From Candidatus Aenigmatarchaeota archaeon (GTDB lineage: Archaea; Aenigmatarchaeota; Aenigmatarchaeia; JACPZZ01): a DNA stretch of 64,000 bases. Numbering within the stretch: the stretch's first letter is position 1; every line of letters begins with the position of its first letter. The stretch lies in contig JACPAF010000001.1 in NCBI GenBank assembly GCA_016180965.1, positions 223,513 through 287,512 of the forward strand, in the 5' to 3' direction. The notes beneath the pieces are model-generated. The model searched no databases. It was not told the DNA's origin and saw only the letters and a list, made by a program, of their open reading frames with translations. Below, piece by piece: positions 1 through 64,000 of the stretch. A program made the translations under genes and the position numbers.

Positions 1-203
1 ACGTCATTTCAGAAGAAAAAAGAAGGAAATCGCATTCCAGCGTTGATGAGGTGGCGGAAATCGCAAAGAAGGCGGAAGTTAAAAAATTAATTCTGACGCA
101 TTTCTCAAGGCGTTACAGTTCGTTGAAAGATTTCGAGACGTCGGCAAAGAAAATATTTCCCGAAACTATAACTGCGAAGGATTTTATGAGGGTAAAGCTT
201 TAG
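1..203 (+). CDS. rnz: ribonuclease Z (tRNase Z), C-terminal fragment truncated by window start
   Basis: Frame 3 translation ...AEIAKKAEVKKLILTHFSRRYSSLKDFETSAKKIFPETITAKDFMRVKL* with stop TAG at 201-203. LTHFSRRY is the conserved C-terminal metallo-beta-lactamase/RNase Z motif. Confidence 0.55.
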   Translation, partial: VISEEKRRKSHSSVDEVAEIAKKAEVKKLILTHFSRRYSSLKDFETSAKKIFPETITAKDFMRVKL

Positions 204-253
204 AGGCTTTGCTCTCGTAAGCGTATTTAAGTTTTTGCCCTGTACATTATGGA

Positions 254-769
254 ATGCAACGAGTCGCGATGTTAGGAAGATTCCAGCCTGTACACACAGG
301 CCATGAAAATGCGATAAGGCGCGCTTACTCTTTGGGTGACGTGACCGTAGGGATTTATTCTGTATCTCAGTCTGTTTATAACCCATTCACGCCGGATGAA
401 GTAGATAAAATGTTGCATAACTCATTTCCTGATTTAAAAACTTTTGTGATCGAGCCGACGTGGAATCCATACCGTTTTGTAAACATGCTGGAAAAGGGAG
501 CTCAAACTACATCGATTTATACAAGGAGCAGGAGGGCCAAAGTCCTGATGGAGATGCTTGGTTTTTCTGTAATCTACGAGAAGAAGTCCGGACCCAATTC
601 ATCCTTGATAAGAAATTCGATTTATGACGGAAGCGACGGATGGAAAACGTGGGTTAATCCTTTAAATGTAGAGATTATCGAGTCTGCAGCCAGACGGCCT
701 TTAGCTGGGCCTAGAGTGTTTTCATTCGGGTTGATGGAGGATCTTTACAAACATGGAATAGGTTTTTGA
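254..769 (+). CDS. nadM: nicotinamide-nucleotide adenylyltransferase (archaeal NMNAT)
   Basis: 171 aa. N-terminal MLGRFQPVHTGHENAIRRA matches the GRFQPxHxGH cytidylyltransferase-fold signature of archaeal NMNAT, and the size fits. Confidence 0.7.
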   Translation: MQRVAMLGRFQPVHTGHENAIRRAYSLGDVTVGIYSVSQSVYNPFTPDEVDKMLHNSFPDLKTFVIEPTWNPYRFVNMLEKGAQTTSIYTRSRRAKVLMEMLGFSVIYEKKSGPNSSLIRNSIYDGSDGWKTWVNPLNVEIIESAARRPLAGPRVFSFGLMEDLYKHGIGF

Positions 770-770
770 T

Positions 771-1355
771 TCAGGAAATGTCCTTACCGTGAGCCGCCGG
801 ATTTATTTTTCTCCTTGCGTTTTTGAAATCTTTTTTTAATTCCTGTGATTGGAAAATATGATCCAAAAAGACTGCGATGCTGCTTACCTCGGAATGCGGC
901 TGCGTTGTAACGGAGATATTATAATCGGCTAATTGGTAAATTTCCGGCGGGACTTTTTCGCCTCCTGCGACTAACAGGATTTTTTTCTCTTTGCGCATTT
1001 CCTTCTCGGTGTCTTGTAATCGCAGCCCGTACATTGTTAGATGAGCGATTTTGTAACCTTCGGAAGAATATTTTTTAATAATGTCTCTCCAAGTCTGCGA
1101 AAAAGATATTTTAAAGTCGCCGCCCCATTCGGACGAAATTTTTTCTATGTTTTTTCTTAGTTTCTCGTCGGCGTCGCCCACGATAATTATTTCTTCCGCC
1201 CCGAACGCCCGTGAGGCGAGAGCGCAATGCGTCGTAATTCGTTGGTCGCGGAATATGCGATGGCCGATACGAAGCACGGAGATTTTCAATTGTTTACACC
1301 TTCTACTAGGTAAATTGACGTGTGCCATACAAAGCAGGCACACGTTAGTTATCAA
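771..1355 (-). CDS. tRNA (cytidine56-2'-O)-methyltransferase aTrm56 (SPOUT); true start probably the internal TTG near 1292
   Basis: Core VLRIGHRIFRDQRITTHCALASRAFGAEEIIIVGDAD matches the archaeal Trm56 consensus ([20 protein letters not shown]..RAFGA). The first ~20 codons lack similarity. A TTG preceded by GGTG would give MKISVLRIGHR. Confidence 0.65.
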   Translation of the reverse strand: MITNVCLLCMAHVNLPSRRCKQLKISVLRIGHRIFRDQRITTHCALASRAFGAEEIIIVGDADEKLRKNIEKISSEWGGDFKISFSQTWRDIIKKYSSEGYKIAHLTMYGLRLQDTEKEMRKEKKILLVAGGEKVPPEIYQLADYNISVTTQPHSEVSSIAVFLDHIFQSQELKKDFKNARRKINPAAHGKDIS

Positions 1356-1537
1356 TAGCCCCGGGCGGATTCGAAATCGGCAGTGCGAAATTATTACACT
1401 TCAGCACTTCCGCCGTTTACGGGTGGCTTCTGACTGAAACATATGCTATTTAGCATGCATATGTTTCGAGCTACACCCAAAGCCCGCCGTGCTTTGCCGT
1501 GATTACAAAATCACTTTGGCCGCTGCACTACGGGGCT

Positions 1538-2332
1538 ATGCCTTATACCATTTTTTCAGATAAGCATATAAGATTCGGCGCTCAAATAGGAGTAGGGTTT
1601 ATTCAGAATCAATATAAAAAAGAGTTTGTAAAATTTCTTCTAGACTCTGGCGCGTTACGCGTTGGGTCGTTCCGCCTGAAGAGTGGAAGAGAGTCGCCTT
1701 ATTTTATCAACACAGGCCTTTTTGACGACGGTTATATGATAACCAAGCTCGGCGAATTTTATGCTGCCGCGGCGATCGATGTTGTGGGAATCGATTTCGA
1801 CACAGTTTTTGGACCACCTTACAAAGGCATACCTCTCGCTGTTGCCACTTCGATGGCGCTGGCTGGAAGGAGAATAAACAGAGGTTGGTCATCTTACAGG
1901 AAAGAGGTTAAAGACCATGGAGAGGCCACAGAACATGAAAGGACTAAGTCGCAGCTCCAAAAGGAGTTGATTATCGGACATGAGATAACTGACGGTTCTA
2001 GGGTACTTTTGGTAGACGATGTCCTTACAACTGGAGGGACAAAGGAGGAGGCGCTGGATATTTTATACCGAGTGGCGGACAATGTCAAGGTCGTTGCGGG
2101 TTTGATAGCGGTTGACAGGCAAGAGCTTGATGAACAGGGAAAGGACGCGGTGGCAGAGTTCAAACAAAAGACGGGTGTTCAATTCTTTTCGATTGCCACC
2201 ACATCCGACATATTGGAATATTTGGGCGAATTCGGCGGAGTTACAGAGGAGCAAACGACCGCCTTTAGGAGCTACATATTTAGATGGGGAACTGAAGAAG
2301 CTAGGAGAAGATTGACAAGCCAGCTTTACTAA
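1538..2332 (+). CDS. pyrE: orotate phosphoribosyltransferase-like type I PRTase with insertion and C-terminal extension
   Basis: KEFVKFLLDSGALRVGSFRLKSGRESPYFIN (OPRT N-terminal hood) and VLLVDDVLTTGGTKEEAL (PRPP-binding loop). ATG at 1538 lies in frame inside the longer TTG ORF that starts at 1499. Confidence 0.6.
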   Translation: MPYTIFSDKHIRFGAQIGVGFIQNQYKKEFVKFLLDSGALRVGSFRLKSGRESPYFINTGLFDDGYMITKLGEFYAAAAIDVVGIDFDTVFGPPYKGIPLAVATSMALAGRRINRGWSSYRKEVKDHGEATEHERTKSQLQKELIIGHEITDGSRVLLVDDVLTTGGTKEEALDILYRVADNVKVVAGLIAVDRQELDEQGKDAVAEFKQKTGVQFFSIATTSDILEYLGEFGGVTEEQTTAFRSYIFRWGTEEARRRLTSQLY

Positions 2333-2700
2333 TTCTGTGACATTTGGTTAATGATTTAAGCTGTCCCGACCAATTTCAAAAAGGTGAAAGTCTTGGCAGA
2401 CCATAGCGGTGAATTGAAAACAGGTTACAATTTCTTCTTACTCGGACGTGCCAAGGCTTAACAGCGGTTCTACGAATGTCCATTTCCGCAAATTTTTGAG
2501 CCTGCGTTTGCTGATGAAGGTTTTATCGATCTGTCCTAATTTGGAGAGTATAACGATTTCAAAATACGCTTACGGAAGAGCCTCTTTCAATGCGTTGCAG
2601 GCTCCCGGAATACGATTTTTCATTTCGGGCAGAAAGGCCGGCAGGCCAATCGGCGAAGGTTTAATAAAGTGCGCAGCAAAAACAGTAATTGGATGATCAA

Positions 2701-4368
2701 ATGAGAATTTTACAATTGCACGCCGATTCGGTCGAATATGAGCCTGTAAAAAAGGAAATAAAAACCGCTGAAGAGGTAGAGTTGAAGAAATATTCTTTCA
2801 GCGATGTGATGGTTGTTTTGACCGCGGTCGAGAAAGGCGATTCGAAGGAGACTGCTGATTGGGCGATTGATGACGCGAAAAAATTCATGGAACGAATGAA
2901 GATAAGCAAACTTTTGATCTATCCGTATGCGCATATCAGCTCGAATTTAGCTTCGCCATTTGATGCTATGGATCTGATACTCGAAATGGAAAAACATGCC
3001 AAACAGCTGGACATTGATGTTAGCCACGCGCCGTTTGGGTGGAACAAGCGATTTGCGATCTCTGTTAAAGGCCACCCGATGGCGGAGATGTCCCGTTCAT
3101 ACACGGGAAAACCTGTTGCGAAAGAGGTTAAGGTTGAAGTTAAACCCGTGGCACAGGAGCAGCCGCTGGAAAAACTGCCGGATAATGACCACCGTGTTCT
3201 TGGACAAAAGTTAAATTTATTCAGCTTCCAGGCGGAAGCGCCGGGCATGACGTTCTACCATCCCGGAGGTATGACAGTGCGCAATGAACTAATAAAATTC
3301 TCGCGCGAGAAACAAGCTGCGGCAGGCTACATAGAAATAATGACGCCCATAATCATGAAACGCAGCGTTTGGGAGCAAAGCGGGCATTGGGACCATTACA
3401 AGAACAATATGTTTTTCACAGAGACCGAGGATGCCCAATACGCGATTAAGCCGATGAACTGTCCTGGTGCGATACTCTATTTTAAAAACTCGAAACGCAG
3501 CTATCGCGAGTTGCCGATGCGCGTTTCGGAGTTCGGGATGATACATCGGAATGAGTTAAGCGGAACCTTGGGCGGGCTGTTCCGCGTGCGCGAATTCACT
3601 CAGGACGATGCGCATTTGTTCGTGCGTCCGGACCAGTTAACCGAAGAGTTAACTAATGTCATCGGCCTGGTCGAGGAATTTTACACTCAATTCGGGTTTG
3701 ATTTTCGCGTCGAGCTTTCTACGAAACCTGAAAACTCGATAGGTTCCGACGACCTGTGGTCGAAGGCTGAAGCGGCTTTGGAGGCTGCGATAAAGGAACG
3801 AAAATTAAATTATAAAATAAATCCGGGCGACGGCGCTTTTTACGGGCCCAAAATCGATTTCCATATCAAGGATTCCTTGGGAAGGACGTGGCAATGCGGG
3901 ACCGTGCAGGTCGATTTCTTCATGCCTCAGCGTTTCTCGATTTCCTACGTCGATGCCGGCGGGAAAGAAACTGTTCCGATTATCATACACCGCGCGATAT
4001 ACGGAAGCGTAGAAAGATTTTTGGGAATTTTAACGGAACATTACAACGGCTCGTTCCCTTTGTGGTTGGCACCAATCCAGGTTAAGGTTTTGCCCATCAC
4101 CGACAGCAACGTCGAATATTCGAAAAAAGTCGTCGACGCGCTGCGTTCTGTCGGGGTTCGCACGGAAGGCGATTACGAAAACCATACGCTGGATTATAAA
4201 ATACGGAATGCTTCTATGCAAAAAATATTTTATACTATAATAATCGGCAACAAGGAGGAGGAAAAGAAAACCATCGCTTTGCGCGGCCGTGACGGCAAGA
4301 CGCAATACGATGTTAATCTGGAAGAGTTTGTAAAAGAAATCCAATTCGAAATTTCGCGCAGGTCGTAG
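2701..4368 (+). CDS. thrS: threonyl-tRNA synthetase (archaeal type with N-terminal editing domain)
   Basis: 555 aa. Class II aaRS motifs (FRVREFTQDDAHLF, GPKIDFHIKDSLGRTWQCGTVQVDFFMPQRF), C-terminal anticodon-binding domain, archaeal-type N-terminus MRILQLHADSVEYEP. ATG at 2701 is in frame with the TTG at 2689. Confidence 0.9.
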   Translation: MRILQLHADSVEYEPVKKEIKTAEEVELKKYSFSDVMVVLTAVEKGDSKETADWAIDDAKKFMERMKISKLLIYPYAHISSNLASPFDAMDLILEMEKHAKQLDIDVSHAPFGWNKRFAISVKGHPMAEMSRSYTGKPVAKEVKVEVKPVAQEQPLEKLPDNDHRVLGQKLNLFSFQAEAPGMTFYHPGGMTVRNELIKFSREKQAAAGYIEIMTPIIMKRSVWEQSGHWDHYKNNMFFTETEDAQYAIKPMNCPGAILYFKNSKRSYRELPMRVSEFGMIHRNELSGTLGGLFRVREFTQDDAHLFVRPDQLTEELTNVIGLVEEFYTQFGFDFRVELSTKPENSIGSDDLWSKAEAALEAAIKERKLNYKINPGDGAFYGPKIDFHIKDSLGRTWQCGTVQVDFFMPQRFSISYVDAGGKETVPIIIHRAIYGSVERFLGILTEHYNGSFPLWLAPIQVKVLPITDSNVEYSKKVVDALRSVGVRTEGDYENHTLDYKIRNASMQKIFYTIIIGNKEEEKKTIALRGRDGKTQYDVNLEEFVKEIQFEISRRS

Positions 4369-4388
4369 AATCATTTGCATCGTAAACT

Positions 4389-4409
4389 GACGCATACCAA
4401 GTATGCGTC
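4389..4409 (+). repeat. hairpin GACGCATAC-caa-GTATGCGTC followed by TAGCTAC, terminator-like, downstream of thrS; member of the dispersed hairpin family
   Basis: Perfect 9 bp inverted repeat 21 nt after the thrS stop. Followed by the CTAGCTAC motif shared with other copies. Confidence 0.5.
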
Positions 4410-4620
4410 TAGCTACTAAACACATGATTCAGTCGGCAAATGGATTTGCCTGATTCTGCAAAAAAATAACGTTTCAGGCGAAAAAAGTTTATATAACAGT
4501 TTCACCAATTACTATCAATTAGGGAGAATTTCTCCTTGTGTAAACGGCGCTTCGCCGCCGGTTCTTGGTTTGCACTTTGACGTGACGGGGCAACCTATCG
4601 CGTTTGAGCGGGCGCAAGTA

Positions 4621-4770
4621 ATAGAAAACCATGGGTTTTCTATTTGAGAAATCCTTGACGGATTTCTCAATATTGCACTTTTGGGCTGTCTAACAAGTTT
4701 AGAACAGCCTGTCTATGTGTGAGCTCACAGGAAACTTCGTTTCCTGTGCACGAAAACCTTGTGGTTTTCG
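4621..4770 (+). promoter_or_regulatory. cluster of five consecutive stem-loops in the ftsZ upstream/leader region
   Basis: GAAAACC-atg-GGTTTTC (4624-4640); TTGAGAAATCC-ttgac-GGATTTCTCAA (4644-4670); TGTGAGCTCACA (4718-4729); CACAGGAAAC-ttc-GTTTCCTGTG (4726-4748); CGAAAACC-ttgt-GGTTTTCG (4751-4770). Confidence 0.4.
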
Positions 4771-4814
4771 TTGTTTCAAAAAAGCTCAACCAAAAGAGAA
4801 TGGAGGGGAATTGT

Positions 4815-5931
4815 ATGTCAATATTGGAGTCGGTTTTGAGTCGTGGGGCAACAGGCCACGGAAATGCGGAATCCGGAGTTACTATGAAAAACTTCGATTA
4901 CGAAAAGATAACTGAGCAGGAATTTGGCTTTAGCATGAAACGCGCCAGGATCGTTGTCGTTGGATGCGGTGGAGGCGGAACAAACTCTATCAACCGATTG
5001 GCAGAAATGGGCGTTGAAGGCGCAACCACAGTTGCGTTGAACACAGATGCAAAGCATTTGGCGGTCATAAAATCTGACAAGAAGATTTTGATTGGAAAAG
5101 AACTAACGCGCGGTTTGGGAGCAGGCGGTTACCCAGAGATCGGAAAGAAAGCGGCAGAGGAAAGCCGCACACAATTGAAAGAGTCGCTCACCGGCGCAGA
5201 CTTAGTTTTCTTAACAGCAGGGATGGGCGGAGGGACAGGAACAGGTTCCGCGCCTGTGGTTTCAGAGATAGCGAAGGAGATGGGTGCGATCGTTATCGGA
5301 GTTGTAACGATGCCTTTCAAGATTGAAGGCGCACGTATCGTAAAAGCTGAGAACGGTCTCGGAAAATTACGCGAAGCTTGCGACACAGTCATTGTCATTG
5401 AAAACGACAAGCTGTTAGAATTTGCAGGCGACTTGCCAATACAACAGGCTTTCGCTGTTGCAGACGAATTGATTGCGGGAATGGTCAAAGGCATAACCGA
5501 GACAATAACATTGCCGTCGTTGGTCAATTTGGACTACGCTGACGTGAAGGCGATAATGCATTCCGGCGGCGTTGCGGCGATTGGACTTGGATTTTCAAAC
5601 AGCTCTGACCGTGCTCGCGATGCGGTTACAAAAGCATTGCCCGTTGTTAGAAGTTGATTACCAAGGCGCTTCAGGCGCGTTGATACACATAACAGGCGGG
5701 CCAGACCTCAAATTGTCCGAAGTTAACCAGATAGGCGCAATAGTTTCGTCGCATTTGGATCCTTCGGCACAGGTTATCTGGGGCGCGCGAGTACAACCGG
5801 ATTTCCATGGCAAGGTCCAGGTAATAACAATAATAACAGGTGTGAACAGCCCGTACATACTCGGCCAGGTGCACAGAGAGGCTTCCCCGGCCTTGGGAAT
5901 AAGCGAGCTTGGCATAGACAAGATTGCGTAA
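4815..5931 (+). CDS. ftsZ: cell division GTPase FtsZ with apparent +1 frameshift at the C3 run 5640-5642
   Basis: GGAGGGGAA Shine-Dalgarno before ATG 4815. Tubulin signature GGGTGTG and T7-loop region run in frame 0 up to 5657. The C-terminal PLLEVDYQGASGALIHITGG...VITIITG continues in frame +1 (track ORF 5572-5931). Removing one C restores ...AVTKALPLLEVDYQ.... Confidence 0.85.
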
Positions 5932-6023
5932 GCTTTTTAGAAAAAAGCTTAACCAAAAAAAGTGCGATGAGGCGAAAGCTGAGCACGTTACTTATTTTTT
6001 AATTTGTTAATACGATTAGTGTT

Positions 6024-6152
6024 ATGGAAATAAGATTTAAGCCTGTCCAAGAGTTTTTGTCCAACGGGCGGAACAGGGCTATTTTTATCTTCTGGCTGCT
6101 GATGTTTTTAGTCGGCGTTTTTCTGGCGCTTAAGGTGATGGGGAGGATTTAA
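6024..6152 (+). CDS. small hydrophobic protein (42 aa, one TM helix), not in the ORF track
   Basis: ATG 6024 ... TAA 6150-6152. MEIRFKPVQEFLSNGRNRAIFIFWLLMFLVGVFLALKVMGRI. Stop overlaps the ATG of the next gene (TAATG), and a GGAGG sits inside its 3' end. Confidence 0.3.
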   Translation: MEIRFKPVQEFLSNGRNRAIFIFWLLMFLVGVFLALKVMGRI

Positions 6153-6388
6153 TGTCGGACAAGATACCAAGGGAAGAGGTTGTTAAATGGTTGGAGAGAT
6201 TGGATAAGAAACTAAGTTCAATTGAACCAACGGGTGCAGCAGGAGAAAAGGCTTTACTCAATGCGGAAGCTTATCGCGACGATTCCAAACATTGGTTAAA
6301 GCAGGAAAATTTGTTTTTAGCGTTTGAGGCGTGCGTTTATTCGTGGGCTATCGTAGAGACCGCAGAGAACTTGGGCGCGTTAATTTGA
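6152..6388 (+). CDS. small conserved hypothetical protein (78 aa)
   Basis: Intact ORF translationally coupled to the upstream small ORF. No recognisable catalytic motif. Confidence 0.4.
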   Translation: MSDKIPREEVVKWLERLDKKLSSIEPTGAAGEKALLNAEAYRDDSKHWLKQENLFLAFEACVYSWAIVETAENLGALI

Positions 6389-6468
6389 TTCTGGCAGTAG
6401 TTTATAGGAACGCCACTTCAAAAAGGCTTAAATAGTTATATCTAATATATAATCTAACTAGTGATGTT

Positions 6469-6690
6469 ATGGGCGAGACTCAGTCGACGGTAAAGAAATG
6501 GGGATCTTCGCTAGGTGTTGTTATACCTATCGAGGTTGTGAAACAGAAAGGTTTGCGTGAAGGAGATACGGTGGTGCTGGAGATAAGCAAAAAGAACACG
6601 ATCCGAGAGATCTTCGGATCCTTGAAGCATAACAAGTTAGACTCCCAAAAAATCAAAGATAATCTTAGAAAGGAGTGGAGCAAATGGTAA
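6469..6690 (+). CDS. vapB: antitoxin VapB (AbrB/MazE/SpoVT swapped-hairpin domain)
   Basis: KKWGSSLGVVIPIEVVKQKGLREGDTVVLEI is a typical SpoVT/AbrB fold. Overlaps the downstream PIN gene. Confidence 0.65.
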   Translation: MGETQSTVKKWGSSLGVVIPIEVVKQKGLREGDTVVLEISKKNTIREIFGSLKHNKLDSQKIKDNLRKEWSKW

Positions 6691-7049
6691 GGTTTTTTCT
6701 GGATACGTTTGCCATGTTTGAAATAACTAATGGAAATCCAAGATATGAAAAATACCTTAATTATGATTTTTCTACGTCAATGCAAAACCTCTACGAACTT
6801 TACTATAATTTATTGAAAACCAACGGCGAGGATTTCGCAAGGAATTGTTTTAATCGTTTCAGGCATTTCGTTGTCCAGATAAATGATTTGCATATATTCA
6901 ATGCCTCCAAGTTTAGGCTTGACAATTCGAGGCTAAATTTATCTTATGTCGATGCATTAGGTTATGCCATCGCAAAGGAAGAAGAGATCAAATTCCTTAC
7001 GGGCGATAAAGCCTTCAGAAATATGGATAACGTGGAATTTGTGCGCTAG
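6684..7049 (+). CDS. vapC: PIN-domain toxin VapC
   Basis: MVRFFLDTFAM (first acidic residue), LSYVDALGYAIAKEEEIKFLTGDKAFRNM (third and fourth Asp). Start could also be ATG 6675. Overlaps the vapB stop. Confidence 0.65.
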   Translation: MVRFFLDTFAMFEITNGNPRYEKYLNYDFSTSMQNLYELYYNLLKTNGEDFARNCFNRFRHFVVQINDLHIFNASKFRLDNSRLNLSYVDALGYAIAKEEEIKFLTGDKAFRNMDNVEFVR

Positions 7050-7504
7050 TTCAGATTTTTTAGAACTATGGCCAACGAGAGCGAAGCCCCAAATATAAAA
7101 CCGAAGAACATGCCGGATGCCAGCCAGATGAAATTGTTTGTCGAAAGATAGACTAAAATAAATCCGAACAGGACCGCTGCTATGTACGTCGGAAGCTCGT
7201 GACCGATTTTTTTATTTAGCATTTTTAGTCTTTGTTTCTGCTTTGTTTTGACGCTGTAGAATTTGCGGTAGAAGTTCCAGTTCCTGGAGAATATATGATG
7301 CCAATAAGCGCCGAAGAAAAAACCTACGGATATGCCGAGAAGAAAACCGGAGTAGATGCGCTCACCGGCTTCCGGATATAACGAAATTGCTTTTATGAAG
7401 AACAATGCGGCTATTACGGCGGTTAAAGCGTTAGCTCCGGGAGTCATGGTCCAGATAAAATTTTCGTGGTGAAGGATTCTGTGGATTTTGCGTACCAGGT
7501 CCAT
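7046..7504 (-). CDS. hypothetical integral membrane protein
   Basis: 152 aa with four predicted TM helices. No recognisable motif. Confidence 0.4.
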   Translation of the reverse strand: MDLVRKIHRILHHENFIWTMTPGANALTAVIAALFFIKAISLYPEAGERIYSGFLLGISVGFFFGAYWHHIFSRNWNFYRKFYSVKTKQKQRLKMLNKKIGHELPTYIAAVLFGFILVYLSTNNFIWLASGMFFGFIFGASLSLAIVLKNLN

Positions 7505-7555
7505 AATAATAATGACCTAATACCCAATTTAAGGCTTATAGTTCAAGGGAGTTTT

Positions 7556-8308
7556 ATGTTAACAATTGCGGGGTTGGGCGTCTGGGACGAGAACGACATT
7601 TCGCTGAGGTGTTTGGATGCTATTCGGGAAACGAACATAGTTTACGTTGAGTTGTACACGAACCTTTGGAATGGCGATGTTAATAAACTGGAAAAGCTGG
7701 CCGGAAGAAAAATAACGACCCTTCCGAGAAAAGAAGTTGAGGAAGGTTTCGGGAAGATTTTAGACGAAGCCAGGAACGAGAGCGTTTGCCTATTGGTTCC
7801 CGGAGACCCGCTTGCAGCGACGACGCACATGGATTTGGTAATCCAGGCGAGGAAGATGAATGTCGCGACAAGGATAATCCACTCGTCATCAATTTTTACA
7901 GCCGCCGCGGAGAGCGGGTTGCAGTTATACAAGTTCGGCAAGACCGCAACTATCCCTTTATCGGAGAAAACAGGCGGCGTGCTTCCGCAATCTGTGTATG
8001 ACACCATTAAAGGAAACCTAGAGTTGGGTTTGCACACTTTGCTGCTTTTGGACATAGACGTTGAAAATGACAAGAATCTCGGAGTTATGGATGCGTTGCG
8101 CGTTTTGCAGAGGCTGGATAAAGCTAAAATATTGGCAGATAAAAAGTTGGTTGTTGTGTCCAAACTCGGGTCTGCGGAGCAGGTGATAAAATACGGGTTT
8201 GCGGAGGAACTGTTGAAAGCTGGTTTCGGGCTACCGGCAGTCTTGATAGTTCCCGGAAAATTGCATTTCGCCGAGCAAGAGTTTGTTGAGTTCTTTAGTT
8301 TTAAATAA
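7556..8308 (+). CDS. dph5: diphthine synthase (Dph5, tetrapyrrole-methylase family)
   Basis: MLTIAGLGVWDENDISLRCLDAIRETNIVYVELYTN, LLVPGDPLAATTHMDL. ATG 7556 is preceded by AGGGAG and lies in frame within the track ORF starting 7466. Confidence 0.8.
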   Translation: MLTIAGLGVWDENDISLRCLDAIRETNIVYVELYTNLWNGDVNKLEKLAGRKITTLPRKEVEEGFGKILDEARNESVCLLVPGDPLAATTHMDLVIQARKMNVATRIIHSSSIFTAAAESGLQLYKFGKTATIPLSEKTGGVLPQSVYDTIKGNLELGLHTLLLLDIDVENDKNLGVMDALRVLQRLDKAKILADKKLVVVSKLGSAEQVIKYGFAEELLKAGFGLPAVLIVPGKLHFAEQEFVEFFSFK

Positions 8309-8337
8309 CCATCCGGATAAAATATTCTAAGGTACCA

Positions 8338-9132
8338 ATGGTCCAACAGGATAAGCTCGGCGTCGCGGAGAATTCTATAACCAGAGGATTGACTTTTCTT
8401 AGGAAAGGGGTTTATGACGAGGTTAGTGGAAATTCCAGGAAAGCTGTTAGAAATCCAGCGGACGTTTTCGGAGCCGCAACAAACCAGTATGTAACTGCTT
8501 ATAAAGCGTTAAATGAAAGCAAACCGGATAAAGATGCGCTGCAGCCTGTAATAGACAGGTACGACAAGGCGATGGCGGATCTGGATCATCTGAAAACAGA
8601 ATTAATTGATTATGCCAAAGAGGCTGCAAACAAAATTGGCCAAAGATCCATACTTTATGTTTCGGGCGTGGAAAAGCTGGTTGTCCAAGAGGAACGTGGC
8701 AGAAAAATTTTAGGCGTCCCTTATGCGCGCAGGCCCAAGGCTGCAAAGGTAAAGGACGCGATAGATAATGCCAGAGGCCAGATAGGCAACATCGTGATAA
8801 CCACAGAGGTCAAAGAAAACGGCCATGAAGTCGGCAGCGGAAAATCTTATATTTTACACTTGCGCGGAGATCTGGCATCGATCAGAAACAATCTCAAACG
8901 GGCTGCGCTGCTCGGCGATCCCGAGGAGAAATACATTACAGGAGTCGAGGGTGATGTGGCACAGGATATGAAATCCATTGACGATTTGGACAAATACCAC
9001 AGGAACCTTTTGTCGGAGAGGTTTAAAGCTGAACAAAAGAAAGCCGAGGATAAAAGGCTGGCGAAACTTGAAAAAGAAAGGCAGCGCGACCTTCGCAAAA
9101 ACCTTAAAGAACTAAGAAAGAGGAAATGGTAA
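8338..9132 (+). CDS. paralog family protein 1 (unknown function; basic C-terminal tail)
   Basis: 264 aa. Shares the core YVSGVEKLVVQEERGRKILGVPYARRPKAA with the next gene. Lys/Arg-rich C-terminus. Confidence 0.6.
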   Translation: MVQQDKLGVAENSITRGLTFLRKGVYDEVSGNSRKAVRNPADVFGAATNQYVTAYKALNESKPDKDALQPVIDRYDKAMADLDHLKTELIDYAKEAANKIGQRSILYVSGVEKLVVQEERGRKILGVPYARRPKAAKVKDAIDNARGQIGNIVITTEVKENGHEVGSGKSYILHLRGDLASIRNNLKRAALLGDPEEKYITGVEGDVAQDMKSIDDLDKYHRNLLSERFKAEQKKAEDKRLAKLEKERQRDLRKNLKELRKRKW

Positions 9133-9824
9133 TTTTTATGAGTATTGAACTTGCAGAGGCGGACGCGAGGCGCGGTCTGGAATATATCAGGAAGGGTAAA
9201 AGCGGAAAATTGAAGGATCCTGAGTACGTTTTACAGAAGGCTGCAGAGGCTTATACGAAAGCTTCTAATGGTTTGGTTGAACCTGCGGCAGATGCGTCGA
9301 AAGATGAGAAAAAAACCTACACCAATGTTCGTTCACTGGTTGATATTTTACAAAGTGAGCTGGCTTCTTATGCAAAAGGGAAAGTTGGCGGGCTGACAAA
9401 AGAGGCTGGCGGATATGTTTCTGGAATAACAAAATTGGTTAAACAAGAGGAACGCGGTAAACGGATTTTAGGGGTTCCATACGCGAAAAGGCCGTCCGTT
9501 GCTTATGTTTCCGGAAAGATCGAGCAGGGTAAAACCTATGTAACCCAAGCTTTGGGAAAGGTTGGGGCAATGAGAAAAATTTTGGAAAATGAGGCGTTGT
9601 TGAAACCGGCCGAGAAAAACATGCTAAATGAAGCAAAGGGTGCGCTTGAGCAGGTCAATACCAAGCTTGGTGAATTGGAAACGCAGAACCAGAACGCGGG
9701 CAAGGCGGTTAAACCAAAAACCAAGAAGAAAGATGATGGCAAGGGCGGATTGCATTTACCACACGTAAAATTACCCAGTTTTAAGCGAAAACCCAAGGGT
9801 TGGCAGTCTCGCGGTGGGTTTTAA
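9126..9824 (+). CDS. paralog family protein 2 (unknown function; ends ...SRGGF)
   Basis: YVSGITKLVKQEERGKRILGVPYAKRPSVA core. Start overlaps the stop of protein 1 (ATGGTAA); alternative ATG at 9138. Confidence 0.6.
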   Translation: MVIFMSIELAEADARRGLEYIRKGKSGKLKDPEYVLQKAAEAYTKASNGLVEPAADASKDEKKTYTNVRSLVDILQSELASYAKGKVGGLTKEAGGYVSGITKLVKQEERGKRILGVPYAKRPSVAYVSGKIEQGKTYVTQALGKVGAMRKILENEALLKPAEKNMLNEAKGALEQVNTKLGELETQNQNAGKAVKPKTKKKDDGKGGLHLPHVKLPSFKRKPKGWQSRGGF

Positions 9825-9869
9825 ATACTTATCTGGTTTTAAAATTAGGATAGGAGAGGTTGATTGAAA

Positions 9870-10550
9870 ATGGCTGTAGATTATAGTAAGATTGTCGATA
9901 GTTTGAATAACGCGCTTGATAGGCTTGGTAGTTTAGGTTATGTTCCGGGCAAGGCGCCAAAAACGAAGATCGCAAGCGATCCTGTTAGGATGCTTCTTAG
10001 TGGCGTTGACGCATACACTTCTGCAAAAACAGATTTGGGCGCGCTTCCAGTGGTTGGAGTAGCAGGTGCGAAAAAAGCTGACGTTGACAGGTACAACGCT
10101 GCAGTTCAGGTTTTGGACACTGTCGGAGCGGGTTTAAGATCCGCATTCAAGGATTATGTACAGGCTGTGGGCCAAGGATTGGAAGGAAATGCAGCTTCGT
10201 TGAAAAGACAGGTTGAAAGCGAGCGCAAAGGTCCTATGAGGATTTTACCGAGATCGTCTTCATACCTTGTTAGCAACGGTTTAGACGATGCTAAGACAGC
10301 TGTCGGTTACGCGAAAGCTGAAGTTGCGGCTGTAAGAACAGCTTTTGAAGGTGCGCCTGACCTGTTGAAACCACAAGACAAAACTTACATTTCAGAGCTT
10401 GAAAAAAGATTGGGTAACATTGCGTCGTCTTTGACAAAAGAGGAAACAAGACACAACGACAAGGTCGACAGGGAAGCTGTGAAAGCGGACAGGAAAGCCT
10501 GGGAAAAGCTTTTGAAAGGAAAGCCAAAGGGCAGCCGCGGCGGTTTCTAA
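9870..10550 (+). CDS. paralog family protein 3 (unknown function; ends ...KGSRGGF)
   Basis: ESERKGPMRILPRSSSY core, ELEKRLGNIASSL, C-terminal KGKPKGSRGGF. TAGGAGAGG Shine-Dalgarno before ATG 9870. Confidence 0.6.
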   Translation: MAVDYSKIVDSLNNALDRLGSLGYVPGKAPKTKIASDPVRMLLSGVDAYTSAKTDLGALPVVGVAGAKKADVDRYNAAVQVLDTVGAGLRSAFKDYVQAVGQGLEGNAASLKRQVESERKGPMRILPRSSSYLVSNGLDDAKTAVGYAKAEVAAVRTAFEGAPDLLKPQDKTYISELEKRLGNIASSLTKEETRHNDKVDREAVKADRKAWEKLLKGKPKGSRGGF

Positions 10551-10581
10551 TTTTTTAATTAACCGGGCGCAATCGCCAACT

Positions 10582-10613
10582 GAAGCATACCGTATATTGT
10601 ATCGGTATGCTTC
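10582..10613 (+). repeat. hairpin GAAGCATACCG-tatattgtat-CGGTATGCTTC followed by TAGCTG and a T-rich tract; terminator-like
   Basis: Perfect 11 bp stem 32 nt after the stop of paralog 3. TTTTATTTTTATT follows at 10634-10646. Confidence 0.55.
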
Positions 10614-10714
10614 TAGCTGTTTGCGCCCAAGTTTTATTTTTATTCCAATTAGTTGTTTTTCTATAATTTTTTAGAAATGAAAATTAATTTAACTCTGAGA
10701 CGCCTTTGTTAATT

Positions 10715-11194
10715 ATGGTAAAAGAAAATTACGAGAGAAAATTACAGGCATTGAATGGTGCGGTTGATTCTGCAAAAAGAAGCGTTGACCAGGGCAGATA
10801 CGCAGCTGCTATAGGTTATGTTGACCAGGCAAGAGGCATGATGAAAGGCGGTAATTACAGGGGTCTTCTGACGGAAAAACACGCGATAGTAAACGGCGAG
10901 TTAAATCTAATAATGAGGCACGCACGCGACCAGGTCCGCGACCGCCTGGAGCAAGGCTATAAAACCGTTGACAATGAGCTGGCTAGAATTTCAAAGGGCG
11001 GTATGCCAACACCCAAGGCCAGAAGAACTTTGGCGGAAATGAGCGGATATGTTGACAGCCTCACAGGAACAGATATGCCCAAATCGATTTCCAAAGAATT
11101 TACGCCTGACAAAACGCGGGTGGACAAATTAAAAAAAGAGCTTGAGGCTTTGGCAACGTCGAAAGGCGGAAAAATAGACTGGGCGAAACCATGA
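10715..11194 (+). CDS. possible divergent member 4 of the paralog family (unknown function)
   Basis: 160 aa, helical and basic, similar architecture but only weak similarity to proteins 1-3. Confidence 0.4.
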   Translation: MVKENYERKLQALNGAVDSAKRSVDQGRYAAAIGYVDQARGMMKGGNYRGLLTEKHAIVNGELNLIMRHARDQVRDRLEQGYKTVDNELARISKGGMPTPKARRTLAEMSGYVDSLTGTDMPKSISKEFTPDKTRVDKLKKELEALATSKGGKIDWAKP

Positions 11195-11225
11195 ATCATA
11201 CATTTGTATGATTCGGCATCTTATT

Positions 11226-11975
11226 TTATTTTTCTATTTTTTCCATCAAAGCCTCCATTTTTTCAACGAACCGTGTCGCCTTTTCAACCATCTCGTCGAT
11301 TTTTTCCGGCGTGACGAGCTTCAGTTCACCGTGTTCCAGTTTTTTCCACGTCTTGATGACGTCTTCGTAATATTTTACGTATTCCGGCGACAATTTCCTT
11401 TTTCGTACGAAATGTATTCGCAACTGGTCAGGGACATTTTTTGGCGTCGGCGGCGACACGCCGATGCTTAACAGCGGAGCTTGCGCCGCGTCCACGACTG
11501 CGGACGACAATGCGTCCATTATTGAGATTGTGTGGATACGTTCTATGCGCAACAAACGCAAAGGCGATTGCTGTATCAAGGATTTCATAGCCTCTTTCGT
11601 TCCGGGCACGCGGCCTTCGAGCAATAATTTTTTCAGCGGTAAAAAGAATCCTGACGGGTCGTATATCGGAATGCCGTCGCGTATTTCCGTGAACGTGACC
11701 GGAGAACCGTGCCGGATGAGTTCCCAATAATCCGATAGTTTGTAAAATATCAAGTCAGTTTCGCCGCGCAGTTTTAGCAGCTTGGAGATTTTTTGCGCTT
11801 CCAGTTTTATTTCGTTGGTTGTGATTGAGTCAACTTGGTTGGTGTCGTCGAGAAGGAATATCAACGTGTCCTCTTTTCCCTCTTCGGAGGACGAAGTCAT
11901 CCAGATAGACTTTATTATGGTGGGATATTTTTTCGTTAATTTATCGATCAGTGATTTTGTTTTTTTCGTGTTCAT
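11226..11975 (-). CDS. nucleotidyltransferase-fold protein, catalytically degenerate paralog of the upstream gene
   Basis: Aligns along its length with 11972-13120 (IYDPSGFF..LLEGR..PLRLLR..HGELK). The hG[GS]...DhD motif is replaced by MTSSSEEGKEDTLIF. Start overlaps the upstream gene's stop (ATGA). Confidence 0.55.
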   Translation of the reverse strand: MNTKKTKSLIDKLTKKYPTIIKSIWMTSSSEEGKEDTLIFLLDDTNQVDSITTNEIKLEAQKISKLLKLRGETDLIFYKLSDYWELIRHGSPVTFTEIRDGIPIYDPSGFFLPLKKLLLEGRVPGTKEAMKSLIQQSPLRLLRIERIHTISIMDALSSAVVDAAQAPLLSIGVSPPTPKNVPDQLRIHFVRKRKLSPEYVKYYEDVIKTWKKLEHGELKLVTPEKIDEMVEKATRFVEKMEALMEKIEK

Positions 11976-13120
11976 TTTTTAGCCTCTTTCAACAACGATT
12001 CCAAATTCTTGGCATACAGGCGCGACGTGTAAACGTCTTTTTCGGTCACTTCGTTTAATTTGTCATTGTCGGATGCGTGCTTCATCAATTTTATTTTTTT
12101 CAGCAGTTCCAAATAGCCTTTCGACACCAGGCCCGTGTTAACCAACTCTTTTTCAACAAAATGCAGGATGTTTTTATCATTTACTCGTATTCCACGTTTT
12201 TTCAGTATGTTCCTGCAGGCTGTGAACGCCACATCATTGGATTCTTCGATCATTTCCTTTTTCTTTTCTTTTTCCAGCATGGAAAAAATCGTGTCCATCA
12301 TGTAGATGAAATCTTTTGCTTTCACAATCCAGGAATCGATTTCTTTCGCTGTTATTTTTGTCAATTCCCCATGGTCGATTTTTCTTGTCACTGCGTAAAA
12401 TTCATCCACCAAGTCGGCGTAAAATCCTGGAAGTATTTTTTTTGCGACGAAATTTTTTCGCAGCGCCGCGCCGACGTTTTTTGCGGACGGCGGCGCAATT
12501 CCATAGAACATCAATACCGCCTGCCCGGCTTCGACCATTGCGAAAAGCAAATCTGCGGTTATGTCTTCCAGGAATATTTTCCTGACGTCTTCCAGGCGCA
12601 GAGGCGCGCGCTGCATCAACATTTGCGACCTTTCAAATGTGCCGCCCATGCGACCTTCTTTTAATAATCTGCTTAACGGCTCTACATAACCTGATGGATC
12701 ATACACGGGCATCGCGTCGCGCATTGATGTGAATACCCACGGCTCGCCTGAGCGCAGCAAATCCCACCAATCTGTTAACCTGCGAACGGGCTGGAAATGT
12801 ATATTGATTTTTGTTTTTTCCTTTACAGCATCGTTTATTTCGGATATTTTTGCGCTCATTGCGGATAATTCAGCAGCGGATATATCCGTCGTGGCATCGT
12901 CGACCAAAGTCATTACGTCGATGTCCGATGTCGGTTTTGCTTCGCCGCGGGCGAATGAACCGTATAACCAGATAACCTTTATCTTATTTCCGTATATTGA
13001 AAGTATTTTAGAACAAGCCTCTTTGATGGCGTCGATAGCGGAATATGCCATAATCAATAATGAATGACGGGATTTTAATACCTGAGCAAGAAACCCGCGG
13101 GCATCGCCTGATTGAAGCAT
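11972..13120 (-). CDS. Pol-beta-superfamily minimal nucleotidyltransferase with conserved helical C-terminal domain
   Basis: VIWLYGSFARGEAKPTSDIDVMTLVDD is a canonical GS...DxD NTase motif. 382 aa. The N-terminal 23 codons overlap the hairpin at 13114-13136, so the true start may be ATG 13051. Confidence 0.6.
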   Translation of the reverse strand: MLQSGDARGFLAQVLKSRHSLLIMAYSAIDAIKEACSKILSIYGNKIKVIWLYGSFARGEAKPTSDIDVMTLVDDATTDISAAELSAMSAKISEINDAVKEKTKINIHFQPVRRLTDWWDLLRSGEPWVFTSMRDAMPVYDPSGYVEPLSRLLKEGRMGGTFERSQMLMQRAPLRLEDVRKIFLEDITADLLFAMVEAGQAVLMFYGIAPPSAKNVGAALRKNFVAKKILPGFYADLVDEFYAVTRKIDHGELTKITAKEIDSWIVKAKDFIYMMDTIFSMLEKEKKKEMIEESNDVAFTACRNILKKRGIRVNDKNILHFVEKELVNTGLVSKGYLELLKKIKLMKHASDNDKLNEVTEKDVYTSRLYAKNLESLLKEAKK

Positions 13121-13136
13121 ATCAAAGGTATGCTTC
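13114..13136 (+). repeat. hairpin GAAGCATA-tcaaagg-TATGCTTC followed by TAACTCC; family member
   Basis: 8 bp perfect stem. Overlaps the annotated 5' end of the minus-strand NTase ORF. Confidence 0.4.
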
Positions 13137-13140
13137 TAAC

Positions 13141-14523
13141 TCCTTACCGCCCGCCAGATGAATTGCACACAGTTACTATTATTCCATGTTAACTATATTT
13201 TTCTATAGGAACCTCACATAAAGGGTGTTTTAAGTGCACATTCGAAAAGTATTGATTCATGAAAGAATCGAAAAATAATATCAGAATGTACCGTTATAGA
13301 ATATACCCTTCTCAAGAACAACGTAAAAGGCTTGATTCTCAACTCGCATCATGTAAAGAATTATACAACCTGCTTCTTCAAAAATGTAAAGAAGATTACA
13401 AGGAAAAAAGCATTTCCGTAAACCGAAAAATGCTCTACAAACTTGCCAAACAATTCACAGACAATGATGAACGTTATTCAGACGTACATTCCCAGGTCCT
13501 CCAAAACGTAGCTGACAGACTAGTAAAATCTTACAAAAACTATTTTAGGCGTATTAAAGAAAAGAAATCCGGCAAGAAGATAAAAGTCGGCTTTCCTAGA
13601 TTCAAAAAATTCTATTCAAGCATAACCTATCCGCAGAGCGGGTTTAATCTAGCCGCGAATCGTCTTTTTGCTTCGAGGATAGGCAATATTCCCATCGTAA
13701 CCGAAAGATTGCCTCAAGGAAAGACAAAAACACTAACAATCAGAAGAAAACCGTCGGGCAAGTGGTTTGTTTTTTTCAGTTCGTTTGTTGATACTCCTGA
13801 GACCGAAAACACAGTTAAATACAACAAAATCGGCATAGACATGGGCATTGAAAACTTCGCAACTTTATCGGACGGCACAACAATAGAAAATCCGAGATTC
13901 CTAAGAAAATCGGAAGACACGCTAGCAAAATACCAGCGCAGAGTGTCCAGAAAAGCGAAAGGTTCTAACAGAATAAAAGCAAAAATAAAAGTTGCGAGAA
14001 TACACGAAAAAATAACCAACCAAAGAACAGATTTCCTTCACAAAACAAGTAAAATGCTGACGGAAAAATACAGCTTCATAGCTGTTGAAAAACTAAATGT
14101 CAGTAACATGGTAAAGAACCATAATCTAGCGAAAAGCATATCCGATGCTTCGTGGAACCAATTCACTCGGATGATTGGCTACAAGGCTTCAAGTGCTGGT
14201 TGCCAACTCGTTTTTGTGAATCCACGAAACACATCGCAAATATGCAGCGGATGCGGAAACACAGTAAAGAAAGAATTAAGCGACAGGTGGCACGAATGCG
14301 ATTTATGCGGTTTGTCGCTGCACAGAGACCACAATTCCGCATTGGAAATATTAGACAAAGCCACCGACGGACTGTCGGGAAGTAACGCCTTTGGAGACAG
14401 TGTAAGACCTTCTGTAAAGAAGGTCGTGGTCGATGAATCAGGAACTACACGTGTTGAGATAGACGCTGGAAACCCAGCACTTTAGTGCGGGGAGGATGTC
14501 ATTAATGTGCAAGCTTTTATCCG
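13141..14523 (+). mobile_element. IS200/IS605-family element carrying tnpB only (IS1341-like); ends not defined
   Basis: Single tnpB gene without tnpA, flanked by about 120 nt upstream and about 40 nt downstream of non-coding DNA. Boundaries were placed at the flanking genes. Confidence 0.4.
13259..14485 (+). CDS. tnpB: TnpB (IS605 OrfB, RuvC-like RNA-guided endonuclease)
   Basis: 408 aa. MYRYRIYPSQEQ N-terminus, RuvC-I GIDMGIENFATL, RuvC-II IAVEKLNVSNM, zinc finger CSGCG...CDLCG, RuvC-III RDHNSALEI. Confidence 0.9.
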   Translation: MKESKNNIRMYRYRIYPSQEQRKRLDSQLASCKELYNLLLQKCKEDYKEKSISVNRKMLYKLAKQFTDNDERYSDVHSQVLQNVADRLVKSYKNYFRRIKEKKSGKKIKVGFPRFKKFYSSITYPQSGFNLAANRLFASRIGNIPIVTERLPQGKTKTLTIRRKPSGKWFVFFSSFVDTPETENTVKYNKIGIDMGIENFATLSDGTTIENPRFLRKSEDTLAKYQRRVSRKAKGSNRIKAKIKVARIHEKITNQRTDFLHKTSKMLTEKYSFIAVEKLNVSNMVKNHNLAKSISDASWNQFTRMIGYKASSAGCQLVFVNPRNTSQICSGCGNTVKKELSDRWHECDLCGLSLHRDHNSALEILDKATDGLSGSNAFGDSVRPSVKKVVVDESGTTRVEIDAGNPAL

Positions 14524-14556
14524 TTGGAAGAGAAAAATATAATCAGTGTTTATGCT

Positions 14557-15168
14557 ATGGTAACTCCCAAAAGCGCTGCAGATAAATACGAACAGATAGA
14601 CCGACTGACGCGCACTGGAGTTTCTGTTCTAGGAAAACAGATGAGTCCGACAGCTGCGATAACATCTGCGGGAGATTCTTACACACAGGCCAATACACTT
14701 TTTGGCGGCCTCACAGCCCCGAAAAGAGGAAAAGACCAGGTTGCAGGATTGAAGGATGCTATTGTAGGTTATGCGCGAACAGCGATGCGTACACGGGTTG
14801 AAGATGTCTACAAAAAAATGGGCGATGCAAGTTATACGATTGACCGAAGAGGTTCCGAGTTACGAGGTTCCGGCATTTTAAGTTTCAAACCCGGCGCCGG
14901 CCCATTCAAAGCCTTAGCAATTGGGCGACCTTCGCCTGAAAAGGCATTGCGTTCAGTCGGCGATGCGCAAACATATGCAACTGAATCCAAAGGTTATGTT
15001 AAAGATGTTTTCAGCGCTTTCAACGCTACAGGTCTGACAGAAACCGGAGACAGGGAATTCAAAAAGGATCTCGAAAAAAGACTGGCCGATGCTGAAAAGA
15101 AGATCGGTGAAAAGAAGGCAGACCTTTGGGGAGCTGAAAGACGGAAATCGATTCGCAGGGGATATTGA
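14557..15168 (+). CDS. paralog family protein 5 (unknown function; ends ...IRRGY)
   Basis: RRGSELRGSGILSFKPG core and DLEKRLADAEKKI match paralog 3 (ESERKGPMRILPRSS, ELEKRLGNIASSL). The TTG at 14524 is in frame with ATG 14557. Confidence 0.55.
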   Translation: MVTPKSAADKYEQIDRLTRTGVSVLGKQMSPTAAITSAGDSYTQANTLFGGLTAPKRGKDQVAGLKDAIVGYARTAMRTRVEDVYKKMGDASYTIDRRGSELRGSGILSFKPGAGPFKALAIGRPSPEKALRSVGDAQTYATESKGYVKDVFSAFNATGLTETGDREFKKDLEKRLADAEKKIGEKKADLWGAERRKSIRRGY

Positions 15169-15189
15169 AGCGATTTCCAGTGTTTAAAT

Positions 15190-16107
15190 ATGCGGGATGA
15201 AATAATTAAAAAGGACGATTCGATGAACACACAAAACAAGAATAATCTGGTTTTCTTGGCGATATTTTCTGTGTTTATGCTGGTTCCCATGCTGGCTGCT
15301 GCCCAATCGAGCACAGGCGCGGTGAGCCAATCACTGATGAAGATGATCGGCGTGCCGGATTCAATTGCAACAGGCCCGCCGCAGACAATAATATTTTACG
15401 TGGTTTTGCCTGCGATTTTGATGTTCATAATAATGTATGGAATATTGGATGAGATCAAGCTTTTCTACAGGGGCGGGATCAATTTCGCGATCGCTGTTTT
15501 AGCAACGCTGATAACGATACCGTCGGGGTTGTTAGGCCAGGTTATCATAGGCATATACGGAGGCGGGCTGGCGACCCTTGCGATCATTACCGGTATTGCG
15601 ATTCTTCCTGCATTCATATCAACTTTCGGTTCCAGGATGGGGCTGCCTAATAATATTCTTGAGTTGCTGACAGCTGTTGTTTACGGTTTCGTAATGTACA
15701 TAGTTTTCGGTTTCCTTGTCGACGGGCCGGCCGGCGGAACGGGCGGAGTGTTAAAGAATTTCTCGTGGGTCAGATGGGTATTCGTAATAGGCGTTCCGAT
15801 ACTCGTTGCGTGGAGAGGCGCAATGAACAGGAATATTGGCCTTAGAATGGGATCGGAACTTGCGGTTGAAAGCGCGGAGATAAAAGCAGCGGAACAGGCG
15901 GTCACAAGATGCCAGAGGGCGTTGCGTGATTTGGCAATGGTGACCAATGCTACGGGTGCCGGACCCTCCACAGGCATAGACCCGGCCACTTACAGCAATG
16001 CCCTGAATAATGTGCAGATCATGTGCAGTTCCAAATATCCGATACCTTATTTGCAAACGCTTACACGCGCCCAAATAAACGCTTTGGCCACCAATCACAA
16101 GAGATAA
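15190..16107 (+). CDS. membrane protein family A member 1 (signal peptide ...LAAAQS, polytopic)
   Basis: 305 aa. N-terminal hydrophobic segment ending MLVPMLAAAQSSTG, then 5-6 TM helices. Confidence 0.5.
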   Translation: MRDEIIKKDDSMNTQNKNNLVFLAIFSVFMLVPMLAAAQSSTGAVSQSLMKMIGVPDSIATGPPQTIIFYVVLPAILMFIIMYGILDEIKLFYRGGINFAIAVLATLITIPSGLLGQVIIGIYGGGLATLAIITGIAILPAFISTFGSRMGLPNNILELLTAVVYGFVMYIVFGFLVDGPAGGTGGVLKNFSWVRWVFVIGVPILVAWRGAMNRNIGLRMGSELAVESAEIKAAEQAVTRCQRALRDLAMVTNATGAGPSTGIDPATYSNALNNVQIMCSSKYPIPYLQTLTRAQINALATNHKR

Positions 16108-16123
16108 TTCTTTTTTTAGTCCA

Positions 16124-16951
16124 TTGCAATATTGTTTTATGGGCAAATTTTTATTCGGGTTTATTCTGGCGCTGCTTGCGATATTTCCGTTTGCAGCTGC
16201 GCAATCCACATTGTCCGACGGAACGATCAAGTTCTGGACGACTTGGTTTTATGTGCCGGCGAAATACCTGGTTTCGTGGCAGTCCATAGTCATTTTTGCC
16301 GTCGTTCCTGTTTTGATTTCAATTTTTTTCGTGCATGAAATATGGAAGGATATAGGATTTTTCCATTCGGGCGCAGTCAATTTCTGGATACCTCTTCTTG
16401 TGGTCTATATGATGCTGCGAAACGGTTTTTGGGATTATGTCGAGTTGTTCGTGTCGAACGTGCAGATGATTCCGGCATTGGCTTTGTCGATGCTAGCCAT
16501 GCAGATTACGGGCAAGCTTAGGTCTAAAATAACTTCGTTTGGCTATTCCGGCCCGTTGGGCGGTGTATTGGCATACGCATTAGATGCGATAGGAATGGGC
16601 ATATTTTTCGGCGGATTGGGTTTTGTTGTCAGCAAGGGGCATTTAGGACCAATTGTTTACACCTTGTTTTTCGTTGGGGCTGGGGTGGGCATTTTACTAA
16701 TCTGGTGGGATTCGCATGGAAAGGCGAAGCAGGCCAAGCTGTCCAACTTGCTGGAACAATATGACGTTATAACCAAACAGATGGAACCGTTGGAGAAAAA
16801 ACTTGTCGAGCTGGAAAAGAAGAAACAAGCTGCAATCGCTGCTAAAAGGAATTTTGAAGCGTTGGACATAACTCAGGAAATGGTTGCAGTTAACAGGCAG
16901 ATAGAAGGTTTGCGTGCTGAGAGAGAGGCAATTTCCGCGGGCGCGGCATAA
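16124..16951 (+). CDS. membrane protein family A member 2 (signal peptide ...FAAAQS, polytopic, C-terminal coiled coil)
   Basis: AIFPFAAAQSTLSDG parallels member 1. C-terminal LEKKLVELEKKKQAAIAAKR coiled coil. Confidence 0.5.
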   Translation: MQYCFMGKFLFGFILALLAIFPFAAAQSTLSDGTIKFWTTWFYVPAKYLVSWQSIVIFAVVPVLISIFFVHEIWKDIGFFHSGAVNFWIPLLVVYMMLRNGFWDYVELFVSNVQMIPALALSMLAMQITGKLRSKITSFGYSGPLGGVLAYALDAIGMGIFFGGLGFVVSKGHLGPIVYTLFFVGAGVGILLIWWDSHGKAKQAKLSNLLEQYDVITKQMEPLEKKLVELEKKKQAAIAAKRNFEALDITQEMVAVNRQIEGLRAEREAISAGAA

Positions 16952-16987
16952 AAGCAAGATTTAAGATTTGGAGGAGTAACTAATACT

Positions 16988-17584
16988 ATGTTTTCGGCTG
17001 CGTTCCAGTCTCCGCCTTCCGGTTCTGTGGCATCGTCAATATTCAAAGTGCTTGATAACTTGCAAGCTCAACAACTGGTCGTGCCGTTCCTTCTAACTTT
17101 CGTGATAGCGTATGGCGTATTGGATACGATACACATATTCAGAAAAAACAGCATTAACGCGATAATTTCATTGGCAATATCATTTTTTGCGATATTCTAC
17201 GGGCCTTACGGGGCGATGGGTAAGTTTTTGACACAACTGTACGGCACTGGCGCAGTCGCTATTGTTGGTTTAGTCATGTTCATGATAATCCTCGGCGTGT
17301 TTAGTTTGGGCGGCAACCATATGCCCGGCGTAGGCATGTTCCAAAGGCTTTTCGGCATGTCCGGCGGGGTTGTGGGCGGTATCGTTATCGTAGTTGTTTT
17401 CATATTTTTGCTTGCTTCGGGCTGGTTCGAAAATGTCGGAATAAGATTGGATCCGGATACGACTGCGTTGATGATTATTATTCTGGTAATTATTGCGTTC
17501 ATTGCGATAGTTGCGCGACCGGACAGAACCAGGACATGGTGGCATCATATGTTCCCGCCCGGCGCGCAAGGCGGACAGTGGTAG
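16988..17584 (+). CDS. membrane protein family B member 1
   Basis: LVVPFLLTFVIAYGVLDTIHIF motif shared with the next three genes. Four TM helices. Confidence 0.5.
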   Translation: MFSAAFQSPPSGSVASSIFKVLDNLQAQQLVVPFLLTFVIAYGVLDTIHIFRKNSINAIISLAISFFAIFYGPYGAMGKFLTQLYGTGAVAIVGLVMFMIILGVFSLGGNHMPGVGMFQRLFGMSGGVVGGIVIVVVFIFLLASGWFENVGIRLDPDTTALMIIILVIIAFIAIVARPDRTRTWWHHMFPPGAQGGQW

Positions 17585-17659
17585 GAATTGCAAAACTTGC
17601 AAAGTTTGATCAAAAGTGAGTTTGTCAAGGAATAAAAGCTCGAAAGAAGAATTGATATA

Positions 17660-18151
17660 ATGGTTTCGGATATTTTTACGCCTTTGGTCGGAAATTTAAA
17701 CAACCTCGGTTTTTACAAATTCGTCCTTCCGTGGCTGTTTACGTTGGCCGTTGTATATGGTGTGCTTTTGAAAGTCAAAGTTTTTGGAACTGACCAGCAA
17801 AAATCGTTGACCGCTGTCATAGCTATTGTCGCGGCGTTTTTCGTTGTTAATTACACGCCCGCTGGGTTTGCGTTAGACGGTTTTTTCACTCAAGTCTTTG
17901 GTGTGGGCATTTTGATACTCACCGGCATTTTTGTCGTACTTCTGGTTATGGGTTTAGTCGGGTTAAAAGGCGAGGATATATTCAAGGCTGAGAACCTGAA
18001 AACTGGCGGCGGCATGGCTGTTGTATTATTAGTAGCATTCATAATTTTCCTGTTCTTTACGATCGGCGGAATACATATAGCTTCGGATCAGTTATCTCTG
18101 ATAGCCGTGATGATATTCATGATTGTCGCGCTGGTTTTCATAGCTAAATGA
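17660..18151 (+). CDS. membrane protein family B member 2
   Basis: LGFYKFVLPWLFTLAVVYGVLLKVKVF. Confidence 0.5.
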   Translation: MVSDIFTPLVGNLNNLGFYKFVLPWLFTLAVVYGVLLKVKVFGTDQQKSLTAVIAIVAAFFVVNYTPAGFALDGFFTQVFGVGILILTGIFVVLLVMGLVGLKGEDIFKAENLKTGGGMAVVLLVAFIIFLFFTIGGIHIASDQLSLIAVMIFMIVALVFIAK

Positions 18152-18215
18152 CCGTACGGGATGAAAAAAAAACAAAATCGATAATTTGTATAAATAAAAC
18201 TATGGAAGAATTTCA

Positions 18216-18761
18216 ATGGCAACTTTTGATTTCATCGCACTGCAAAACACGTTAAAAGCAATGGGCTTTTACGACTTTGTTTTGCCTTGGCTGTTAGCGT
18301 TTGCGATCGTGTTCGGCATTTTACAAACAGTTAAAATTTTTAAGAAAGGTGATGCGTCAAACACGTCCGTCGACGCTGTTGTTTCGCTAGTTGTTGCGTT
18401 CTACCTGACAATATTCACTCCTTATTCCGGATTCTTGTCGTCGTTCTTCAGTAAATTATTCGGAAGCTCAATAATAATGCTGTCGAGCGTTCTCGTACTG
18501 TTAATGTTCGTGGGAATATTCGGGTTTAACATAAAAGATCTTCTGTCAAAGAAGGACGGTGAGAAGACAGAGCTCACGCCGATTGGTATAGCAGGTTTAA
18601 TAGGCGCGTTTATCGTCGCAGCAATACTTTTCATCAATGCCACTTCGGGCGTGTTTTCTTTCGGCGGTTCGGACATTTTAAACGGCGATACGCTGACAGT
18701 TCTTTTGTTTTTAGGAATAATCGGCGCGGTTATATGGTTTGTTGTAAAGGGCGCGAAATAA
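18216..18761 (+). CDS. membrane protein family B member 3
   Basis: MATFDFIALQNTLKAMGFYDFVLPWLLAFAIVFGILQTVKIFKKG. About 75% identical to member 4. Confidence 0.55.
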   Translation: MATFDFIALQNTLKAMGFYDFVLPWLLAFAIVFGILQTVKIFKKGDASNTSVDAVVSLVVAFYLTIFTPYSGFLSSFFSKLFGSSIIMLSSVLVLLMFVGIFGFNIKDLLSKKDGEKTELTPIGIAGLIGAFIVAAILFINATSGVFSFGGSDILNGDTLTVLLFLGIIGAVIWFVVKGAK

Positions 18762-18794
18762 GGTTTTAAATACGTCGGAGAATAATCGTAGATA

Positions 18795-19388
18795 ATGGCG
18801 ACGTTTGATTTTATTGGTTTGCAAAACACCCTACGTTCGATGGGTTTCTACGATTTTGTTTTGCCGTGGCTGTTGGCTTTTTCAATTGTTTTCGGCATTT
18901 TGCAGACGGTCATGATATTCAAGAAAGGCGCGGACAACACAAAATCAAACACGTCTGTTGATGCTGTCATAGCGCTTGCCGTTGCTTTTTACCTGACAAT
19001 ATTCACGCCTTATTCCGGATTCTTGTCGTCTTTTTTCAGCAAACTATTCGGCAGTTCAATCATAGTTTTATCAGGAATTTTAATGCTGTTAATGTTCGTG
19101 GGCATATTCGGATTTAATTCCCAAGAATTGTTCGGTGGAACTAAATCTAAAGCGGCGATAACCATAGTCGCGTTGATACTTGCCGGTTTGTTTTTGATAA
19201 ATGCAAGCTCCGGCGTGTTCTCGTTCGGCAACGGCCAGTTAGTTAACGGCGAAACGCTGACGGTTATCGCGTTTTTCGGAATGATCGCTGCGATAATATG
19301 GTTTGTGGTAAATGACGGGAAAACAAAAGAGAAAGACGAGGATGACAAGACTACGAAAATAGACCCAAAAACGGGCAAGCCTATATAG
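18795..19388 (+). CDS. membrane protein family B member 4 (recent tandem duplicate of member 3)
   Basis: MATFDFIGLQNTLRSMGFYDFVLPWLLAFSIVFGILQTVMIFKKG. Confidence 0.55.
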   Translation: MATFDFIGLQNTLRSMGFYDFVLPWLLAFSIVFGILQTVMIFKKGADNTKSNTSVDAVIALAVAFYLTIFTPYSGFLSSFFSKLFGSSIIVLSGILMLLMFVGIFGFNSQELFGGTKSKAAITIVALILAGLFLINASSGVFSFGNGQLVNGETLTVIAFFGMIAAIIWFVVNDGKTKEKDEDDKTTKIDPKTGKPI

Positions 19389-19447
19389 CGAACCTCGAAA
19401 CTTAGATCCGATTCATCTTAAATAGTTTATGCTCCTTTGAATGAATT

Positions 19448-19912
19448 ATGGAGAGAGAGGGCATTTATTCGTTGCCGTTTACTATTGTTCACAACGAGGT
19501 TTCTAGAACAGCCAATAATTTTGGTTACAAGGGTATCAGTCATTCAGATATTTTCTATGATGCACAACATGGGCAATTTGTTTACATGGGCCGAGATGGT
19601 TACCATTCAGTTAGAGAACCAGTCTGGTCCAACGGCTCTGTCAGTGTGTCTAGAAATTTATCTGTGGTCGGAAAACGAATTCTTTTGACATGGCCGTGGG
19701 ATCATCTGCTTATTAGGATGTACGATGAAATTGCAGTTAATACCGCCACAAACGGAGACGGAGTCTTGGGGGCATCTTCGGTAAAAGCTGACTTTTCGAA
19801 AAATTATTCGGGAGAAGTCGCTGACCTATTCTTTACTTTGGACAGGCTAGAAAAGCAACTTTTTATCACAAGTAACGCAGGAATAACCAGATCATTGCCA
19901 CGCGGTCTGTAA
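19448..19912 (+). CDS. hypothetical protein
   Basis: 154 aa ORF with no recognisable motif. Confidence 0.35.
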   Translation: MEREGIYSLPFTIVHNEVSRTANNFGYKGISHSDIFYDAQHGQFVYMGRDGYHSVREPVWSNGSVSVSRNLSVVGKRILLTWPWDHLLIRMYDEIAVNTATNGDGVLGASSVKADFSKNYSGEVADLFFTLDRLEKQLFITSNAGITRSLPRGL

Positions 19913-19915
19913 TTT

Positions 19916-20596
19916 TTACTGCTTGTTTATTTTCTGCAAAGAATCGTTTACAGCGCGCACGGATTCTATCATTGACGGCAATGTTTCTTTGAACGCTTTT
20001 TCAATCGATCCTATCCGTGCGTCTATTTGGTCGAGGTTGTCATGATATTGGTCTAATTTACCTTCGATGCCGCCCGACGCAGACGTACCGGATTCTTTTA
20101 ACGTCCGTATTTGAAGATCGACATCATGCAACCTCTCGTTAACGGAATCGAATCGTTTTTCTATCGCGTCTATCCTGAATTCCAATTGTTTCCATTTCTC
20201 TTCTACGACAGCTTCGACGACTTCTTCGATCTCTGTCGTGGACGGCGATGAATTTAATGCCACTGGTATTTCGGCCATCTCGGGCGTTGAAGGCTCCCAT
20301 TCTGTCCCGGCTTGCATTTGCGGTTGTTGCTGTTCGACTGGAAATTCAAAATCGTTTTGCTGGGCCTGCGGCTGTTCGGGAACAGCGAATCCCATGGGCT
20401 GCATTTCCTGTTGCGGCTGAGTTTGCATTTGTTGTTGGGGCTGCTTTGGCTGCGAAACAGTTTCTTTAACAGCGGTCATGACAGCTGTCCGTTCGTTGTT
20501 CATTGATTGGGAGAAATCGGAATCCTGCGCTGCGGGGCGCGGCATGTTTACAGGCATTGATTGTTTCTCTTCAGACTTCTTCTTGAACAGCCACAT
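19916..20596 (-). CDS. Gln/Pro-rich low-complexity protein with C-terminal coiled coil
   Basis: N-terminal QPKQPQQQMQTQPQQEMQP repeats. C-terminal about 100 aa are heptad-like (LEFRIDAIEKRFDSVNERLHDVDLQIRTLKE). Confidence 0.45.
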   Translation of the reverse strand: MWLFKKKSEEKQSMPVNMPRPAAQDSDFSQSMNNERTAVMTAVKETVSQPKQPQQQMQTQPQQEMQPMGFAVPEQPQAQQNDFEFPVEQQQPQMQAGTEWEPSTPEMAEIPVALNSSPSTTEIEEVVEAVVEEKWKQLEFRIDAIEKRFDSVNERLHDVDLQIRTLKESGTSASGGIEGKLDQYHDNLDQIDARIGSIEKAFKETLPSMIESVRAVNDSLQKINKQ

Positions 20597-20662
20597 AATG
20601 ATTGCCTAATTAATTTTGATTAGCGCTTAATAAATGCTTTCGCAGGCCGACTAAGCTAATTA

Positions 20663-21253
20663 ATGCACGCTGACAGTTTATATTTTGTGGCCGATTTACT
20701 CAGTTATTTTTCAATTATTTTTTTCGATTGGCTTAACCTTTTTACCGCGCCTTTTGCCAAGGGCGATTCCGATGTCCTGTGGATAATTGTACCTATATAC
20801 CTAAGCTGGCTGTTGGCCGAATATTACCAGGAAAAAGCCGGCACAAGCATAGGAAATGCGATAAGCAACGGTTTCATCGGTTTGTGGGTAGGGATAGATT
20901 GGGCGCGCCGTTTGGCGGGCGAGTTCGCGTTAACTGCGGTTTTTGCAGGCAAGGCTTCCATAACCGTGTCCATGTTCATTTACGGCTCTCTGGTAATCTA
21001 TAACGGCATGAAAGGGAGGAAACTGGCGATGCTGATCGGGCGGGTTAAGGAAGTCAGTTATTTGATGATAGTTTTTTCGCCCATAGTTTACGGGTTAGTT
21101 CCGTTGACTTTTGACACAATCATAGGCATCGTGCTGTTTTTCCCCCTGGTTTACGGAATAACAGGAATTGCAGATAAGATATTGCCGTCGCCGCCAGAGG
21201 AAGCGAAGCCTGCTTTGAAAAATGAGACGCAGCCAAACACAGAGAAACAATGA
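20663..21253 (+). CDS. hypothetical polytopic membrane protein
   Basis: 196 aa, 5-6 TM helices. No GxGD or other protease signature found. Confidence 0.4.
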   Translation: MHADSLYFVADLLSYFSIIFFDWLNLFTAPFAKGDSDVLWIIVPIYLSWLLAEYYQEKAGTSIGNAISNGFIGLWVGIDWARRLAGEFALTAVFAGKASITVSMFIYGSLVIYNGMKGRKLAMLIGRVKEVSYLMIVFSPIVYGLVPLTFDTIIGIVLFFPLVYGITGIADKILPSPPEEAKPALKNETQPNTEKQ

Positions 21254-21277
21254 AAACGCGCAAAATTGAGTTTGATC

Positions 21278-21676
21278 CTAGGCCTGTTTTTTGAAATCTT
21301 CAAGCATTTTCCTGACTTCCGAGATTGTTACGAATTGTGATTTAATCGGGTTGATCAGGTCTATGAAACCCTGTATTTCGCGAAGCTCTGTTTTTGTCGA
21401 TGCGCGTTCCATTTGTTTTGATAATTTCCGGGTGTCGTCTTCGATCTTAGACACGCGGTTTGCCAGTTCGTCTATTTTTGCGTTCAATTTGTCAGTCGAC
21501 AGTTTTGCCTGTTTGAACTGCTCAACCACGCTTTGGTCTATGTTCGATAACGTCGATTCCGAACCGCTCATCTTTTGTTCTACCAATCGCAACCGTTTAG
21601 AGTTATCATTGAAACGGCGTATCAACTCCCCGATTACTGCTTGCACGTTGGCTGGTTTCTTGTCGAAGACGGCCAT
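21278..21676 (-). CDS. coiled-coil protein, divergently transcribed from the pilus ATPase
   Basis: 132 aa, heptad-rich (KLNAKIDELANRVSKIEDDTRKLSKQMERAS). Confidence 0.45.
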   Translation of the reverse strand: MAVFDKKPANVQAVIGELIRRFNDNSKRLRLVEQKMSGSESTLSNIDQSVVEQFKQAKLSTDKLNAKIDELANRVSKIEDDTRKLSKQMERASTKTELREIQGFIDLINPIKSQFVTISEVRKMLEDFKKQA

Positions 21677-21710
21677 ATAATAGAATTTAGTTTAAAGGAT
21701 AATATAATAT

Positions 21711-23984
21711 ATGGCCTTGCAGTTTGAGTACAGTCCGGAAGATAATTCTATAAGATTGAACACGCTGGGCACTTTATACGGGTCAAGTTTGGAGGATTTT
21801 GAGGCTATAATGGCAGCGGCGATAGACAAAATTGTCGAGGTCAAGAAAGTTTCGAGAATAATCCTGGCTGAGACGCGCGAATATGAATATGACTGGGAAC
21901 AAACACGCCTGTTGGTTGAGATCGCAAATGCTTTGGACGAAATAGTGCGCGGGCGACGTTTGTTGTCTGTTACCAACATATCCATACCAAATTGCGACCG
22001 GCACACCGCGGAAAGAAGCCATAACGTGCAGCGCATTGTCATTGATTTGATGCGGCGCGACCCTATTGGGGCGTATGCGGAAGTTTTGAGAGAGATACGC
22101 AAAGTGAAAATAGAAGCGCGGAAAAATCCGTACCACGTGCAATGCTACGCGCACTATGTCAATAATTCGCTTGCGCAAATACAGCGAATAATGGAATCCA
22201 CGACTTTGATCCAAATGATCAAAGATAACGTTGCCGGTTATCACATCGGGGACCGTACACTTTACAGAGAAATATTCCACCCTACAATACGGCCGAATTT
22301 CATGTTAACGCGTTTCATGTCCGCGACGCCGAAGGAAGGGCAGGCGGTCGACCGTTATAAAATAGGCGACATAGAAGTTGAAATTTACCGCATACCGTCG
22401 AAATCGGAATTAGTTTATCACGTGATTCCTCCGGAGTTTCAGTTAACGGAAGACAAGTACATGCTGTTGGACGCTGCGAGGCGTTACATGGCTGAACACA
22501 AACCGGTTGAGACTGAATTTTCAGATCCGGAACGCGCGCGCGAAATATTCTCCAACATCGGGCGCGACATGATACGAGACCTTTCGACGAACATGGGAAT
22601 TTTTTTGAGCCCGCTTGAGATAGAAAATATTACTAAAATACTGACGCGGTATACGGCCGGGTTTGGAGTGTTGGAAATATTATTAGCTGACGAAAAAATA
22701 CAGGACATTTACATAAATTCACCGATCGGGCAGAATCCGATTTACATAAACCACGCAGACTACAATGAGTGTTCGACTAACCTAATTCCTACGAAAGATG
22801 ATGCGGAGTCATGGGCAACGAGGTTCCGCATTGCGTCCGGGCGCCCGCTGGACGAAGCTAACCCGGTTTTGGACACGGACATAAATGTTCCGGGCGGGCG
22901 GGCAAGAGTAGCTGCGATCACGAAAACCTTGTCGCCCGAGGGTTTGGCATTTGCATTCCGAAGGCACAGGGATAAACCGTGGACGCTGCCGTTGTTCATT
23001 AAGGCAGGCGCGATAAGCCCGTTGTTCGCGGGTGTCATGAGTTTTTTAGTTGATGGATCAGCATCTATCCTGATCGCAGGCGGAAGAGGTTCTGGTAAAA
23101 CTTCATTATTAAACGCGATGATGCTTGAAATTTCGCCGAACAAGCGGATACTGACAGTCGAAGACACAATCGAATTGGCCGTGGATTACATGAGGAAACT
23201 CGGCTACAATATTGAAAGATTAAAATCGCGTTCCGTGATAACGCATATTGAAACAGAGATGGCTGCGGACGAGGCGTTGCGAACGGCGCTGCGCCTCGGA
23301 GATTCATCTCTGATAGTGGGCGAAGTCAGAAGTCTGGAAGCGAAAGCGCTCTATGAGGCAATGAGAATAGGCGCGTTGTCGAACGTTGTCGCAGGGACAA
23401 TTCACGGTGAGTCGCCTTATGGCGTTTATGACCGTGTTGTCAACGATCTTGGCGTGCCGTCGACGAGCTTCAAAGCCACGGATATAATCGTGATATCAAA
23501 AATGCTTCGTTCTGCGGATGGGTTACACAAATTTCGCCGTGTTACGGAATTAACAGAAGTCCGCAAACACTGGAAGACGGATCCGTATGACGAGAAAGGC
23601 TTTGTCAACCTCATGGAATATTCCGCGTCCGCGGACGAGTTAAAACCTACGGAAATATTATCTACGGGCGAGTCGGAAATAATCAACCGCATCGCCTCGC
23701 TAACAAGGGAGTGGGAAGGCCGTTGGGAGGATGTCTGGGAAAACATACAACTGAGAGCGAATATAAAAAAAGCGATGGTTGATTATTCGATAAAATTGAA
23801 TTTTCCGGAATTGATTGAGGCGCCTTGGGTCACGCAATCGAACGAACAGTTCCATATAATTTCTTCCAGGCTGAAAGAAGAAACGGGCTACATGGATCCC
23901 AAGGAGATATTTTCCAGGTGGGATAAGTGGTTTTCTTCGAAAATCAAGGAACGCGCCCCGCGAATGTCGGCACGGGTTTTGTGA
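21711..23984 (+). CDS. type IV pilus/secretion ATPase (FlaI/PilB/GspE/VirB11 superfamily) with about 300 aa N-terminal extension
   Basis: Walker A ILIAGGRGSGKTSLLNAMM, Asp box TVEDTIEL, Walker B/His box SLIVGEVRSLEAKALYEAMRIGA..VAGTIHG. 757 aa versus about 540 aa for FlaI. Confidence 0.85.
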   Translation: MALQFEYSPEDNSIRLNTLGTLYGSSLEDFEAIMAAAIDKIVEVKKVSRIILAETREYEYDWEQTRLLVEIANALDEIVRGRRLLSVTNISIPNCDRHTAERSHNVQRIVIDLMRRDPIGAYAEVLREIRKVKIEARKNPYHVQCYAHYVNNSLAQIQRIMESTTLIQMIKDNVAGYHIGDRTLYREIFHPTIRPNFMLTRFMSATPKEGQAVDRYKIGDIEVEIYRIPSKSELVYHVIPPEFQLTEDKYMLLDAARRYMAEHKPVETEFSDPERAREIFSNIGRDMIRDLSTNMGIFLSPLEIENITKILTRYTAGFGVLEILLADEKIQDIYINSPIGQNPIYINHADYNECSTNLIPTKDDAESWATRFRIASGRPLDEANPVLDTDINVPGGRARVAAITKTLSPEGLAFAFRRHRDKPWTLPLFIKAGAISPLFAGVMSFLVDGSASILIAGGRGSGKTSLLNAMMLEISPNKRILTVEDTIELAVDYMRKLGYNIERLKSRSVITHIETEMAADEALRTALRLGDSSLIVGEVRSLEAKALYEAMRIGALSNVVAGTIHGESPYGVYDRVVNDLGVPSTSFKATDIIVISKMLRSADGLHKFRRVTELTEVRKHWKTDPYDEKGFVNLMEYSASADELKPTEILSTGESEIINRIASLTREWEGRWEDVWENIQLRANIKKAMVDYSIKLNFPELIEAPWVTQSNEQFHIISSRLKEETGYMDPKEIFSRWDKWFSSKIKERAPRMSARVL

Positions 23985-23988
23985 TAAT

Positions 23989-26061
23989 ATGTCGGATGAA
24001 AGGAAAAAGATAGACGAGGAGGAACTTGCGCGCATCGCGCGCGATTACCAGACAAAAGTGTTCGATGAGGATAAACCCGAAAAAAACGAGCAGAACTTTT
24101 TGTCGCTTGACTACAAAACGTTCAAAACCGAGGAGAGGGGTTCTAAAAAATCCCTTGGCAATTATGAAAAGCTGTGCGCTATTTCGGAGAAAATATTAAA
24201 GGTCGAGCCTTCGAAGGGTTCTGAAGAACATCTGCGCAAGGAAATAGATTTTACTAACCTACAGTGCGCACCTTCGAGCGTAACGTCGGCAGCATTTTTG
24301 TCCACGATAATGCTGCTTGTCATTTCCCTTGTTTTTATTTTGCTGGGCGCAGTCCCGATATTTGTAGGATTGACGATGCTAATTTTTTCCATGATATCCG
24401 GAGTTTACGTCTACGGTTATCCGTCGAAACGCGCCAAAGATTTCCGCGTTAAGGCGTCGGAGGAAATAGTATTGTCGATAGTTTACATGGTCATATCGAT
24501 GCGTATCTCGCCCAATTTGGAAAATGCTGTGAAATTTGTAGCAACGAATTTAACCGGCCCGCTTGCCTTGGATTTCCGCAAATTGCTGTGGGACATTTAC
24601 ATGCGGAAAGAGGAAAGCATCGATAAGGCGCTGGGCACGTACATAGACGCGCGATGGAAAAACGAGAACGAGGAATTTTCTTCGGCTTTGACATTAATAC
24701 GCAATTCGATAGACCAGCCTGAGAAGAAACGTCTTGCAATGTTGGACGAGGCTGTTGATGTGATATTAAAAGGCACGAAAGAAAGGATGAGCCATTATGC
24801 ACAGAATCTGCGGATGCCTTTGCTGATAATACATGCGATGGGCATTTTGCTGCCGATAATGGGATTGGTGATGTTCCCGGTATTAGTTTTGTTTTTATCC
24901 AATATTGTGCAGCCGTACATGCTGTTTTTGGGTTATGACGTGTTTTTGTTTTTGGGATTGTACTGGTACACGTCAAGCGTATTGGCAACGAAACCGCCGA
25001 CGCTTTCTAAACCTGATGTTTCAAAACATCCGGACACGCCAAGAGAAGGATATTTCCGCGCTCACGTTTTCGGGAAAAAACTGGAGATAAAAACAATCAT
25101 ATTGCCGTCCATACTTTTCGCAGTTCTGTTTTTCATAGGCTATAATGGAATGGTTTCCGGAGCAAGTTCGTTTGAACGCGTGATTTATTCGACTGTAATA
25201 ATTGCGTCTATTTCGCTTTCGATATCTCTGTACGGTTTCCTTGAAAGTTTCCAGCGTACGAGCGTACGGCGCAAAGTCATTGGAGTTGAAGGCGAGTTTG
25301 CGGAGGCGATTTTCCATTTAGGCAACCAATTGTCTTCAGGCACGCCAATTGAAAATGCGATAGATAAAAACCAGGAGAAGATTCGAGATTTGAGCATCTC
25401 CGATTTTTTCGGGCGTATTGTGCAGAATATTAAAAGAATGGGCATGACATTCGAGCAGTCTATATTCGATAAAAATTACGGGGCCGTTTGGTACTACCCG
25501 TCGAGCTTAATAATTTCCGTGATGCGCGTTGTCGTTGAGGCGGTAAGGAAGGGCGTTTACAATGCGTCGCAATCGATGCTGTCCATTTCCCGCTATCTCA
25601 AGGACGTACATTCCATCGAAGAGGAGTTACGCGACATATTGGGCGAAAGCACGACGAGCATGAAATTTTTAAGCTCGATTCTTGCGCCGATGGTTGCCGG
25701 CGTTACGGTCACGATGGCGTTGATAATGCTCGATATAATCAAAGTTTTAGGAGACAAGCTCGCAGGATTAACGCAACAGGGCGTCGGGACTAGTTTGCCA
25801 TTGTTCTTGACAGTGGGTTTGGATAAAGGCGGCGTGACTGCGGAAATATTCCAGCTCGTGGTCGGCATATACATGATTGAAGTCGCGGGTTTGTTGTCGT
25901 ATTTCGTCAGCAAAATAGAGACGGGCGAAGATAAAATAAATCTTTACCACACATTATCTATCAATATGTTAATTTCATTGATAGTCTACGCGTTTTCGAT
26001 ACTTACCGTTTATTCCACTCTGGGTTCGCAGATACAAAACACAATACTAGGGGGCATTTGA
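23989..26061 (+). CDS. polytopic pilus platform protein (FlaJ/TadC/PilC-like, T2SS-F domains)
   Basis: 690 aa with at least nine TM helices, immediately downstream of the ATPase. Confidence 0.7.
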   Translation: MSDERKKIDEEELARIARDYQTKVFDEDKPEKNEQNFLSLDYKTFKTEERGSKKSLGNYEKLCAISEKILKVEPSKGSEEHLRKEIDFTNLQCAPSSVTSAAFLSTIMLLVISLVFILLGAVPIFVGLTMLIFSMISGVYVYGYPSKRAKDFRVKASEEIVLSIVYMVISMRISPNLENAVKFVATNLTGPLALDFRKLLWDIYMRKEESIDKALGTYIDARWKNENEEFSSALTLIRNSIDQPEKKRLAMLDEAVDVILKGTKERMSHYAQNLRMPLLIIHAMGILLPIMGLVMFPVLVLFLSNIVQPYMLFLGYDVFLFLGLYWYTSSVLATKPPTLSKPDVSKHPDTPREGYFRAHVFGKKLEIKTIILPSILFAVLFFIGYNGMVSGASSFERVIYSTVIIASISLSISLYGFLESFQRTSVRRKVIGVEGEFAEAIFHLGNQLSSGTPIENAIDKNQEKIRDLSISDFFGRIVQNIKRMGMTFEQSIFDKNYGAVWYYPSSLIISVMRVVVEAVRKGVYNASQSMLSISRYLKDVHSIEEELRDILGESTTSMKFLSSILAPMVAGVTVTMALIMLDIIKVLGDKLAGLTQQGVGTSLPLFLTVGLDKGGVTAEIFQLVVGIYMIEVAGLLSYFVSKIETGEDKINLYHTLSINMLISLIVYAFSILTVYSTLGSQIQNTILGGI

Positions 26062-26555
26062 TGAGCGCTTCCGATCAACCAAGGTTTTTGTTCTGGCTAG
26101 TCACTGCGTTCATAATGGCGCTCACGCTTTACGGCGTTGCGTCCTTGCTCTTGCCAAGATTGATAAGGTTTAACCAACTGCCCGAATCAGGCGAGTTGTA
26201 CGTGGACAGCGCCGACGCGCTTTCGACTAGGATTGCGTACAGCATGTGTAATTTGTGGCTCGCGCGCGACAGTTACAAAACCGGTTTTAGCAGCACGTCC
26301 CAGTACAAGTCCGTTTCCGCTTCGGTTGATAAAAACACAGTTGCATCGAAGTTATTCGATTCTGATTGCAAGGATTTCATTTTCAACAAACAATGGACAT
26401 ATACGGGCGACGAGATAGATGCGGATAAAAAAATCTATAACGTGGAAATATCTTTGGAACCGAATACCATAATGATTCCGGGGAGCGGTGAATCTCCATC
26501 AGTCATACTGAATAACGATAACAGAAAGATAATAGTAAATGTGAAAGAGAAATGA
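26061..26555 (+). CDS. membrane-anchored protein translationally coupled to the platform gene
   Basis: Start ATG overlaps the TGA of the platform gene (TGATG). N-terminal TM helix FLFWLVTAFIMALTLYGVASLLL. Confidence 0.45.
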   Translation: MSASDQPRFLFWLVTAFIMALTLYGVASLLLPRLIRFNQLPESGELYVDSADALSTRIAYSMCNLWLARDSYKTGFSSTSQYKSVSASVDKNTVASKLFDSDCKDFIFNKQWTYTGDEIDADKKIYNVEISLEPNTIMIPGSGESPSVILNNDNRKIIVNVKEK

Positions 26556-26564
26556 GATGATTTG

Positions 26565-26798
26565 ATGAATGTGTTAAAGGGCCAGATAGAATCCGAGGCT
26601 GCGAAAACGCTTTTCCTAGGCATACTGGCTTTGGTGGCGTTGGCGGTTATCGTGGCTGTAATATTTGCGTTTCAAGGCCTTTCGTCGGGAGCCAATTTAC
26701 CGAGCGTGTGCGATGTGGGCGGGGGGCTTGTGGATAAAACTGTGTGTTTGCCGGCGCGTGCAACGGCCTGGGTTTACAGCCATACCATCGGGCGATAA
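26565..26798 (+). CDS. small pilin-like protein (class III signal peptide)
   Basis: MNVLKGQIESEAAKTLFLGILALVALAVIVAVIFAF: KG-Q cleavage motif followed by a hydrophobic helix. Confidence 0.5.
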   Translation: MNVLKGQIESEAAKTLFLGILALVALAVIVAVIFAFQGLSSGANLPSVCDVGGGLVDKTVCLPARATAWVYSHTIGR

Positions 26799-26799
26799 A

Positions 26800-27036
26800 A
26801 TGAATAAATGTAAAAAAATTGGCGATGATATGTTAAACAAAAAAGGGATAACAAGCGCAATGCTGATCATTCTCGGATCCATAGCGGCAGGTTTGATAGT
26901 CCTTTTGGTAGTGATAGCTTCTTTGGATGAAAAAACAGGGCTGGTAGCATTGGCAATAGCGATAGGCAAGAGCATATGCGGTTTCATCGCAACAGTTATC
27001 ATAGGCGGTTTCGGATTGGCCATATGCAATATCTGA
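26800..27036 (+). CDS. small pilin-like protein
   Basis: MNKCKKIGDDMLNKKGITSAMLIILGSIAAGLIVLLVVIASL. Alternative ATG at 26830. Not in the track as a separate ORF. Confidence 0.45.
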   Translation: MNKCKKIGDDMLNKKGITSAMLIILGSIAAGLIVLLVVIASLDEKTGLVALAIAIGKSICGFIATVIIGGFGLAICNI

Positions 27037-27078
27037 ATGATATTTTATCTTAACGGACGAATAATCAAGAGGCATAAC

Positions 27079-28593
27079 ATGGTGAAAAAAAGAAAAGGAA
27101 TGGACGCAGCCGTGCTCAGTCTTGCGCTGGGCGTTGTAATACTTCTTGTTGTTTTAGGTGTTATTGTCGGGTTAAACACATCAGGTTCGTTCAAGGATTT
27201 TCTTGCCAAAGTTCCTTGGTTGAATAAAATTGTTCCGGTTGATGACACCAGTGATGGAGGCGGCGGCGGGCCAGGAGGAGGTTCTGTCGTAGCGCCGCCG
27301 GGCAAGCCATCGGGCGATGTGGTATATTTAGTCGCAGCCAGAAAAAGCACATCCACTGACCGCAGCCTTCGAGTTAAAATTTCCGACGGTGTTCCATCGG
27401 GCGAAAGCATTAAGTACAATTTCAAGAAAGGCGACACTTTGGAGTATGATGTTTATCTTCCTTTGAAGACTCCATGTACGGGCGGCATGGGTTTGGTTGT
27501 AACCGCAAATGGAAAAGACATAGACCTCGGCGACGACAATAAATGGGTAGATTCGACCGGGAAGGTTTCTGGTGGGTTGAAGAACTGCAATCCGGATCCG
27601 AAGAAGGTTGTTACGGAAAGCGATCTGACACCATACACCTATGACAAGAAACAATGGTATCATCGTGTTATTCCAATACCCGATGTATATGCCGGCGCAG
27701 CCACTCTGAAAGAAGTCAGATTATTGATGAACGGCGGCACGCCTTATGCTATGTACATTGCGGTTTATGACAATATCATTATAAAATCACCGGTCAACGG
27801 AAAAGATTATATCATATACAAGGACGGCGCTCCAAAATTCAGCGAAATAGATTGCGGTTCTGCGTTTGGTACAAAATGCAATTTCGATGAGGATAAAACG
27901 AAAGTTATAATCAGGAAACCAGCTAGCATCACATTGGAATACGACATCAAATCGGTTGCCGGCGAGATATTGAAGTTATCGGCGATAAGCGACGGCGGAG
28001 GATGCAGCTGGTTTGATAGCAGCGGATGCCAGTGGCTTTATTTGAAGGCGTTTGAATTGGGTTCTGCGTATACAGTCCAGCCGGGCGACATTGTTGAATA
28101 TGACGTTTATCTCGGAAAATGCGCCAAAGAGGTCGGCGGCATAGATTTGCGTGATAAGAGCGGTTCGATTAAGTGGAGTAATATGAAAGATTATTACTGG
28201 GACAACATGTATGACTGGGACAGCACGAAGATAATATCCGGCAGACCGGATGATTCGGGCATGGACCTAGGCACGAAAGCCGGCGAAATCGCATGCCTGA
28301 AATGGTACCACAGAAAACTTCCAGCTGCGCCGAATATGTGGGGTAAAGCCGTCGAAATTGTAGATTTGGCGATAGGATACGATGCGGGCGAGAATGAGCA
28401 AGTGAATGTTTATTATGACAACTTACAGATAACGGACGGCATCGGGCAGGTCAAGGCGTTTTATCCTGGCGGTGTGGATATAGTTCTCTACCAGTTTGAT
28501 GAGAAGAACGACAACGGCGGAATACGGGCGTACAAAAAAGACTCGGTTTCATTGACAAAGATAAACCCGGCAGACATTGATCACCCGACGTAA
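27079..28593 (+). CDS. large pilin-like surface protein (504 aa) with class III-type N-terminus
   Basis: MVKKRKGMDAAVLSLALGVVILLVVLGVIVGL, then a Gly-rich linker GGGGGPGGG and a Cys-containing beta-rich domain. AAGAGG Shine-Dalgarno before ATG 27079. Confidence 0.6.
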   Translation: MVKKRKGMDAAVLSLALGVVILLVVLGVIVGLNTSGSFKDFLAKVPWLNKIVPVDDTSDGGGGGPGGGSVVAPPGKPSGDVVYLVAARKSTSTDRSLRVKISDGVPSGESIKYNFKKGDTLEYDVYLPLKTPCTGGMGLVVTANGKDIDLGDDNKWVDSTGKVSGGLKNCNPDPKKVVTESDLTPYTYDKKQWYHRVIPIPDVYAGAATLKEVRLLMNGGTPYAMYIAVYDNIIIKSPVNGKDYIIYKDGAPKFSEIDCGSAFGTKCNFDEDKTKVIIRKPASITLEYDIKSVAGEILKLSAISDGGGCSWFDSSGCQWLYLKAFELGSAYTVQPGDIVEYDVYLGKCAKEVGGIDLRDKSGSIKWSNMKDYYWDNMYDWDSTKIISGRPDDSGMDLGTKAGEIACLKWYHRKLPAAPNMWGKAVEIVDLAIGYDAGENEQVNVYYDNLQITDGIGQVKAFYPGGVDIVLYQFDEKNDNGGIRAYKKDSVSLTKINPADIDHPT

Positions 28594-28624
28594 CGCGTAA
28601 TAATACCGTTTTACAAATACATTT

Positions 28625-28975
28625 ATGACCTTTTCCAAACGACGAAAAGAAAATAGAATGGGCATAGCCGAGTATAATTTCGCCTTGCTGATGGGGCTGG
28701 TAATTGCGCTGGTGATGCTGGCAGTTTATCTCGGCTGGATAAAGGGGAGCGGTGAAAACGTTGAGCGCGAAAGAAACCAAATGGTTGCGGCAGCAGGATG
28801 TTTGGCGGACAATTCATGCGCCAAACTGAGCAGCGACAAATTTTGCATAAACACTTATGAAGGAAAGAATGAGTGCGGCTGCTGGGCATGGATGGGAATT
28901 GACGGCAATGCGGGCTGCGGACCTGGCAAAAGATGCGTTTCGGAACGGGGGACGAATTATGGAAAATGTGTTTAA
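28625..28975 (+). CDS. small Cys-rich pilin-like protein
   Basis: RMGIAEYNFALLMGLVIALVMLAVYLGW, then a Cys-rich domain CINTYEGKNECGCWAWMGIDGNAGCGPGKRC. Confidence 0.45.
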   Translation: MTFSKRRKENRMGIAEYNFALLMGLVIALVMLAVYLGWIKGSGENVERERNQMVAAAGCLADNSCAKLSSDKFCINTYEGKNECGCWAWMGIDGNAGCGPGKRCVSERGTNYGKCV

Positions 28976-29153
28976 GGGACAAAGCAGCGACAACGTACTG
29001 ATGCTGGCTTTGGTTGTCGTGGGCTTGTTGATTATCCTCGGCGCCGGGATATTTATCGTGGCAGTCGTCGGCAAATCCGCGGGATTAAATTCCGTCCCGC
29101 TGATCGGAGACGCGTTGTGCGACCTGATGAAAGGGTTGCGGGTGGAGTGTTAA
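28959..29153 (+). CDS. small pilin-like protein (KGQ class III motif)
   Basis: MENVFKGQSSDNVLMLALVVVGLLIILGAGIFIVAVV. GGGGGA Shine-Dalgarno. In-frame internal start of track ORF 28857-29153. Overlaps the previous gene by 17 nt in another frame. Confidence 0.45.
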   Translation: MENVFKGQSSDNVLMLALVVVGLLIILGAGIFIVAVVGKSAGLNSVPLIGDALCDLMKGLRVEC

Positions 29154-29202
29154 CTATTAACATCTTTTATATTTTTCAAAATTCATATTTAACTTGTTTT
29201 GA

Positions 29203-29631
29203 ATGCCGGAACGTGAAATTAACCTTGCGCAATTTGTGATGATAGGCATTATACTCCTTGCTGTGATACTTGGAATAGTTTTCGTTTTCATTGTTCCAAA
29301 TATCAACAAAACAAAAGAGAGCGGGATGCTTGATTTTGCCTGCACGGCTTACCAGGGCGACATCGGATGCAATAACAAGGCGTGCGGTGCCGACTATACC
29401 GATGAGGGATGTGAAAAACTTTTGCGAGGCGTTTCCATGGACATCAAAAATGAAAAAATAATATTGTGGACGCAATGCGATGGCGCGGGCATAACTGAGG
29501 CCAAAAGCTGTCATTTAAGATGCTGCGGGATGGCGATAGCCGGGCGCGGCGACCCTTGCAACGATGAGACTGTCAAATGCGCGAGCGGGCTGAAATGCGA
29601 TTTGTCTACCAGATCTTGCATAGCAGCTTAG
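29203..29631 (+). CDS. Cys-rich pilin-like protein
   Basis: N-terminal hydrophobic helix LAQFVMIGIILLAVILGIVFVFIV, then 14 Cys (CTAYQGDIGCNNKACGADYTDEGC...CHLRCCG...C...C...C). Confidence 0.45.
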   Translation: MPEREINLAQFVMIGIILLAVILGIVFVFIVPNINKTKESGMLDFACTAYQGDIGCNNKACGADYTDEGCEKLLRGVSMDIKNEKIILWTQCDGAGITEAKSCHLRCCGMAIAGRGDPCNDETVKCASGLKCDLSTRSCIAA

Positions 29632-29654
29632 TTTATTTTACCGAAGATGAAATT

Positions 29655-29999
29655 ATGGTTGTGCGAAAAAAAGGAATGATGATTGTCGAGCTGATGGTCA
29701 TTGTGGTGTTAGCCGTAATAGTATTGGCGGTTTTAATCGGGATTATAATTTTGGGCGGGCAGCAGCCGACAAGCGATTTAGCGAAACAAACTTTAGTGCG
29801 TTCTTGTTGCCAATTAAACATGCCGTTATCCTGCAGCAACACGCAGAACGTGAATTGCATTGTTTCCAAGGAATTAGAAGCCGGTTTCGATTGCACGCCA
29901 ATCGACGGCAGCCCGTGCAAAAAAACTTTAGTGGAAATCGCCGGCAAAGTTGGCATATCTGACGTGTCTGGAGTCAAAACGTTCTGCGGGTGCGGATAA
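29655..29999 (+). CDS. type IV pilin-like protein with bacterial-style G/MMIVE motif and Cys-rich C-terminus
   Basis: MVVRKKG|MMIVELMVIVVLAVIVLAVLIG has Glu at +5 after Gly. C-terminus ...KTFCGCG. Confidence 0.55.
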   Translation: MVVRKKGMMIVELMVIVVLAVIVLAVLIGIIILGGQQPTSDLAKQTLVRSCCQLNMPLSCSNTQNVNCIVSKELEAGFDCTPIDGSPCKKTLVEIAGKVGISDVSGVKTFCGCG

Positions 30000-30034
30000 A
30001 ATCCAATTTAATAAGGATTTACGAATAATATTTG

Positions 30035-32749
30035 ATGTTGACAGAAATTAAACAAGTCAAATTTCATTCTGAATCGAGAAAAGGTTTTGGCGAAGATCAG
30101 GTTTTTCTCCTTGTTGGGATATTGATTTTGGTAATAACATCCTACATGATTTACATGCTGATAGGCGGACCGACGTGCGACGATTTGGCCAAACGAACTG
30201 CGAACAACATTAAAGTCGCGGTCGACTCTGTCGCGACAACGGGGACGTACACAAAAGATTCTCCGTATACTACGTATGCGATGCTGTGCCAGAACAAAGT
30301 TGGAGATCCTTTAACATTGAACCCATTCCAATATAGAGTGTTTTCTGCGCCCGAATACATGATCTACTGGGAGCATTTTCCAAACGCGCCGAACAACATT
30401 GTTGAAGGATTGTACAAATTCGATGAGAGTTATCCGTTCACTAAAAACACTGCGCAGATAATAGGGATAACATTGGCTACTTCATTTATCAGCGGTACAT
30501 TTTCGTCGTTGAAAGCTGCGAAAAACCTTGGGATTACAGATGAAGTTTTAGCTAAAACCGAAGGGACGAAGATGGGCGATGCGATCAGGCTGTTTGGAAA
30601 AACGAAAGACGCTGTAATGGCGCCTTTCACATACCCGGTGAGGGGTATTAAATATTTGCTGAGCTTGCCGGGCAAAGGCATGAAGGCCTTATACACAATT
30701 ACGGGCCTTAAGGGGATTGTTGACGACGGGGTCAAGTACATAACAAGCAAGACTGCACCCAAAATATTTGGGCACCAGGTCAGCCTCGGATTCCTGGCGT
30801 CGATGGCGGACAACGGCTTGATCGAGGCGTCGAACGTCGGGGAAGAACTGGCGGTAAATATTATCAAAGTCACCGACGACGCGACAGGCGAGGTTATTGA
30901 AAAGGCTGTTGTGCCAGTGGGCAGGAGGGCAGAACTGAAAACAGTTGTTGACGGGTTGATCGGGAGCGCAGACGATGCGGAAAAACAGGCCGGGCTGGCG
31001 CTGAAAAGATATTTCGCCTATACCGACGACGATTTTGCAAAATCCCTCGGAAGTTCGCAATCAAAGTTTGAGGATATAATACTGAAATCGGACGTTGATG
31101 ATAAAGGATTTTACGGGTTGGTCAGCGGGGCTTCAAAAGCTGCTGAAGAACAATTTGACGCGAATGCGAAAATCATGGCATCAAGGTATGGTTTATACTC
31201 GTCGCGGCCGATAACCTCGTTTTTTGAACAGAGCGGGATAACGAAGTTTTCAAACAAAATCACCGCAACGGACGTTTTCAGGAGGATGGATTTTTTTGTA
31301 ACAGACGACGCTGGTAAAGCTGTGTTGAAACCGGAAATGCTCGAGAAGATACAGAGCAGTTTCAAGGAATTGAAAATACAAACGCAGCTTACCGACCCGG
31401 ATAAAATTACTGACGCGACGGGGCGCTTTTTCACGAGCAGCGAATCCATAGTTGCGGGCGCGGAAACGGATACGGCCATGCTGTCGTACGCGGAAACTTT
31501 TTTGAAGAACGCAAAGGACGGGCCGGCCACCGGAATAAAATTGGACGCGTTGGAACATTTCTTCAAAGGGACAGCATCGGACGATGAGATAGCCAGCATA
31601 TCCAGCAAATTTTCTACCGGATATTTGCAGGAAATGAAAGATGCTGGAGTAAGCCAGGAAATCATAGATTCCGCTTCCAAAAAACTTTCCACCGCTAATT
31701 ACGGCAGGAGGCTGTTGAGGGACTATTCTTCGGAATTGAAGCTTGCCCAGGGCGTTACTGTTGATACCAATGAAGTTTACGAGATTGCAAAGCTTTCCGC
31801 GGCATGGAAGCGCGAACCGGAGCAGTTAGCTTTGATGGCGGATGAAAAGTATACTTTCATACCTTATGCAATTTATGAAAAAATTGGAGGATGGAGCCCG
31901 AAAGCCACAAGCAAATTCATAAAAGTCAATATCGAATCGTACGGTTTGAATGAGATGGAAAACAATTTGAAATACCTTTATCTTAAATCTCCGAATGCCG
32001 GATGCGAATCAAACACGGTCTGTTTAAACCAGAAGGGGGTTGAACAAAAAAAATCCGACGTTTCCGAGGATCAGGTGAAGGATTATGAGACGATGTATGC
32101 TGTCTCGAAAAATGTCATGGTGCGCTTGGATCGAGGTGGTTTTACGTCCCCTATAGGAGCGGGAATAGGCGCTTTCTCTTTTGACAAGGAACCGCGGTTT
32201 CATTTGGTGTCGCCATGCCTTGCGAAATTAAGCGTTTACGAGGACGCTGACAATCCTACTGACGGCGAGACCGGAAGACCGCTGGTGAAAGTCAATGTTG
32301 ATCCGTGCCCTGTTACAGGCCATTCAAACTATTGTTATTTCCCAACAAGCAAATTCAACGAAATGGCCGCAGGTTTTTACGGTTCGTTAGCATGTTCCAT
32401 TGTCGCTGACATAGGGAAAGCCGCCCTGTTCGGTTTTGTTTTACAGCCAGCGTGTTCTGGAATACAAATTAAAACCGAATACGATACTACTTGGCCTTTC
32501 TCGCCTTTCCAGCCTTTGAAAAGCGCGGATATGAACGTATTGAATTGCGAAATACAAAAAAATCCGAAGGATGCGGCGAAATTAATGGTGACGGCGTGCT
32601 GCGGACTTGCGAAATGCGACGGCAGTTATGTATGCTCTGGAAATAATTACGCGGACAAGAACCAGGCAATTTGCGGAAAGGACAAGTGCACAATGGGAGA
32701 TTTGTCCAAAATGTCCGGGCTGGATTACAAATCCGCGTGCGGATGCTGA
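30035..32749 (+). CDS. giant pilin-like surface protein (904 aa) with class III-type N-terminus and Cys-rich C-terminal domain
   Basis: MLTEIKQVKFHSESRKGFGEDQVFLLVGILILVITSYMIYML. The last about 250 aa hold 20 Cys and end ...KSACGC. Confidence 0.6.
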   Translation: MLTEIKQVKFHSESRKGFGEDQVFLLVGILILVITSYMIYMLIGGPTCDDLAKRTANNIKVAVDSVATTGTYTKDSPYTTYAMLCQNKVGDPLTLNPFQYRVFSAPEYMIYWEHFPNAPNNIVEGLYKFDESYPFTKNTAQIIGITLATSFISGTFSSLKAAKNLGITDEVLAKTEGTKMGDAIRLFGKTKDAVMAPFTYPVRGIKYLLSLPGKGMKALYTITGLKGIVDDGVKYITSKTAPKIFGHQVSLGFLASMADNGLIEASNVGEELAVNIIKVTDDATGEVIEKAVVPVGRRAELKTVVDGLIGSADDAEKQAGLALKRYFAYTDDDFAKSLGSSQSKFEDIILKSDVDDKGFYGLVSGASKAAEEQFDANAKIMASRYGLYSSRPITSFFEQSGITKFSNKITATDVFRRMDFFVTDDAGKAVLKPEMLEKIQSSFKELKIQTQLTDPDKITDATGRFFTSSESIVAGAETDTAMLSYAETFLKNAKDGPATGIKLDALEHFFKGTASDDEIASISSKFSTGYLQEMKDAGVSQEIIDSASKKLSTANYGRRLLRDYSSELKLAQGVTVDTNEVYEIAKLSAAWKREPEQLALMADEKYTFIPYAIYEKIGGWSPKATSKFIKVNIESYGLNEMENNLKYLYLKSPNAGCESNTVCLNQKGVEQKKSDVSEDQVKDYETMYAVSKNVMVRLDRGGFTSPIGAGIGAFSFDKEPRFHLVSPCLAKLSVYEDADNPTDGETGRPLVKVNVDPCPVTGHSNYCYFPTSKFNEMAAGFYGSLACSIVADIGKAALFGFVLQPACSGIQIKTEYDTTWPFSPFQPLKSADMNVLNCEIQKNPKDAAKLMVTACCGLAKCDGSYVCSGNNYADKNQAICGKDKCTMGDLSKMSGLDYKSACGC

Positions 32750-33225
32750 ATAAAATGAAAGGAATCATAATAGTAAGGGATTTCATCATTTTTCTTTCAG
32801 AGCTTGGAATATTACTGTTAAGCATACTTTTCATAACAACAGCGGGCGCAGCCATGGGCGAGTTTGTTTTTAATTTTGATTCGCGGCTTGCTTCAGAGAC
32901 TTTATTCGGGTTCCATACGGCTGCCGACATGGCTCCGAGCTATGAGGCGAGTTTTATAATGGCTTCAAACCCGTACACAATGAAAATATCCAAAGACGGA
33001 AATGATAATTTTATTTTCATAAACTCCACCAGGGAACTCTTTAACTTAGCCCACACGGCGCAGGTAAAAATATTGCCACCCAGAAAACTTTTCCTTGTAA
33101 ACTCCGGACCGAATGAAATAATATTGATAGAAAAAAAAATGGACGAAAAACACAACTGGCTGATTGGTGTGAAGAAAACCGACGGTAAAACCGTGACTTT
33201 GGTGAACGAGCAAGAGGTGAAATGA
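32743..33225 (+). CDS. pilin-like protein
   Basis: MLNKMKGIIIVRDFIIFLSELGILLLSILFITTAGAAMG. Start overlaps the stop of the 904 aa gene. Confidence 0.45.
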   Translation: MLNKMKGIIIVRDFIIFLSELGILLLSILFITTAGAAMGEFVFNFDSRLASETLFGFHTAADMAPSYEASFIMASNPYTMKISKDGNDNFIFINSTRELFNLAHTAQVKILPPRKLFLVNSGPNEIILIEKKMDEKHNWLIGVKKTDGKTVTLVNEQEVK

Positions 33226-33665
33226 TGTCTACGTTCATGGCTGAAAATTTACTTAAAATCGTTGCGCTGGTTGTCAGCATATTGGGCATACTAGCCACAT
33301 TAGTCCAATTCCAATCGTTCAGTTTGGAGATACACGGCAAGCAGGTTGACAGGGAGTATTTAATTTTTTCACAATACATGGCTGGTGCGCCTTTCCTTAC
33401 GTACGATAAACCGGATTACAGGAAAGGGGTTTTAGACGCCGACAAATTGAACGCATTGGACAACGGCTCCTTCGCGCAAAAATTCAGCTTCGCCGACCTG
33501 ACAAAATATCTTATCATCATAGCAACGGATTCTAGTACGTGGATTTTCGGGGACGATTCAATACTGAAAGAAAAAAACAGGGTGTGGGCGCATCCGGTTG
33601 CGGTAAAGATGTCAGATACCATAATACCTGGTACGATGAAAGTTTATGTGCCGAAGGCTGGTTGA
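33222..33665 (+). CDS. pilin-like/membrane-anchored protein
   Basis: MMSTFMAENLLKIVALVVSILGILATLVQF. AAGAGGTGA Shine-Dalgarno. Start overlaps the previous stop. Confidence 0.4.
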   Translation: MMSTFMAENLLKIVALVVSILGILATLVQFQSFSLEIHGKQVDREYLIFSQYMAGAPFLTYDKPDYRKGVLDADKLNALDNGSFAQKFSFADLTKYLIIIATDSSTWIFGDDSILKEKNRVWAHPVAVKMSDTIIPGTMKVYVPKAG

Positions 33666-33666
33666 A

Positions 33667-34242
33667 ATGAATAACCTTTTTAGAAAAAAGCTTAACCAAA
33701 AAATGAAAGGAGACGTGTGGTACGTTTCGACTTTCTTTTTTCTCGTTTCGCTCTTTTCCGTAACAATGATAATGCTGTTTTCAATGAGCATCGCGCGTCT
33801 GATTGTCGGAAATTTGATAGATTACACGGTCCACGTGAGCTTTTTGGATTTTTCCCTGAACACGGAAAACGCTTTGTTGTCGGGGATGGAAATTAAAATG
33901 GACCCGAACGACACTTCGATGAAGACCATATTATCAAATGCCGCGTTCCAATGGAGCGGGGATCCTGGTTGGGATAAAAATGTTTTTGCGGGCGGAAAAA
34001 TGTACGATGCGGCCCAGCGTTCAAAGGACATCTTTGATAAATTGGTGCAGGGGCCGTACATTTTTGAATTGCGAAAGCAATTCGATGCGTCCGACGCGAG
34101 AAGGATAATATTTGCCGAGCGTAATGCGGAGTCGATTAAAAGCGATCCGGAAGTTGCTGAGATGGAATTTTATTTGCCGTATCCGGCGTGCGGCGGTTGC
34201 AGTAAAATTGCAGTTTACAGACTGTATTCAACGGTGAAATAA
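33667..34242 (+). CDS. pilin-like protein
   Basis: MNNLFRKKLNQKMKGDVWYVSTFFFLVSLFSVTMIMLFSM: basic residues, KG, then a hydrophobic helix. Confidence 0.45.
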   Translation: MNNLFRKKLNQKMKGDVWYVSTFFFLVSLFSVTMIMLFSMSIARLIVGNLIDYTVHVSFLDFSLNTENALLSGMEIKMDPNDTSMKTILSNAAFQWSGDPGWDKNVFAGGKMYDAAQRSKDIFDKLVQGPYIFELRKQFDASDARRIIFAERNAESIKSDPEVAEMEFYLPYPACGGCSKIAVYRLYSTVK

Positions 34243-35562
34243 ATGAGGGGAAGCATTTACACGTTCATGGGAAGCATCGTGATGGTTATGATAGGCGTAG
34301 GGATAATCTGGTGGTTTAGGTCTGTTGTTCCTTCGGAAGCTTTCATAGTTTCTGAAAGGCACAGGGAAAGTTTTTCCGCGTTGAATTATCTGGAGCTGTC
34401 AAGAAAATCCATGGAAGAAGCAATTATGATTTATGCGCAGACCGGCGCGACGAAAGCCGGCTCAGCGGGCGGGCTGGATGCTACAGCCCAGCAGAAGGAT
34501 AAAATTGCGATATGGAAAAATGCGCCCGACGCGACGACGATAAAGGACACGCTGCAAAGATACATAGTGGACGAGATTGCGATTTTGCAGCAACATGAGA
34601 TCAAAGGCAAATTCCTGGCAATTGATTACGGAAGTTTGAACATTCAGATCAATCCTGACAGCGATGACTTTTCTAAATCTGAAAAGTTTTATGTGAAAGG
34701 CGAGAAGGAAATAAAAGTTTCCAAGAACCTGCAGACGCAGGCCATAAAAATCTCAACAAGCTTGAAGGGCTACATAGACGACGAGATTAAATTAAAATAT
34801 TTCGCGCTATACGACGCGGCGAAAAAGTTTTTCGAGGGCGGAGAGCCCGTTAACAGGATAAACAGCGCATTTAACGGCGTTAACACGGTTGGGAGCAAAA
34901 CGAATAGTGCCTGTCCGTCTGCCAGCGTTGGATGCGTAAGCAAGGCATGCCCTGTTTTCACGACAACATTCCCGACGCCGCCGGAGGTTTTGAACGAGAA
35001 AACAGACTTTTCCAAACTGCTTGTCAAAGCGGGCGGTATAACAGGAGCAATCGCAGGCGCACCATTTTCGTTATTCAATGCCAAGTTTGAAAACTATGCA
35101 TCAGCGTTCTTGGCTGGCTACGGGTCATCAGACATAACACAACCAACAGGCAGTTGCGGCTTTTCATGCACTTACCTGGAACCGAACCCTTGCAAAACAA
35201 CAGTGCCTGATTGCGCGCCTGCGGCAGACTCGGACAGCCCACCAGTTTGCACCCCAAAATGCGTACCCGGTTTTGATACTATAACTTTATCGTGTTCGGC
35301 AGAGACTAAAACAACAACTATAGCTTTCACATTCCTCGCCGACGCGTATGAAAAATATTCTTCCGAAGACCCGTCAGGGATTGTTCCGTCGACGAGTATC
35401 CATGACGTCGCTGTTGTCTCAAAACCATTACCTTACGATACGCTCAAGTTTAATTTCATGACCCACAGCTGTACGACGATAGATAAAAACGCGGTTGTTA
35501 CGGAGCTAAAGGATAATATTGAATCATGCCAATTGCCTCCGAGCGTTACGAATCATGTTTAG
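34243..35562 (+). CDS. large pilin-like protein (439 aa), Cys-rich
   Basis: MRGSIYTFMGSIVMVMIGVGIIWWF (RG-S motif). The C-terminal half holds 16 Cys. Confidence 0.5.
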   Translation: MRGSIYTFMGSIVMVMIGVGIIWWFRSVVPSEAFIVSERHRESFSALNYLELSRKSMEEAIMIYAQTGATKAGSAGGLDATAQQKDKIAIWKNAPDATTIKDTLQRYIVDEIAILQQHEIKGKFLAIDYGSLNIQINPDSDDFSKSEKFYVKGEKEIKVSKNLQTQAIKISTSLKGYIDDEIKLKYFALYDAAKKFFEGGEPVNRINSAFNGVNTVGSKTNSACPSASVGCVSKACPVFTTTFPTPPEVLNEKTDFSKLLVKAGGITGAIAGAPFSLFNAKFENYASAFLAGYGSSDITQPTGSCGFSCTYLEPNPCKTTVPDCAPAADSDSPPVCTPKCVPGFDTITLSCSAETKTTTIAFTFLADAYEKYSSEDPSGIVPSTSIHDVAVVSKPLPYDTLKFNFMTHSCTTIDKNAVVTELKDNIESCQLPPSVTNHV

Positions 35563-35615
35563 AGTGAAACCAATGTATTTAAGCCAATTCGAGGAAATAG
35601 ATAATAAGGTCAAAA

Positions 35616-35915
35616 ATGAAGCGCAAGGGTATCTCTTTACCAATAGACATGCTCGTTATCTTGGCGATAGCTGTCATTATTCTAATTGCTGTTGTGGCTG
35701 TTTTCATGGGCGTATGGAGTCCTTTTGCGACGAACCAACAGGCAAGGGCGAATTTCAACAAAGAATGCCAGGTTTTAGTTAATACGGGCTGTACGCAAAC
35801 TCCTTCGCTGGCGTTATGCAAAGCGGCTAATGGGATTGTTTTGAACAAAGAAACTTGCGATAGTGATCCAGACAGACTTGCGGTCAAGAAAGGATGCGGC
35901 TGCCCGGGATTGTGA
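35616..35915 (+). CDS. type IV pilin (candidate major pilin), C-terminal GCGCPG
   Basis: MKRKGISLPIDMLVILAIAVIILIAVVAVFMGVW...KKGCGCPGL. Tandem paralog of the next gene. Confidence 0.65.
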   Translation: MKRKGISLPIDMLVILAIAVIILIAVVAVFMGVWSPFATNQQARANFNKECQVLVNTGCTQTPSLALCKAANGIVLNKETCDSDPDRLAVKKGCGCPGL

Positions 35916-35919
35916 TCTT

Positions 35920-36315
35920 ATGGTTAAAAGAAAAGGTATTTCGCTCCCAATTGATATGTTAGTTGTTTTGGCAATCGCTGTCATAATTTTAATCGCGATC
36001 GTTGCCGTTTTCATGGGTGTCTGGAATCCATTTTCGACGAACCAGCAATCACGGGCGAATTTCAACAAGGCTTGCCAGATATTAGTCAACACCGGCTGCG
36101 CAGGAGATCCGTCAGTGGATTTGTGCAAAGCTGCGAATGGAATTGTTTTGAATAAGGACACTTGCGATAGTGATCCGGATAAACTTGCGGTTAAAGTCGG
36201 GTGCGGCTGTCCGGGCGTTTCCGGAACAACGGCAACTGCTCCGCCGGCTGGTGACAGTGGTTCTCCAGGCGCACCGGGTCCGGGAGATGTGGGTGACAGC
36301 GGGCCTTCTAGATAA
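35920..36315 (+). CDS. type IV pilin paralog with Gly/Ser/Pro-rich C-terminal tail
   Basis: MVKRKGISLPIDMLVVLAIAVIILIAIVAVFMGVW...VGCGCPGVSGTTATAPPAGDSGSPGAPGPG. Confidence 0.65.
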   Translation: MVKRKGISLPIDMLVVLAIAVIILIAIVAVFMGVWNPFSTNQQSRANFNKACQILVNTGCAGDPSVDLCKAANGIVLNKDTCDSDPDKLAVKVGCGCPGVSGTTATAPPAGDSGSPGAPGPGDVGDSGPSR

Positions 36316-36370
36316 TGGATTTTAAATGTTTAGAATGTTGAATTAGGTTGTTGATTAAGGGTAATTGAAA

Positions 36371-37561
36371 ATGAAAACTCCTACAGTTAAAACAAGTTTA
36401 TTCGTTCTAAGTTCAATTTTTGTGATGTTTTTATTTTCTTTTCTTGCTTATTCCGGCGCGGGTGTTGGCAGTTCCATGGTTGCGGATGTAAGTTTTACAG
36501 CAGATGAAACTTCGCAACAAAAACAGGCCGCAGATTCATTCAACGCACTACAAAAATACAAGCCCGACCAGCAGGTTTTGATAAAAGTTAGAGGTTCTGT
36601 GGTCGGCTCGGGCAGCATATGGTATATGGGCGTCGGTTTGGTAAAAACAGGCGATGATAAATTTGTTTACAAATATTGGGTATCACCAAGCGGTGGCGCA
36701 GTTGATACTTCTTCGGCCGTTACGCCAGAAGCTTTGGCTAAATGCCCGGGCGATGGAAAAGATTGTACGATGACCATAAAATTACCCGGCACGGCTTCAC
36801 AATATGCCGGGATGGAAGTAATACCATTTTTAAGCGGTTTCCTAGACGGGAAACAAACATCGAATGCGCAATTTGGAAGCTATTATGTAATACGTGTCCA
36901 GGGCGCGGTTGTTGATCTTGGAAAACTCGGGATAACGGTTCCAAATGAAAAACCTACGGTTACAGTTAAAGCAGAGAGAAATGCGATATACACAGATGAA
37001 AAGGTGAAGATTATGGTCGAGGCGAAAGCGTCTGACGGGGATATCAGGTCCATATCCGTGGATGTGCCCACTCAGGCCAATTCGAAGCAAATTTACGATT
37101 GCAACAATAAAGAAAGAAGTTTGTGCAAACATGATTTTTTAGTTCCTCTAAAATCTGTGGGTGATTTAACTGTGATGGCAAAGGCTGTTGATTTGAGAGA
37201 TTCTGAATCCGACTCAAACGGTGTTACAATATCGGTCCAGAACAGGGTCAGCGTAGTGGAAGGATTTAACACTTTTGTGGTTGGAGGAAGCAGTTCTGAC
37301 GGAGCCTTGTTCAGGTCTTGGTTATCCATGAAACAGGACGAAAATAAGAGGACGTTCGGCACAACAGACGTTTATTTGTGGGAGATTCCCGGTGCCACAC
37401 AATGTGGCTGGGAGCAAAGCACGTTTGCAGCTCTCGGGTCCAATTTTGTCTGGAAAAGAATAGATATGCTATACAAGTTAAATTCAGATGATAAGGCGCT
37501 TGCGGTTTATTGCGTGAAAAGTAAATATGTTTATTCAGGTTCTGGCGACGAGGATTATTAA
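36371..37561 (+). CDS. secreted protein with Sec-type signal peptide, beta-rich (Ig-like) domains
   Basis: MKTPTVKTSLFVLSSIFVMFLFSFLAYSGAG, then a Thr/Ser/Val-rich beta-strand pattern. 396 aa. Confidence 0.5.
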   Translation: MKTPTVKTSLFVLSSIFVMFLFSFLAYSGAGVGSSMVADVSFTADETSQQKQAADSFNALQKYKPDQQVLIKVRGSVVGSGSIWYMGVGLVKTGDDKFVYKYWVSPSGGAVDTSSAVTPEALAKCPGDGKDCTMTIKLPGTASQYAGMEVIPFLSGFLDGKQTSNAQFGSYYVIRVQGAVVDLGKLGITVPNEKPTVTVKAERNAIYTDEKVKIMVEAKASDGDIRSISVDVPTQANSKQIYDCNNKERSLCKHDFLVPLKSVGDLTVMAKAVDLRDSESDSNGVTISVQNRVSVVEGFNTFVVGGSSSDGALFRSWLSMKQDENKRTFGTTDVYLWEIPGATQCGWEQSTFAALGSNFVWKRIDMLYKLNSDDKALAVYCVKSKYVYSGSGDEDY

Positions 37562-37634
37562 GACAATTTATAGGAATAATTTTCCGCAAGGAGTTTTTAT
37601 TCTTGGAATTAACTATTGTCCGTTTGTTAAATAT

Positions 37635-38807
37635 TCAGAGAATTAATTTCATCATATTCTGATATTTTTTTGTTTTTAGCGCGGATTTCTCGTCGTATTT
37701 TTTCGTATCCGAAGATTTTATCCCGTCGCCGCAAATTACGAACGGGACTGGTTCTATGGAGTGCTCATAACCTTTTGACAGCGAATTGGAATAATGGTCG
37801 CTTGTTACTGCTACGATAACATTGTTCAGGTCTATGTTGTCTAATAATTTTCTAACAACCATTTTATCGAAACGCTCGATAAATGCGGTTTTCTCGTCGC
37901 GTTTTTTGTCGTGCGACAGGGTGTCGAAAGCGTTAACGTGCAATAGGACGAAATCGTATTTGTTCAGCGCCTCAAGCGTTGCGTCGGTTTTGCTGTTTAA
38001 ATCCGTGTCTTCGAGACTTGTAGCGTCGGGTGGCCTGATGAAGTCCATGCTTAGGAATTTGGCTATTCCGGTTAACGTGCTGTGCGCCCCGATCACGCAA
38101 GCCTTTTTGTTGTAGCGCTGTTCGAAGCTTTGGGTTTTCGTCGGATGGCCGACGTTCCTTATCAGAATTGTGTTGGCGGGAATTTTCCTTTTCTTGTTTA
38201 TCAGGTGTTCATCGAGGATTTTTGTAGCCTTCCTTAAAAATTTGTTCAAAGCGCTCGCGGTTATTTTTCCTTTCGGAGTTTTTGGTGTTATCTGGCTCAC
38301 AGCTACGTTTGTTTTTTTCGGGTCGTTGCCTGTGATGTTCCAGGATAATGGTTTTCCTTCTAAATGATGCATGACGATAATTAATCTGTGTCCGAGAGCG
38401 CGTGTTGCGTTGAACCTGATATTGTCGATTTCTATGTTGTCTATGGATTTAACCAATTCTTTTAAACCAGTTTCGTCTCTTCCAGCGCGGCGATCTACTA
38501 ACATCCCTTCACGGTTTAAAGTTGCGAAATTTGCGCGGAAGCACACATCGCCTTTGAGAATTTCCATGTCTGTGCTTAACGCCTCGATGTAGCCGCGGCC
38601 AGGATAGGATTCGTCATAACAGCCGAGAATTTTTAAAACGCCTTCATCCGTGTCTGCGGTTTTTTTATATTTCAGGTCCAATTGTCCTACGAAACCGTTT
38701 TGTGCAAGAAAATCCAAGCCTGGGTGATAAGCTGTGTATAATGGCGTGTTGCCTTCGCTGTCCGGAGAGTCGGGCATGCCGTCGCAGATTATGAGCAGGG
38801 TTTTCAT
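37635..38807 (-). CDS. apgM: 2,3-bisphosphoglycerate-independent phosphoglycerate mutase, archaeal type
   Basis: MKTLLIICDGMPD N-terminus, about 390 aa, overall aPGM similarity. Confidence 0.75.
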   Translation of the reverse strand: MKTLLIICDGMPDSPDSEGNTPLYTAYHPGLDFLAQNGFVGQLDLKYKKTADTDEGVLKILGCYDESYPGRGYIEALSTDMEILKGDVCFRANFATLNREGMLVDRRAGRDETGLKELVKSIDNIEIDNIRFNATRALGHRLIIVMHHLEGKPLSWNITGNDPKKTNVAVSQITPKTPKGKITASALNKFLRKATKILDEHLINKKRKIPANTILIRNVGHPTKTQSFEQRYNKKACVIGAHSTLTGIAKFLSMDFIRPPDATSLEDTDLNSKTDATLEALNKYDFVLLHVNAFDTLSHDKKRDEKTAFIERFDKMVVRKLLDNIDLNNVIVAVTSDHYSNSLSKGYEHSIEPVPFVICGDGIKSSDTKKYDEKSALKTKKYQNMMKLIL

Positions 38808-38899
38808 ATGACCTTTTAATAAAAGGTCAATCAAAAAGATAAGCGTATTAAAGCCTGGGGTTGAATACTAGCTTGATGCTAATCAATCTCAGTTTAACG

Positions 38900-39631
38900 A
38901 TGAAAAGCGGGCAAACCCCGGAATTTGTCTGGAGTGAGAAAGACGGGAATTTTTCCAGGCTGGTCGGCGGAAAGCTTTGCGAGATATGGCATGACGGCGA
39001 ATTGCATTTCACAAAGGGCTTCGAAGATTATGTTATGGAACTTTTGAGGAAAGACGATGATTTGGAAAAAATATATGAAAAAATAAACACAGACGAAGTT
39101 ATGAATAATGCAATAAAGAAGTATCGCGGTTTGCGCATAACGAAAAGCGACCCTTGGGAAACCACAGTTTCCTTCATTTGTTCTGTGAATAACAATATCA
39201 AACGAATACGGAAAAATGTGCAATCCTTGATGGTAAACGGAAATGTAATGACTCCGCAGGAAATATCGGACGCGGACATAAACCATGCACGCCTTGGATT
39301 CCGCGAGAAATTTTTAAAGAAAACTTCCGAAGCGATAATGGGCGGGCATTCGATTGAAGAAATTAAAAATATGAATTACGACACGGCTTTGGCACATCTC
39401 ACAAAACTTCACGGCATAGGCGATAAGGTAGCGAATTGCGTCTTGTTGTTCGGATACGGATTTTTGGAATCGTTTCCGATCGATACGTGGATACGCAAGA
39501 TAATGGTAAAAAATTATTTTGAAGGCAAGAAAACAAACGATAAAAAAATACGGGAATTTGCGCAGGCGCGCTGGGGAAAATATGCGGGTTATGCCAACCA
39601 ATATTTATTCTGTTATGCACGGGGACTTTGA
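38900..39631 (+). CDS. ogg: 8-oxoguanine DNA glycosylase/AP lyase (HhH-GPD, Ogg-type)
   Basis: LTKLHGIGDKVANCVLLFGYG...FPIDTWIRKIM (helix-hairpin-helix plus catalytic Lys/Asp). ATG 38900 is in frame with the TTG at 38861. Confidence 0.65.
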   Translation: MKSGQTPEFVWSEKDGNFSRLVGGKLCEIWHDGELHFTKGFEDYVMELLRKDDDLEKIYEKINTDEVMNNAIKKYRGLRITKSDPWETTVSFICSVNNNIKRIRKNVQSLMVNGNVMTPQEISDADINHARLGFREKFLKKTSEAIMGGHSIEEIKNMNYDTALAHLTKLHGIGDKVANCVLLFGYGFLESFPIDTWIRKIMVKNYFEGKKTNDKKIREFAQARWGKYAGYANQYLFCYARGL

Positions 39632-40071
39632 TGATATACCGTGAGAAACCCAAAGGATTTTCTTCTTCATCCCATTTTGTAGTTGGTTGCATTATTTGGG
39701 TTGATAAAAAAATGCTTCTGTTAAAAAGGGGTTCTGAGAAAACTTATCCAAATAAATGGGGCTTGCCCGGAGGAAAAGTTAACAAAGGAGAATCAACCGC
39801 AGACGCGGTGATACGCGAGGTGAAAGAAGAAACCGGAATTTCCTTATCGGCTGGCGAATTAAAATCAAATAGAATTTATTATGTAGTTCAAGACTATTTA
39901 AATTTTGTTTATGTTTTGTATATCAGCAAACTCGACGGCGTAAGTGAAATTAAATTGAACCCAAGGGAACACACAAATTATCATTGGTGCACGATAGAAG
40001 ATGTGTTTAAAATAAATTTGATGCCTGACACAGCGGATTGTATTAAGGATGTTATTTCGTTTCTTGATTAG
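39631..40071 (+). CDS. Nudix hydrolase
   Basis: Nudix box GLPGGKVNKGESTADAVIREVKEETGI. Confidence 0.75.
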   Translation: MIYREKPKGFSSSSHFVVGCIIWVDKKMLLLKRGSEKTYPNKWGLPGGKVNKGESTADAVIREVKEETGISLSAGELKSNRIYYVVQDYLNFVYVLYISKLDGVSEIKLNPREHTNYHWCTIEDVFKINLMPDTADCIKDVISFLD

Positions 40072-40096
40072 CGGTTAGAATCACATCGAGGAAACT

Positions 40097-40170
40097 GAAA
40101 CATACGCTAGACAGTTAGAAGCATACCGATACAGTATACGGTATGCTTCAGTCTACGATGCGTATGTTTC
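40097..40170 (+). repeat. nested double hairpin: outer GAAACATACGC/GCGTATGTTTC, inner GAAGCATACCG-atacagtata-CGGTATGCTTC; followed by TAGCAACCC
   Basis: Perfect 11 bp inner and outer stems. Lies between convergent genes (Nudix + strand, SIS-like - strand). Confidence 0.55.
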
Positions 40171-40223
40171 TAGCAACCCGTGCTTCAGTTTATGGCGGTA
40201 TGATTCCAGTTGCAATGTCGACC

Positions 40224-40254
40224 GAAGCATATGCATACGAATAGCATATGCTTC
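40224..40254 (+). repeat. hairpin GAAGCATATGC-atacgaata-GCATATGCTTC
   Basis: Perfect 11 bp stem, 54 nt after the nested hairpin. Confidence 0.55.
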
Positions 40255-40263
40255 TCGTTACGA

Positions 40264-41112
40264 CTACCACACCTTGTTGAATTTCCAGCCGAGCTTTTGC
40301 GCATTTGATGTGTAATTTTTCATTATGTTTTCCATATCCGACGAGGTTTGGTTTTTCCCTATAATGTAATATGCGCACATTATCAGTCCTAGGTATGAGT
40401 CCATTTTTATTTTGTAAACGTTTTTGGTTCCGGTGTCGCAGTTCATGCAAAAATCCAAGCGGTCGTCGTTTGCGTGGAGAAGCATTCCGTGTTGTGCGGT
40501 TGATAGACCTTCACCGGCCGAGCCTAAACCAGCCAACGATTCGCCCACCTTCCTTGCAGACATTATCGCGGGCAGTTCGTATTTGTCCTCTGAAATGAAA
40601 AAAATGAATTTATATTTTCTGAGATCCGGCAGTTCCAAGTTTTTTATGTTTTCTTTTATATCGCCGACGTTTTCTTTCATTATCGCGTATATCATGGATG
40701 CGTATGTGCTCACGTTGTATGTCGGCGGTTCGTTGAACGAAGGAAAAATAAATATGTTTTCTTTTGGGAGGAATTCGCCGGCGGGAGGGTTGGGGTTGCA
40801 AGTCATTAAGTTGAAATTGAAACCGTTTTGTTTCAAGAACGAGGCCATGTTTATACCATCTTTGCCTCCGGAAGCGTTGATTATGCTTATTGAGGCGAAG
40901 TCCGAGGCGTGCCTGGATGATAAATATTCCTTGTAATTCGCCACGCTAACTGCGTTTCCGCCGAATTTCTTGGCAAATATGCCGGCCACGTTAGATGCGT
41001 TTCCGCTTCCAAGAAACAGGTTTTTGTTATCACGTTTCAACGGCAATGACGGGTAAGGCCAAGCTTCCAAGTTGTCAAGAGTTTTCATAACATACTGGTC
41101 GAGCGTTTCCAT
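40264..41112 (-). CDS. hypothetical protein, possibly SIS-domain sugar-phosphate binding
   Basis: NLFLGSGNASNVAGIFAKKF resembles the SIS-domain phosphate-binding loop. Weak. Confidence 0.3.
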   Translation of the reverse strand: METLDQYVMKTLDNLEAWPYPSLPLKRDNKNLFLGSGNASNVAGIFAKKFGGNAVSVANYKEYLSSRHASDFASISIINASGGKDGINMASFLKQNGFNFNLMTCNPNPPAGEFLPKENIFIFPSFNEPPTYNVSTYASMIYAIMKENVGDIKENIKNLELPDLRKYKFIFFISEDKYELPAIMSARKVGESLAGLGSAGEGLSTAQHGMLLHANDDRLDFCMNCDTGTKNVYKIKMDSYLGLIMCAYYIIGKNQTSSDMENIMKNYTSNAQKLGWKFNKVW

Positions 41113-41155
41113 GGTTGAGTATTACGTTGCCGAAGTTTAAATATCCTACTTTATC

Positions 41156-42715
41156 CTACCTTTCCAGAACAAAGAATTTCTTGTGGTTTTCGCCGTCCGG
41201 CACCTTTTCTATGAACATGCGGTCTTTCATTTTCGCGTAGACTCCTACAGGGTTCAGGCTTTCAGCGAGCCTAATAGCGTTGTGAAGCTTTCTGTCATCC
41301 TCGGCGTAAACTTCCATGATCACTTCCCCGTTTTTTACAGTATCGCCTATTTTTTTCCTGAACAAAACGCCCGCGCCCCTGTCTTTCGGAGTGCCTGCTT
41401 CACGCGAAATTTTTACAATATCGTGGTTGGCTATCCACCATATTGTTCCGCTGGTCTTGCTTTTTATTTCTGCTACATGCGATCCTACCTCTATGTCGCT
41501 TGGTTTTATTTTTGAATCGCCTCCCTGTTCGCCTATGATTTGTCTCAATTTGCGTTCTGCGGAACCGGATTTCAGAAGTTTGTAGGCAAGATCCTTGCCG
41601 TTTTTTTCGCCGGCCATTTCCAGCAGGACGCCTGCCACGCTCACGGCTTTTTCCACGAGGTCCGGAGACGATGAAATGTTGGATATTGTGCTGAGAGCTT
41701 CGCGTGCCTCCAGCGCAGGCCCGACACCGTAGCCGATGGGCTGTTCACCGAATGTCAGCACACAGTTGACGATTATGCCCATATTTTTTCCGAGTTCGAT
41801 GAAATTTTTTGCCAGCGATTGGGCTTCGCCTATGGTTTTTAATTTTGACCCTCGGCCTGTTGGCATATCGATTACTACATGGGTTGAACCGGCGGCCTTT
41901 TTCTTTGACATGACCGACGGCAACAGCAAAGGATCTATTGACAATGGGTATTCAACCTGTATGAACATGTCATCTGCCGGCGCCAAATCAACTGCGCCGC
42001 CCCACGCCAGGCATCCGTTTGTTTTTTCTACGGTGCGTAATATTTCGTCTACGCTTAACGTGACGGGGCATAAACATTCCACGCGGTCTGCGGTCCCGGC
42101 AGGCGATGTGATTGCACGGGAACTGGTTTTTGGTATTTTGTAACCGGCTGCGGCTATGATTGGTACGACTAACATAGTTGTTTTATCTCCTGGTACGCCT
42201 CCGAGGCTGTGCTTGTCTAAAATCATTTTTCCTTTTATCCCGAGTGTTTTTCCGGTTTCTGCCATTGATGCCGATAATGCAACAGTCTCGTCCATGGAAA
42301 GCCCGTTGAAATGCAACGATGATACGAACGCGGTCAATTCGATGTCCGATAATTTTCTATCTACGGTGTCTTTTACTATTGTGAACATTTCCTGTTTGTT
42401 GAGGCGTGCGCCGTTCATTTTTTTCGTTATAAACTCAAGCGAACGCGGGGCTTCTGCCGGGGACACGTTGGCAGGGTCGCCCGTTTTTATTGAAAGCGCC
42501 TCTTCGACTTCTTTATAGAGCCCGATGGAGCCTTTACCGACCCAGGTTTTTGATATATCTACGACACATATTGCTTCGCGGTTATTGAAAGAAACCTTTA
42601 CGCGGTCGGTCGAATGTATCCCCATTTCCGCGGCATCGAGATAATTTAACATTACTACAAGGACGCTTCCGGATTCTATACCAGTCAATTTCGATTTTAG
42701 CTGCATGCCAATCAC
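41156..42715 (-). CDS. deoA: AMP phosphorylase / thymidine-phosphorylase-family protein
   Basis: 519 aa. GYKIPKTSSRAITSPAGTADRVE phosphorylase signature. N-terminal extension typical of archaeal AMPpase. Confidence 0.75.
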   Translation of the reverse strand: MIGMQLKSKLTGIESGSVLVVMLNYLDAAEMGIHSTDRVKVSFNNREAICVVDISKTWVGKGSIGLYKEVEEALSIKTGDPANVSPAEAPRSLEFITKKMNGARLNKQEMFTIVKDTVDRKLSDIELTAFVSSLHFNGLSMDETVALSASMAETGKTLGIKGKMILDKHSLGGVPGDKTTMLVVPIIAAAGYKIPKTSSRAITSPAGTADRVECLCPVTLSVDEILRTVEKTNGCLAWGGAVDLAPADDMFIQVEYPLSIDPLLLPSVMSKKKAAGSTHVVIDMPTGRGSKLKTIGEAQSLAKNFIELGKNMGIIVNCVLTFGEQPIGYGVGPALEAREALSTISNISSSPDLVEKAVSVAGVLLEMAGEKNGKDLAYKLLKSGSAERKLRQIIGEQGGDSKIKPSDIEVGSHVAEIKSKTSGTIWWIANHDIVKISREAGTPKDRGAGVLFRKKIGDTVKNGEVIMEVYAEDDRKLHNAIRLAESLNPVGVYAKMKDRMFIEKVPDGENHKKFFVLER

Positions 42716-43599
42716 TTTTCAAGGAATCTGTAAACGCTTTGCGGCGGTATTATGCCCAATTCGGTTATTATTCCGTTTATTCTATCCGCCGAGATAACAT
42801 CGAATGCGGGATTTCTTACCTTTACGCCTTTGATTTTTTTTGTTAGGATTTCCTTGGCGGGACGCTCTTCGATAGGTTCTAAAAAACCTTTCGCAGTCTC
42901 CGGGTCTATCTTATGGGTCGCGGCCGCAACGTAGAAAGGTTTTTTTTGCTCTTCCGCAATCAATGCTATTGTTGAAGAGCCGATTTTGTTGACTACGTCC
43001 CCGGTCGATGTTATCGCGTCTGCCCCCACAATTACCAGTTCGCATTTTTTAATGAAAGTCCTGGCAGCGGAATCTACGATCAGAGTCACGGGTATGTGCA
43101 TTTCCGCAACTTGACCCGCAGTTAACAATCCTTGGTTTAACGGGCGCGTTTCCGTGCATATTACTTTGAATTTCTTGCCGTCCATTTTTGCGCGCCGGAA
43201 TATTTCCATAACTGTGTTGGAATGGCAATGCGTGAACACGGTCGCGTTGTTCGGTATGCGCCTTGCCCCTATCTCCCCGATCTTTGTTATCGTGTTTTCG
43301 ATGTTTTCGGAGAAATTTTTAATTTCGTCAGACAACATTTTTTTGATTTGCTGTACATCTGCAGCTTTGTAAATCCTTCTAAGGACAAAACTTATTGAAT
43401 TTCTTAAAGCCGGTTCTGTGGGCCTTGCCGACGCGACTGTCCTGGATTTTGCTTTTAATTTATTTATAAAACTTTTTTTATCCCCGGATTTTATCTCCGA
43501 TGCATAAAGGTTAATCGCATTTAGCCCGGCGATTGCAACGTTTTTTGCACCCTGTATTTCGAGAGATTTTATTTTTTTTACGAGTGTTTCGGCGTCCAT
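42712..43599 (-). CDS. ribose-1,5-bisphosphate isomerase (eIF-2B alpha/beta/delta family)
   Basis: 295 aa e2b2-family protein (VIVGADAITSTGDVVNKIGSSTIAL), overlapping deoA by 4 nt. This is the classic archaeal AMP-salvage gene pair. Confidence 0.6.
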   Translation of the reverse strand: MDAETLVKKIKSLEIQGAKNVAIAGLNAINLYASEIKSGDKKSFINKLKAKSRTVASARPTEPALRNSISFVLRRIYKAADVQQIKKMLSDEIKNFSENIENTITKIGEIGARRIPNNATVFTHCHSNTVMEIFRRAKMDGKKFKVICTETRPLNQGLLTAGQVAEMHIPVTLIVDSAARTFIKKCELVIVGADAITSTGDVVNKIGSSTIALIAEEQKKPFYVAAATHKIDPETAKGFLEPIEERPAKEILTKKIKGVKVRNPAFDVISADRINGIITELGIIPPQSVYRFLEK

Positions 43600-43633
43600 A
43601 GTATTAATTGGGCGGGTTCACATAAAGCTATTC

Positions 43634-44254
43634 ATGGACGCGGCCAAAAATGCCAAAGACAAGCTCATAGAAGAGCTTCGGTCGGAGGGATATATAAAAA
43701 GCGGACGCGTTTTGGAGGCCTTCAAAAAAATAGACCGCGCGCATTTTGTTTTGGATGTGCATAAGAAGGCTGCTTATTCAGACTATCCGTTACCGATACC
43801 GGGCAATGCAACTATTTCCGCCCCGCATATGCATGCCATACAACTTGGGCTAATTCGCCTAAAAGAAAACGATGACGTTCTTGAAGTCGGGTTCGGCTCG
43901 GGAATATTGCTGGCTTATATCAGCCAAATGACAGCAGGCAGGATAGTGGGCACGGAGATAAACAAAGAAACGTTCGATTTTGGAAAAAAGAATTTGGAAC
44001 GCGCCGGTTTTGAAAATATAACATTGTTGAACGAAGATGCCATCCGATCTTCCGTAGGCAAGTTTGATAAAATAGTGGTTAGCGCGGCCGCGAAATCGAT
44101 ACCAAAAAAATTGATTGACATGTTGAAAGACGGAGGCCTAATGATAATTCCTGTGGGAGAGTATTTACAGAGGCTTTTTGTGCTGGAAAAGAAAAACGGA
44201 AAAATTACAAGACGGGACGCCGGCGGAGTGGCGTTTGTGCCTTTGACCAGCTAG
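43634..44254 (+). CDS. pcm: protein-L-isoaspartate O-methyltransferase
   Basis: VLEVGFGSGILLAYISQM SAM-binding motif. 206 aa. Confidence 0.8.
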   Translation: MDAAKNAKDKLIEELRSEGYIKSGRVLEAFKKIDRAHFVLDVHKKAAYSDYPLPIPGNATISAPHMHAIQLGLIRLKENDDVLEVGFGSGILLAYISQMTAGRIVGTEINKETFDFGKKNLERAGFENITLLNEDAIRSSVGKFDKIVVSAAAKSIPKKLIDMLKDGGLMIIPVGEYLQRLFVLEKKNGKITRRDAGGVAFVPLTS

Positions 44255-44276
44255 AATCATAGCTGCTTGAAACATT

Positions 44277-45195
44277 CTAGTTACCCGTTAGCCACGAACT
44301 TAACGTTTTGCGATTTCCCGGGGATTTTTTCTTAATGTTTTCAAGAACTTTTTCCACGCGCTCCTCGGAGAATGAATGCTCGGCGATCATCATGTTTTTT
44401 ATCCCTTCTTCGTTTGGTTTTGACCACCTTATCTCGTAGTTGTCTTCTACTGGTGGTTTGAGGAAAAAATCCAAGACCATTTGGGGGTCGTACGGGCTGA
44501 AATCTATTTCCATGAATATTTCGTCCGCACTTTTTGTGCGGACCAGTTGCAGCGCTTTTTTCGGCCCTATTCCTTTGATACCGCCGGGATTGAAATCTGT
44601 GCCGACCAGAATACCCAGCACGATTAATTTTTCCTGGGTCAGGCCGAGAGAGTTTAAATTTTTCCCCAATTCTATCATCTCCGGCTTCACTTCAATATAA
44701 GTTTCCTTGTTCGGCAGCTTTTTTCTTCCCGTTATTGTTAAATTCCGTACGAGTCTTGGAGACCCGAATAGGAGGGAATCGTAATCCTGCGACCCGGTCG
44801 CGAATGCGTCTCCGCGCTTTGTCATGTGTGCGGCCTGCGCTTCGGCTTCGCTCGGCGCCTGCATTATTGGAATTCCCATCAATTCAAGCAATTTTTTGGA
44901 TTCGGATACCATGTCCTTTGTCAATCTTGACGTTTTTGAATGCCGGCGGCTTGCCATCGAAAACGAAGATTGGCATTAGCCCGGCTTCGACAAATTTGGA
45001 AGTGCGGTAAAACAATCCGGACAGGTGCGAGGTTACGCGCCCGGCAGAATCCATTAAGGGGGTCCCATCGGGCTGCCTTATACTTGATAAAAACTGATAC
45101 AGTGTGTTGTAAGCGTCAATCGCTATCGTCTTGTTAACCAGGTTATCCAGTTCTATTTGTGTACGTTCCATTATGTTCGATATTTGTACGCCCAT
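44277..45195 (-). CDS. fen1: flap endonuclease FEN-1, disrupted: internal loss of the helical-cap segment and a frameshift at a 5-nt A/T run
   Basis: N-terminal [36 protein letters not shown]...[12 protein letters not shown] runs in one frame (track ORF 44884-45273). ...[32 protein letters not shown]...[11 protein letters not shown] continues in another (44277-44957). Only about 6 aa separate FDGKPP from LTKDMV, versus about 45 in M. jannaschii FEN-1. Confidence 0.8.
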
Positions 45196-45281
45196 TGAAC
45201 CACCTTGATTTTGTATTATGCCAAACCGGTTTATAAGCCCCATCACGTGCGGGATATTAAAAAGCCAGCACAAGTTATATT

Positions 45282-46088
45282 ATGGCGATACCGGCGGCAA
45301 AAAAGAAATTCGACGACACGGTACGCGCGCCGTCGCTAAACTCCATACTCATTTTCAGCGTAATTGCCATAACATTCTTTTCCACTTTCCTTGTCTCAAA
45401 ATTGGACAACACAAGGGTTGACGATGCCCTTTATTGGACGCTGTGTTCGATAACAAGCGCCAACTGTTTTGTCAGCCAGCAATTTTATTACCTTCCGGTC
45501 GTCAGGATATTTTCAGTTATAAATGGGATTGCGTTTATAGTTATTATATCGTTTTTGTCTGCCAATATTGTGGACAGGCTTGGACGAGTGGACCTGAGGG
45601 GAAACAGTTTGAGAAAAAAACTTGAAGATTTGAAAGACCATTTTATTATCTGCGGTTATGGGAGGGTGGGCGAAAAGATATCCAGCGTTATGAGATCGCA
45701 CGGCATTTCTTTTGTAATAGTCGATAAGGATCCTGAAACTATCAAGGAATTGAACGAGTTAGGAGGATTGACGGTCGAAGGCAACGCACTCGATCCGCGC
45801 GTCCTGGAGCGGGCGGGCATAAAACGTGCTCGCGGCCTGATAGCGGTTTTGAACACGGATTCCGATAATATTTCTCTGGTATTGACGGCCAACGATATTA
45901 ATCCTAACATACTCATCGGCGCGCGCGCCGATTCTGAGGCTGCGATTAGAAGATTGCATCGCGCAGGCGCGGAAATTGTTGTTTTGCCCGAGATAGTTGG
46001 CGGTTTGCAGTTGGCCAAGGAGGTTCTTGAACTGGAGGAAGTTGAAGAACATGACCTGGTTAGCAGGAAAAAATTCAAGCAGGAATGA
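45282..46088 (+). CDS. 2-TM pore-like domain fused to an RCK/TrkA-N NAD-binding domain (MthK-like channel architecture, degenerate selectivity filter)
   Basis: HFIICGYGRVGEKIS Rossmann motif. N-terminal two TM helices with ALYWTLCSITSANCF where potassium channels have TVGYGD. Confidence 0.55.
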   Translation: MAIPAAKKKFDDTVRAPSLNSILIFSVIAITFFSTFLVSKLDNTRVDDALYWTLCSITSANCFVSQQFYYLPVVRIFSVINGIAFIVIISFLSANIVDRLGRVDLRGNSLRKKLEDLKDHFIICGYGRVGEKISSVMRSHGISFVIVDKDPETIKELNELGGLTVEGNALDPRVLERAGIKRARGLIAVLNTDSDNISLVLTANDINPNILIGARADSEAAIRRLHRAGAEIVVLPEIVGGLQLAKEVLELEEVEEHDLVSRKKFKQE

Positions 46089-46116
46089 ACCGATTTTTGT
46101 TTCTGTGTGATTAGCC

Positions 46117-46287
46117 ATGGAAAAAATTTCATTGTGCCAAAGTTGTTCGGGCGTTGCGAAATTAAAAAACTGCAATAGTTGTTACGCCACGGTCTGCGAT
46201 AATTGCGCGTACACTCTTGGATGTAAATTATGCATGGGCGGGCGACGCATGCGAACATCGGATAAAAATTCGTTGGGTTTTTCCTAG
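46117..46287 (+). CDS. small Cys-rich (10 Cys) zinc-finger-like ORF, 56 aa, not in the ORF track
   Basis: MEKISLCQSCSGVAKLKNCNSCYATVCDNCAYTLGCKLCMGGRRMRTSDKNSLGFS with five CxxC pairs. Confidence 0.3.
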   Translation: MEKISLCQSCSGVAKLKNCNSCYATVCDNCAYTLGCKLCMGGRRMRTSDKNSLGFS

Positions 46288-46291
46288 ACAA

Positions 46292-46338
46292 CGAAAATCC
46301 AACCGATTTTCGTGGGTAGAAAACCTCGGTTTTCTACC
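46292..46338 (+). terminator. two adjacent hairpins between convergent genes: CGAAAATC-caacc-GATTTTCG and GGTAGAAAACC-tc-GGTTTTCTACC
   Basis: Perfect 8 bp and 11 bp stems. The second overlaps the EF-1beta stop codon. Confidence 0.45.
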
Positions 46339-46591
46339 ATAAAGTCCTGTTGACTTCGGTTATTTCGGCTTCTGCGACGCCAACTATGTTTTTTACGGAT
46401 TTTTCAAGCTCTTCCGTCCCGCCTTCCGCATCCGGAACTACGAAGTAGGATATTAAAACGTTCAATCCGAATGCCATAGGTTCGGTAACAACCTTCTTGG
46501 AGCCGAGTTTTAACAACGCAGACTTGATCTTTTCCAGATCCGTTTCAACGCCTTCGGGCATTACACGAAAAGTTACCATTACATTTCCCAT
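46334..46591 (-). CDS. translation elongation factor aEF-1 beta
   Basis: 85 aa. MVTFRVMPEGVETDLEKIKSAL...VVPDAEGGTEELE matches aEF-1beta. Confidence 0.8.
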   Translation of the reverse strand: MGNVMVTFRVMPEGVETDLEKIKSALLKLGSKKVVTEPMAFGLNVLISYFVVPDAEGGTEELEKSVKNIVGVAEAEITEVNRTLW

Positions 46592-46643
46592 TTGATCACC
46601 GTCTGAATCATGCCGTATGCAGCATCGGCACGATTCTAGTTAC

Positions 46644-46838
46644 TCACGGCCCCTCAAAGCCGCATTTTTTGCATTTGTAATTGTTGCTCAGGTTTTTGCA
46701 TTTTTCGCATCGCCTGATTAAATCTCCGTTGCAATTGGGGCAAAGAAATTCGACGAATGAGCCTGTATAAATCGCAGCAGACCCGCAGGCAGTGCATAAT
46801 TTTTTATCGTTGACCTCCGCTATTGTTTGCTGTTCCAT
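46644..46838 (-). CDS. Zn-ribbon protein (four CxxC pairs), conserved neighbour of aEF-1beta
   Basis: CTACGS...CPNCNG...CEKCKN...CKKCG. 64 aa. Confidence 0.6.
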   Translation of the reverse strand: MEQQTIAEVNDKKLCTACGSAAIYTGSFVEFLCPNCNGDLIRRCEKCKNLSNNYKCKKCGFEGP

Positions 46839-46907
46839 AGTATCGTATTACTTATTCGAGGCGATGTATTTAAACCTTCTTTCAAACAAGTTTCTTAGAA
46901 CGAGAAT

Positions 46908-46981
46908 GCCCCTGTGGTCCAGCTTGGATAAGACAAGAGGTTGCGGACCTCTAAACCTGGGTTCAAATCCCGGCGGGGGCA
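46908..46981 (+). tRNA. tRNA-Arg (anticodon GCG), no encoded CCA
   Basis: Acceptor stem GCCCCTG/CGGGGGC (one G-U pair), anticodon stem AGAGG/CCTCT with loop TTGCGGA (GCG at 46943-46945), T-arm CTGGG-TTCAAAT-CCCGG, discriminator A. Confidence 0.85.
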
Positions 46982-47030
46982 ATTTATTAGTAAATGCAGG
47001 CGTATTATTATTTGAGCTGGATTTGTTAAA

Positions 47031-47366
47031 ATGATTGAAATTATTGCGAGTGCGTTTTTTGGCCTGCTTATTGCGTCGTTAGGTGCATGGAAAGACACTC
47101 TTTGGGAGCCTTTTATACTGAGAAAATTTTTCAGAAGCCCGATAATTACGACGTTCTGGGGATGGGTAATTTCAAATATTTCCTTTTTCCAGGGTTCCCA
47201 TTGGCTGTTGATGGCCATGGCAGCGGTCACGATGGAGCGTCTTACGGTTGAAACGTGGAAGGCTTTGTTCCGCAAGATGCCTGGAAAATTCAAGAGGAAA
47301 AAAATTAGGGACACTTTGTGGCTTCCTGAAAGAATTAACCAGATAAAAAAATCCTTCTCCAGATAA
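47031..47366 (+). CDS. hypothetical small membrane protein
   Basis: 111 aa, two TM helices, basic C-terminus. Confidence 0.35.
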   Translation: MIEIIASAFFGLLIASLGAWKDTLWEPFILRKFFRSPIITTFWGWVISNISFFQGSHWLLMAMAAVTMERLTVETWKALFRKMPGKFKRKKIRDTLWLPERINQIKKSFSR

Positions 47367-47387
47367 TTTTTATATTTTTTGTCCCGG

Positions 47388-47870
47388 TTATTTGAAAATA
47401 TTCAGCACCCACGACAGGCCGTAGAAACCGGCTATCGATATTGTTGTCATTTTGATGAAATTACCTATCAATGTTGCCACGTAAAATTTTTTCAAGTCGT
47501 ATTTGGACAACCCGCATATGATCCCTACGAGATCAAAAATGAAAGGTAAGGATGCAAATAATATTATCATAAAGAACGGGTTGTGTTTCCTGAGCACGGA
47601 GTTGATGCGGTTTGCGAGTTTTTTGTCCTTCTTTTTTATGATGTAATGGCCGCCATAGCCGGCTAGGTAACCTGTTAATTCCCCCAAAGAACTGCCCAAG
47701 GCAGCAAATAAACCTACCAGCAGGGGGTTCAATATAGAGCCGTATAGGAAGACAATAACTGCGCCGGGCAACGGCAATACTATGGTTGACGAACTTATCA
47801 GCGTCGCTGCAAATATTCCCAGATATCCCCATTGGCCCGCCAAAATATTGGACAACGAAGAGAAATCCAT
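47388..47870 (-). CDS. DedA/VTT-domain membrane protein
   Basis: GYLGIFAATLISSSTIVLPLPGAVIVFLYGS is typical of the DedA/SNARE-associated family. Confidence 0.65.
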   Translation of the reverse strand: MDFSSLSNILAGQWGYLGIFAATLISSSTIVLPLPGAVIVFLYGSILNPLLVGLFAALGSSLGELTGYLAGYGGHYIIKKKDKKLANRINSVLRKHNPFFMIILFASLPFIFDLVGIICGLSKYDLKKFYVATLIGNFIKMTTISIAGFYGLSWVLNIFK

Positions 47871-47902
47871 AATATATATTTCGATTAGTTTTTATTAATC
47901 GT

Positions 47903-48415
47903 ATGATCGATGTTATCGGGGCTTTCTGGTTGATATTGCCGGCCTATTTTGCAAACGCCAGCGCGACCCTGGCTAAAGGAAAGTTAAGGATGGATTTCTC
48001 CAAGAATTTTTTCGACGGGCAGCCTTTGTTCGGTGCGGGTAAAACTTTTGAAGGTTTTTTATTCGGTATTTCTGTGGGAACATTAATAGGACTGTTCCAG
48101 CAATTTTTACAGCAGGCGTACGGGCTTGGCTTTTCTTTTTCCGCGGGCTTCTTTTCTTCGGCGTTGATGTCTTTCGGGGCGCTTTCTGGAGATTTAGCGG
48201 GAAGCTTTATCAAGCGCCGTATGAAATTAAAACGCGGCGAGCCCGTTCTTCTGTTGGACCAGCTGGATTTTGTGTTCGGAGCCGTATTTTTCACATCATT
48301 GTTTTACACCCTCGGTTTGGACACGGTTATGCTGATAATAATAATGACACCGTTAATACACCTAACCGCCAATGTTCTCGGGTATAGGATGAAATTAAAA
48401 AGGGAGCCTTGGTAA
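47903..48415 (+). CDS. carS: CDP-archaeol synthase
   Basis: 170 aa polytopic protein, ILPAYFANASATLAKGK...GAGKTFEGFLFG, matches the CarS (DUF46) family. Confidence 0.65.
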   Translation: MIDVIGAFWLILPAYFANASATLAKGKLRMDFSKNFFDGQPLFGAGKTFEGFLFGISVGTLIGLFQQFLQQAYGLGFSFSAGFFSSALMSFGALSGDLAGSFIKRRMKLKRGEPVLLLDQLDFVFGAVFFTSLFYTLGLDTVMLIIIMTPLIHLTANVLGYRMKLKREPW

Positions 48416-48416
48416 T

Positions 48417-49037
48417 TTGTTAAAAGCAAAATATCGCACATCATTTTCTTCCGCGGAGAAATTTACGGGCGTTTTGTTTTCCAAAATTCCTATTACCCCG
48501 AACCAATGGACACTCCTTTCCCTGATTTTTGGAGGGGCGGGTTTTTTGCTGGCATCCATCTACGGAAATTTAATTGCATCATTAGTTTTGTTTTTCCTCG
48601 CTTTCTTCTTTGATTACGTGGACGGTGCAGTTGCAAGATATTCCAAATTGGAAACAAAGAAAGGGGCTTACATAGATGGAATTTCCGACAGGTTTGTGGA
48701 AGCTTTCATAATTTTTGGCCTAATGTTTTATAAAATACCGAACGTGCTGGTAGATGCAAATATATTGCTCGCTGTGCTGCTTTTTTTCAGCACAATGACG
48801 TCTTATGCCAGGTCTTACGCCGGCCATAAAGGGTTAATTACCAATGAAAAGGAATTGATGCGTATGGGTGGTTTGCTCGAACGGTTTGAGAGGGTTTTCA
48901 TACTGCTTTCATCGGTTTCAATTTCTTTCATATACGGAGCTGAAATAATATCTTATTCAATAATTTTATTGGTCTTGTTGTCTGCGATAACTGTCGCACA
49001 AAGGATTTTTTATGTTTTGAGGAGACCGGGCAGATGA
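48417..49037 (+). CDS. CDP-alcohol phosphatidyltransferase (archaetidylserine/archaetidylinositol-phosphate synthase-like)
   Basis: DYVDGAVARYSKLETKKGAYIDGISDRFVE = D-x2-DG-x2-AR...G-x3-D-x3-D signature. Confidence 0.75.
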   Translation: MLKAKYRTSFSSAEKFTGVLFSKIPITPNQWTLLSLIFGGAGFLLASIYGNLIASLVLFFLAFFFDYVDGAVARYSKLETKKGAYIDGISDRFVEAFIIFGLMFYKIPNVLVDANILLAVLLFFSTMTSYARSYAGHKGLITNEKELMRMGGLLERFERVFILLSSVSISFIYGAEIISYSIILLVLLSAITVAQRIFYVLRRPGR

Positions 49038-49372
49038 AACAAGTTATTCTGATACGAACGGACATTGGAATGTCTGCGGGGAAGAAAATTGCACAAGCCT
49101 GCCACGCGTCGGTTGGTGCGGTATTGAATGCCGACGATAAAATTGTTGCTCATTGGAATGAGACCGGGGCGAAGAAAATAGCGTTGAAGGTGGCCGGTGA
49201 GAATGCGATAAAGGATTTGCATTCAGCTGCGAAAAAAATGCGGTTACCGTGTTTTTTAGTGGCCGATGCGGGATTGACGGAATTGGAGCCCGGAACTATA
49301 ACAGCTTTGGCCATAGGCCCTGCGGACGACAATAAAATAGACAAGATTACGGGGAACATAAAACTTTTGTAG
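49034..49372 (+). CDS. pth: peptidyl-tRNA hydrolase, archaeal Pth2
   Basis: MKQVILIRTDIGMSAGKKIAQACHASVGA. 112 aa. Confidence 0.8.
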   Translation: MKQVILIRTDIGMSAGKKIAQACHASVGAVLNADDKIVAHWNETGAKKIALKVAGENAIKDLHSAAKKMRLPCFLVADAGLTELEPGTITALAIGPADDNKIDKITGNIKLL

Positions 49373-49380
49373 GTTTTTTA

Positions 49381-49791
49381 ATGAAAAGGACAACACTGGC
49401 AGTTGATGCGATAATAGAATCCGAAGGAAAAATAGTTTTGGTGAGGCGCGGTTCGCAACCATTTAAGGGTTTTTGGGCCATACCCGGCGGGCACGTGGAT
49501 TACATGGAAACAGTTGAGCATGCTGCAGTGCGAGAGGCGAAGGAAGAGACCGGGCTGGACATAAGATTAAAGTGGTTGGTGGGGGTTTATTCTGACCCTA
49601 AGAGGAATCCAGACGATGAGCATAGGGTGGCGGTTGCATTTTCCGCGGAAATTGCCGGCGGCAAATTAATGGGCGGCGACGACGCTGCAGAGGCAAAACT
49701 TTTTCCCATTGGACAATTGTCTAAAATAGAGCTGGCGTTTGACCACAATAAAATCCTGAAGGATTATTTTAAGCAGGGGCCTGTTAAGTGA
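49381..49791 (+). CDS. Nudix hydrolase
   Basis: GGHVDYMETVEHAAVREAKEETGL Nudix box. Confidence 0.75.
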   Translation: MKRTTLAVDAIIESEGKIVLVRRGSQPFKGFWAIPGGHVDYMETVEHAAVREAKEETGLDIRLKWLVGVYSDPKRNPDDEHRVAVAFSAEIAGGKLMGGDDAAEAKLFPIGQLSKIELAFDHNKILKDYFKQGPVK

Positions 49792-51215
49792 AAATAGAAA
49801 AATACGGAGCAATTGTTCCGACAGCAATGTTTTTTTATCTTTTGATCTCCGGCTACAATATAGTAAATCCACTGCCGTTGACATACGATCCGGCTTTGCA
49901 CGGGGAGATATCGGCTTACATACTTCCAAAAAATTTCATACCAGCCAATTGGCAACCTTTGTCTGATGTGGCATACACATATCCTCCGTTATTCCATTGG
50001 CTGGCTTTTCTGATTTCCTTGACAGGCGTCGAGGCTTATAGGGTTGTCATCTCAATGGGATTATTCCTGTACGCTTTGTTTCCCGTTACATTTTATCTCT
50101 ATGGTCTTTCTTTTGGAAAAAAGGAGGCAATCTGGTTTTCTTTTTTCGGGGCCGTGCAAGCCAGTTTGATAGAAGTCTTTGCCGCCGGCGAATACCCGCA
50201 ATTATTGTCGATGAATTTGTTGTTGATTGTTTTGTTTTTCCTGAATAAAAGGAGTTATGGGAATGCCGCGATTTTTTCCGGTCTGGTTTTATTGTCTCAC
50301 ACTTTTTCTACTGTTTACATGGCGGCGCTGCTGATGGTCCACTATTTAATTCATATGAAGAGAATAAAGATGCAAGATGTCATGAAGTTCGTTTTTGCAG
50401 CATTTTTGGTCTCCTTTGTATGGGTTACAAAATATTTGGAAATAGCAAACAGTGCGCTGAAAGGAAGCTGGGAAAATACTATTTGGTATTACCAAAGCGG
50501 GTTCGTGGGCCTGGATAAAATAAGCAGCATGTTTTTCAGCGTTATGCCCGGATCGCGGATGGGATTTGTTCTTCTTTTGCTATCTTTGGCAGGTTCGTTT
50601 TATTTGTATAGGCGTAAAAATTATTTCCCCTTAGCAATTTTTTTGTTTACGATTGCATTCACAATTTTCCATATTCCTGGCACACAATACAAATTTCCCG
50701 ATATGCTTGCTATCGCGGCGCCGCCCTTGGCCGCTATAGGACTAATAAGATTGTTGGAAAAAAGAAGCATTGGTAAGTTGGCCGTTTTGTCGGTCCTGTT
50801 GTTGATAGTTTTGGTAAATCCATATATGAACGCCAACAACCTTCGAAATTGTTGCGTCTCGACGGATATACCAAATGTTGACCAAGCCAACCTGGCAAAA
50901 TGGCTTCGTGTTTACGACAGCTCTAACAGTGTGTTGCTGGCAGACGGCAATTATGAGGTATGGTTTTCCCTGATAGCAAACAAATACCCGATGAACCCGA
51001 GGGTTTCTGAACTTGAAGTTTTTACCGATAATTATCGTTTGCGTTTATCGGACCGGTTAGATGTTTTGGAAGGGATTAAACAGGGAATGTTAGCCGAGAC
51101 TATTCTGGATAAGTGGGGTGTCGTCTATCTGGTTACCGGAGAGAGGTTAAATTCGACCCATCTGGAGCTGGTTAGGGAGGAAAACAGCACCAAGTTATAT
51201 AAGTATTATGCCTGA
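49788..51215 (+). CDS. polytopic membrane protein, putative GT-C-fold glycosyltransferase
   Basis: 475 aa, about 12 TM helices and a C-terminal soluble domain. Assigned by architecture only. Confidence 0.35.
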   Translation: MKIEKYGAIVPTAMFFYLLISGYNIVNPLPLTYDPALHGEISAYILPKNFIPANWQPLSDVAYTYPPLFHWLAFLISLTGVEAYRVVISMGLFLYALFPVTFYLYGLSFGKKEAIWFSFFGAVQASLIEVFAAGEYPQLLSMNLLLIVLFFLNKRSYGNAAIFSGLVLLSHTFSTVYMAALLMVHYLIHMKRIKMQDVMKFVFAAFLVSFVWVTKYLEIANSALKGSWENTIWYYQSGFVGLDKISSMFFSVMPGSRMGFVLLLLSLAGSFYLYRRKNYFPLAIFLFTIAFTIFHIPGTQYKFPDMLAIAAPPLAAIGLIRLLEKRSIGKLAVLSVLLLIVLVNPYMNANNLRNCCVSTDIPNVDQANLAKWLRVYDSSNSVLLADGNYEVWFSLIANKYPMNPRVSELEVFTDNYRLRLSDRLDVLEGIKQGMLAETILDKWGVVYLVTGERLNSTHLELVREENSTKLYKYYA

Positions 51216-51235
51216 TTAATGTTCAAGGCGATGTT

Positions 51236-51670
51236 ATGGAAGACCGCAAGAAGGAACTTGAACAGAAATATTTTTTGTACCAATTTTTGAAAGAACAGCT
51301 TGATAATATGAGCAAGCAGGCCGACGGGATGCAATCTGCGATTGTGGAAACACAGGCCGCGGTCAATGCGTTGGACGAGATCACAACAGGCCCCACGCAT
51401 GAAGCATTGATACCGCTTGGCGCAGGGACGTTTGTCCAGGGAAAGATAGAGGATGTTAACAAAGTTATGATTGCTATAGGAACCGAGATAGTTGTCAAAG
51501 AAGATAAGGATAAAGCACAAAAGTTACTTGAGCAGCGCGTTAAGGACATGGAAATCACATACACAAAATTGCTGAAGGACATGGGAAGCATAACCGCACA
51601 GATACAATCCATATTACCGGAAATTGAGAACCTTGCCGGCGAAATGAATTATTCCGACAGCAGGAAGTAA
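51236..51670 (+). CDS. pfdA: prefoldin alpha subunit
   Basis: Coiled coil, beta-hairpin (ALIPLGAGTFVQGKI), coiled coil. 144 aa. Confidence 0.75.
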   Translation: MEDRKKELEQKYFLYQFLKEQLDNMSKQADGMQSAIVETQAAVNALDEITTGPTHEALIPLGAGTFVQGKIEDVNKVMIAIGTEIVVKEDKDKAQKLLEQRVKDMEITYTKLLKDMGSITAQIQSILPEIENLAGEMNYSDSRK

Positions 51671-51692
51671 TTCTTGGCGGTTTGGTGCTAAA

Positions 51693-52883
51693 ATGTTTGG
51701 ATTTCTGAAAAAAAAGATTAAGGAATCGATAGACAATATAACTAAAGCTGTTTCTAAAAAACCCGACGAGGCCGAAAAAATAAAGGATGAATTCAGACCT
51801 GAGTACCAGGAGTTAAAAAACGATGATTTATCCGTCCCTGTTGGGGATGAAATTAACCGAGACGTTCCTAAGGAAACTTCGTCTGCGGTTGAGATTGAGA
51901 AAGCTATTCCTTTAGAAAAACCCGTTCCACAAGAAGAAATCATTGGAATTGATTCAAAACCGGCCGAAATAAAATCCGACGAAAGACCGAAGAAAGCCGG
52001 GTTCCTTGAAAATATAACTAAGAAATTCACAAAAAAAGTGACCGAGGTCAAGATACGCGAGGAGGATGTCTCTACAATCATTGACGATTTAAAAATGGGT
52101 CTGATGGAAAACGATGTCGCGCTTGATGTTGCGGAGAAAATTTGCGAAGATGTTGAAAAAAGCTTGGTCGGTAAAAGCGTAAAACGCTCCAAAGTTGGGG
52201 ATATAGCAAAAGATTCGTTGAGGAAAAGCGTTTCGGATATACTTTCCCAGAAAAAAATAAACCTGCGCGAATTTGTAACTGCTAATGATAAACCTGGTTT
52301 GCTTCTGTTTGTCGGATTTAACGGCGCCGGCAAGACTACCACATTGGCCAGGATAGGGAATTACCTGAAAGCAGGCGGAGTTAGCTGTGTTTTCGCGGCC
52401 GGCGACTCTTTCCGGGCGGCGAGCATAGAGCAATTGCAGGTGCACGGCGACAGGCTTGGTATCAAAGTTATTAAGCACAACTACGGCGCCGATTCAGCAG
52501 CGGTTATTTATGACTCAATGAAGTACGCAACAACGCATAACATTGATGTCGTTTTGGCCGACACAGCAGGCAGGACCCATGTCAATGCTAATTTAATTGA
52601 CGAATTGAAGAAAGTGTGCCGGGTGAATAATCCGTCCATGAAAATTCTTGTTTTGGACAGCTTAACAGGCAACGATATAGTCGAGCAGGCGCAGAAATTC
52701 GACGAGGCGGTAGGAATTGATGCGGTTGTTTTTACCAAGGTCGACGTTTATGAGAAGGGCGGTGCAATACTGTCTGCGACGCATACGATTAAAAAACCCA
52801 TTTTGTTCCTTGGCATCGGACAGGGTTACGAAGACATAGAGGAATTTAATGCAGACTCGATAGTTAACAGGCTGTTTAGCTAG
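51693..52883 (+). CDS. ftsY: signal recognition particle receptor FtsY
   Basis: NG domain LLLFVGFNGAGKTTTLARIG, DTAGR, TKVD motifs. Confidence 0.9.
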   Translation: MFGFLKKKIKESIDNITKAVSKKPDEAEKIKDEFRPEYQELKNDDLSVPVGDEINRDVPKETSSAVEIEKAIPLEKPVPQEEIIGIDSKPAEIKSDERPKKAGFLENITKKFTKKVTEVKIREEDVSTIIDDLKMGLMENDVALDVAEKICEDVEKSLVGKSVKRSKVGDIAKDSLRKSVSDILSQKKINLREFVTANDKPGLLLFVGFNGAGKTTTLARIGNYLKAGGVSCVFAAGDSFRAASIEQLQVHGDRLGIKVIKHNYGADSAAVIYDSMKYATTHNIDVVLADTAGRTHVNANLIDELKKVCRVNNPSMKILVLDSLTGNDIVEQAQKFDEAVGIDAVVFTKVDVYEKGGAILSATHTIKKPILFLGIGQGYEDIEEFNADSIVNRLFS

Positions 52884-53616
52884 CTTTTCTTAAATCGTTT
52901 AATACTTCAAAATTTATACCAGTTCTTTCGAGCATTTCGGGTACGCGCCCTAAGAAAGGATAATCCTTATTGTCTCTATTGAGATGGTCATGGCCTACGA
53001 TCATAACAGCTTTGTTGCGTGGCAGGTTGCGTTTGATGCGTTGTATCCATCTCTCTTCTCTTTTCTTTTGTAGGTCTTTGAAATCCTGCGAATTTGTAAA
53101 ATCCACGTTATATTTCGTAGCGTATGTGCTAAGCCATTCGTATACTCCGGAATCTTCATCAAGATAAACCGTTCTCGCACCTCCGGATTCCGCAACGTGA
53201 ATTACAGAGCCCGCAATCCCTTTGTACGATCTTCTTTCACCTTCCATATACAAGATTTCAGGTTTTATCGAGCCGACCAGAGTCTGTTCCTCTTCCATTA
53301 TTGATCTTGCATAGTTGATATCGTGGAGGCTTTTCTCTTTTATTGCAGTTACTATGGGCAATGCGTCTATAGCCGATACGAGTTGCTCCCATAATTCAGA
53401 AGTGCCCGAATCCCCGTAAAGCGTTTTGTAATAGGCGGATTTTCTAAAAAACCTTTTTGTAACCTCGTCATAATTTCTTATCCCGTCTTTCACGGAGGGC
53501 GTTTTAAATTTTCTGAAAGTCAGCAAATTGCGTTCGACTGTTTCAATGGCCAAATTTACAATAATTGAAGGGTGACTTTCCGGTACACCGTAAATTATCG
53601 GTTTGTCCATTTTCAA
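52876..53616 (-). CDS. hypothetical protein, TraB/GumN-like (tandem paralog 1)
   Basis: IIYGVPESHP..TVYLDED..VMIVGHDHLNRD..GINFEVL resembles the TraB family C-terminal VVGAGHL motif. Low certainty. Confidence 0.4.
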   Translation of the reverse strand: MKMDKPIIYGVPESHPSIIVNLAIETVERNLLTFRKFKTPSVKDGIRNYDEVTKRFFRKSAYYKTLYGDSGTSELWEQLVSAIDALPIVTAIKEKSLHDINYARSIMEEEQTLVGSIKPEILYMEGERRSYKGIAGSVIHVAESGGARTVYLDEDSGVYEWLSTYATKYNVDFTNSQDFKDLQKKREERWIQRIKRNLPRNKAVMIVGHDHLNRDNKDYPFLGRVPEMLERTGINFEVLNDLRKAS

Positions 53617-53620
53617 AACC

Positions 53621-54361
53621 TCATACGCTATACAGCTTTGGCGCAGCCCCGGTTCCTGAAACGGTCAGGTCTGCGTACATCAAAAAATTTATGCCTTTGT
53701 CTTTTAATAGGTTTGGAAAATTGCCTATGAAAACCCTTGACGGCTCTTGCACGACGCTTTCTTCGGACGGCCTGATTAAATGGTTTCTGCCTGCGATTAA
53801 CAAAGAAGTTCCGTGCGGTTTGTTTTTACCGACTCTTTTAGTCCAGTGCGCTTCACGGCCTTTTTGAACGTAAGACAAATCCGCTTTAAACCGATTTTCC
53901 TGCCATTTTTCATAAGGCGCGAAGCCTTCATCAAGATACACAACATCAGCACCCGCGTGTTTTGCAACGAGACCGATTACCGACGACGGATATTTTGAAC
54001 AGCCTTCTATGTACAATTTTTTTGGTCTAATGCCATAAACCATTTTTCGTTCTTCCAACGACGTTCTTTCGGCTTGGCTAATCCTGTCTAAAGCCCATTT
54101 AGCCAAGTTTTGATCTTTCGAAACGTTTACAACCATATCTTTCCAGAAATCCCAATATCTTTCTTCTACTCTAATATCACGCGCCATCTCGGAAAGAAAT
54201 TCTGTGTCAATGAGCCCATCAGCGGCTTCGCCTTCAAATTGTATTCCAAGGGTATTTAGTGTGCTATCTAAAACAGCAGCCGGGTGCGATTCTGCGACAC
54301 CGTGGACTATTAGACTGGTTCTAAACAGATCAGGAAATAAACCTAACATATAAACCTTCAC
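53621..54361 (-). CDS. hypothetical protein, TraB/GumN-like (tandem paralog 2)
   Basis: LIVHGVAESHP..VVYLDEG..LLIAGRNHLIR..GINFLMY. Same length (246 aa) as paralog 1. Confidence 0.4.
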   Translation of the reverse strand: MKVYMLGLFPDLFRTSLIVHGVAESHPAAVLDSTLNTLGIQFEGEAADGLIDTEFLSEMARDIRVEERYWDFWKDMVVNVSKDQNLAKWALDRISQAERTSLEERKMVYGIRPKKLYIEGCSKYPSSVIGLVAKHAGADVVYLDEGFAPYEKWQENRFKADLSYVQKGREAHWTKRVGKNKPHGTSLLIAGRNHLIRPSEESVVQEPSRVFIGNFPNLLKDKGINFLMYADLTVSGTGAAPKLYSV

Positions 54362-54459
54362 TAAGGAGTAGTAACAATAAATACCAATAAAAATCGACTA
54401 TTGACGTATTATATCTTTTGAGAGCCTGTTTATTATTGTCAAATATAATAGTGTAACTT

Positions 54460-55782
54460 ATGGTTTTGGACAAGCTCGGAGAGTCGTTATCAAACGCCCT
54501 AAGAAAAATAGCGGGCAGGGGTTTTGTAGACAAGGCTGTCGTAGATGAATTTATCCGAGATTTGCAGCGCGCTTTGCTGCAGGCTGACGTGGATGTGAAA
54601 TTGGTATCTACGCTTTCAAATAAAATACGCGACAAAGTTTTGAACGAGAAGCCTGCGTCTGGGATTACGGTTAAAGAGCACATGATAAAAACCGTTTATG
54701 ACGAGCTGGTAATTTTTTTGGGCCGCGAAACCGGGTCTGTGGAGTTAAAAAAACAAAAAATACTTTTAGTAGGATTGTACGGGTCCGGTAAAACGACGAG
54801 TTCTGCGAAGCTTGCTAAATTTTTCGTCCGCAAGGGTTTGAAGCCTGCTTTGGTGGGCTGCGACACGTTCCGGCCTGCGGCACAAGAACAGATAATACAA
54901 CTCGGAAGCCAGATTGGCGTGCCTGTTTATGCGCAAGGCAGCGACCCTTCCAAAACCGCCGAGGAAGCGATAAAAAAATTTCCGGAAAGGGATGTAATAA
55001 TCTTCGATTCCGCTGGTCGCAATGCGTTGGATGTTGAATTGGCCGATGAATTGAAAAGATTAAAAGATTCTGTGAAACCGGATGAAATTTTTTTGGTGAT
55101 ACCGGCCGAAATGGGGCAGGCTGCGGGCAAGCAATCTGAGGAGTTTGCAAAGCTTGTGGGCATAACAGGCGTTATAGTTACGAAAATGGACGGCACTGCC
55201 AAAGGAGGCGCCGCACTCAGCTCCTGTGCGATTGTAAATGCGCCGATAAAATTTATCGGTGTCGGGGAGAAAGTTGACGAGTTCGAAAATTACGACCCGA
55301 AACGTTTTGTTTCGCGTTTGATAGGTTACGGCGATTTGCAAAGCCTCGTGGAAAAGGCGGAGGAAATCAAGTCGCCTGAACTTATGAAATCCGCCGAAAA
55401 TATGATGAGCGGTAAATATTCTTTACAGGATTTTTACGAGCAGATCGAATCAATAAAGAAAATGGGGCCTTTGAAGCAGGTGATGCAGATGATACCTGGG
55501 CTCAAGTTGCCGGATGGCATGTTGGATGTACAGGAAAAGCAGATGGCAAAATGGAAAATTGCGATGGAATCAATGACAAAAAAGGAAAAGTCGGATCCGT
55601 CGATTATCGATAATAGCAGGATAAAAAGAATAGCGTCGGGAAGCGGTTTGAAAGACGACGATGTGAAAGAACTGATAAAACATTATGACCGCACGAAAAA
55701 AATGATGAAGATGATGGGCGGGAAAAATTTGAAGCGCGGGGGCTTTGCCCAATTAGCGAAACAGTTTGGAATGAAGATGTGA
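54460..55782 (+). CDS. srp54: signal recognition particle protein SRP54
   Basis: ILLVGLYGSGKTTSSAKLA, DTFRPAA, DSAGR, TKMDGTAKGG, plus a Met-rich M domain. Confidence 0.95.
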   Translation: MVLDKLGESLSNALRKIAGRGFVDKAVVDEFIRDLQRALLQADVDVKLVSTLSNKIRDKVLNEKPASGITVKEHMIKTVYDELVIFLGRETGSVELKKQKILLVGLYGSGKTTSSAKLAKFFVRKGLKPALVGCDTFRPAAQEQIIQLGSQIGVPVYAQGSDPSKTAEEAIKKFPERDVIIFDSAGRNALDVELADELKRLKDSVKPDEIFLVIPAEMGQAAGKQSEEFAKLVGITGVIVTKMDGTAKGGAALSSCAIVNAPIKFIGVGEKVDEFENYDPKRFVSRLIGYGDLQSLVEKAEEIKSPELMKSAENMMSGKYSLQDFYEQIESIKKMGPLKQVMQMIPGLKLPDGMLDVQEKQMAKWKIAMESMTKKEKSDPSIIDNSRIKRIASGSGLKDDDVKELIKHYDRTKKMMKMMGGKNLKRGGFAQLAKQFGMKM

Positions 55783-56264
55783 AACAAATGAGGATAGGAA
55801 TTTTCGGCGATGCGCATATTCCGGACCGCGCATTTGAAATTCCTGATTTAATTAAAAAGGAACTTTACGCATGCGATATGATATTGTGCACCGGAGATCT
55901 GACGGGCGAAGAGGTTGTTGAATTCGTCAAAAATTCGGGCAAACCCCATAAAATGGTGCGCGGCAACATGGATCATCTCGATTTGCCGAAACTGGAAAGC
56001 ATTGATATAGAAGGGAAAAAGATAGTTATTATCCACAGCGATGAAGTCAAACCGCGCGGAGACAGGGATAAGTTGTTTGCGATTGCGGAACGTTATAATG
56101 CAGACATATTGTTGTACGGCCATACGCACGAGCAGGACGTTTGGGAGTTAAATGGAAAAATATTCGTCAATCCGGGTTCCGCTACTGGGTTGGGGCCGGA
56201 CGGCAATCCGCATTGCGCAATAATTGAGATGGGTAAAAATTCATTGAGCGTGAAAAAAACATGA
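55779..56264 (+). CDS. metallophosphoesterase (MJ0936/YfcE-type phosphodiesterase)
   Basis: MRIGIFGDAHIPDRA...GDL...GNMD...GHTHEQ motif series. Confidence 0.65.
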   Translation: MKQMRIGIFGDAHIPDRAFEIPDLIKKELYACDMILCTGDLTGEEVVEFVKNSGKPHKMVRGNMDHLDLPKLESIDIEGKKIVIIHSDEVKPRGDRDKLFAIAERYNADILLYGHTHEQDVWELNGKIFVNPGSATGLGPDGNPHCAIIEMGKNSLSVKKT

Positions 56265-57541
56265 GCATGCAAATTTTGGAAAAAGCAAAGATGATAATGA
56301 AGAACGGTTATGTGTGCGACCATTGTTTGGGCAGGACTTTTGCCCAGCTGACTAAAGGCACGACAAACTCGATCAGAGGCAAAGCTATCCGCGATATTTT
56401 TGCGTTTTCCGCGGAGTCAGGCGAGAAAATTGAAATTGATGAGATTAACATCGACAATTATGATTTCAGGAATGTGAAGCGCAAAATAAAAAAACAGAAA
56501 CCTACCTGTAAAATCTGTGGGAATTTTTTCGATGGTTTGGGATCAATTTCCAAGAAGGCCATTGACAAATTATCTAAATTTGAATACGACAACTTTGTGG
56601 TCGGAACGAAAGTTTCCGGGGATATAGCAGGACGCGAAGAGAATTTATGGGAGGAGGTTGGCGCCGAGCATTGTGAGCCCATCAAAGCGGAAATAAACAG
56701 GGAGCTGGGGAAATTACTTGAAAAAAAGACGGGCAGGAAAGCGGATTTTGAAAACCCCGATATTGTAATTTTGCTGGATATGGATAAAAACGACATAGAA
56801 ATAAAGCCGTCGCAGGTCTGGGTTTACGGCTTATACCAGAAACTTGCGCGTGGCATACCGCAGACGAAGTGGCCTTGCCGCAATTGCGGCGGAAGAGGCT
56901 GTGAAAAATGCGATGGCAAGGGCAAAATGTATCCGACATCGGTAGAGGAAATTATAGCGAAGCCTTTGATCAAAGCTGCGAAGGCTTCGGCGAGCAGCAT
57001 GCACGGAGCAGGCCGTGAGGATATTGACGCGCGTTGTTTGGGATGGAGGCCGTTTGTGATGGAGCTGCAGCATCCGATGAAAAGGAAATTACAATTGAAG
57101 AAACTTGAGAAAGAGGTTAACAGAGATCGCAGGGTTAAAGTTAAATTGGTAAAATTTTGCAGCAAGGAAACGGCCAGAAAAATAAAGGCGGCCAAGCTGA
57201 CGAAAACGTACAAGATTATAGTGGCTTTTGAGAAACCGATAAATAAGGATGATATCAAAAAAATACTGGGTATAAAAAATCTGGTTAAACAGCGCACTCC
57301 AGTGCGGGTGGCGCACCGCCGAGCCGATCTTGTCAGGGAGAGGCGCATTCTGGGCTTAAAAGGAAGGATTATTTCCAAGAAGGAGGCTGAGTTTTTTGTA
57401 AAAACCGAGGCGGGCATGTATGTTAAAGAGCTAGTTTCCGGCGATGACGGGCGAACGGAACCGTCATTCACGGGAATAACGAACAACAAGGCCAAGGTGA
57501 AAGCTTTGGACGTTGTTGAGATAGGAAAAATCAAGGTTTAA
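56261..57541 (+). CDS. pus10: tRNA pseudouridine synthase Pus10
   Basis: N-terminal Zn-binding CDHCLGR...CKICG and CRNCGGRGCEKCDGKG, THUMP region, catalytic GREDIDARCLGWRPF and VAHRRAD. Confidence 0.8.
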   Translation: MSMQILEKAKMIMKNGYVCDHCLGRTFAQLTKGTTNSIRGKAIRDIFAFSAESGEKIEIDEINIDNYDFRNVKRKIKKQKPTCKICGNFFDGLGSISKKAIDKLSKFEYDNFVVGTKVSGDIAGREENLWEEVGAEHCEPIKAEINRELGKLLEKKTGRKADFENPDIVILLDMDKNDIEIKPSQVWVYGLYQKLARGIPQTKWPCRNCGGRGCEKCDGKGKMYPTSVEEIIAKPLIKAAKASASSMHGAGREDIDARCLGWRPFVMELQHPMKRKLQLKKLEKEVNRDRRVKVKLVKFCSKETARKIKAAKLTKTYKIIVAFEKPINKDDIKKILGIKNLVKQRTPVRVAHRRADLVRERRILGLKGRIISKKEAEFFVKTEAGMYVKELVSGDDGRTEPSFTGITNNKAKVKALDVVEIGKIKV

Positions 57542-57575
57542 TATGTTTGCGGGTTAATTAAACAAGGCGAAACCT

Positions 57576-57860
57576 ATGGTAACGAGATCTCATGGTGTAA
57601 GGTGGGGAACAAGAAAGAAGTTGAAAAAGCACGATAAAACACCCATAACCAAATATTTGCAGTCTTTTGTTGAAGGCGATGTGGTCGTGATATTGCCCGA
57701 TTCCGCGTCTCCGCAAGGCATGCCTTTTCCCAGGTTCAAGGGAATGGCCGGCAAGATCGCGGGAAAGAGGGGAAAAGCCTATATTGTCAGCGTAATGGAC
57801 GGCAACAAGATGAAAACCCTGGCTGTCAAACCTGAACATATACGGAGGCTGGGAAAATGA
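57576..57860 (+). CDS. rpl21e: ribosomal protein L21e
   Basis: MVTRSHGVRWGTRKKLKKH...GKRGKAYIVSV. Confidence 0.85.
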   Translation: MVTRSHGVRWGTRKKLKKHDKTPITKYLQSFVEGDVVVILPDSASPQGMPFPRFKGMAGKIAGKRGKAYIVSVMDGNKMKTLAVKPEHIRRLGK

Positions 57861-58177
57861 AAGTAGTGCAGGAGAAATTCGTTTCCTACCCGAAGGCTAA
57901 AAAAATCCTGGAAGAAAGGGAGAAAGAAGGAGCATTGAGTTACGAACAGAAATCCAGCCTTGAACACCTGCGCAAATTCTCCAAACTTGAAGACGATGGA
58001 AAGATAGCCGAAGAGTTGCATTCCATAGAAAAACTGCGCGAAGACCTTGTTGTTAAAATAATAAATAATTTGCCTAAGGCGGCTGAAGATGTAAAAGTCC
58101 TGTTTCAAAAAGATGTCATAGACCTTTCCGACGAGGACATAGCCAAGATCATAGAAATAACGAAAAAGTACGCCTGA
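57857..58177 (+). CDS. rpoF: RNA polymerase subunit Rpo4/F
   Basis: Acidic helical protein of 106 aa overlapping L21e. Conserved L21e-RpoF gene order. Confidence 0.6.
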   Translation: MKVVQEKFVSYPKAKKILEEREKEGALSYEQKSSLEHLRKFSKLEDDGKIAEELHSIEKLREDLVVKIINNLPKAAEDVKVLFQKDVIDLSDEDIAKIIEITKKYA

Positions 58178-58189
58178 TTCTTTTTTGAA

Positions 58190-58200
58190 TAATATTTAAG
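58190..58200 (+). promoter_or_regulatory. putative archaeal TATA box for pilin gene 1 (leaderless transcript)
   Basis: AATATTTAAG centred about 27 nt upstream of ATG 58223. Confidence 0.3.
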
Positions 58201-58222
58201 AGGCAAAAACGAAAAGTATCTC

Positions 58223-58678
58223 ATGGCTCAGCCTTTTAACAAAGGAGTTTCACCTCTAGTCGCATCAGTACTTCTCATATCATTTACCATGGCAATAGCT
58301 GCGATATTGGCGACTTGGGCCACACAATACATGACACAACAAACTACTACGCTAACCACGAAAGGCAACGAGGCTAATTGTGTTTATGCCAGGATGAACC
58401 TGGACACGTACAGTTACGATAAAACGGGCAACCAGCTGATAATGATAGTAAATAACGACGGCAGGGTCGGGCTGCAAAATTTCACGCTATTCCTTTACAA
58501 CGGAAGCGGCATAAGCCGTATCTCATTAGAGACGGATACGAGCGTTACGAACAGGCAAAACACAACGCTACCGCCCGGCGAACCAAGATCGTTTATAGTC
58601 AACGGGGTTGCGAACGTAACGAGGTTTAGGGTGGTTTCCAACTGTCCGGAATATTCATTCGTAGATAAAACGGTTTAA
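58223..58678 (+). CDS. archaeal type IV pilin (Pilin_N-type class III signal peptide), paralog 1
   Basis: MAQPFNKGVSPLVASVLLISFTMAIAAILATWATQY. Many N-x-S/T sequons. Confidence 0.7.
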   Translation: MAQPFNKGVSPLVASVLLISFTMAIAAILATWATQYMTQQTTTLTTKGNEANCVYARMNLDTYSYDKTGNQLIMIVNNDGRVGLQNFTLFLYNGSGISRISLETDTSVTNRQNTTLPPGEPRSFIVNGVANVTRFRVVSNCPEYSFVDKTV

Positions 58679-58717
58679 AAATGTTTATAAGTATCTGGCC
58701 GACAATTAATAATTAAG

Positions 58718-59179
58718 TTGAAGGGATTGAATTTGAACAGAAAGGGTTTGTCTCCATTAATAGCGTCCGTACTTCTGGTTGCGTTCACCATGGCAGTCGG
58801 GGCCATCATAATAAACTGGATCACAGGTTTTACACAGCAGCAGACTACGGGTTATTCTGTTCTTACGATTGACAATTCCGAAGTTAATGTTGTGGGCAGT
58901 GTGATTAACGTAACTGTTACGTATGCCGGCGGGACTGAGATATTGAATATTACAGGATTCAGCGTGCGCGATGCGAATGGGGTTACGTATACGAATGCGA
59001 CAATACTGACAAACCTTGCTGCCAATGAAACGAGGAACTGGGCTGTTGGAACTCAGAACAAATTTGTTAATTATATATTGACTGGTACCGTACCTGCAGG
59101 TGTGGCTTGGAGCGAGTTGCGCGTGACAGGATTATGCCAAAGCCAATATGCGGTTACCGGCGTAACGAGACCGTCTTAA
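58718..59179 (+). CDS. archaeal type IV pilin, paralog 2 (TTG start)
   Basis: (M)KGLNLNRKGLSPLIASVLLVAFTMAVGAIIINWITGF. TATA-like TTTATAAG at 58684-58691. Confidence 0.65.
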   Translation: MKGLNLNRKGLSPLIASVLLVAFTMAVGAIIINWITGFTQQQTTGYSVLTIDNSEVNVVGSVINVTVTYAGGTEILNITGFSVRDANGVTYTNATILTNLAANETRNWAVGTQNKFVNYILTGTVPAGVAWSELRVTGLCQSQYAVTGVTRPS

Positions 59180-59188
59180 ACACTAAAA

Positions 59189-59701
59189 ATGATATTTATG
59201 GGCTCAGATTTTAAAGATATTTTGAACAGAAAACAGAAAGGTTTGTCACCTCTGATAGCTTCGGTGCTTCTGATAGGGTTTACAATGGCCGTTGCTGCCA
59301 TATTGGTCGTTTGGATTACAGGCTTCACGCAACAACAAACTACAACAGTAGGGCAACGCGCTGATTTGCAGACTAAATGCAGCTATTCAAGTTTCACGGT
59401 ACCAAGAAATGATGTTGCAGTTGTTGCTAACACATTGAACGTTACTGTGATATACTCAGCCGGTTCGGAAGTGTTGAACATAACTGGGTTTGAAGTGCGC
59501 GATACAAACGGTATATCATACGTGAACATAACTATCGTAAACGGCAGTGCGGTACAAAACCTCGCTGTGGGCTCTGTGACCAAATTTAGTAATTACATAC
59601 TCAGTGGTTCGCTGCCAGGCGGAGTTTCATGGAGCAGGGTCCGCGTTACTGCATTATGCCAGAACCAGTACACGGTTGTCGGCTCAATTTCATCTGCATA
59701 A
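59189..59701 (+). CDS. archaeal type IV pilin, paralog 3
   Basis: MIFMGSDFKDILNRKQKGLSPLIASVLLIGFTMAVAAILVVWITGF. C-terminal SWSRVRVTALCQNQY shared with paralogs 2 and 4. Confidence 0.7.
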   Translation: MIFMGSDFKDILNRKQKGLSPLIASVLLIGFTMAVAAILVVWITGFTQQQTTTVGQRADLQTKCSYSSFTVPRNDVAVVANTLNVTVIYSAGSEVLNITGFEVRDTNGISYVNITIVNGSAVQNLAVGSVTKFSNYILSGSLPGGVSWSRVRVTALCQNQYTVVGSISSA

Positions 59702-59749
59702 ATTTTCCAACCCTATTTATTTAACAGCCGAAGAACAAATTACATTGTT

Positions 59750-60183
59750 ATGAAACATTTGAAAGGCCTTTCTCCATTAATAGCGTCCGTACTTCTGGTT
59801 GCGTTCACCATGGCAGTCGGGGCCATCATAATAAACTGGATCACAGGTTTTACACAGCAGCAGACTACGCGCTTTACGTCTCACGCACAGACGTTTCCGT
59901 AATTGGGAATACGGTTAATCTGACTGTCACATATACCGCGGGCACGGAAATCCTCAATATAACTGGGATAGAAGTGCGTGACGCGAACGGCATTTCCTAT
60001 GTCAACGTCACCATACCAAACACAGATAATGCCACTAGAAATATCGGTTTGGGATCGGTGAATAAATTAACGAATTACATACTCAGCGGTACGTTGCCGG
60101 GTGGAGTTTCATGGAACCGCGTTCGTGTGACTGCGTTGTGCCAGAACCAAGTGGCGATTTTGGGCCTTACGCAGCCGTCTTAA
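59750..60183 (+). pseudogene. disrupted type IV pilin paralog 4: N-terminus (50 codons) and C-terminal part lie in different frames, with the shift at the end of a 99 nt perfect repeat
   Basis: 59771-59869 is identical to 58751-58849 of paralog 2. Frame A ends TTRFTSHAQTFP* at 59902. Frame A+2 continues ALYVSRTDVSVIGNTVNLTVTYTAGTEILNITGIEVRDANG...VTALCQNQ to 60183. Confidence 0.6.
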
Positions 60184-60230
60184 ACAAATTTATTGCCAAT
60201 CGGATAAAATAATTGATAAGGAATGATAAA

Positions 60231-60695
60231 ATGGAAAGAAAAGGTGTGTCTCCGCTCATTGCAACAGTCCTTTTGATCGCGTTTACAATGGCAGTCGCAA
60301 TAATATTGAGCAACTGGGTTTTGGATTATTCGCGCACACAGACGCAAATACTCAACGAAAAGGGTTCCAAACAAGTTGGATGCTCATCGGCGTGGCTGGC
60401 GTTCCAGGGCCCGGTTTACAATTCGACGCAAAAAAGATTTTCAGTTGAAATAATCAACCAAGGAAATGTCCCGCTCGGAGATTTCAAGATGATAGTCATT
60501 TATAACAACGGCACAAGTTCGGAATACCAGATAGCGCCGGTCAATCTCAGTTTATCACCGGGCACGCCCGCAGCTATCAGCAACACAAGCGTTGACAGCG
60601 TGGCGATAACGAGGGTTAGGATACCTCACAACTGCAGCGGCTCCAACTCCGCCTCGACTGCGACTATGGAGTCCGCGGACATAAAAGTTGCGTGA
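60231..60695 (+). CDS. archaeal type IV pilin, paralog 5
   Basis: MERKGVSPLIATVLLIAFTMAVAIILSNWVLDY. Confidence 0.7.
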   Translation: MERKGVSPLIATVLLIAFTMAVAIILSNWVLDYSRTQTQILNEKGSKQVGCSSAWLAFQGPVYNSTQKRFSVEIINQGNVPLGDFKMIVIYNNGTSSEYQIAPVNLSLSPGTPAAISNTSVDSVAITRVRIPHNCSGSNSASTATMESADIKVA

Positions 60696-60743
60696 TCCGG
60701 TGTAATTTTTAAATTGCTGCGATGTTATTTTTTAGCTGGTTAT

Positions 60744-62021
60744 ATGGAAACTGAATACGATGTTATAGTCGTCGGCGGCGGGCCTGCCGGCTCTTCTTGT
60801 GCGGCGCTTCTTGGGCGCGACGGCATAAAAACTTTGCTAGTCGACAAAGCTTCATTCCCGCGCGACAAGACATGCGGTGACGAAATAAGCGATAAATGCG
60901 CCGATATACTAAGGGACATCGGGGTGGAGGAAGAAGTAAAAAAATTGCAGCATTCCATGATTTACGGCCTAGTTTCGTCTTCGCCGTCGGGCATACAAAT
61001 TGAAACTTCCGAAAGTTCGGGGTTCCACCAGTATGTTTGCAAGCGGGAGATATTTGATAATGTAATTTTTGAACAGGCGAAAAAAAAATCCGAGGCCATG
61101 GAGAATTTCACAGTCACGGATTTGATCATGGACGGTTTTAAAGTTGCGGGCGTCAAAGGCGTAAAAAAGAACGGAAATGAAATCGAGTTGCGCGCAAAAA
61201 TCGTGGTCGGAGCAGACGGCGCGACTTCAATTGTTGCGCGCAAGCTTGGGCTGAACAATTTTGATACTAAAAAATCACATGTTGCAATACGCGCATATTA
61301 TGAAAATGTCGACATGAACCCAGGGCGTATGGAGATACATTTTCTTGACGAATGCATGCCGGGATATTTCTGGATATTTCCTGTGGGGAATAACATGTGC
61401 AATGTCGGATTGGGTATGTTGGCGTCGGAGATACAGGAACGGAGATTAAACCTTAAAATACTCCTTGACTTGGCAATAAAAAATTCCAGGATTTCCTACA
61501 AATTCAAAAACGCAAAACAAATTTCGGAAATAAAAGGCTGGAACCTGCCGACGGGCGCACAAAAAAGGAAACGCGCAGGCGACGGATTTATTTTAATCGG
61601 GGATGCAGCTTCTTTGATAGACCCGCTTACAGGCGGAGGAGTCGGCAACGGAGTAGTTAGCGCGAAAATCGCCGCAGACACAATAAAAAAATCATTGGCA
61701 TCAAATGATTTTTCTTACAATATTCTTTCGGAGTATGAAAAAAATTTAGATAAAAAAATGGAGGGAGAGTTCAAGGAACGGTACAGGATAATGAAACTGA
61801 TGAGCGACATAAATGTTGTGAATTCCGTTTTCGAGGCGTTTGACGGGAAAAATTACCTGGTGGAACAGGTGTTTAAAAATTTTGTGCATACGGGAGGAAC
61901 GAAAAAGCCGGGCATACCGCTGAAGTTTTATTTTGCCGTCCTTCTTAAGCTTGTTTCCAAATTTTTGGGACTAAATAAAAATCACACGACAATTGCGCCG
62001 GCTGCCACCCAAGCCCCGTAG
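60744..62021 (+). CDS. geranylgeranyl reductase (FAD-dependent digeranylgeranylglycerophospholipid reductase family)
   Basis: METEYDVIVVGGGPAGSSCAALLGRDGIKTLLVDKASFPRDKTCGDEIS, VVGADGATSIVAR, GDAASLIDPLTGGG. Confidence 0.8.
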   Translation: METEYDVIVVGGGPAGSSCAALLGRDGIKTLLVDKASFPRDKTCGDEISDKCADILRDIGVEEEVKKLQHSMIYGLVSSSPSGIQIETSESSGFHQYVCKREIFDNVIFEQAKKKSEAMENFTVTDLIMDGFKVAGVKGVKKNGNEIELRAKIVVGADGATSIVARKLGLNNFDTKKSHVAIRAYYENVDMNPGRMEIHFLDECMPGYFWIFPVGNNMCNVGLGMLASEIQERRLNLKILLDLAIKNSRISYKFKNAKQISEIKGWNLPTGAQKRKRAGDGFILIGDAASLIDPLTGGGVGNGVVSAKIAADTIKKSLASNDFSYNILSEYEKNLDKKMEGEFKERYRIMKLMSDINVVNSVFEAFDGKNYLVEQVFKNFVHTGGTKKPGIPLKFYFAVLLKLVSKFLGLNKNHTTIAPAATQAP

Positions 62022-62851
62022 CCTATTGAAACTAGAGCGACTGAGTGTTTGAACCCGCCGAAGAATGAGCCTTCCGCCATTTTACCTATTGCCAGACCTG
62101 AGAACCCGCCCTGGATAATTATCATTGCGGTGAACATCAGATCGTAAAGGTTTTTGTTCACGTCGCCCGATAATCCTCCCTCGAGCCCGCCACCTAAACC
62201 CGAAAGGGACGGTAACAAAAATTTCTGCAGTCCGATTAGTACGGCAAGAAAAACGAAAAATATAGTGTAACCTGTTATCATCTGTCCGTAAATATGCGAG
62301 GCGCGTTCGGATTTTATCCTGTTGACTTCGAGTATTGCGCCTGAAATGGCCTGCAGGACTTCTACAATATTGCCGCCGGAACGGTGGGTTTCTATAATTG
62401 TCGCGACAGTTCGCTTTATTAGAGGGGTTCCGACAGATTCCGAGAATGAGCGCAACACGTCGTCGAAAGGCACGCCCCAGTCCATTTGGGCAGACATTTG
62501 CCTCACATAGGAGTTTAGCTTATCATAATCGTGTTTTGATGCGGCTTTCATCGCTATGGGCAGTGTCATGCCTGCGCGCACTCCGTCCACGACATCGGTG
62601 ATGTAAAGCGGAAATTCGGTTTCTATAGCGCGCGCCCTGGAGTATTCCGAATAACTTATAGCCAGGGACGGGCCCAATGCGAGTAAAACAGCCAGGGATC
62701 CAAGCAGCTGGAAAATCACAGCGTCTTTTGCGAAATAAATCAGGTTTATCGCTGTGACTATCGTGGCGACTACCAGGGAACCTCCGATTATTGCCGTTTT
62801 CTTTTTGTTCCTTAATATCCAGTTTACAATGCCTTTTTTCTTCAATGCCAT
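61982..62851 (-). CDS. pilus/archaellum platform protein, second T2SS-F domain (TadC-like half)
   Basis: 289 aa polytopic protein. ATG is preceded by GGAGGTG and lies 2 nt after the upstream gene's TAA. Confidence 0.6.
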   Translation of the reverse strand: MALKKKGIVNWILRNKKKTAIIGGSLVVATIVTAINLIYFAKDAVIFQLLGSLAVLLALGPSLAISYSEYSRARAIETEFPLYITDVVDGVRAGMTLPIAMKAASKHDYDKLNSYVRQMSAQMDWGVPFDDVLRSFSESVGTPLIKRTVATIIETHRSGGNIVEVLQAISGAILEVNRIKSERASHIYGQMITGYTIFFVFLAVLIGLQKFLLPSLSGLGGGLEGGLSGDVNKNLYDLMFTAMIIIQGGFSGLAIGKMAEGSFFGGFKHSVALVSIGYGAWVAAGAIVV

Positions 62852-62853
62852 TT

Positions 62854-63729
62854 TTACACCTCCGGCTGGGTCATGTGGACGAATGCCAGGAACGCTATGT
62901 TTACCAGCGGAAGGGCCACGAAAATTCCCAGAACCATTATGCTTTCTATTGACGTGCCGCCCAATGCACCGCCTATCATGTTCATTACTGTCAATATCGA
63001 AACCAGGAATAACGGGGCTGCGATTAAAAGGGCGGTATAGAAGTCTGCGTAAGTAGCTAGAAGTTCCATGTATTTTTCCCTTCTTATGCGATAATCGAAT
63101 AAGGAGTCTTTCGCCTGGTCATTCAGGAATTTTTTCAAATCCCCTCCGGTTTCTATACCGGATCTTATGCCTTCCAAAAGCTGTTTGAAATTTTTTGAAG
63201 GAGTCCTTTCGGAAACTTGCTGCATTGAACTGGTTATGCTTAGGCCGAATGTGTCAACATTCCGGACAATTTTTTTTGCCTCGGTTGAAATTTCACCGTA
63301 CTCCTTGAATGTTGCCAGTAAGTTGAACATTACGTAAGTCGGCACGCCGGATGCGGCTATGGCGGCCATGTGGTTTAATGCGAAGGGAAGGTTTGCGTCT
63401 ATCGACCGTTTCCTTGATACCGATTTTTGGTACGGATAAAAAACCATGGCGAGGAAAGTCGACATTGTGAACAATGGGGGCAAGAGAACCGCGAACATTA
63501 CGACGTTTGAAATTTCCATTTTCAGTTCAATTGTCAAAATCCACAGAAGGACCAGTGAAAACAAACCCGCGCCCACGCCGACGGCCGCGGATATCGAGAC
63601 CCATGTTTTCAGCAGATAACGCATTCCCGACCGCTCCAGCCCGACTTTTACGGGCTGCAGTTCTTTTTCATATTTTTCAGGTATCCAGCCGAAAATTGAA
63701 GTGGCCAATGAAACCATGTTGCGAGCCAT
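62854..63729 (-). CDS. pilus/archaellum platform protein, first T2SS-F domain (TadB-like half)
   Basis: 291 aa polytopic protein with a cytoplasmic helical domain between TM segments. Confidence 0.6.
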   Translation of the reverse strand: MARNMVSLATSIFGWIPEKYEKELQPVKVGLERSGMRYLLKTWVSISAAVGVGAGLFSLVLLWILTIELKMEISNVVMFAVLLPPLFTMSTFLAMVFYPYQKSVSRKRSIDANLPFALNHMAAIAASGVPTYVMFNLLATFKEYGEISTEAKKIVRNVDTFGLSITSSMQQVSERTPSKNFKQLLEGIRSGIETGGDLKKFLNDQAKDSLFDYRIRREKYMELLATYADFYTALLIAAPLFLVSILTVMNMIGGALGGTSIESIMVLGIFVALPLVNIAFLAFVHMTQPEV

Positions 63730-63796
63730 TGAGATCTGTATATTATAGTAGCTGTGACCGCTTAAAATCGCTTTTGCCGGACCGCTTGCGAAAAAA

Positions 63797-64000
63797 TTAC
63801 CTCATAACCGCTTCTTCCTGCGGGTATGTTACCAGGCCTTTGTCGGTGATTTCGTACGGGTGTATCTTTTTAGAATGGTTTGTGGCGCGCATTTTCCATA
63901 TAGTTATTGCGCGTGTGAAAGTGGTCTCGGTTTTGAAATAATAAAGCACTACAACGCTGTCGCTGATAAATTCTTCGACCCCGAAGCGTGAGATGCCGGT
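63797..64000 (-). CDS. KaiC/RecA-superfamily ATPase, C-terminal fragment (FlaH-like?), truncated by window end
   Basis: ...VVVLYYFKTETTFTRAITIWKMRATNHSKKIHPYEITDKGLVTYPQEEAVMR* matches the KaiC/FlaH C-terminal pattern (LR..K.RG..H....Y.I...GI). Confidence 0.45.
   Translation of the reverse strand, partial: TGISRFGVEEFISDSVVVLYYFKTETTFTRAITIWKMRATNHSKKIHPYEITDKGLVTYPQEEAVMR

Follow-up and report, generated by a model that had tools for sequence, protein, structure and literature searches.

The 64,000-nt stretch of Aenigmarchaeota DNA analysed here (the window) carries an ftsZ gene that on ORF translation is present, yet split over two reading frames of the forward strand. This raises the question whether the organism has lost a division gene, decodes it in an unusual way, or only appears to have lost it in the deposited sequence. 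The initial annotation had described the upstream frame as stopping at 5657 and the C-terminal block as continuing in the +1 frame, and we confirmed these frames and coordinates (Table 1). The upstream frame ends in ...AVTKALPVVRS-TGA, with ...DRARDAVTKALPVVRS as its terminus, and closes with four out-of-frame codons (PVVRS). The downstream frame (CCG TTG TTA GAA...) starts with PLLEVDYQ and reads PLLEVDYQGASGALIHITGG...VITIITGV...ELGIDKIA.

Pfam searches placed the Tubulin/FtsZ GTPase domain (PF00091, E 6e-48) in the first piece and positions 27-94 of the FtsZ_C profile (PF12327, E 2.5e-23) in the second, and the two pieces, when joined artificially, matched FtsZ_C from position 1 to 94. A profile of the orthologues matched the stop-to-stop pieces at positions 2-282 (E 1.6e-167) and 283-379 (E 1.7e-55), a split-gene match that by these scores lies far beyond chance. 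The complete FtsZ_C domain and the GID tail, which is the SepF-binding motif of archaeal FtsZ tails (PMC8178401), were not found in the frame of the GTPase domain, as FtsZ_C positions 27-94 and the GID follow after its TGA; judged by these matches, the sequence is FtsZ-derived, and a complete FtsZ is not encoded as written. The best solved relative of the joined protein is M. jannaschii FtsZ homolog 1 (FtsZ1; PDB 1FSZ and 1W58; E ~1e-101 over joined-protein residues 40-345), which has the GGGTGTG signature, the T7 loop and the FtsZ_C fold elements in common with the window. The gene, probably an ordinary archaeal ftsZ1, adjoins that of ThrRS, and ftsZ1 has been reported beside translation genes (PMC8178401). 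The search for a second ftsZ or cetZ proposed by the initial annotation was run on the 64-kb window, where an orthologue profile matched only the two ftsZ pieces and no second FtsZ or CetZ. No Rfam family was matched in 4300-6200.

Table 1. Positions in the window of the split ftsZ gene, its motifs and junction, and of the split FEN1 gene.
Feature	Position	Strand	Description
ftsZ, upstream frame	4815-5657	+	ATG at 4815, 280 codons, then TGA; GTPase domain, helix H7, T7 loop and first ~26 FtsZ_C positions
ftsZ, downstream part	5641-5931	+	+1 frame, 96 codons, TAA at 5929-5931; remaining FtsZ_C and C-terminal tail
Shine-Dalgarno-like GGAGGGG	4802-4808	+	upstream of ATG 4815; invariant in all orthologous loci
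Tubulin signature GGGTGTG (GTP binding)	5226-5246	+	intact
T7 synergy loop NLDYADV (NxDxxD)	5526-5546	+	intact; aligns with NVDFADV of M. jannaschii
Deletion junction in ftsZ	5639/5640	+	five bases (CARAA, equivalently ARAAC) absent; 1-nt microhomology (C)
CCC run	5640-5642	+	native length; AAC/CCG in every orthologue aligned at the junction; not the lesion
Premature TGA	5655-5657	+	five codons past the junction in the shifted frame
GID motif of C-terminal tail	5911-5919	+	in the downstream, out-of-frame part
Flap endonuclease FEN1, split	44277-45273	-	XPG_N in 45195-44884; XPG_I in 44957-44277
Deletion junction in FEN1	44931/44930	-	107 nt, frame-breaking; 3-nt microhomology (TCA)

Comparison with orthologues, likewise proposed earlier, revealed a gap of five bases (CARAA) at the break. 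Intact orthologous loci numbered seven (L001/L009, L002, L003, L004, L005, L010 and L011), with 79-90% DNA identity; L001 is from GCA_016195275.1, L002 and L003 are ENA groundwater contigs, and L004, L005, L010 and L011 are from GCA_053529755.1, GCA_964476825.1, JACOVS01 and JAZDLW01, respectively. The DNA alignment of the junction took in L001-L005; for L010 and L011 the comparison relied on translations and on BLAST of the whole locus. In this alignment the relatives read GCN TTG CAR AAC CCG YTG, and the window reads GCA TTG C, followed by the gap and then CCG TTG, so that TTG CAR AAC CCG (L-Q-N-P) of the orthologues is represented by TTG C CCG. This single gap is the only indel in the gene between the window and the aligned orthologues. 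The intact Aenigmarchaeota orthologues (MBI3412654.1 in GCA_016195275.1, and those of GCA_964476825.1, GCA_053529755.1, JACOVS01 and JAZDLW01) show 93-99% protein identity and share with the window the ThrRS-ftsZ-DUF357 gene neighbourhood, as well as a promoter, a leader and a Shine-Dalgarno sequence that are conserved among them; in each the gene is one uninterrupted ORF of 373-374 codons with CAR AAC before CCG, and only the window lacks the five bases.

The lesion is, as read from the aligned sequences, a 5-nt deletion that removes the Gln-Asn codons from the turn linking helix H9 to strand S8, which is conserved as A-L-Q-N-P-L-L. AVT(K/R)ALQNPLLEVDY occurs in all of the closest homologues (85-98% protein identity), and A-L-x-N-P-L-L, with the Asn in every one, is kept in 123/123 homologues (the best 120 homologues listed plus three cluster members). 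In M. jannaschii FtsZ1 the equivalent ...MALNSPLLDVD... lies in one frame, and the window is broken exactly at the equivalents of N-S. The initial annotation had pointed out that removing one C from the CCC at 5640-5642 restores the frame, which is arithmetically correct, and had called the resulting ...KALPLLEVDYQ... join seamless, which it is not, as the repaired protein falls two residues (Gln-Asn) short of every homologue. Against M. jannaschii FtsZ1 it aligns as AL--PLL versus ALNSPLL, and it is the only one of 124 proteins with a one-residue instead of a three-residue spacer before PLL.

The age of the break was assessed in a codon alignment of the window ftsZ with L005, L004, L001 and L002, in which changes were polarised. 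The terminal branch of the window carries 20 derived synonymous and 0 non-synonymous changes (15 + 5 synonymous, before and after the break), and the synonymous to non-synonymous ratios of the intact sister lineages are 16:3 and 41:9; ftsZ is under strong purifying selection in all relatives. With ~267 synonymous and ~846 non-synonymous sites and a dS of about 0.075 on the window branch, ~63 non-synonymous changes would be expected under neutrality of the whole branch and ~16 in the downstream part alone, where none was observed. A genuine inactivation would, on these counts, be confined to the last ~5% of the window branch, or ~18% when estimated from the downstream part only, and the zero non-synonymous changes would thus make it very young. 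The downstream frame contains no stop in its 96 codons and retains the GID tail motif, and neither relaxed selection nor the further stops and indels of a decayed pseudogene were seen in the window ftsZ.

A second broken gene, encoding the flap endonuclease FEN1, lies 39 kb from ftsZ and was found by screening same-strand overlapping ORF pairs in combination with Pfam. Its gap was measured against the closest DNA (L008, GCA_964476825.1), and the protein lacks residues ~89-124 (the helical arch) compared with P. horikoshii and P. furiosus FEN-1 and the Aenigmarchaeota orthologues. The synonymous to non-synonymous ratio is 15:8 on the window branch and 21:13 and 27:15 in intact relatives, and by this measure selection on FEN1 is not relaxed. 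The lesions identified are thus two among ~85 window genes, both deletions without repeat or homopolymer context, and no further broken gene was found in sampled Pfam scans and in a comparison of gene sizes with L008 over the 38-55 kb region. The initial annotation had left open an error or a pseudogene, the latter being striking for a division gene; this general alternative stands, and the pseudogene reading is weakened by the lack of decay in either half of the gene and by the similar context-free deletion in FEN1.

In our estimate the missing five bases most likely reflect an error made during local assembly or scaffold joining of an uncurated short-read MAG, with a probability of roughly 0.6, and the ftsZ frameshift is most probably an ordinary, technical defect of a draft MAG. 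For the gap, of which the size and position can be read directly, as can the native length of the C run and the absence of decay, we infer an origin in assembly rather than in the cell. An artefact is favoured since both lesions are function-blind, undecayed and of arbitrary length, and come from a pipeline known for such errors. Deletions that hit two conserved genes regardless of function are also better accounted for by a technical cause than by separate recent losses. Against an artefact, a k-mer (de Bruijn) contig normally needs read support, so that an error could only have entered where scaffolds were joined or during later editing. The absence of CARAA from the deposited ftsZ of this groundwater Aenigmarchaeota MAG puts its last 96 codons, which encode the SepF-binding GID tail and all but one of the four strands of the C-terminal subdomain, in the +1 frame, and translation as written would yield a truncated protein of 280 residues. 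It is probable that the cells carry an intact ftsZ, in which the native junction would be TTGCARAACCCG, with the extra CARAA.

Judging by its close relatives and the range of SRR runs, the window seems to derive from the uncurated Illumina MAGs of He et al. 2021 (BioProject PRJNA640378). The available part of that article describes Illumina reads, MEGAHIT contigs and the IDBA-UD scaffolder, and in the same part the methods include manual bin curation, with read-support correction and 'ra2' unmentioned there (PMC7906910). Chen et al. (2020, Genome Res), from the same laboratory as the PRJNA640378 study, reported that local assembly errors without perfect support from any read are common, with 13 such errors in one 1.13-Mb genome, suspected IDBA-UD of being especially error-rich, and noted that uncorrected errors spread wrong protein-coding sequences to databases (PMC7111523). 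Those errors are likewise small consensus faults that corrupt genes in uncurated MAGs, and the ftsZ gap is a candidate member of this class; two errors per 64 kb is of the same order as 13 per ~1.1 Mb.

Scaffold joins do break genes in this group of MAGs, as at ~6620-6880 of L008 (GCA_964476825.1), where a wrongly sized scaffold gap of 50 Ns breaks a CDP-alcohol phosphatidyltransferase gene; the protein called in this relative has 139 aa, compared with 206 aa in the window. There are no Ns in the 64-kb window, and removal of scaffold Ns was rejected as a cause, there being no sign of stripped Ns in the window.

Database traces of the strain are sparse around the junction. The NCBI proteins flanking ftsZ are MBI2085121.1 (ThrRS) and MBI2085122.1 (DUF357), and since these accessions are consecutive, ftsZ itself has no protein record. 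A Logan contig of run SRR12113431 is identical to the window over 7875-10024, and one of SRR12113424 covers 1.8 kb around a PIN gene (6684-7049); both stop short of ftsZ, and contigs of ~2 kb in two runs suggest patchy coverage of the strain. Exact look-up in a collection of 15 billion proteins returned none of the ftsZ products (four start variants of the N-fragment, six of the C-fragment and two of the full-length protein with Gln-Asn restored), and exact look-up of the FEN1 C-fragment gave no match. Two junction-pattern scans of JGI metagenome contigs, open to either allele, were without matches, and a junction-spanning query of 193 aa retrieved no fragments of this strain, its matches being <=338 aa in length and <=79% identical.

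A less probable but serious alternative is that the 5-bp deletion is genuine and very recent, and is the fixed or majority allele, which would make ftsZ1, and likewise FEN1, a newborn pseudogene; the cells would then survive by means of another FtsZ paralogue encoded elsewhere in the genome, or by depending on a host. The gap is present in the deposited consensus, in which a k-mer-built contig would normally have been backed by reads, NCBI handled ftsZ as a non-coding gene, and both lesions show microhomology (C and TCA), typical of natural replication or repair deletions. According to the available part of a study on H. volcanii, cells without FtsZ1, FtsZ2 or both still proliferate (doi 10.1101/2020.06.04.133736), which keeps this reading alive, FtsZ1 being not strictly essential in the single archaeon tested for this; the strains concerned were knocked out experimentally, and their species possesses two FtsZ proteins. 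A back-up copy is also conceivable in the clade, since the sister MAG JACOVS01 has two FtsZ1-like loci. However, 20 synonymous changes and 0 non-synonymous ones on the window branch require an extremely recent event, in a gene that is under strong purifying selection in every relative. Two independent recent knock-outs of conserved genes would be needed within 40 kb, the 64 kb of the window hold no second ftsZ or cetZ, and the second locus of JACOVS01, on a 3-kb contig, may be a binning contaminant. It is unlikely, in our estimate, that both deletions are genuine and prevail among the cells of an episymbiotic Aenigmarchaeote in nature.

It is very improbable that the gene is functional as written, either by a +1 slip of tRNA-Pro from CCC to CCG (5640-5643) or as two separately made pieces that associate. 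CCC-N is a shift-prone context, and the slip product would be a full-length ...KALPLLEVDYQ... protein lacking Gln-Asn, with ...AVTKALPLLEVDYQ... as junction peptide. Programmed +1 frameshifting of the prfB type likewise needs a +1 change for the full-length product, and the window has the shift-prone CCC-G at the site; unlike that type, the shift in the window is unconserved, lacks an A-site stop or stimulatory element, and would give a product without conserved residues. No orthologue has the frameshift, the seven loci and 123 homologous proteins all being in frame, and the slip product would be without the Asn kept in 123/123 homologues. The site reads CCC GTT GTT AGA, in which CCC is followed in the zero frame by GTT, an ordinary codon and not a stop, and there are no repeats or inverted repeats, and no obvious hairpin, at 5600-5720; conservation in orthologues and a stop or stimulatory element at the slippery codon, as in programmed frameshifting, were both absent. 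Separate translation of the second piece could start at an ATG at 5620, which opens the downstream frame, but neither this ATG nor the TTG at 5572 is preceded by a Shine-Dalgarno-like site comparable to the invariant GGAGGGG of the true start, and the break falls inside the C-terminal subdomain, not between domains.

The least credible reading is the one proposed in the initial annotation, in which the sequencer or assembler would have over-called the C homopolymer by one base (CCC for CC): deletion of one C does restore the frame, but a homopolymer-length error is effectively excluded since all orthologues aligned at the junction have the same CCC as the window, the window is five bases short and not one long, the spacer of the repaired protein is unique among 124 proteins, and 3-base homopolymers are not error-prone in Illumina data. 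An over-call predicts TTGCCGTTG (two Cs, without CARAA), with which TTGCARAACCCG or TTGCCCGTTG would be incompatible.

If the break is indeed an assembly error, as we prefer, its main value is as a quality flag, for a public MAG record that is evidently without an FtsZ protein. A survey of presence and absence would score the organism as FtsZ1-negative, and probably as FEN1-negative, though the genes are probably there, and a repair that restores the frame may still be wrong, as the one-C deletion leads to a protein found in no relative. Were the deletions real, they would provide a seldom-seen view of a reduced DPANN symbiont that is just beginning to lose genes for division and replication, with division by another FtsZ paralogue or dependence on a host, but nothing in the present evidence favours incipient gene loss. 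The ftsZ break is ordinary either way, as an artefact or as a very young deletion.

Several other features were observed in the window and its relatives. The two loci of JACOVS01, L010 (JACOVS010000039.1) and L018 (JACOVS010000031.1), show 97% and 68% identity to the window FtsZ, respectively, and both contigs have 50.7% GC; L018, whose contig measures 3 kb, is either a genuine second FtsZ1 paralogue of this clade or the product of contaminated binning. The intergenic region between ThrRS and ftsZ (4480-4790, + strand) contains a BRE/TATA-like box (GAAAAAAGTTTATATAAC), followed by a block of ~130 nt that is 80-100% conserved across seven genomes, above the level of the flanking ThrRS gene. Several hairpins are predicted in this block, two of them with compensatory pairs, and no Rfam family matches it; it may act as a structured leader of ftsZ or represent a small RNA not described before. 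Five perfect hairpins of 9-11 bp are located in the variable part of the same intergenic region (4620-4771).

Downstream of ftsZ there are MazE/PIN toxin-antitoxin cassettes (6469-7049), which vary in number among relatives: an extra pair, encoding an 80-aa protein and a PIN protein, lies between ftsZ and DUF357 in L001 (11636-13373) and L004 (2201-3934), and is missing from the window and L005. An IS200/IS605-type TnpB (13259-14485, + strand), which NCBI also annotates as TnpB (MBI2085133.1), with OrfB_IS605, Cas12f1-like TNB and HTH domains, adjoins a gene with a nucleotidyltransferase domain on the opposite strand (11972-13120). A long same-strand cluster at ~14500-34300 (+ strand) encodes a T2SSE-type ATPase (21711-23984), a T2SSF-like membrane protein (23989-26061), a Cys-rich protein of 905 aa (30032-32749) without Pfam matches, and numerous small proteins that begin with a hydrophobic, pilin-like N-terminal segment. 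The overlapping same-strand ORF pairs 29203/29577 and 30032/32671 were rejected as frameshifts, being separate Cys-rich pilin-like genes with over-extended starts. The cluster probably represents a type IV pilus-like surface apparatus.

What the first reader, a model, noticed from the sequence alone, without database searches (positions are those of the whole stretch)
8338..11194. Tandem family of five paralogous proteins with basic RGGF/RRGY C-terminal tails and no recognisable domain
Genes at 8338, 9126, 9870 and 14557, plus possibly 10715, encode 160-264 aa helical proteins. Three share a conserved core (Y[VL]SG[VI]xKLVxQEERGxxILGVPYAxRP; more divergently ESERKGPMRILPRSS and SELRGSGILSFKPG) and an (E/D)LEKRL helix. 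Their Lys/Arg-rich tails end in SRGGF, GSRGGF or IRRGY. I cannot match them to a known family. Tandem expansion with RGG-like basic tails is compatible with a nucleic-acid-binding, structural or scaffold role, and the cluster has been invaded by an IS element. This may be a novel lineage-specific system.
Basis: seen in the sequence. Interest (0 to 1): 0.75.

Follow-up and report, generated by a model that had tools for sequence, protein, structure and literature searches.

The report
Orphan basic helical protein family, Aenigmarchaeota
Four neighbouring genes in this DPANN archaeon encode copies of a fast-evolving, strongly basic, all-helical protein found only in Aenigmarchaeota; it matches no known family, always lies beside a pilus-type membrane machine, and its function is unknown.

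Summary
The genes are real, but the family has four members here, not five. P1 (8338), P2 (9138), P3 (9870) and P5 (14557) are true homologues: a profile built without any P5-type sequence still finds P5 at E=1e-9, and hhalign gives 99.7%. The gene at 10715 (P4) is a separate, co-conserved small helical protein. An exhaustive HMMER search of 1.84 billion representatives finds only 29 clusters, and every named one is from Aenigmarchaeota. Pfam, NCBIfam, PHROGs, PADLOC and PDB sequence searches give nothing. The AlphaFold model (pLDDT 82) is an elongated five-helix bundle with only generic structural neighbours. The proteins are soluble, Cys-free and have pI 9.6-9.8. Their best-conserved element is a basic loop, ERGRKILGVPYAKRPS. 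The family-wide tail is a polybasic amphipathic segment that usually ends in an aromatic or hydrophobic residue, not an RGG box. Eight other Aenigmarchaeota contigs keep the same order: Dph5, P copies (2-4), P4, two nucleotidyltransferase-like genes, P5, six membrane proteins, then a type-IV-pilus ATPase and platform. The TnpB IS is unique to this genome. Function is inferred only. My preferred reading is a polyanion-binding cytoplasmic adaptor for the neighbouring envelope machine (about 0.3). Nucleic-acid binding is a close rival. An ESCRT-III/PspA relationship is not supported.

The parts
8338..9132 (+). P1, family member of 264 aa. It carries a ~23-residue insertion after the conserved loop and ends ..LRKRKW.
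   Evidence: ORF. E=2e-23 to P2. 85% identical orthologue in L001 with dN/dS 0.15. TATA-like TTTAAATA about 31 nt upstream.
9126..9824 (+). P2, family member. The annotated start is 9138 (228 aa); it abuts or overlaps the P1 stop. Ends ..WQSRGGF.
   Evidence: 100% identity to HYT71_01295. AF2 model with pLDDT 81.9 and pTM 0.70.
9870..10550 (+). P3, family member of 226 aa, ending ..GSRGGF. It has its own promoter-like element and a Shine-Dalgarno-like GGAGAGG.
   Evidence: E=8e-10 to P2.. The promoter-like repeat D2 is shared with the region upstream of P1.
10582..10613 (.). Perfect palindrome GAAGCATACCG..CGGTATGCTTC lying 20 nt 3' of the T-run that directly follows the P3 stop. It looks like a terminator and belongs to a four-copy palindrome family in the window.
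10715..11194 (+). P4, a separate co-conserved small basic helical protein of 159 aa, ending ..IDWAKP. It is not demonstrably a paralogue.
   Evidence: hhalign 46%. AF2 single-sequence model with pLDDT 79. Found in window, L001, L006, L007, L008 and L015; split across two reading frames in L014; absent in L010.
11226..11975 (-). MNT1-like gene of 249 aa, a paralogue of the next gene. It is a conserved resident of the cluster.
   Evidence: no Pfam hit. 88% identical in L006. Present in all related loci.
11972..13051 (-). MNT2, a Pol-beta/KNTase-type nucleotidyltransferase of 359 aa. The listed ORF running to 13120 carries a spurious N-terminal extension.
   Evidence: Pfam NTP_transf_2/Polbeta. 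PDB kanamycin nucleotidyltransferase at E=5e-6. Start inferred from orthologues.
13259..14485 (+). tnpB (IS200/IS605-family OrfB), an insertion unique to this genome. It lies between MNT2 and the P5 promoter; the element ends somewhere within 13052-14508.
   Evidence: Pfam OrfB_IS605, Cas12f1-like_TNB and HTH_OrfB_IS605. Absent from the six related contigs that span the MNT2/P5 junction. The P5 promoter box is intact to its right.
14508..14522 (+). Conserved promoter-like box AAGCTTTTATCCGT upstream of P5.
   Evidence: The identical string lies upstream of the P5-type gene in L008.
14557..15168 (+). P5, the divergent family member of 203 aa, ending ..SIRRGY. It lies 21 nt upstream of Mem1 on the same strand.
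   Evidence: E=1e-9 with an independent profile; hhalign 99.7%..
15190..19388 (+). Mem1-Mem6, six paralogous multi-pass membrane proteins directly downstream of P5. This is the context with which the family is proposed to work.
   Evidence: hydropathy. (62-92% identity among Aenigmarchaeota). (the same array lies next to the ATPase in distant contigs).
19916..21676 (-). CC1 (19916-20596, acidic, pI 4.6, Q/P-rich plus coiled coil) and CC2 (21278-21676, coiled coil), with a small membrane-protein gene between them on the + strand.
   Evidence: Equivalents occur in L012 and L013.
21711..26061 (+). Type-IV-pilus-type ATPase (757 aa, T2SSE) and TadC/FlaJ-like platform protein (690 aa). Genes with pilin-like N-termini follow, up to about 36.3 kb.
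   Evidence: Pfam T2SSE at E=6e-19; T2SSF below threshold at E=2e-4. Pilin-like N-termini are read from the translations.

Best explanation
Shown:
- P1, P2, P3 and P5 are paralogues of one undescribed protein family confined, as far as sampled, to Aenigmarchaeota. P4 is a distinct small helical partner gene.
- Members are soluble, with no transmembrane segment or signal peptide. They contain no Cys and are strongly basic (pI 9.6-9.8), whereas the soluble housekeeping neighbours ThrRS, FtsZ and Dph5 have pI about 5.7-6.2.
- P2 is predicted as an elongated five-helix bundle (helices 2-26, 32-49, 59-110, 125-155, 161-193).
- The best-conserved element is a basic loop or mini-hairpin, ERGRKILGVPYAKRPS, between helices 3 and 4.
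- The C-terminus is a polybasic, amphipathic tail that usually ends in an aromatic or hydrophobic residue.

Inferred:
- They are non-enzymatic structural or adaptor subunits. They would use the basic loop and tail to hold on to a polyanionic surface at the cytoplasmic side of the envelope, such as anionic lipid head groups or an acidic partner like the pI-4.6 coiled-coil protein CC1.
- They would act together with the adjacent six-membrane-protein and type-IV-pilus-like machine.
- Tandem duplication (2-4 copies per genome) would provide interchangeable or hetero-oligomeric building blocks.
- The weak constraint on helix surfaces would explain the fast divergence.
For: - Homology and family size.
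- Taxonomic restriction.
- Real genes under purifying selection.
- Fold and disordered tail.
- Soluble, no hydrophobic segment.
- Charge.
- The loop is the most conserved region, at 2.45 bits against about 1.7-1.8 bits in the helices.
- Every family copy detected in the contigs I fetched (window plus eight related Aenigmarchaeota contigs) lies in this one locus, between Dph5 and the Mem1-6/CC1/CC2/ATPase block. Six further contig lengths coincide with contigs carrying Mem proteins.
- Where present, the P5-type copy sits directly upstream of Mem1 on the same strand, 21-118 nt away in four loci and overlapping the listed Mem1 ORF in L006, behind a conserved promoter box.
- The Mem/CC/ATPase block is itself a conserved module in distant lineages. 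That makes it a plausible machine for accessory subunits to attach to.
- Precedent: lineage-specific cytoplasmic alpha-helical and coiled-coil proteins of unknown role are linked to particular archaeal type IV pilus clades (PMC4858521).
Against: - The whole 30-kb region, from ThrRS to the pilins, is syntenic in these closely related genomes, so adjacency is weak evidence of a shared function.
- Distant contigs L012 and L013 have the Mem/CC/ATPase module without any P-family gene. The family is therefore not a core part of that machine.
- Two Aenigmarchaeota genomes (L010, L014) have no copy next to Mem1.
- The tails have a high helical hydrophobic moment but are far too hydrophilic (mean Eisenberg H of -0.4 to -1.05) to resemble inserting membrane-targeting helices.
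- High pI together with a basic hairpin fits nucleic-acid binding equally well.
- There are no expression, localisation or interaction data.
Confidence: 0.3

Rival explanations
1. Nucleic-acid-binding proteins: a lineage-specific chromatin protein, RNA chaperone or ribonucleoprotein component. The basic hairpin loop and polybasic tail would contact phosphate backbones. They may be functionally tied to the two nucleotidyltransferase-like genes embedded in the cluster.
For: - All members have pI 9.3-10.1 apart from one full-length member (P0010, pI 7.9) and two fragments; the window members also have a net-positive core, while ThrRS, FtsZ and Dph5 nearby have pI about 5.7-6.2.
- The conserved R/K-rich loop contains Pro and is predicted as a short beta bridge.
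- The tails are highly charged rather than hydrophobic.
- The P genes always flank the MNT-like pair. This pair resembles the DPANN-wide MNT-HEPN cluster said to sit in housekeeping contexts (PMC6393860).
- The translation genes ThrRS and Dph5 are neighbours.
Against: - No known nucleic-acid-binding domain or fold was detected.
- There is no true RGG or RG repeat region.
- Divergence is very fast: 22-45% identity where flanking genes keep 46-97%. Copy number also varies. Both are unusual for core chromatin or ribosome-associated proteins.
- All copies are tied to one envelope-related locus.
Confidence: 0.25
2. Cargo or effector proteins exported or handed over by the neighbouring type-IV-pilus-like machine of this presumed episymbiont. 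They would evolve quickly because they meet host targets.
For: - Rapid divergence and lineage-specific expansion next to a secretion-type ATPase and platform.
- DPANN archaea are generally host-dependent (background knowledge; PMC6393860).
Against: - No signal peptide, class III signal or hydrophobic segment.
- dN/dS of 0.10-0.15 between close relatives, like the housekeeping gene Dph5 at 0.147. There is no sign of positive selection at that scale.
- Archaeal type IV pilus systems are not known to export folded leaderless proteins (background knowledge).
Confidence: 0.07
3. Divergent ESCRT-III or PspA/Vipp1-type membrane-remodelling proteins.
For: - They are about 200-260 aa, all-helical, and present as several paralogues.
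- The P1 tail (..DLRKNLKELRKRKW) loosely resembles an LxxxLxxL(K/R) MIM1-like pattern. This is my reading of the sequences against a consensus recalled from memory, so it is a lead only.
Against: - No Snf7 or PspA_IM30 Pfam match appears even at E<=1 for the five window proteins (P1-P5), or at E<=0.1 for 27 family members.
- The helix pattern of 25/18/52/31/33 residues lacks the long alpha1-alpha2 hairpin.
- The C-terminus is basic, not acidic.
- No Vps4/CdvC-like AAA+ gene was found among the window ORFs I scanned with Pfam, which cover most of those of at least 150 aa.
Confidence: 0.04
4. Remnant of a virus, plasmid or other mobile element, for example a scaffold or nucleoprotein gene set, or part of a defence island built around the MNT-like genes.
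For: - A TnpB IS sits in the cluster.
- The MNT2 nucleotidyltransferase domain matches the PADLOC candidate families PDC-S09 and PDC-M05A.
- The genes are orphans and evolve fast.
Against: - The position and order are the same between housekeeping genes in eight related contigs.
- GC content matches the rest of the window.
- No PHROG or PADLOC hit for any P protein.
- No BFVD structural match at E<=0.001.
- No relative in IMG/VR.
- The IS is present in this genome only.
Confidence: 0.03

Closest known systems
Lineage-specific cytoplasmic alpha-helical or coiled-coil proteins linked to archaeal type IV pilus loci (arCOG05610, arCOG07479, arCOG07564; Makarova, Koonin & Albers 2016, PMC4858521)
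   Same: They are small, intracellular and all-helical, with no enzymatic domain. Each is restricted to one lineage and encoded beside a type IV pilus ATPase/TadC locus. Their function is unknown, and they are presumed to be structural or regulatory accessories.
   Different: No sequence relationship could be tested because arCOG profiles were not available here. The present family is tandemly expanded, strongly basic, and separated from the ATPase by a six-gene membrane-protein array. Distant lineages carry the same module without it.
Tandem three-helix-bundle scaffolds (spectrin or plakin repeats) and the PhoU/CorA-type cytoplasmic helical bundles
   Different: Sequence identity is 5-16%. 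Foldseek gives E>=0.012 and TM<=0.39. No Pfam Spectrin or PhoU match was found. No internal sequence repeat is detectable (hhalign 1.3%). The resemblance is therefore at the level of generic helical bundles.
ESCRT-III / PspA / Vipp1 superfamily
   Same: Similar size, all-helical, several paralogues, and a possible membrane-proximal role.
   Different: Every feature I could test failed: the profile, the fold neighbours, the charge polarity and the partner ATPase. See the membership table.
RGG/RG-box RNA-binding tails
   Same: P2 and P3 end in ..SRGGF within a Lys/Arg-rich disordered tail.
   Different: There is only a single RGG. It is absent from P1, P5 and most family members. The family-wide feature is a polybasic amphipathic segment that usually ends in an aromatic or hydrophobic residue.

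Membership tests
ESCRT-III (Snf7) / PspA-Vipp1 (IM30) | Match to the Pfam Snf7 (PF03357) or PspA_IM30 (PF04012) profile | tested here: not met
   No such hit at E<=1 for the five window proteins P1-P5, nor at E<=0.1 for 27 family members.
ESCRT-III (Snf7) / PspA-Vipp1 (IM30) | Long alpha1-alpha2 helical hairpin fold, structurally similar to solved ESCRT-III/PspA/Vipp1 chains | tested here: not met
ESCRT-III (Snf7) / PspA-Vipp1 (IM30) | Basic N-terminal half with an acidic C-terminal autoinhibitory region, and a partner AAA+ ATPase (Vps4/CdvC) or PspB/C genes nearby | tested here: not met
   The last 40 residues carry a net charge of +5 to +11. No such partner was found among the window ORFs scanned with Pfam, which cover most ORFs of at least 150 aa in the 64 kb.
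RGG/RG-box nucleic-acid-binding region | Several closely spaced RGG/RG repeats in a Gly/Arg-rich low-complexity stretch | tested here: not met
   There is one RGG each in P2 and P3 and none in P1 or P5. It is not conserved across the 29 clusters.
Archaeal type IV pilus-locus-associated cytoplasmic helical proteins (arCOG05610/07479/07564) | Cytoplasmic, all-alpha, no enzymatic domain | tested here: met
   AF2 all-helical model. No transmembrane or signal segment. No domain hits.
Archaeal type IV pilus-locus-associated cytoplasmic helical proteins (arCOG05610/07479/07564) | Specific genomic linkage to a type IV pilus ATPase/TadC locus | tested here: inconclusive
   The linkage holds in the window and in every related contig long enough to show it. 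However, the entire region is syntenic, and the module exists without the family in L012 and L013.
Archaeal type IV pilus-locus-associated cytoplasmic helical proteins (arCOG05610/07479/07564) | Sequence membership in those arCOGs | not testable with these tools
   No arCOG profiles or member sequences were available.
Spectrin repeat / PhoU-type helical bundle | Profile match or significant structural match to the repeat | tested here: inconclusive
MinD/FtsA-type C-terminal membrane-targeting amphipathic helix | Terminal amphipathic helix of about 8-15 aa with a hydrophobic face and near-neutral mean hydrophobicity | tested here: inconclusive
   The best 14-mers in many tails reach muH 0.6-0.77, above the protein's own 90th percentile. 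Mean H is -0.4 to -1.05, against about -0.2 to 0 for yardstick sequences recalled from memory.
IS200/IS605-family TnpB (for the inserted element only) | OrfB_IS605 RuvC-like core, the Zn-finger TNB domain and the N-terminal HTH | tested here: met
   PF01385 at E=5e-31, PF07282 at E=9e-22 and PF12323 at E=3e-8.

The most novel reading that the evidence does not exclude
The P proteins (with P4) form a phylum-specific cytoplasmic platform beneath a DPANN type-IV-pilus-like envelope machine. One version is a basic lattice that anchors the motor, comparable in role to the still-unidentified polar cap of euryarchaeal archaella. Another is a nucleic-acid-handling layer that receives host DNA or RNA imported through the Mem1-6/pilus apparatus in an organism that depends on a host for nucleotides.
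Probability: 0.07. Interest if true: 0.8.

Novelty: new variant of a known kind. Interest (0 to 1): 0.35.

Why it matters
DPANN archaea carry a large share of unannotated genes, and the way they attach to and exploit hosts is poorly understood. This family is one of the few expanded, phylum-specific gene sets sitting next to their pilus-type envelope machinery. If it proves to be a cytoplasmic scaffold or a nucleic-acid-handling layer of that machine, it would give a concrete entry point into Aenigmarchaeota cell biology. If it is only a low-constraint helical protein with a housekeeping role, its main value is as a defined new protein family (29 clusters) with a clean synteny marker for the phylum.

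Tried and rejected
- Sequence libraries. Pfam, NCBIfam, PHROGs and PADLOC scans of all five proteins gave only sub-threshold noise. So did a Pfam scan of 27 family members.
- PDB by sequence. Two family profiles and the P4 profile returned only coiled-coil noise, with best E=0.006.
- Word-indexed homologue searches were almost blind to this family, giving 2 and 4 hits. Only the exhaustive HMMER run revealed the 29 clusters.
- Pattern-based locus searches found nothing in IMG/VR or JGI metagenomes. Three alignments were too divergent to derive a pattern.
- P4 as a fifth paralogue was rejected. BLASTP and hhalign are not significant, although its predicted helix order looks similar.
- Internal duplication of the bundle was rejected (hhalign 1.3%).
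- PIP-box and HbYX readings of the aromatic C-terminus were considered from memory. I dropped them because the spacing and position of the aromatics do not fit; neither was formally tested.
- The IS element has no relative in the plasmid collection.
- A literature search for Aenigmarchaeota cell-biology data found nothing relevant.
Full report
**Source and setting.** The window is chromosomal DNA of a Candidatus Aenigmarchaeota (DPANN) metagenome-assembled genome. P2 is 100% identical to NCBI protein HYT71_01295. GC content is even, at 41-48%. The neighbours are housekeeping genes: an archaeal-type ThrRS, FtsZ, DUF357, MazE/PIN and diphthine synthase upstream, and SRP54, FtsY, Pus10, aIF-2B and others further downstream.

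**Checking the observation.** The five ORFs exist at the stated places. All quoted motifs and C-terminal endings are present.

Pairwise comparison gives P1-P2 at E=2e-23, P2-P3 at E=8e-10 and P3-P5 at E=1e-3. P4 has nothing better than E about 1. To test P5 independently I built a profile from 22 non-P5-type sequences. It finds the window's P5 at E=1e-9, scaled to 1.8 billion sequences, and hhalign between the two subfamilies gives 99.7% probability over 202 columns. A five-sequence P4 alignment against the family gives only 46% probability, in a shifted register.

So there are four paralogues plus one separate, co-conserved small helical protein. P4's single-sequence AF2 model (pLDDT 79) has a similar order of helices (2-28, 32-47, 56-96, 103-120, 136-152). 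That leaves a very remote relationship possible but unproven.

Against the closest relative (contig L001), P1-P4 have dN/dS of 0.08-0.15, like the neighbouring Dph5 at 0.147. These are functional genes. P5 could not be tested this way because L001 ends before it.

**Family size and range.**
- Word-indexed searches found only 2-4 relatives.
- An exhaustive HMMER profile search of 1.84 billion cluster representatives found 29 clusters at E<=1e-3, of which 21 are at E<=1e-10.
- Every member that carries a source name is from Aenigmarchaeota/Aenigmatarchaeota MAGs.
- No relative was found in IMG/VR or, by motif scan, in JGI metagenomes.
- Pfam, NCBIfam, PHROGs, PADLOC and PDB sequence searches give nothing significant for the window proteins, for 27 members scanned one by one, or for family profiles.

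**Properties of the proteins.**
- The P2 model is confident (pLDDT 81.9, pTM 0.70). It has helices at 2-26, 32-49, 59-110, 125-155 and 161-193, a short beta bridge in the 111-124 loop, and a disordered tail at 195-232.
- Foldseek finds no PDB or viral (BFVD) match at E<=0.001, and TM-scores are at most 0.39 (PDB) and 0.51 (BFVD).
- From the helix lengths and these neighbours I infer two three-helix lobes that share the long central helix. I did not inspect coordinates.
- The proteins have no hydrophobic segment (maximum 19-residue Kyte-Doolittle mean of 0.72 or less, against more than 2.5 in the Mem proteins).
- They contain no Cys and have pI 9.6-9.8. ThrRS, FtsZ and Dph5 have pI 5.7-6.2.
- The 111-124 loop (ERGRKILGVPYAKRPS in P1 and P2; longer and hairpin-like in P5-types) is the most conserved region, at 2.45 bits per column against about 1.7-1.8 in the helices.
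- Across the family the C-terminus is typically ..DKxWEKEQKRHLxxIKKKKWF or a variant. It is polybasic and amphipathic (muH up to 0.77) and usually ends in W, F, Y, L, I or V, but it is very hydrophilic. The SRGGF endings of P2 and P3 are local variants, not an RGG box.

**Genomic anatomy.** Eight related Aenigmarchaeota contigs (L001, L006, L007, L008, L010, L014, L015 and the short L002) show the same order: ThrRS, FtsZ, DUF357, MazE/PIN, a 152-aa membrane protein, Dph5, [P copies, P4], then two nucleotidyltransferase-like genes on the opposite strand, then [P5-type, Mem1-Mem6], two coiled-coil genes on the opposite strand, and then the T2SSE-type ATPase (about 757 aa), a TadC-like platform protein (about 690 aa) and pilin-like genes.

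A family HMM run over all ORFs of these loci counts the following:

| Locus | P-family copies | P4 |
|---|---|---|
| window | 4 | present |
| L006 | 4 | present |
| L010 | 4, none in the P5 position | absent |
| L014 | 3, none in the P5 position | split across two reading frames |
| L008 | 2 | present |
| L015 | 2 | present |
| L012, L013 | 0 | absent |

- P4 and the P5-type copy are present together in five loci and missing or degraded together in two.
- Contig lengths show that six more family members share contigs with Mem proteins.
- The tnpB gene is absent from this position in the six related contigs that span the MNT2/P5 junction. It landed just left of a promoter-like box, AAGCTTTTATCCGT, that is conserved upstream of P5-type genes.
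- P1 and P3 are each preceded by a similar TTTAAATA-containing element. P2 abuts P1. A T-run directly follows the P3 stop, with a perfect palindrome 20 nt further downstream. P5 ends 21 nt before Mem1.

**Evolutionary rate.** Between the window and L006, flanking genes keep 46-97% identity: FtsZ 96.5%, MNT1 88%, ThrRS 81%, Dph5 69%, Mem1-6 46-82% and CC1 82%. By contrast, P1-P5 keep only 22-45% and P4 25%. The cluster is a fast-evolving island inside a conserved neighbourhood.

**What the neighbours say.** Mem1-6 are paralogous multi-pass membrane proteins, 62-92% identical among Aenigmarchaeota. Remote relatives on a JGI contig (L012) and a TARA contig (L013) again form tandem arrays beside CC1-like and CC2-like genes and a ~760-residue T2SSE-type ATPase (762 aa in L013; 1247 aa with an intein in L012), but without any P-family gene. 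The Mem/CC/ATPase block is therefore a wider, uncharacterised pilus-type module, and the P family is an Aenigmarchaeota-specific addition next to it.

Makarova et al. (2016) describe lineage-specific cytoplasmic alpha-helical and coiled-coil proteins of unknown role linked to particular archaeal type IV pilus clades (PMC4858521). Makarova et al. (2019) list a DPANN-wide MNT-HEPN cluster in 'housekeeping context' and an uncharacterised alpha-helical DPANN family, NEQ484 (PMC6393860). I could not test either sequence relationship.

**Interpretation.** The data establish a new orphan family of soluble, basic, helical-bundle proteins. They do not establish what the proteins do.
- I favour a non-enzymatic adaptor or scaffold that binds a polyanionic surface at the cytoplasmic face of the envelope and works with the adjacent Mem/pilus machine (confidence about 0.3). 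The reasons are that all copies sit at this one locus, that P5 appears operonic with Mem1, and that such accessories have precedent.
- Nucleic-acid binding (about 0.25) explains the charge, the basic hairpin and the embedded nucleotidyltransferase genes equally well. It fits the fast divergence and the locus restriction less well.
- Exported effector (about 0.07), ESCRT-III/PspA-like (about 0.04) and mobile-element or defence cargo (about 0.03) are disfavoured by the tests listed under rival explanations and the membership table.

**Verdict.** It is a real, previously undescribed protein family of modest interest. The fold class is generic and the function remains inferential.

Noticed in passing
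window 10582-10613, 13114-13136, 40118-40149, 40224-40254: There are four copies of a palindrome, GAAGCATA-N(7-16)-TATGCTTC, where shuffles predict none. One lies 20 nt 3' of the T-run that directly follows the P3 stop. One lies between the true MNT2 start and tnpB and may be the left-end hairpin of the IS200/IS605-type element. Two lie in the intergenic region near 40.2 kb.
   Followed up: partly
window 4719-5931: ftsZ appears frameshifted. ORF 4719-5657 ends ..KALPVVRS*, and the conserved C-terminal part (..PLLEVDYQGASG..) continues in another frame (5572-5931). Related genomes have one 373-392 aa gene. This is either an assembly error or a pseudogene.
   Followed up: partly
window 15190-19388; L012 8331-10642; L013 9441-11115: Tandem arrays of paralogous multi-pass membrane proteins share an N-terminal motif (GFYxFVLPWLLxFxIVFGILxxxKIF). 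They always lie beside two coiled-coil genes and a T2SSE-type ATPase of about 760 aa (longer in L012, where it carries an intein), including in distant lineages. This is an uncharacterised pilus-associated module with no Pfam family.
   Followed up: partly
window 11226-13051 (- strand): Two paralogous nucleotidyltransferase-like genes (249 and 359 aa) are 82-88% identical across genomes and always embedded between P4 and P5. They probably correspond to the DPANN-wide 'MNT fused to HEPN' cluster of Makarova et al. 2019. The listed ORF running to 13120 has a spurious 23-aa extension.
   Followed up: partly
L006 14072-15040 (P0023): The P5-type protein of this genome is 322 aa because its N-terminal helical unit is duplicated (two HMM stretches). 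This suggests a modular, repeat-like bundle.
   Followed up: no
L010 and L014 compared with window, L006, L007, L008, L015: P4 and the P5-type copy co-occur in five loci and are both missing or degraded in two. In L014, P4 is split over two reading frames at 10660-11024. This hints at a P4-P5 partnership.
   Followed up: partly
window 58223-63729: A second pilus-type gene set is present: two proteins with the archaeal Pilin_N domain (58223, 59189) and two TadB/C-like T2SSF genes on the minus strand (61982-63729).
   Followed up: no
window 28625-29999 and 35616-36315: Several small Cys-rich proteins have pilin-like hydrophobic N-termini. They include a near-duplicate pair ending ..KGCGCPG (35616-35915 and 35863-36315).
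   Followed up: no
L012 2890-6633 and 19778-20642: In this distant contig, both the pilus-type ATPase and a RadA/Rad51-like gene carry inteins with LAGLIDADG domains.
   Followed up: no

Follow-up and report, generated by a model that had tools for sequence, protein, structure and literature searches.

The 64-kb stretch of Candidatus Aenigmatarchaeota DNA analyzed here (hereafter the window) contains seven strong and two weak copies of a small hairpin, listed in Table 1 together with the structures in which they lie. Four related perfect hairpins had been reported in the initial annotation at 1436-1467, 4389-4409, 10582-10613 and 13114-13136, and all four are indeed present and related to one another, their arm pattern GAAGCATA...TATGCTTC occurring four times in the window against an expectation of 0.00. 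To these can be added strong copies at 40118-40149, 40224-40254 and 46605-46636, the first (plus strand) and the last (minus strand) of which were found by a hairpin scan requiring the same flanks, and weak ones at 11193-11214 and 44259-44287. A repeat finder aligned 10572-10620 with 40111-40159 as reverse complements, 90% identical over 49 nt, and BLAST paired 1436-1475 with 40216-40254, and 4366-4398 with 40140-40172. Two occurrences of the tail motif had been described as lacking a strong stem: that at 46633-46646 in fact adjoins the 11-bp hairpin at 46605-46636, and that at 44274-44287 does belong only to a weak member of the family (E=1.8).

Table 1. Members of the hairpin family in the window, and the tRNA gene, intron, composites and host hairpin associated with them.
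Feature	Position	Strand	Description
tRNA-Gln(UUG) gene, three introns	1356-1537	-	D-loop intron 1495-1516; 37/38 intron 1425-1476; T-loop intron 1376-1409
BHB intron, tRNA-Gln 37/38, 52 nt	1425-1476	-	4-bp helix CUUU/GAAG; bulges GG/G and CC/A
Family hairpin L1	1436-1467	-	Stem GAAACAUAUGC; 49.5 bits; core of tRNA-Gln anticodon-loop intron
Outer hairpin enclosing L2	4368-4430	-	Arms GAAUCAUGUG and GCAAAUGAUUC; begins at ThrRS stop codon
Family hairpin L2	4389-4409	-	Stem GACGCAUAC, 3-nt loop; 47.9 bits; inner level of nested pair
Host terminator-like hairpin	10565-10646	+	GGGCGCA 10565-10571, TGCGCCC 10622-10628, then T-tract
Family hairpin L3	10582-10613	-	11-bp stem GAAGCAUACCG, 10-nt loop; 69.4 bits; inserted unit ~10573-10620
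Probable small-loop member	11193-11214	+	GAAUCAUAC-AUUU-GUAUGAUUC; E ~0.05
Family hairpin L4	13114-13136	-	32.9 bits; outer stem GCGGGC 13097-13102 / GCCCGC 13149-13154
Nested composite round L7	40078-40206	+	Outer hairpin 40097-40107/40160-40170; outermost arms 40078-40088/40196-40206
Family hairpin L7	40118-40149	+	71.2 bits; innermost of three nested levels
Family hairpin L9	40224-40254	+	GAAGCAUAUGC-AUACGAAUA-GCAUAUGCUUC; 37.9 bits
Weak/degenerate member L6	44259-44287	-	7-bp stem CUAGAAU/AUUCUAG; 10.1 bits, E=1.8
Family hairpin L5	46605-46636	-	11 bp, stem GAAUCGUGCCG; 52.8 bits; between Zn-ribbon gene and aEF-1beta gene

The contexts of the copies are varied. Location directly after a stop codon, as originally proposed for most of them, applies to the hairpins at 4389, 10582, 11193, 44259 and 46605; it does not apply to the one at 1436, which lies within a tRNA intron, or to L4, which is found between divergent genes, 122 nt ahead of a TnpB ORF. 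L9 belongs to the type of hairpin found upstream of tRNA genes in related genomes. At 11193, the hairpin shares its first two bases with the TGA stop of ORF 10706-11194 (11192-11194), and the UAG stop of ORF 44277-44957 (44277-44279) coincides with the CUA/G junction of weak copy L6. The window also harbors other repeats. A second small repeat, unrelated to the hairpin family, is present as 97% identical 32-nt copies at 5929-5960 and 33672-33703 (TAAsCTTTTTAGAAAAAAGCTTAACCAAAAAA) and contains the palindrome AAGCTTTTT-A-GAAAAAAGCTT. Small paralogous genes that have diverged from one another form tandem arrays at 58223-60695 (repeat families D1, D3 and D6, encoding archaeal type IV pilin-like N-terminal domains) and at 17660-19388 (repeat families D4, D5, D8 and D10), and a 284-nt direct tandem duplication with 76% identity, at 35625-36215, spans overlapping ORFs on both strands.

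The repeat unit consists of a perfect hairpin of 21-32 nt, typically GAAGCAUACCG, a 10-nt AU-rich loop and CGGUAUGCUUC, and measures about 45-50 nt overall with its short conserved flanks, ..AGCUA on the 5′ side and AGUY.. on the 3′ side. On the minus strand, the four originally reported sites share the flank consensus ...AGCUA-hairpin-AGU(U/C)..., which on the plus strand reads ACU-hairpin-UAGCU, and the G.U pairs in the helices adjoining the stems fit the minus strand at these four copies. The same consensus recurs in 22 copies from relatives that were not chosen by their flanks. The conserved 3′ box of the initial annotation is real next to hairpins, but the tail motif TTCTARYT taken alone is present at chance frequency in the window (11 observed, 9.05 expected); the box is one of the two flanks of the repeat unit, and not a termination signal.

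A covariance model was built from an alignment (A1) combining the copies from the window with those from relatives. It scores the seven strong hairpins of the window at 33-71 bits, all of them belonging to its training set, and has no other strong match in the 64 kb, its weak candidates being those at 11193-11214 and 44259-44287; in 235 kb of relatives' DNA it yields 94 matches, counting both strands. Pairing is preserved in 99.2% of the stem cells of A1, and 6 of the 11 pairs have changed on both sides, i.e. in compensatory fashion. It should be kept in mind that such pairing does not prove an RNA function, since the sequences were partly chosen by both arms, and since DNA palindromes can keep their arms matched without selection on RNA. 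Across the carrier genomes, stems and loops keep their lengths and the loops much of their sequence, and in a comparison of the window with one relative (locus L002) the 32-nt core is the same at 31 of 32 positions, as opposed to 65-82% for the flanking DNA. Such conservation above the level of the surroundings could point to a function in the cell that depends on the sequence, as opposed to selfish spread. Rfam covariance models gave no gathering-level match at any copy, the nearest being a chance-level snoRNA match (E=1.5). Readings of the internal loops as K-turn, C/D-box or H/ACA motifs were discarded, as no tandem G.A or ACA box fits and Rfam is negative.

To assess the distribution of the element, 185,579 genomes, one per species, were searched with a strict 22-position pattern. 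Of the 46 loci recovered, 30 belong to just five MAGs, four of them assigned to Ca. Aenigmatarchaeota and obtained from groundwater, and one labeled “uncultured archaeon”; the remaining matches, 16 in number, occur singly in scattered genomes, mostly bacterial, and for these the chance estimate is roughly 15. A metagenome scan contributed nine more loci, and a protein-based metagenome scan for orthologous loci found none. The 32-nt hairpin is present many times in five MAGs and essentially nowhere else. That the relatives are Ca. Aenigmatarchaeota MAGs bears out the archaeal origin assumed in the initial annotation.

Comparison of orthologous sites in these genomes shows that copies have been gained and lost between close relatives, and that the new DNA occupies the apical loops of pre-existing hairpins, be they a terminator-like hairpin, a K-turn, tRNA arms or older copies of the element itself. 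One case concerns L3. Relative locus L028 is syntenic with positions 3629-11527 of the window, at 84-90% identity, and at the L3 site it reads GGGCGCA-AAC-TGCGCCC-AAATTTTATTTTTATT, an empty hairpin with no insert. In the window, the same hairpin, which starts 15 nt past the stop of ORF 9864-10550, carries 47 extra nt within its AAC apical loop. The reverse situation is seen at 5975/5976: the window is empty there, and in L028 the GAAA loop of a K-turn hairpin accommodates a composite of two levels and 66 nt. This intergenic hairpin (5962-5986, plus strand; GUGC GAU GA GGC GAAA GCU GA GCAC), with a C-box-like GAUGA and a D-box CUGA, is conserved in L028 and is likely to be an L7Ae-binding site. 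In the tRNA-Ser variable arm, the loop of GGGC-GUAA-GCCC is empty in L051 and contains a 76-nt composite in L016; the corresponding tRNA-Ser(GCU) genes extend over 7095-7180 in L051 and over 6873-7033, with the nested hairpin, in L016, and the insert shows no recognizable BHB. At a fourth site, 57564-57576, the window is again empty and L049 holds a 115-nt three-level composite; the empty site here has no obvious hairpin.

Nesting of copies inside the loops of other copies is common and reaches three levels, and the number of levels varies between orthologous sites. The L2 site after the ThrRS gene has none in L055, two in the window and at least three in L028; the composite round L7 has fewer levels at the orthologous L002 site; and the tRNA-Gln intron has a simple hairpin in the window and a nested one in L008. 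The loop may also differ in orientation between orthologous copies whose flanks are identical, being flipped between L011 and L014, and the occurrence of both orientations between the same flanks points to events at the DNA level. No consistent target-site duplication was seen at the four filled/empty junctions, where the boundaries of the insert vary. The suggestion in the initial annotation that the hairpins resemble REP or MITE elements is supported, the family being multi-copy, lineage-specific and insertion-polymorphic between close relatives.

The other half of that suggestion, according to which the hairpins act as genome-specific transcription terminators, appears very unlikely, and the same holds for a role as 3′-end stabilizers of mRNA. 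Five structures in the window start 0-32 nt from a stop codon (at 4368, 10582, 11193, 44259 and 46605), and L3 is followed by a T-tract, as would be expected of an intrinsic terminator. However, that T-tract and the GC-rich stem belong to the older host hairpin into which L3 was inserted, and both exist in L028 without the element; where the flanks of the other copies were read (by eye only), they show no T-tract. Furthermore, copies reside inside a tRNA-Gln intron (1436), upstream of genes, and 13 nt before the start of the aEF-1beta gene within an operon, and both orientations are found. The element is not itself a terminator.

Some copies are associated with tRNA genes. Of the 30 pattern-matching copies in the five MAGs, 5 lie inside tRNA genes and 6 within ~35 nt of a tRNA end, and those in tRNA genes lie within, or constitute, BHB introns. 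In the window, the tRNA-Gln gene was missed in its unspliced form by both ARAGORN and Rfam; in silico removal of its three introns leaves a 74-nt sequence which ARAGORN folds as tRNA-Gln(UUG). L1 forms the core of the canonical intron at 37/38, whose BHB was read by hand, with the helix formed by C32-U35 and GAAG. In L008, the orthologous intron retains both GAAG and the bulges, and has an extra family hairpin within the loop of the first. The L008 gene has no D-loop intron, and its T-loop intron is almost unchanged. Just after the tRNA-Gln gene, at 1310-1345 on the minus strand, there is a 9-bp hairpin, ACGUGUGCC...GGCACACGU, with equivalents of different stem sequence in L042 (ACACGCGCC...GGCGCGUGU) and L008; possibly, it serves as a tRNA terminator or processing hairpin.

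In the tRNA-Thr(CGU) gene of L027, a single family unit of 37 nt makes up the entire D-loop intron. Its BHB is near-canonical (exon GUUG with intron CGGC, bulges GU/A and AC/A), the element's own flanks ACU and AGU provide the helix next to the bulges, and removal of this unit together with a 15-nt canonical intron restores a normal tRNA. An intron at T-loop position 59/60 in L014 follows the same design, ACU-A-stem...stem-AGU-CGAG-UC. Such cases raise the question of whether the element is in essence a mobile BHB intron, or intron progenitor, which enters tRNA loops and is excised by the splicing endonuclease, with intergenic copies representing strays. The hairpin is common to introns at different tRNA positions, and two nested composites, in L011 and L014, fold round CGUAA/UUACG with a 3-nt bulge on each strand. 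Such sharing of a hairpin resembles the intron transposition put forward for Thermoproteales, cited in PMC4033280.

We nevertheless regard this explanation as rather unlikely. Two 3-nt bulges, a 4-bp helix and restoration of the RNA are found together for the L1-containing intron and the L027 D-loop unit, and are not found for L3, L4, L5 or the family in general; neither L3, nor the insert in the K-turn hairpin, nor that in the tRNA-Ser variable arm forms a BHB. A BHB design common to all copies had to be rejected, as complementarity between exon and intron sides of the helix is seen in 9 of 43 copies, compared with 8.9 expected from shuffled partners. The composites have a central helix of 5 bp rather than 4, both orientations relative to the tRNA occur, and an RNA-level route would require reverse transcription, which nothing here supports. 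Hand parsing and a constraint search likewise revealed no acceptor/T-arm framework in L2, L3 or the region 40072-40263, and the idea that these are hidden multi-intron tRNA genes was dismissed.

A related scenario, to which we would give no better odds, is that the hairpin acts as a selfish source of new tRNA introns, which it would create by inserting into the single-stranded D, anticodon, variable and T loops of tRNA genes. Its flanks (ACU-A...AGU plus 4 nt plus 2 nt) would complete a BHB with the local exon, and the splicing endonuclease would then excise the inserted unit.

Copies are also positioned in front of tRNA genes. Among the 22 relatives' tRNA genes examined, 12 are preceded by a family hairpin whose end lies 8-11 nt from the tRNA 5′ end, a frequency biased by the selection of loci that carry the element. 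Seven of the 12 hairpins have a 9-10-nt loop, and this always reads AUACnnnnA in the sense of the tRNA. This spacing and the constant orientation of the loop hint at a role or a constraint. One could imagine the element as a module of tRNA genes that functions as RNA or DNA, either a 5′-leader hairpin or a promoter whose AT-rich loop would lie ~26 nt upstream of the tRNA 5′ end, with the copies elsewhere arising by secondary spread. The base preceding +1 is usually a pyrimidine, and the core sequence is strongly conserved between species, both of which agree with such a module. Yet the two tRNA genes of the window have no upstream hairpin and possess ordinary TATA-like boxes, and orthologous tRNA genes differ in the presence of the hairpin (L030 versus L041, and the window versus L008). 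Most hairpin-bearing tRNA genes have an AT-rich TATA-like box 20-40 nt upstream of the first hairpin, so that the hairpins are probably within the transcribed 5′ leaders, and not in the promoter. The loops would in any case make poor TATA boxes, and we judged the use of the hairpin loop as a TATA box unlikely in view of the AT-rich boxes found upstream. Given also the manner in which the loci were selected, we consider a primary role in tRNA genes improbable. The conservation of the core and the fixed spacing are still compatible with a cellular function or with concerted evolution.

The proximity of L4 to a TnpB ORF brings to mind another possible origin, in which the element would stem from an IS200/IS605 transposon moved by a Y1 transposase, either as one of its end hairpins or as a PATE-type derivative. 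The ORF in question (13259-14485, plus strand) encodes an IS200/IS605 OrfB with OrfB_IS605, HTH and Cas12f-like TNB domains, and has a hairpin, AGCAC-UUUA-GUGC, at its stop codon; a weak Rfam match to HgcC (18.8 bits, E=5.6) at 14404-14510 overlaps the 3′ end of tnpB, which may represent an omega-RNA region. IS200/IS605 elements carry hairpins at their ends and transpose as single-stranded DNA. However, the hairpin at the 3′ end of tnpB is unrelated to the family, no end hairpin is shared with tnpA or tnpB, and in ~270 kb no other copy is located near a TnpB. No TnpA-like ORF was found either, although this check is a weak one. The link to TnpB/IS605 was accordingly rejected, and we attach hardly any likelihood to this derivation. 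Searches of the window and of ~270 kb of DNA from relatives detected no transposase, RAYT or TnpA, the test for TnpA and RAYT being weak, and no multi-copy or recurrent ORF accompanies the copies, whose neighbors include only lectin-like, ParA-like and HAD proteins.

Among known mobile elements, the closest parallels are offered by bacterial REP/REPIN sequences mobilized by RAYT, which are also short (20-40 nt), extragenic, high-copy, non-coding palindromes with a conserved flank, often found after genes. REPs are thought to move as hairpin-forming single strands. With seven strong copies in 64 kb and several per MAG, the archaeal element is likewise a short extragenic multi-copy palindrome, but it lacks the GTAG/CGTC tag adjoining the stem, the 5′ flank in A1 being ..CAGCUA and the consensus AGCUA; only a handful of copies, L1 and L2 among them, have a GUAG 3 nt away from the stem, and no RAYT was found in the window and ~270 kb of relatives' loci. 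In addition, its copies nest in each other's loops instead of forming inverted doublets, and also occur inside tRNA genes as introns. With prokaryotic MITEs, such as the Rickettsia palindromic elements found in genes, it shares a non-autonomous nature, presence/absence polymorphism and tolerance within functional genes, but it is far smaller, it has neither terminal inverted repeats with a target-site duplication nor an identifiable parent IS, and what it targets appears to be a structure, the hairpin loop, and not a sequence. Hairpin-forming repeats are likewise entered by palindrome-targeting insertion sequences (IS110/IS1111 in REP or attC, IS1397 in BIME loops); those, however, are autonomous, kilobase-sized and encode a transposase, as opposed to a non-coding unit of 45-50 nt.

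The remaining comparison is with the archaeal BHB tRNA introns. In these, similar intron sequences occupy several tRNA positions, and such introns are enriched in lineages with broad-specificity endonucleases, including DPANN (PMC4033280, PMC5829648). The introns discussed here agree with these in their positions (D-loop, 37/38 and T-loop 59/60) and in being removable at BHB motifs; they differ in that most copies of the element are outside tRNA genes and without a BHB, and in that the intron core is a genome-wide repeat.

Overall, we favor the interpretation, with a probability of roughly 0.65, that the hairpins are copies of a mobile palindromic repeat, non-coding and non-autonomous, that is specific to the Ca. 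Aenigmatarchaeota lineage (DPANN archaea). Insertion of such a repeat would be directed by structure, into single-stranded DNA loops, and would be performed by an enzyme acting in trans. Copies in tRNA genes would persist because the splicing endonuclease removes them, and the others because 3′ UTRs, 5′ leaders and intergenic DNA would tolerate them. If its targeting indeed depends on structure and not on sequence, the element would represent an unusual kind of mobile DNA.

The family has practical consequences for annotation as well. The tRNA sets of DPANN archaea are often not fully predictable (PMC5829648), and the hairpins account for the failure of standard tRNA finders to detect genes in these genomes, as in the case of ARAGORN and Rfam with the tRNA-Gln gene at 1356-1537; the family could also be used as a marker for disrupted tRNA genes. 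For the question of how archaeal tRNA genes acquire introns at many positions, the element provides a concrete and testable intron-donor candidate, since one and the same repeat is seen as a loop insertion polymorphism, as the core of a canonical intron and as a complete D-loop intron. Should the intron-creating scenario prove true, it would offer a living example of intron gain in archaeal tRNA genes, nested introns included.

Follow-up and report, generated by a model that had tools for sequence, protein, structure and literature searches.

Nucleotidyltransferases such as KNTase ANT(4')-Ia (PDB 1KNY, 6P01), AadA, ANT(9) and LinB consist of an N-terminal Pol-beta nucleotidyltransferase (NTase) domain and a C-terminal HEPN-derived helical domain, and the two archaeal proteins described here, A and B, are built on the same plan. 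KNTase forms a symmetric homodimer, in which the N-domain of either subunit joins the C-domain of its partner to make each of the two active sites. This offers a precedent for trans-complementation between A and B, although in the latter pair one partner is permanently dead. KNTase was the best PDB sequence match (profile E 5e-8), in an alignment that extended across the P[IV]YD..GY junction, and ranked among the top Foldseek matches, while tblastn aligned residues 9-215 of A on ANT(4')-Ia. However, identity to KNTase was 23-27%, far under family cutoffs, and KNTase has no counterpart of the [RK]-x3-H motif conserved in A and B, nor of the second helical domain that is added in A. The pair also differs from KNTase in its DPANN archaeal hosts and in showing no association with mobile elements.

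The two ancestral domains of A and B are also those of the type VII toxin-antitoxin (TA) system HepT-MntA (PDB 5YEP, 7AE9, 7BXO). The NTase fold of either protein superposes on MntA (TMt 0.5-0.6), and in both systems HEPN helix 3 ends in a conserved motif that contains His. HepT and MntA are separate small proteins with a patchy or mobile distribution and a canonical Rx4HxY motif whose Tyr is the AMPylation site, whereas in A and B the domains are fused within each protein, the motif reads R/K-x3-H-G-E with Glu at position H+2 in both, inheritance is vertical and the pair often forms a single chain. Tandem or paired assemblies of active and pseudo-NTase units are found in eukaryotes, as in the tandem domains of OAS2/OAS3 and the NF45-NF90 DZF heterodimer, where a dead NTase-fold unit is kept as a binding or scaffolding partner; these belong to unrelated lineages with other accessory domains and are a conceptual analogy to A and B for which we claim no homology.

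In bacterial GlnE (PDB 1V4A, 3K7D) an NTase and a HEPN-derived helical domain occur twice in one chain, as in natural A-B fusions, but both of its NTase domains are catalytic (adenylylation and deadenylylation) whereas one is dead in the archaeal pair. Foldseek matches to GlnE had E values of 6e-3 and 9e-2, with no sequence similarity detectable beyond the fold, and GlnE has been cited as a domesticated MNT-HEPN protein (PMC3710099). Cluster cls.004259 (NEQ050) was described as a DPANN-specific 'MNT fused to HEPN' that is unusually conserved and has a housekeeping context (Makarova, Wolf & Koonin 2019, PMC6393860). Compared by description, A and B match this cluster as a DPANN-restricted MNT-HEPN fusion in a housekeeping context and probably belong to it; NEQ050 itself was not among the 120 matches listed. 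Neither the pairing of paralogs, nor the loss of catalysis in one partner, nor A-B fusion is mentioned in the same paper, and both the pairing of an active with a dead copy and its fused form appear to be previously undescribed.

Both genes lie on the (-) strand of the window, the whole 64,000-nucleotide stretch of archaeal DNA that was analysed. The earlier note had given the two ORFs correctly except for the start of A, which it placed at 13120. The longest ORF does reach that position, yet A most likely starts at M24 (13051), since database homologs have the 359 aa that result from this start and nucleotide homology with relatives ends at ~13035-13053. Gene A, the intact subunit, therefore occupies 11972..13051 (-) (AF2 pLDDT 88.4) and encodes an NTase domain, a first HEPN-like domain and a second, degenerate one. 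Its Pol-beta-type NTase domain (residues 1-121; 12689..13051), delimited by AF2 secondary structure, matched MntA, KNTase and AadA in Foldseek, in addition to the PDB profile match above. A contains YGSFARGEAKPTSDIDV and matched Pfam Polbeta PF18765 (E 9e-10) and NTP_transf_2 PF01909 (E 2e-9) above cutoff. The catalytic motif G31-S32 ... S42-D43-I-D45 ... D51-D52 (12896..12961) supplies both the hG[GS] loop and the [DE]x[DE] metal-binding dyad of the MNT type, and G31, S32, D43, D45, D51 and D52 were invariant in the alignment of 38 family members. No third catalytic carboxylate could be identified in A, where the strand aligned with E76 of KNTase carries N83/H85/Q87 (H85 and Q87 being conserved), so that catalytic activity is inferred even for A; the invariant D51-D52 might stand in for this residue.

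Gene B, the catalytically dead subunit of 249 aa, occupies 11226..11975 (-) (ORF and BLASTP; AF2 pLDDT 85.6), and its 60 family clusters contain no Pfam domain. No NTase model of Pfam, NCBIfam or PADLOC matched B. The pseudo-NTase domain (residues 1-109; 11649..11975) nonetheless retains the fold, matching MntA chains in Foldseek (TMt 0.5-0.6), while G-S and D-x-D are gone. In alignment with A the degenerate motif region reads M-T-S-S-S-E-E-G-K-E-D-T-L-I-F-L-L-D-D (11844..11900), of which only the trailing D-D survives, D44 being invariant. This loss was family-wide, as the G-S/D-x-D motif was missing from all 37 B proteins and kept in 33 of 34 A proteins, the exception being cut off at a contig end, so that every complete A protein retains it. 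A and B are nevertheless clear paralogs (BLASTP 33% identity, 55% positives, E 1e-43 over ~250 residues), and the view of the earlier note that an enzyme with an intact Pol-beta motif is followed by a dead, co-oriented paralog is confirmed. The 4-nt overlap that it reported is also real: the ATG of B overlaps the TGA of A as ATGA, from which the two genes are predicted to be translationally coupled.

The C-terminal regions of both families conserve YDPSG[FY], L..L..EGR, PLRL and HGEL, bearing out the shared motifs noted from the single pair. AF2 monomer models (pLDDT 88 for A and 86 for B) predict in each protein an NTase fold and, behind it, a HEPN-like bundle of four helices. In both models this bundle runs up-down, with an insert separating helices 2 and 3 as in the HEPN fold; a pTM of ~0.5 leaves the orientation of the domains uncertain. 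Foldseek grouped A and B with AadA, ANT(9), KNTase, LinB, MntA, HalB and GlnE at E values of only ~1e-3. In A, the HEPN/KNTase_C-like domain 1 (residues 122-262; 12266..12688) has modelled helices at 138-183, 190-202, 209-226 and 235-285 and matched two-domain ANTs. In B, the corresponding domain (residues 110-249; 11229..11648) has modelled helices at 126-170, 178-190, 197-214 and 223-248 and matched the HEPN protein AF_0298 (2hsb; TMt 0.65). PDB profile searches with whole-family alignments returned no HEPN chain, and Pfam PF05168 was sub-threshold and seen in few members (best E 0.001). The HEPN assignment is based on fold matches, COG-type labels (JGI labels these proteins 'predicted nucleotidyltransferase / UPF0332 family') and the literature. 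Since the C-terminal domain is HEPN/KNTase_C-like by fold, A and B would each be an MNT-HEPN fusion, in agreement with the minimal-nucleotidyltransferase-type ancestry proposed in the earlier note.

Helix 3 of HEPN proteins ends in the Rx4-6H motif (PMC3710099). The topologically equivalent site of A, at the end of helix 3, carries T-R-K-I-D-H-G-E (residues 222-229; 12365..12388), an R-x3-H in which R is <70% conserved. B carries W-K-K-L-E-H-G-E (residues 210-217; 11325..11348), a K-x3-H with invariant K211 and H215; E214 is >=90% conserved. The location is therefore that of a catalytic HEPN motif, but in both proteins the spacing is x3 and the residues differ. The near-invariant His of [RK]-x3-H, at the exact HEPN active-site position, exceeds the needs of a passive binding domain. 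The domain junction of B, Y-D-P-S-G-F-F-x-P-x-K-K-L..G..P-G-T-K-E-A-M (residues 105-130; 11586..11663), was the most invariant stretch of the A/B system and includes basic K115, K116 and K127, which are absent from A. The A-specific C-terminal extension (residues 263-359; 11975..12265) is the second, degenerate HEPN-like copy, lacking the His; it matched positions 149-234 of the B-family HMM with 15-30 bits in at least 23 A proteins, and its E337, Y341 and Y346 were invariant.

Our survey of species-representative genomes identified ~45 loci, mostly from Aenigmarchaeota- and Nanohaloarchaeota-labelled metagenome-assembled genomes (MAGs) and with labels that were almost all DPANN lineages. A and B were adjacent in nearly all of them, showing the conserved unit that the earlier note had suggested looking for in other genomes and setting aside its alternative of a duplicated housekeeping enzyme with no conserved pairing. 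The order was A then B, adjacent or overlapping, in L001-L005 and most of L006-L044, with ATGA or overlapping starts in most loci, and four loci had 0.6-1.4 kb between the genes. Full-length A-linker-B ORFs were found in six cases in the species genomes, and at least 10 clusters among the top 150 representatives were natural A-linker-B fusions, always in the order A to B, giving chains of ~600-690 aa; one natural fusion lies at L037:8846-10735. Two further sequences, P0105 and P0106, were rejected as A+B fusions because in them a dead NTase-only N-domain precedes an intact long form. Overall, the family comprised only 567 clusters in 1.84 billion representatives and was confined to DPANN-type MAGs, and stand-alone intact short and long forms were present in Woese-, Pace- and Parvarchaeota-labelled loci. 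Viral contigs of IMG/VR contained no relatives of the pair and PLSDB plasmids none of B, the best plasmid match of A being KNTase/ANT(4')-Ia.

A distance tree with bootstrap placed A and B in separate clades (99% and 100%, respectively) of mirrored topology, the B clade being as old as the A clade, while monophyly of A and B together received only 62%. The distance matrices of A and B were correlated with r = 0.95 (Mantel 0/2000). Over 37 matched pairs, domain identities were 47-50% for B and 45-48% for A, and conservation of the NTase domain was 47.1% for B in comparison to 48.5% for A. B was intact in 37/37 genomes, its dN/dS was below ~0.1 and its pN was usually lower than that of A. These results show that B lost its catalytic motif once, early, and has since experienced purifying selection no weaker than that on A. 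Taken with the co-inheritance and the natural fusions, they uphold the description of B as the pseudo-enzyme partner of an enzyme. Inheritance of A and B together, and their fusion in some lineages, point to one two-subunit enzyme rather than a toxin-antitoxin or defence cassette.

The chromosomal neighbourhoods of the pair are conserved, with neighbours that include diphthine synthase, FtsZ, ThrRS and PCNA. Neighbour clusters c1, c4, c18, c25, c3, c5 and c2 had no match in Pfam, NCBIfam or PDB, and alongside them only a FlaI/TadA-type ATPase and a T2SSF-like protein could be recognised. Linkage to this FlaI/FlaJ-type locus was seen in many Aenigmarchaeota and is a lead only, as it is missing in Nanohalo-type and fusion loci; with the neighbouring genes unannotated, the substrate of A and B is a guess. 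Rfam gave no match near the locus, and the promoter/terminator scan used bacterial-type models that are uninformative for an archaeal host. The adjacent IS element noted earlier is indeed present, as a TnpB-only IS200/IS605-type element (13259..14485 (+); NCBIfam guided_TnpB, E 1.6e-89) inserted upstream of A, in the intergenic region between divergent genes. The site is empty in close relatives: TnpB is absent from L005, L009 and other relatives, and the window holds ~1.4 kb of extra DNA. TnpB is an incidental lineage-specific insertion outside the A/B system.

We consider that A and B are probably subunits of a chromosomal, vertically inherited, domesticated MNT-HEPN enzyme of the KNTase type, an obligate A:B heteromer with one nucleotidyl-transfer site. 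B would complete the catalytic pocket of A or confer substrate specificity, as the C-domain of the partner does in KNTase, its hyper-conserved junction (KK...GTKE) and K-x3-H motif may supply basic or binding residues, and its dead NTase fold may serve as a scaffold. As acceptor, the 3' end of an RNA or a side chain of a protein would be likelier than a small-molecule antibiotic, and the role of the heteromer would lie in housekeeping or lineage-specific physiology, not in addiction or defence. Features that weigh against this reading are the near-invariant His, the missing third carboxylate in A, the weak Foldseek and PF05168 E values, the uncertain orientation of the domains, the 62% bootstrap for A and B together and the four loci with a gap between the genes.

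The earlier note had instead favoured a toxin-antitoxin- or defence-like module. In a type VII-like form of this proposal the HEPN domain of B, by itself or joined with that of A in a composite HEPN(A):HEPN(B) site, would be a latent RNase held off through AMPylation by A, as in MntA/HepT. The MNT and HEPN ancestry, the Foldseek matches to chains of the MntA/HepT complex, and the basic-x3-His exactly at the HEPN catalytic position are consistent with such a module, and the DPANN cluster was termed 'most probably a TA module' by Makarova et al. (PMC6393860). The NTase core of A (residues 32-98) also matched PADLOC PDC-S09/PDC-M05A and, under the cutoff of 60, NCBIfam MntA_antitoxin (E 4.6e-8, 32.9 bits). 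However, B had no PADLOC or NCBIfam match, which leaves a PDC-S09/PDC-M05 two-component system without its second component, and the R/K-x3-H spacing and the Glu at H+2 depart from Rx4-6H and from the Tyr AMPylated in HepT. In place of a patchy, mobile distribution we found vertical co-inheritance (r = 0.95) in a phylum-level group, stable chromosomal neighbourhoods, no relatives of the pair on IMG/VR viral contigs or of B on PLSDB plasmids, and a private, incidental TnpB. Covalent A-B fusion in at least 10 clusters also argues against a toxin and its antitoxin, and conservation of this kind is atypical for TA modules (PMC6393860). We therefore regard a TA or defence role as unlikely.

Similarly doubtful is independence of the two proteins, with A working on its own as a homodimeric NTase and B acting as a separate HEPN-type protein that binds or regulates without catalysis and has no more than the operon in common with A. 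KNTase does work as a homodimer, and the stand-alone intact forms and the four loci with a gap between A and B fit this alternative. It does not account for the repeated full-length fusions, the overlapping starts, the mirrored trees or the maintenance in B of a whole, catalytically useless NTase fold at 47% identity. It is very improbable that A is a resistance enzyme of the ANT(4') type, acting on aminoglycosides or small molecules, and B its degenerate copy: the identical two-domain architecture and the best PDB and plasmid matches would suggest it, but the NCBIfam ANT_4p_I score was 31.7 bits against a cutoff of 350, identity is low, and the family is small, confined to DPANN-type MAGs and absent from the PLSDB plasmids and IMG/VR viral contigs. 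E145 and K149 of KNTase were also not recognisably conserved, aligning to non-conserved residues, although past the domain junction the alignment cannot be relied on and this mapping was dropped. Chance tandem duplication with B as a decaying, functionless copy, which the loss of every catalytic residue might have suggested, is refuted by the domain conservation, the intact reading frames, the dN/dS values and the age and full support of the B clade, and its probability is negligible.

Conserved genes specific to their lineage are very scarce in DPANN archaea, and comparative genomicists singled out the MNT-HEPN fusion cluster as one that was unexplained, with a TA-like architecture but housekeeping-like conservation. 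Our analysis shows the family, in lineages of the Aenigmarchaeota and Nanohaloarchaeota type, to be a co-evolving active/dead pair that has repeatedly become a single chain. HEPN domains fused to MNT typically serve in substrate binding, as remnants of domesticated TA systems (PMC3710099). A speculative extension of the heteromer model, which we hold only tentatively, is that A:B is a permanently 'married' former TA pair that is now a core DPANN-specific RNA- or protein-nucleotidylylating enzyme, in which [RK]-x3-H still binds or even cleaves RNA. The assembly would then be asymmetric, combining a live NTase fold, a dead one and three HEPN-derived bundles. If true, one of the rare gene families that are widely conserved yet found only in DPANN would gain a function, which might be linked to the FlaI/FlaJ-type surface-filament locus that adjoins the pair in many Aenigmarchaeota.

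In summary, a vague 'TA-like' annotation can be replaced by the testable model of an asymmetric heteromeric nucleotidyltransferase with a pseudo-enzyme subunit. A and B provide a clean prokaryotic case of a pseudo-enzyme kept after duplication, and a warning against labelling every MNT/HEPN match as defence or TA.

Two co-oriented, overlapping genes were recovered on the minus strand, as an earlier note had described: gene A, with a longest ORF of 382 aa (11972-13120), and gene B, an ORF of 249 aa (11226-11975). BLASTP aligned their products over ~250 residues at 33% identity and 55% positives (E = 1e-43), a similarity far above chance level. The minus strand at the junction reads AAA AAA TGA, in which the ATG of B makes ATGA, and the two genes are translationally coupled. 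Because database homologues of A are 359 aa long and nucleotide similarity with relatives stops at about 13035-13053, the true start of A is most likely M24 at 13051. Protein A matched the Pfam models Polbeta (PF18765) and NTP_transf_2 (PF01909) above threshold, whereas B matched no nucleotidyltransferase (NTase) model in Pfam, NCBIfam or PADLOC.

Searched against a collection of 5.8 billion proteins, B matched 60 clusters and A 46; almost all come from MAGs of Aenigmarchaeota or other DPANN lineages. In the family alignment G31, S32, D43, D45, D51 and D52 are invariant in A, whereas B has lost both G-S and D-x-D and retains the trailing D44 alone. In a census of 85 loci, 33 of the 34 A proteins kept the motif, the remaining one being truncated at the end of its contig; it was missing from all 37 B proteins and present exactly once in each of six fusion proteins. 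Neighbour-joining analysis of the common core placed A and B in single clades (99% and 100% bootstrap, respectively) that mirror each other's internal branching, and the A+B grouping received 62%. Loss of the catalytic motif in B was ancient, single and selected.

Mean pairwise identities calculated from 37 matched A/B pairs were 48.5% for the NTase domain, 45.4% for the helical domain and 39.0% for the extension of A, and 47.1% for the pseudo-NTase and 49.7% for the helical domain of B. Comparison of B in the window with its close relatives gave dN values of 0.07-0.19 and dS values above 1.3; dS is close to saturation, and the resulting dN/dS lies below about 0.1. Non-synonymous changes were usually fewer in B than in A. 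B is under purifying selection and is a conserved pseudo-enzyme rather than a copy in decay.

The pair also proved to be a conserved unit elsewhere. A was followed directly by B in all four distant contigs found by exact protein look-up and in most active/dead loci of a species-representative genome scan; measured between longest ORFs, the gap is mostly -4 to -62 nt. The two genes co-evolve, as their pairwise-distance matrices correlated at r = 0.95 (Mantel, 0 of 2000 permutations). Six species genomes, in records including Nanohalalkaliarchaeum, Asbonarchaeum and Nanohalarchaeota QJJ-5, encode a single A-B fusion ORF of 629-692 aa, in which an acidic linker of roughly 20-30 residues joins a full-length A to a full-length B and the motif is intact in the A half only. 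An exhaustive HMMER search with the B profile across 1.84 billion representatives gave only 567 clusters at E <= 1e-3. Among the best 150 of these were 34 stand-alone dead B clusters and at least 10 distinct clusters in which active A is fused to dead B, in every case ordered A then B. Such repeated fusion is classical Rosetta-stone evidence, from which we infer a physical and functional A:B complex. A typical pair on a 3.4-kb contig binned as 'Campylobacterales bacterium' (L023, JAIVYO010000115.1), whose B has 46% identity to that of the window, most likely reflects contamination of that bin rather than presence of the pair in bacteria.

The C-terminal domain, left unassigned by the earlier note, was addressed with AF2 models built from family alignments, which were confident at the residue level (pLDDT 88.4 for A and 85.6 for B; pTM of about 0.5 for both, so that relative domain orientation is uncertain). 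Foldseek searches of the PDB related A and B to the two-domain aminoglycoside/lincosamide nucleotidyltransferases AadA, ANT(9), KNTase and LinB and also to MntA antitoxins, HalB and GlnE, and the C-terminal half of B to the archaeal HEPN protein AF_0298 (2hsb, TMt 0.65), with modest E-values around 1e-3. The closest solved relative by sequence was the kanamycin nucleotidyltransferase KNTase (E 5.5e-6 single sequence, 5e-8 profile), and its alignment extends across the P[IV]YD..GY domain junction. JGI labels family members 'predicted nucleotidyltransferase / UPF0332 family', and UPF0332 is a HEPN-type family; Pfam HEPN (PF05168) matched few members, and below threshold only. On the Foldseek matches, KNTase alignment and UPF0332 labels, the domain is a HEPN / KNTase_C-like four-helix bundle in both proteins. 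The extra ~100 C-terminal residues of A match B-profile positions 149-234 (15-30 bits) with the His gone, and are a second, degenerate copy of the bundle.

Exactly at the HEPN motif position, the end of helix 3, where catalytic versions carry Rx4-6H, the models place T-R-K-I-D-H-G-E (222-229) in A and W-K-K-L-E-H-G-E (210-217) in B. Neither is a canonical catalytic HEPN motif, as the spacing is R/K-x3-H and the H+2 residue is Glu, in contrast to the Tyr of HepT that is AMPylated by MntA. The whole superfamily keeps the His almost without exception, and the R/K-x3-H site is clearly still under selection. HEPN domains behind NTases have partly or wholly lost the motif, and such fused domains are viewed as substrate-binding remnants of domesticated TA systems (Anantharaman et al., PMC3710099).

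The active site of KNTase is built from two subunits. By analogy, A and B would form an obligate heteromer whose one nucleotidyl-transfer site lies in A and would be completed or directed by the B junction (YDPSGFF.P.KKL..G..PGTKEAM) and the B K-x3-H site. K115, K116 and K127 of this hyper-conserved junction are absent from A. We consider the heteromer model as a whole reasonably probable.

The main rival, a type VII-like toxin-antitoxin (TA) module, is unlikely. PADLOC PDC-S09/PDC-M05A and NCBIfam MntA_antitoxin matches are confined to the NTase core of A, the latter below its cutoff, and IMG/VR viral contigs held no relatives of A or B. The adjacent insertion element is real, a TnpB-only IS200/IS605-type element on the plus strand (13259-14485, 408 aa; guided_TnpB, E 1.6e-89; flanks about 13052-13258 and 14486-14523), at which neither TnpA nor an Rfam match was seen. 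It interrupts the intergenic region that separates A from a divergent 214-aa coiled-coil gene, adding ~1.4 kb, and the closest relatives (L005/L009, L008, L010) have identical gene order without it. The pair is neither mobile nor defence-like, and of the earlier proposal the enzyme with a pseudo-enzyme partner stands, on the census, dN/dS and fusions, while the TA or defence role is not supported. Alternatively, A and B may function independently, which is improbable beside their fusion; in four loci (L016, L018, L027, L028) they lie 0.6-1.4 kb apart with one to three small ORFs between. An ANT-type resistance enzyme is very doubtful; in PLSDB plasmids A matched ANT(4')-Ia only, at 23-27% identity (A residues 9-215 by tblastn), and B had no relatives. 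A decaying duplicate is refuted by the low dN/dS of B and the conservation of its domains.

Neighbours of the pair include diphthine synthase, FtsZ, ThrRS and PCNA. In many Aenigmarchaeota it adjoins a small membrane-protein array, coiled-coil proteins, a FlaI/TadA-type ATPase and a T2SSF-like protein, in varying order and orientation; this neighbourhood is absent around Nanohalo-type and fusion loci. Two paralog arrays without Pfam or NCBIfam matches flank the pair in the window (8338-11194 and 14524-19388), comprising four coiled-coil proteins with RGGF/RRGY-like tails (8338-9132, 9126-9824, 9864-10550, 14524-15168), a related 162-aa protein (10706-11194) and six small multi-pass membrane proteins (15190-19388); families of both arrays also flank it in many Aenigmarchaeota loci. 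An inverted repeat with a 10-bp stem (11192-11215, TGAATCATAC-ATTT-GTATGATTCG) sits precisely where the 162-aa gene and B converge, and may be a bidirectional terminator or protein-binding site. Further along, coiled-coil proteins (e.g. 19916-20596, minus strand) precede a 757-aa FlaI/TadA-type ATPase with a long N-terminal extension (21711-23984) and a T2SSF/FlaJ-like polytopic protein (23989-26061), so that 19916-26061 resembles a type IV filament-like locus of archaea. Such loci, differing in gene order, occur within 5-10 kb of the pair in L002-L010, L014, L015, L030 and L039. A 151-aa protein (58223-58678, plus strand) has an N-terminus like an archaeal class III (type IV pilin-like) signal peptide, MAQPFNKGVSPLVASVLLISFTMAIAAILATWA, and its family (cluster 26) is also found near the pair in L016, L018, L019 and L043.

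A sister pair with G-S/D-x-D intact in both members occurs in other Aenigmarchaeota (within L045-L080, e.g. L046:9096-11077), its first protein short (~284 aa) and its second long (~375-410 aa). Immediately upstream of it there are always two unannotated, co-oriented genes, of ~584 and ~603 aa (e.g. L046:5494-7248, L045:7207-9018). Comparison of accession prefixes with locus classes over 80 loci never placed both pair types in one MAG, the MAGs being incomplete. Loci labelled Woese-, Pace- and Parvarchaeota encode intact short and long forms and 517-631 aa proteins (P0105, P0106; L069:9239-10792, minus strand) in which a dead NTase-only domain ('GVSLLPP...LLIDDSD', without G-S/D-x-D) precedes an intact long form, with an additional ~90-aa C-terminal domain in P0105 and P0106. 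These look like a second, independent combination of dead and live NTase folds. Given these sister pairs and dead/live combinations, paired NTase-HEPN proteins are a recurring theme in the superfamily, and pairing of intact with dead units arose at least twice.

In summary, A/B is best read as a domesticated MNT-HEPN / KNTase-like enzyme that probably belongs to a known DPANN dark-matter cluster. By description only, the proteins fit the published DPANN MNT-HEPN cluster (NEQ050), whose conservation is atypical for TA modules (PMC6393860). Full-text literature searches found no description of the active/dead pairing or fusions, and the conserved pseudo-enzyme subunit and natural fusions are apparently undescribed. 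The question posed by one of the few conserved families specific to DPANN archaea is thereby sharpened and brought within reach of experiment.
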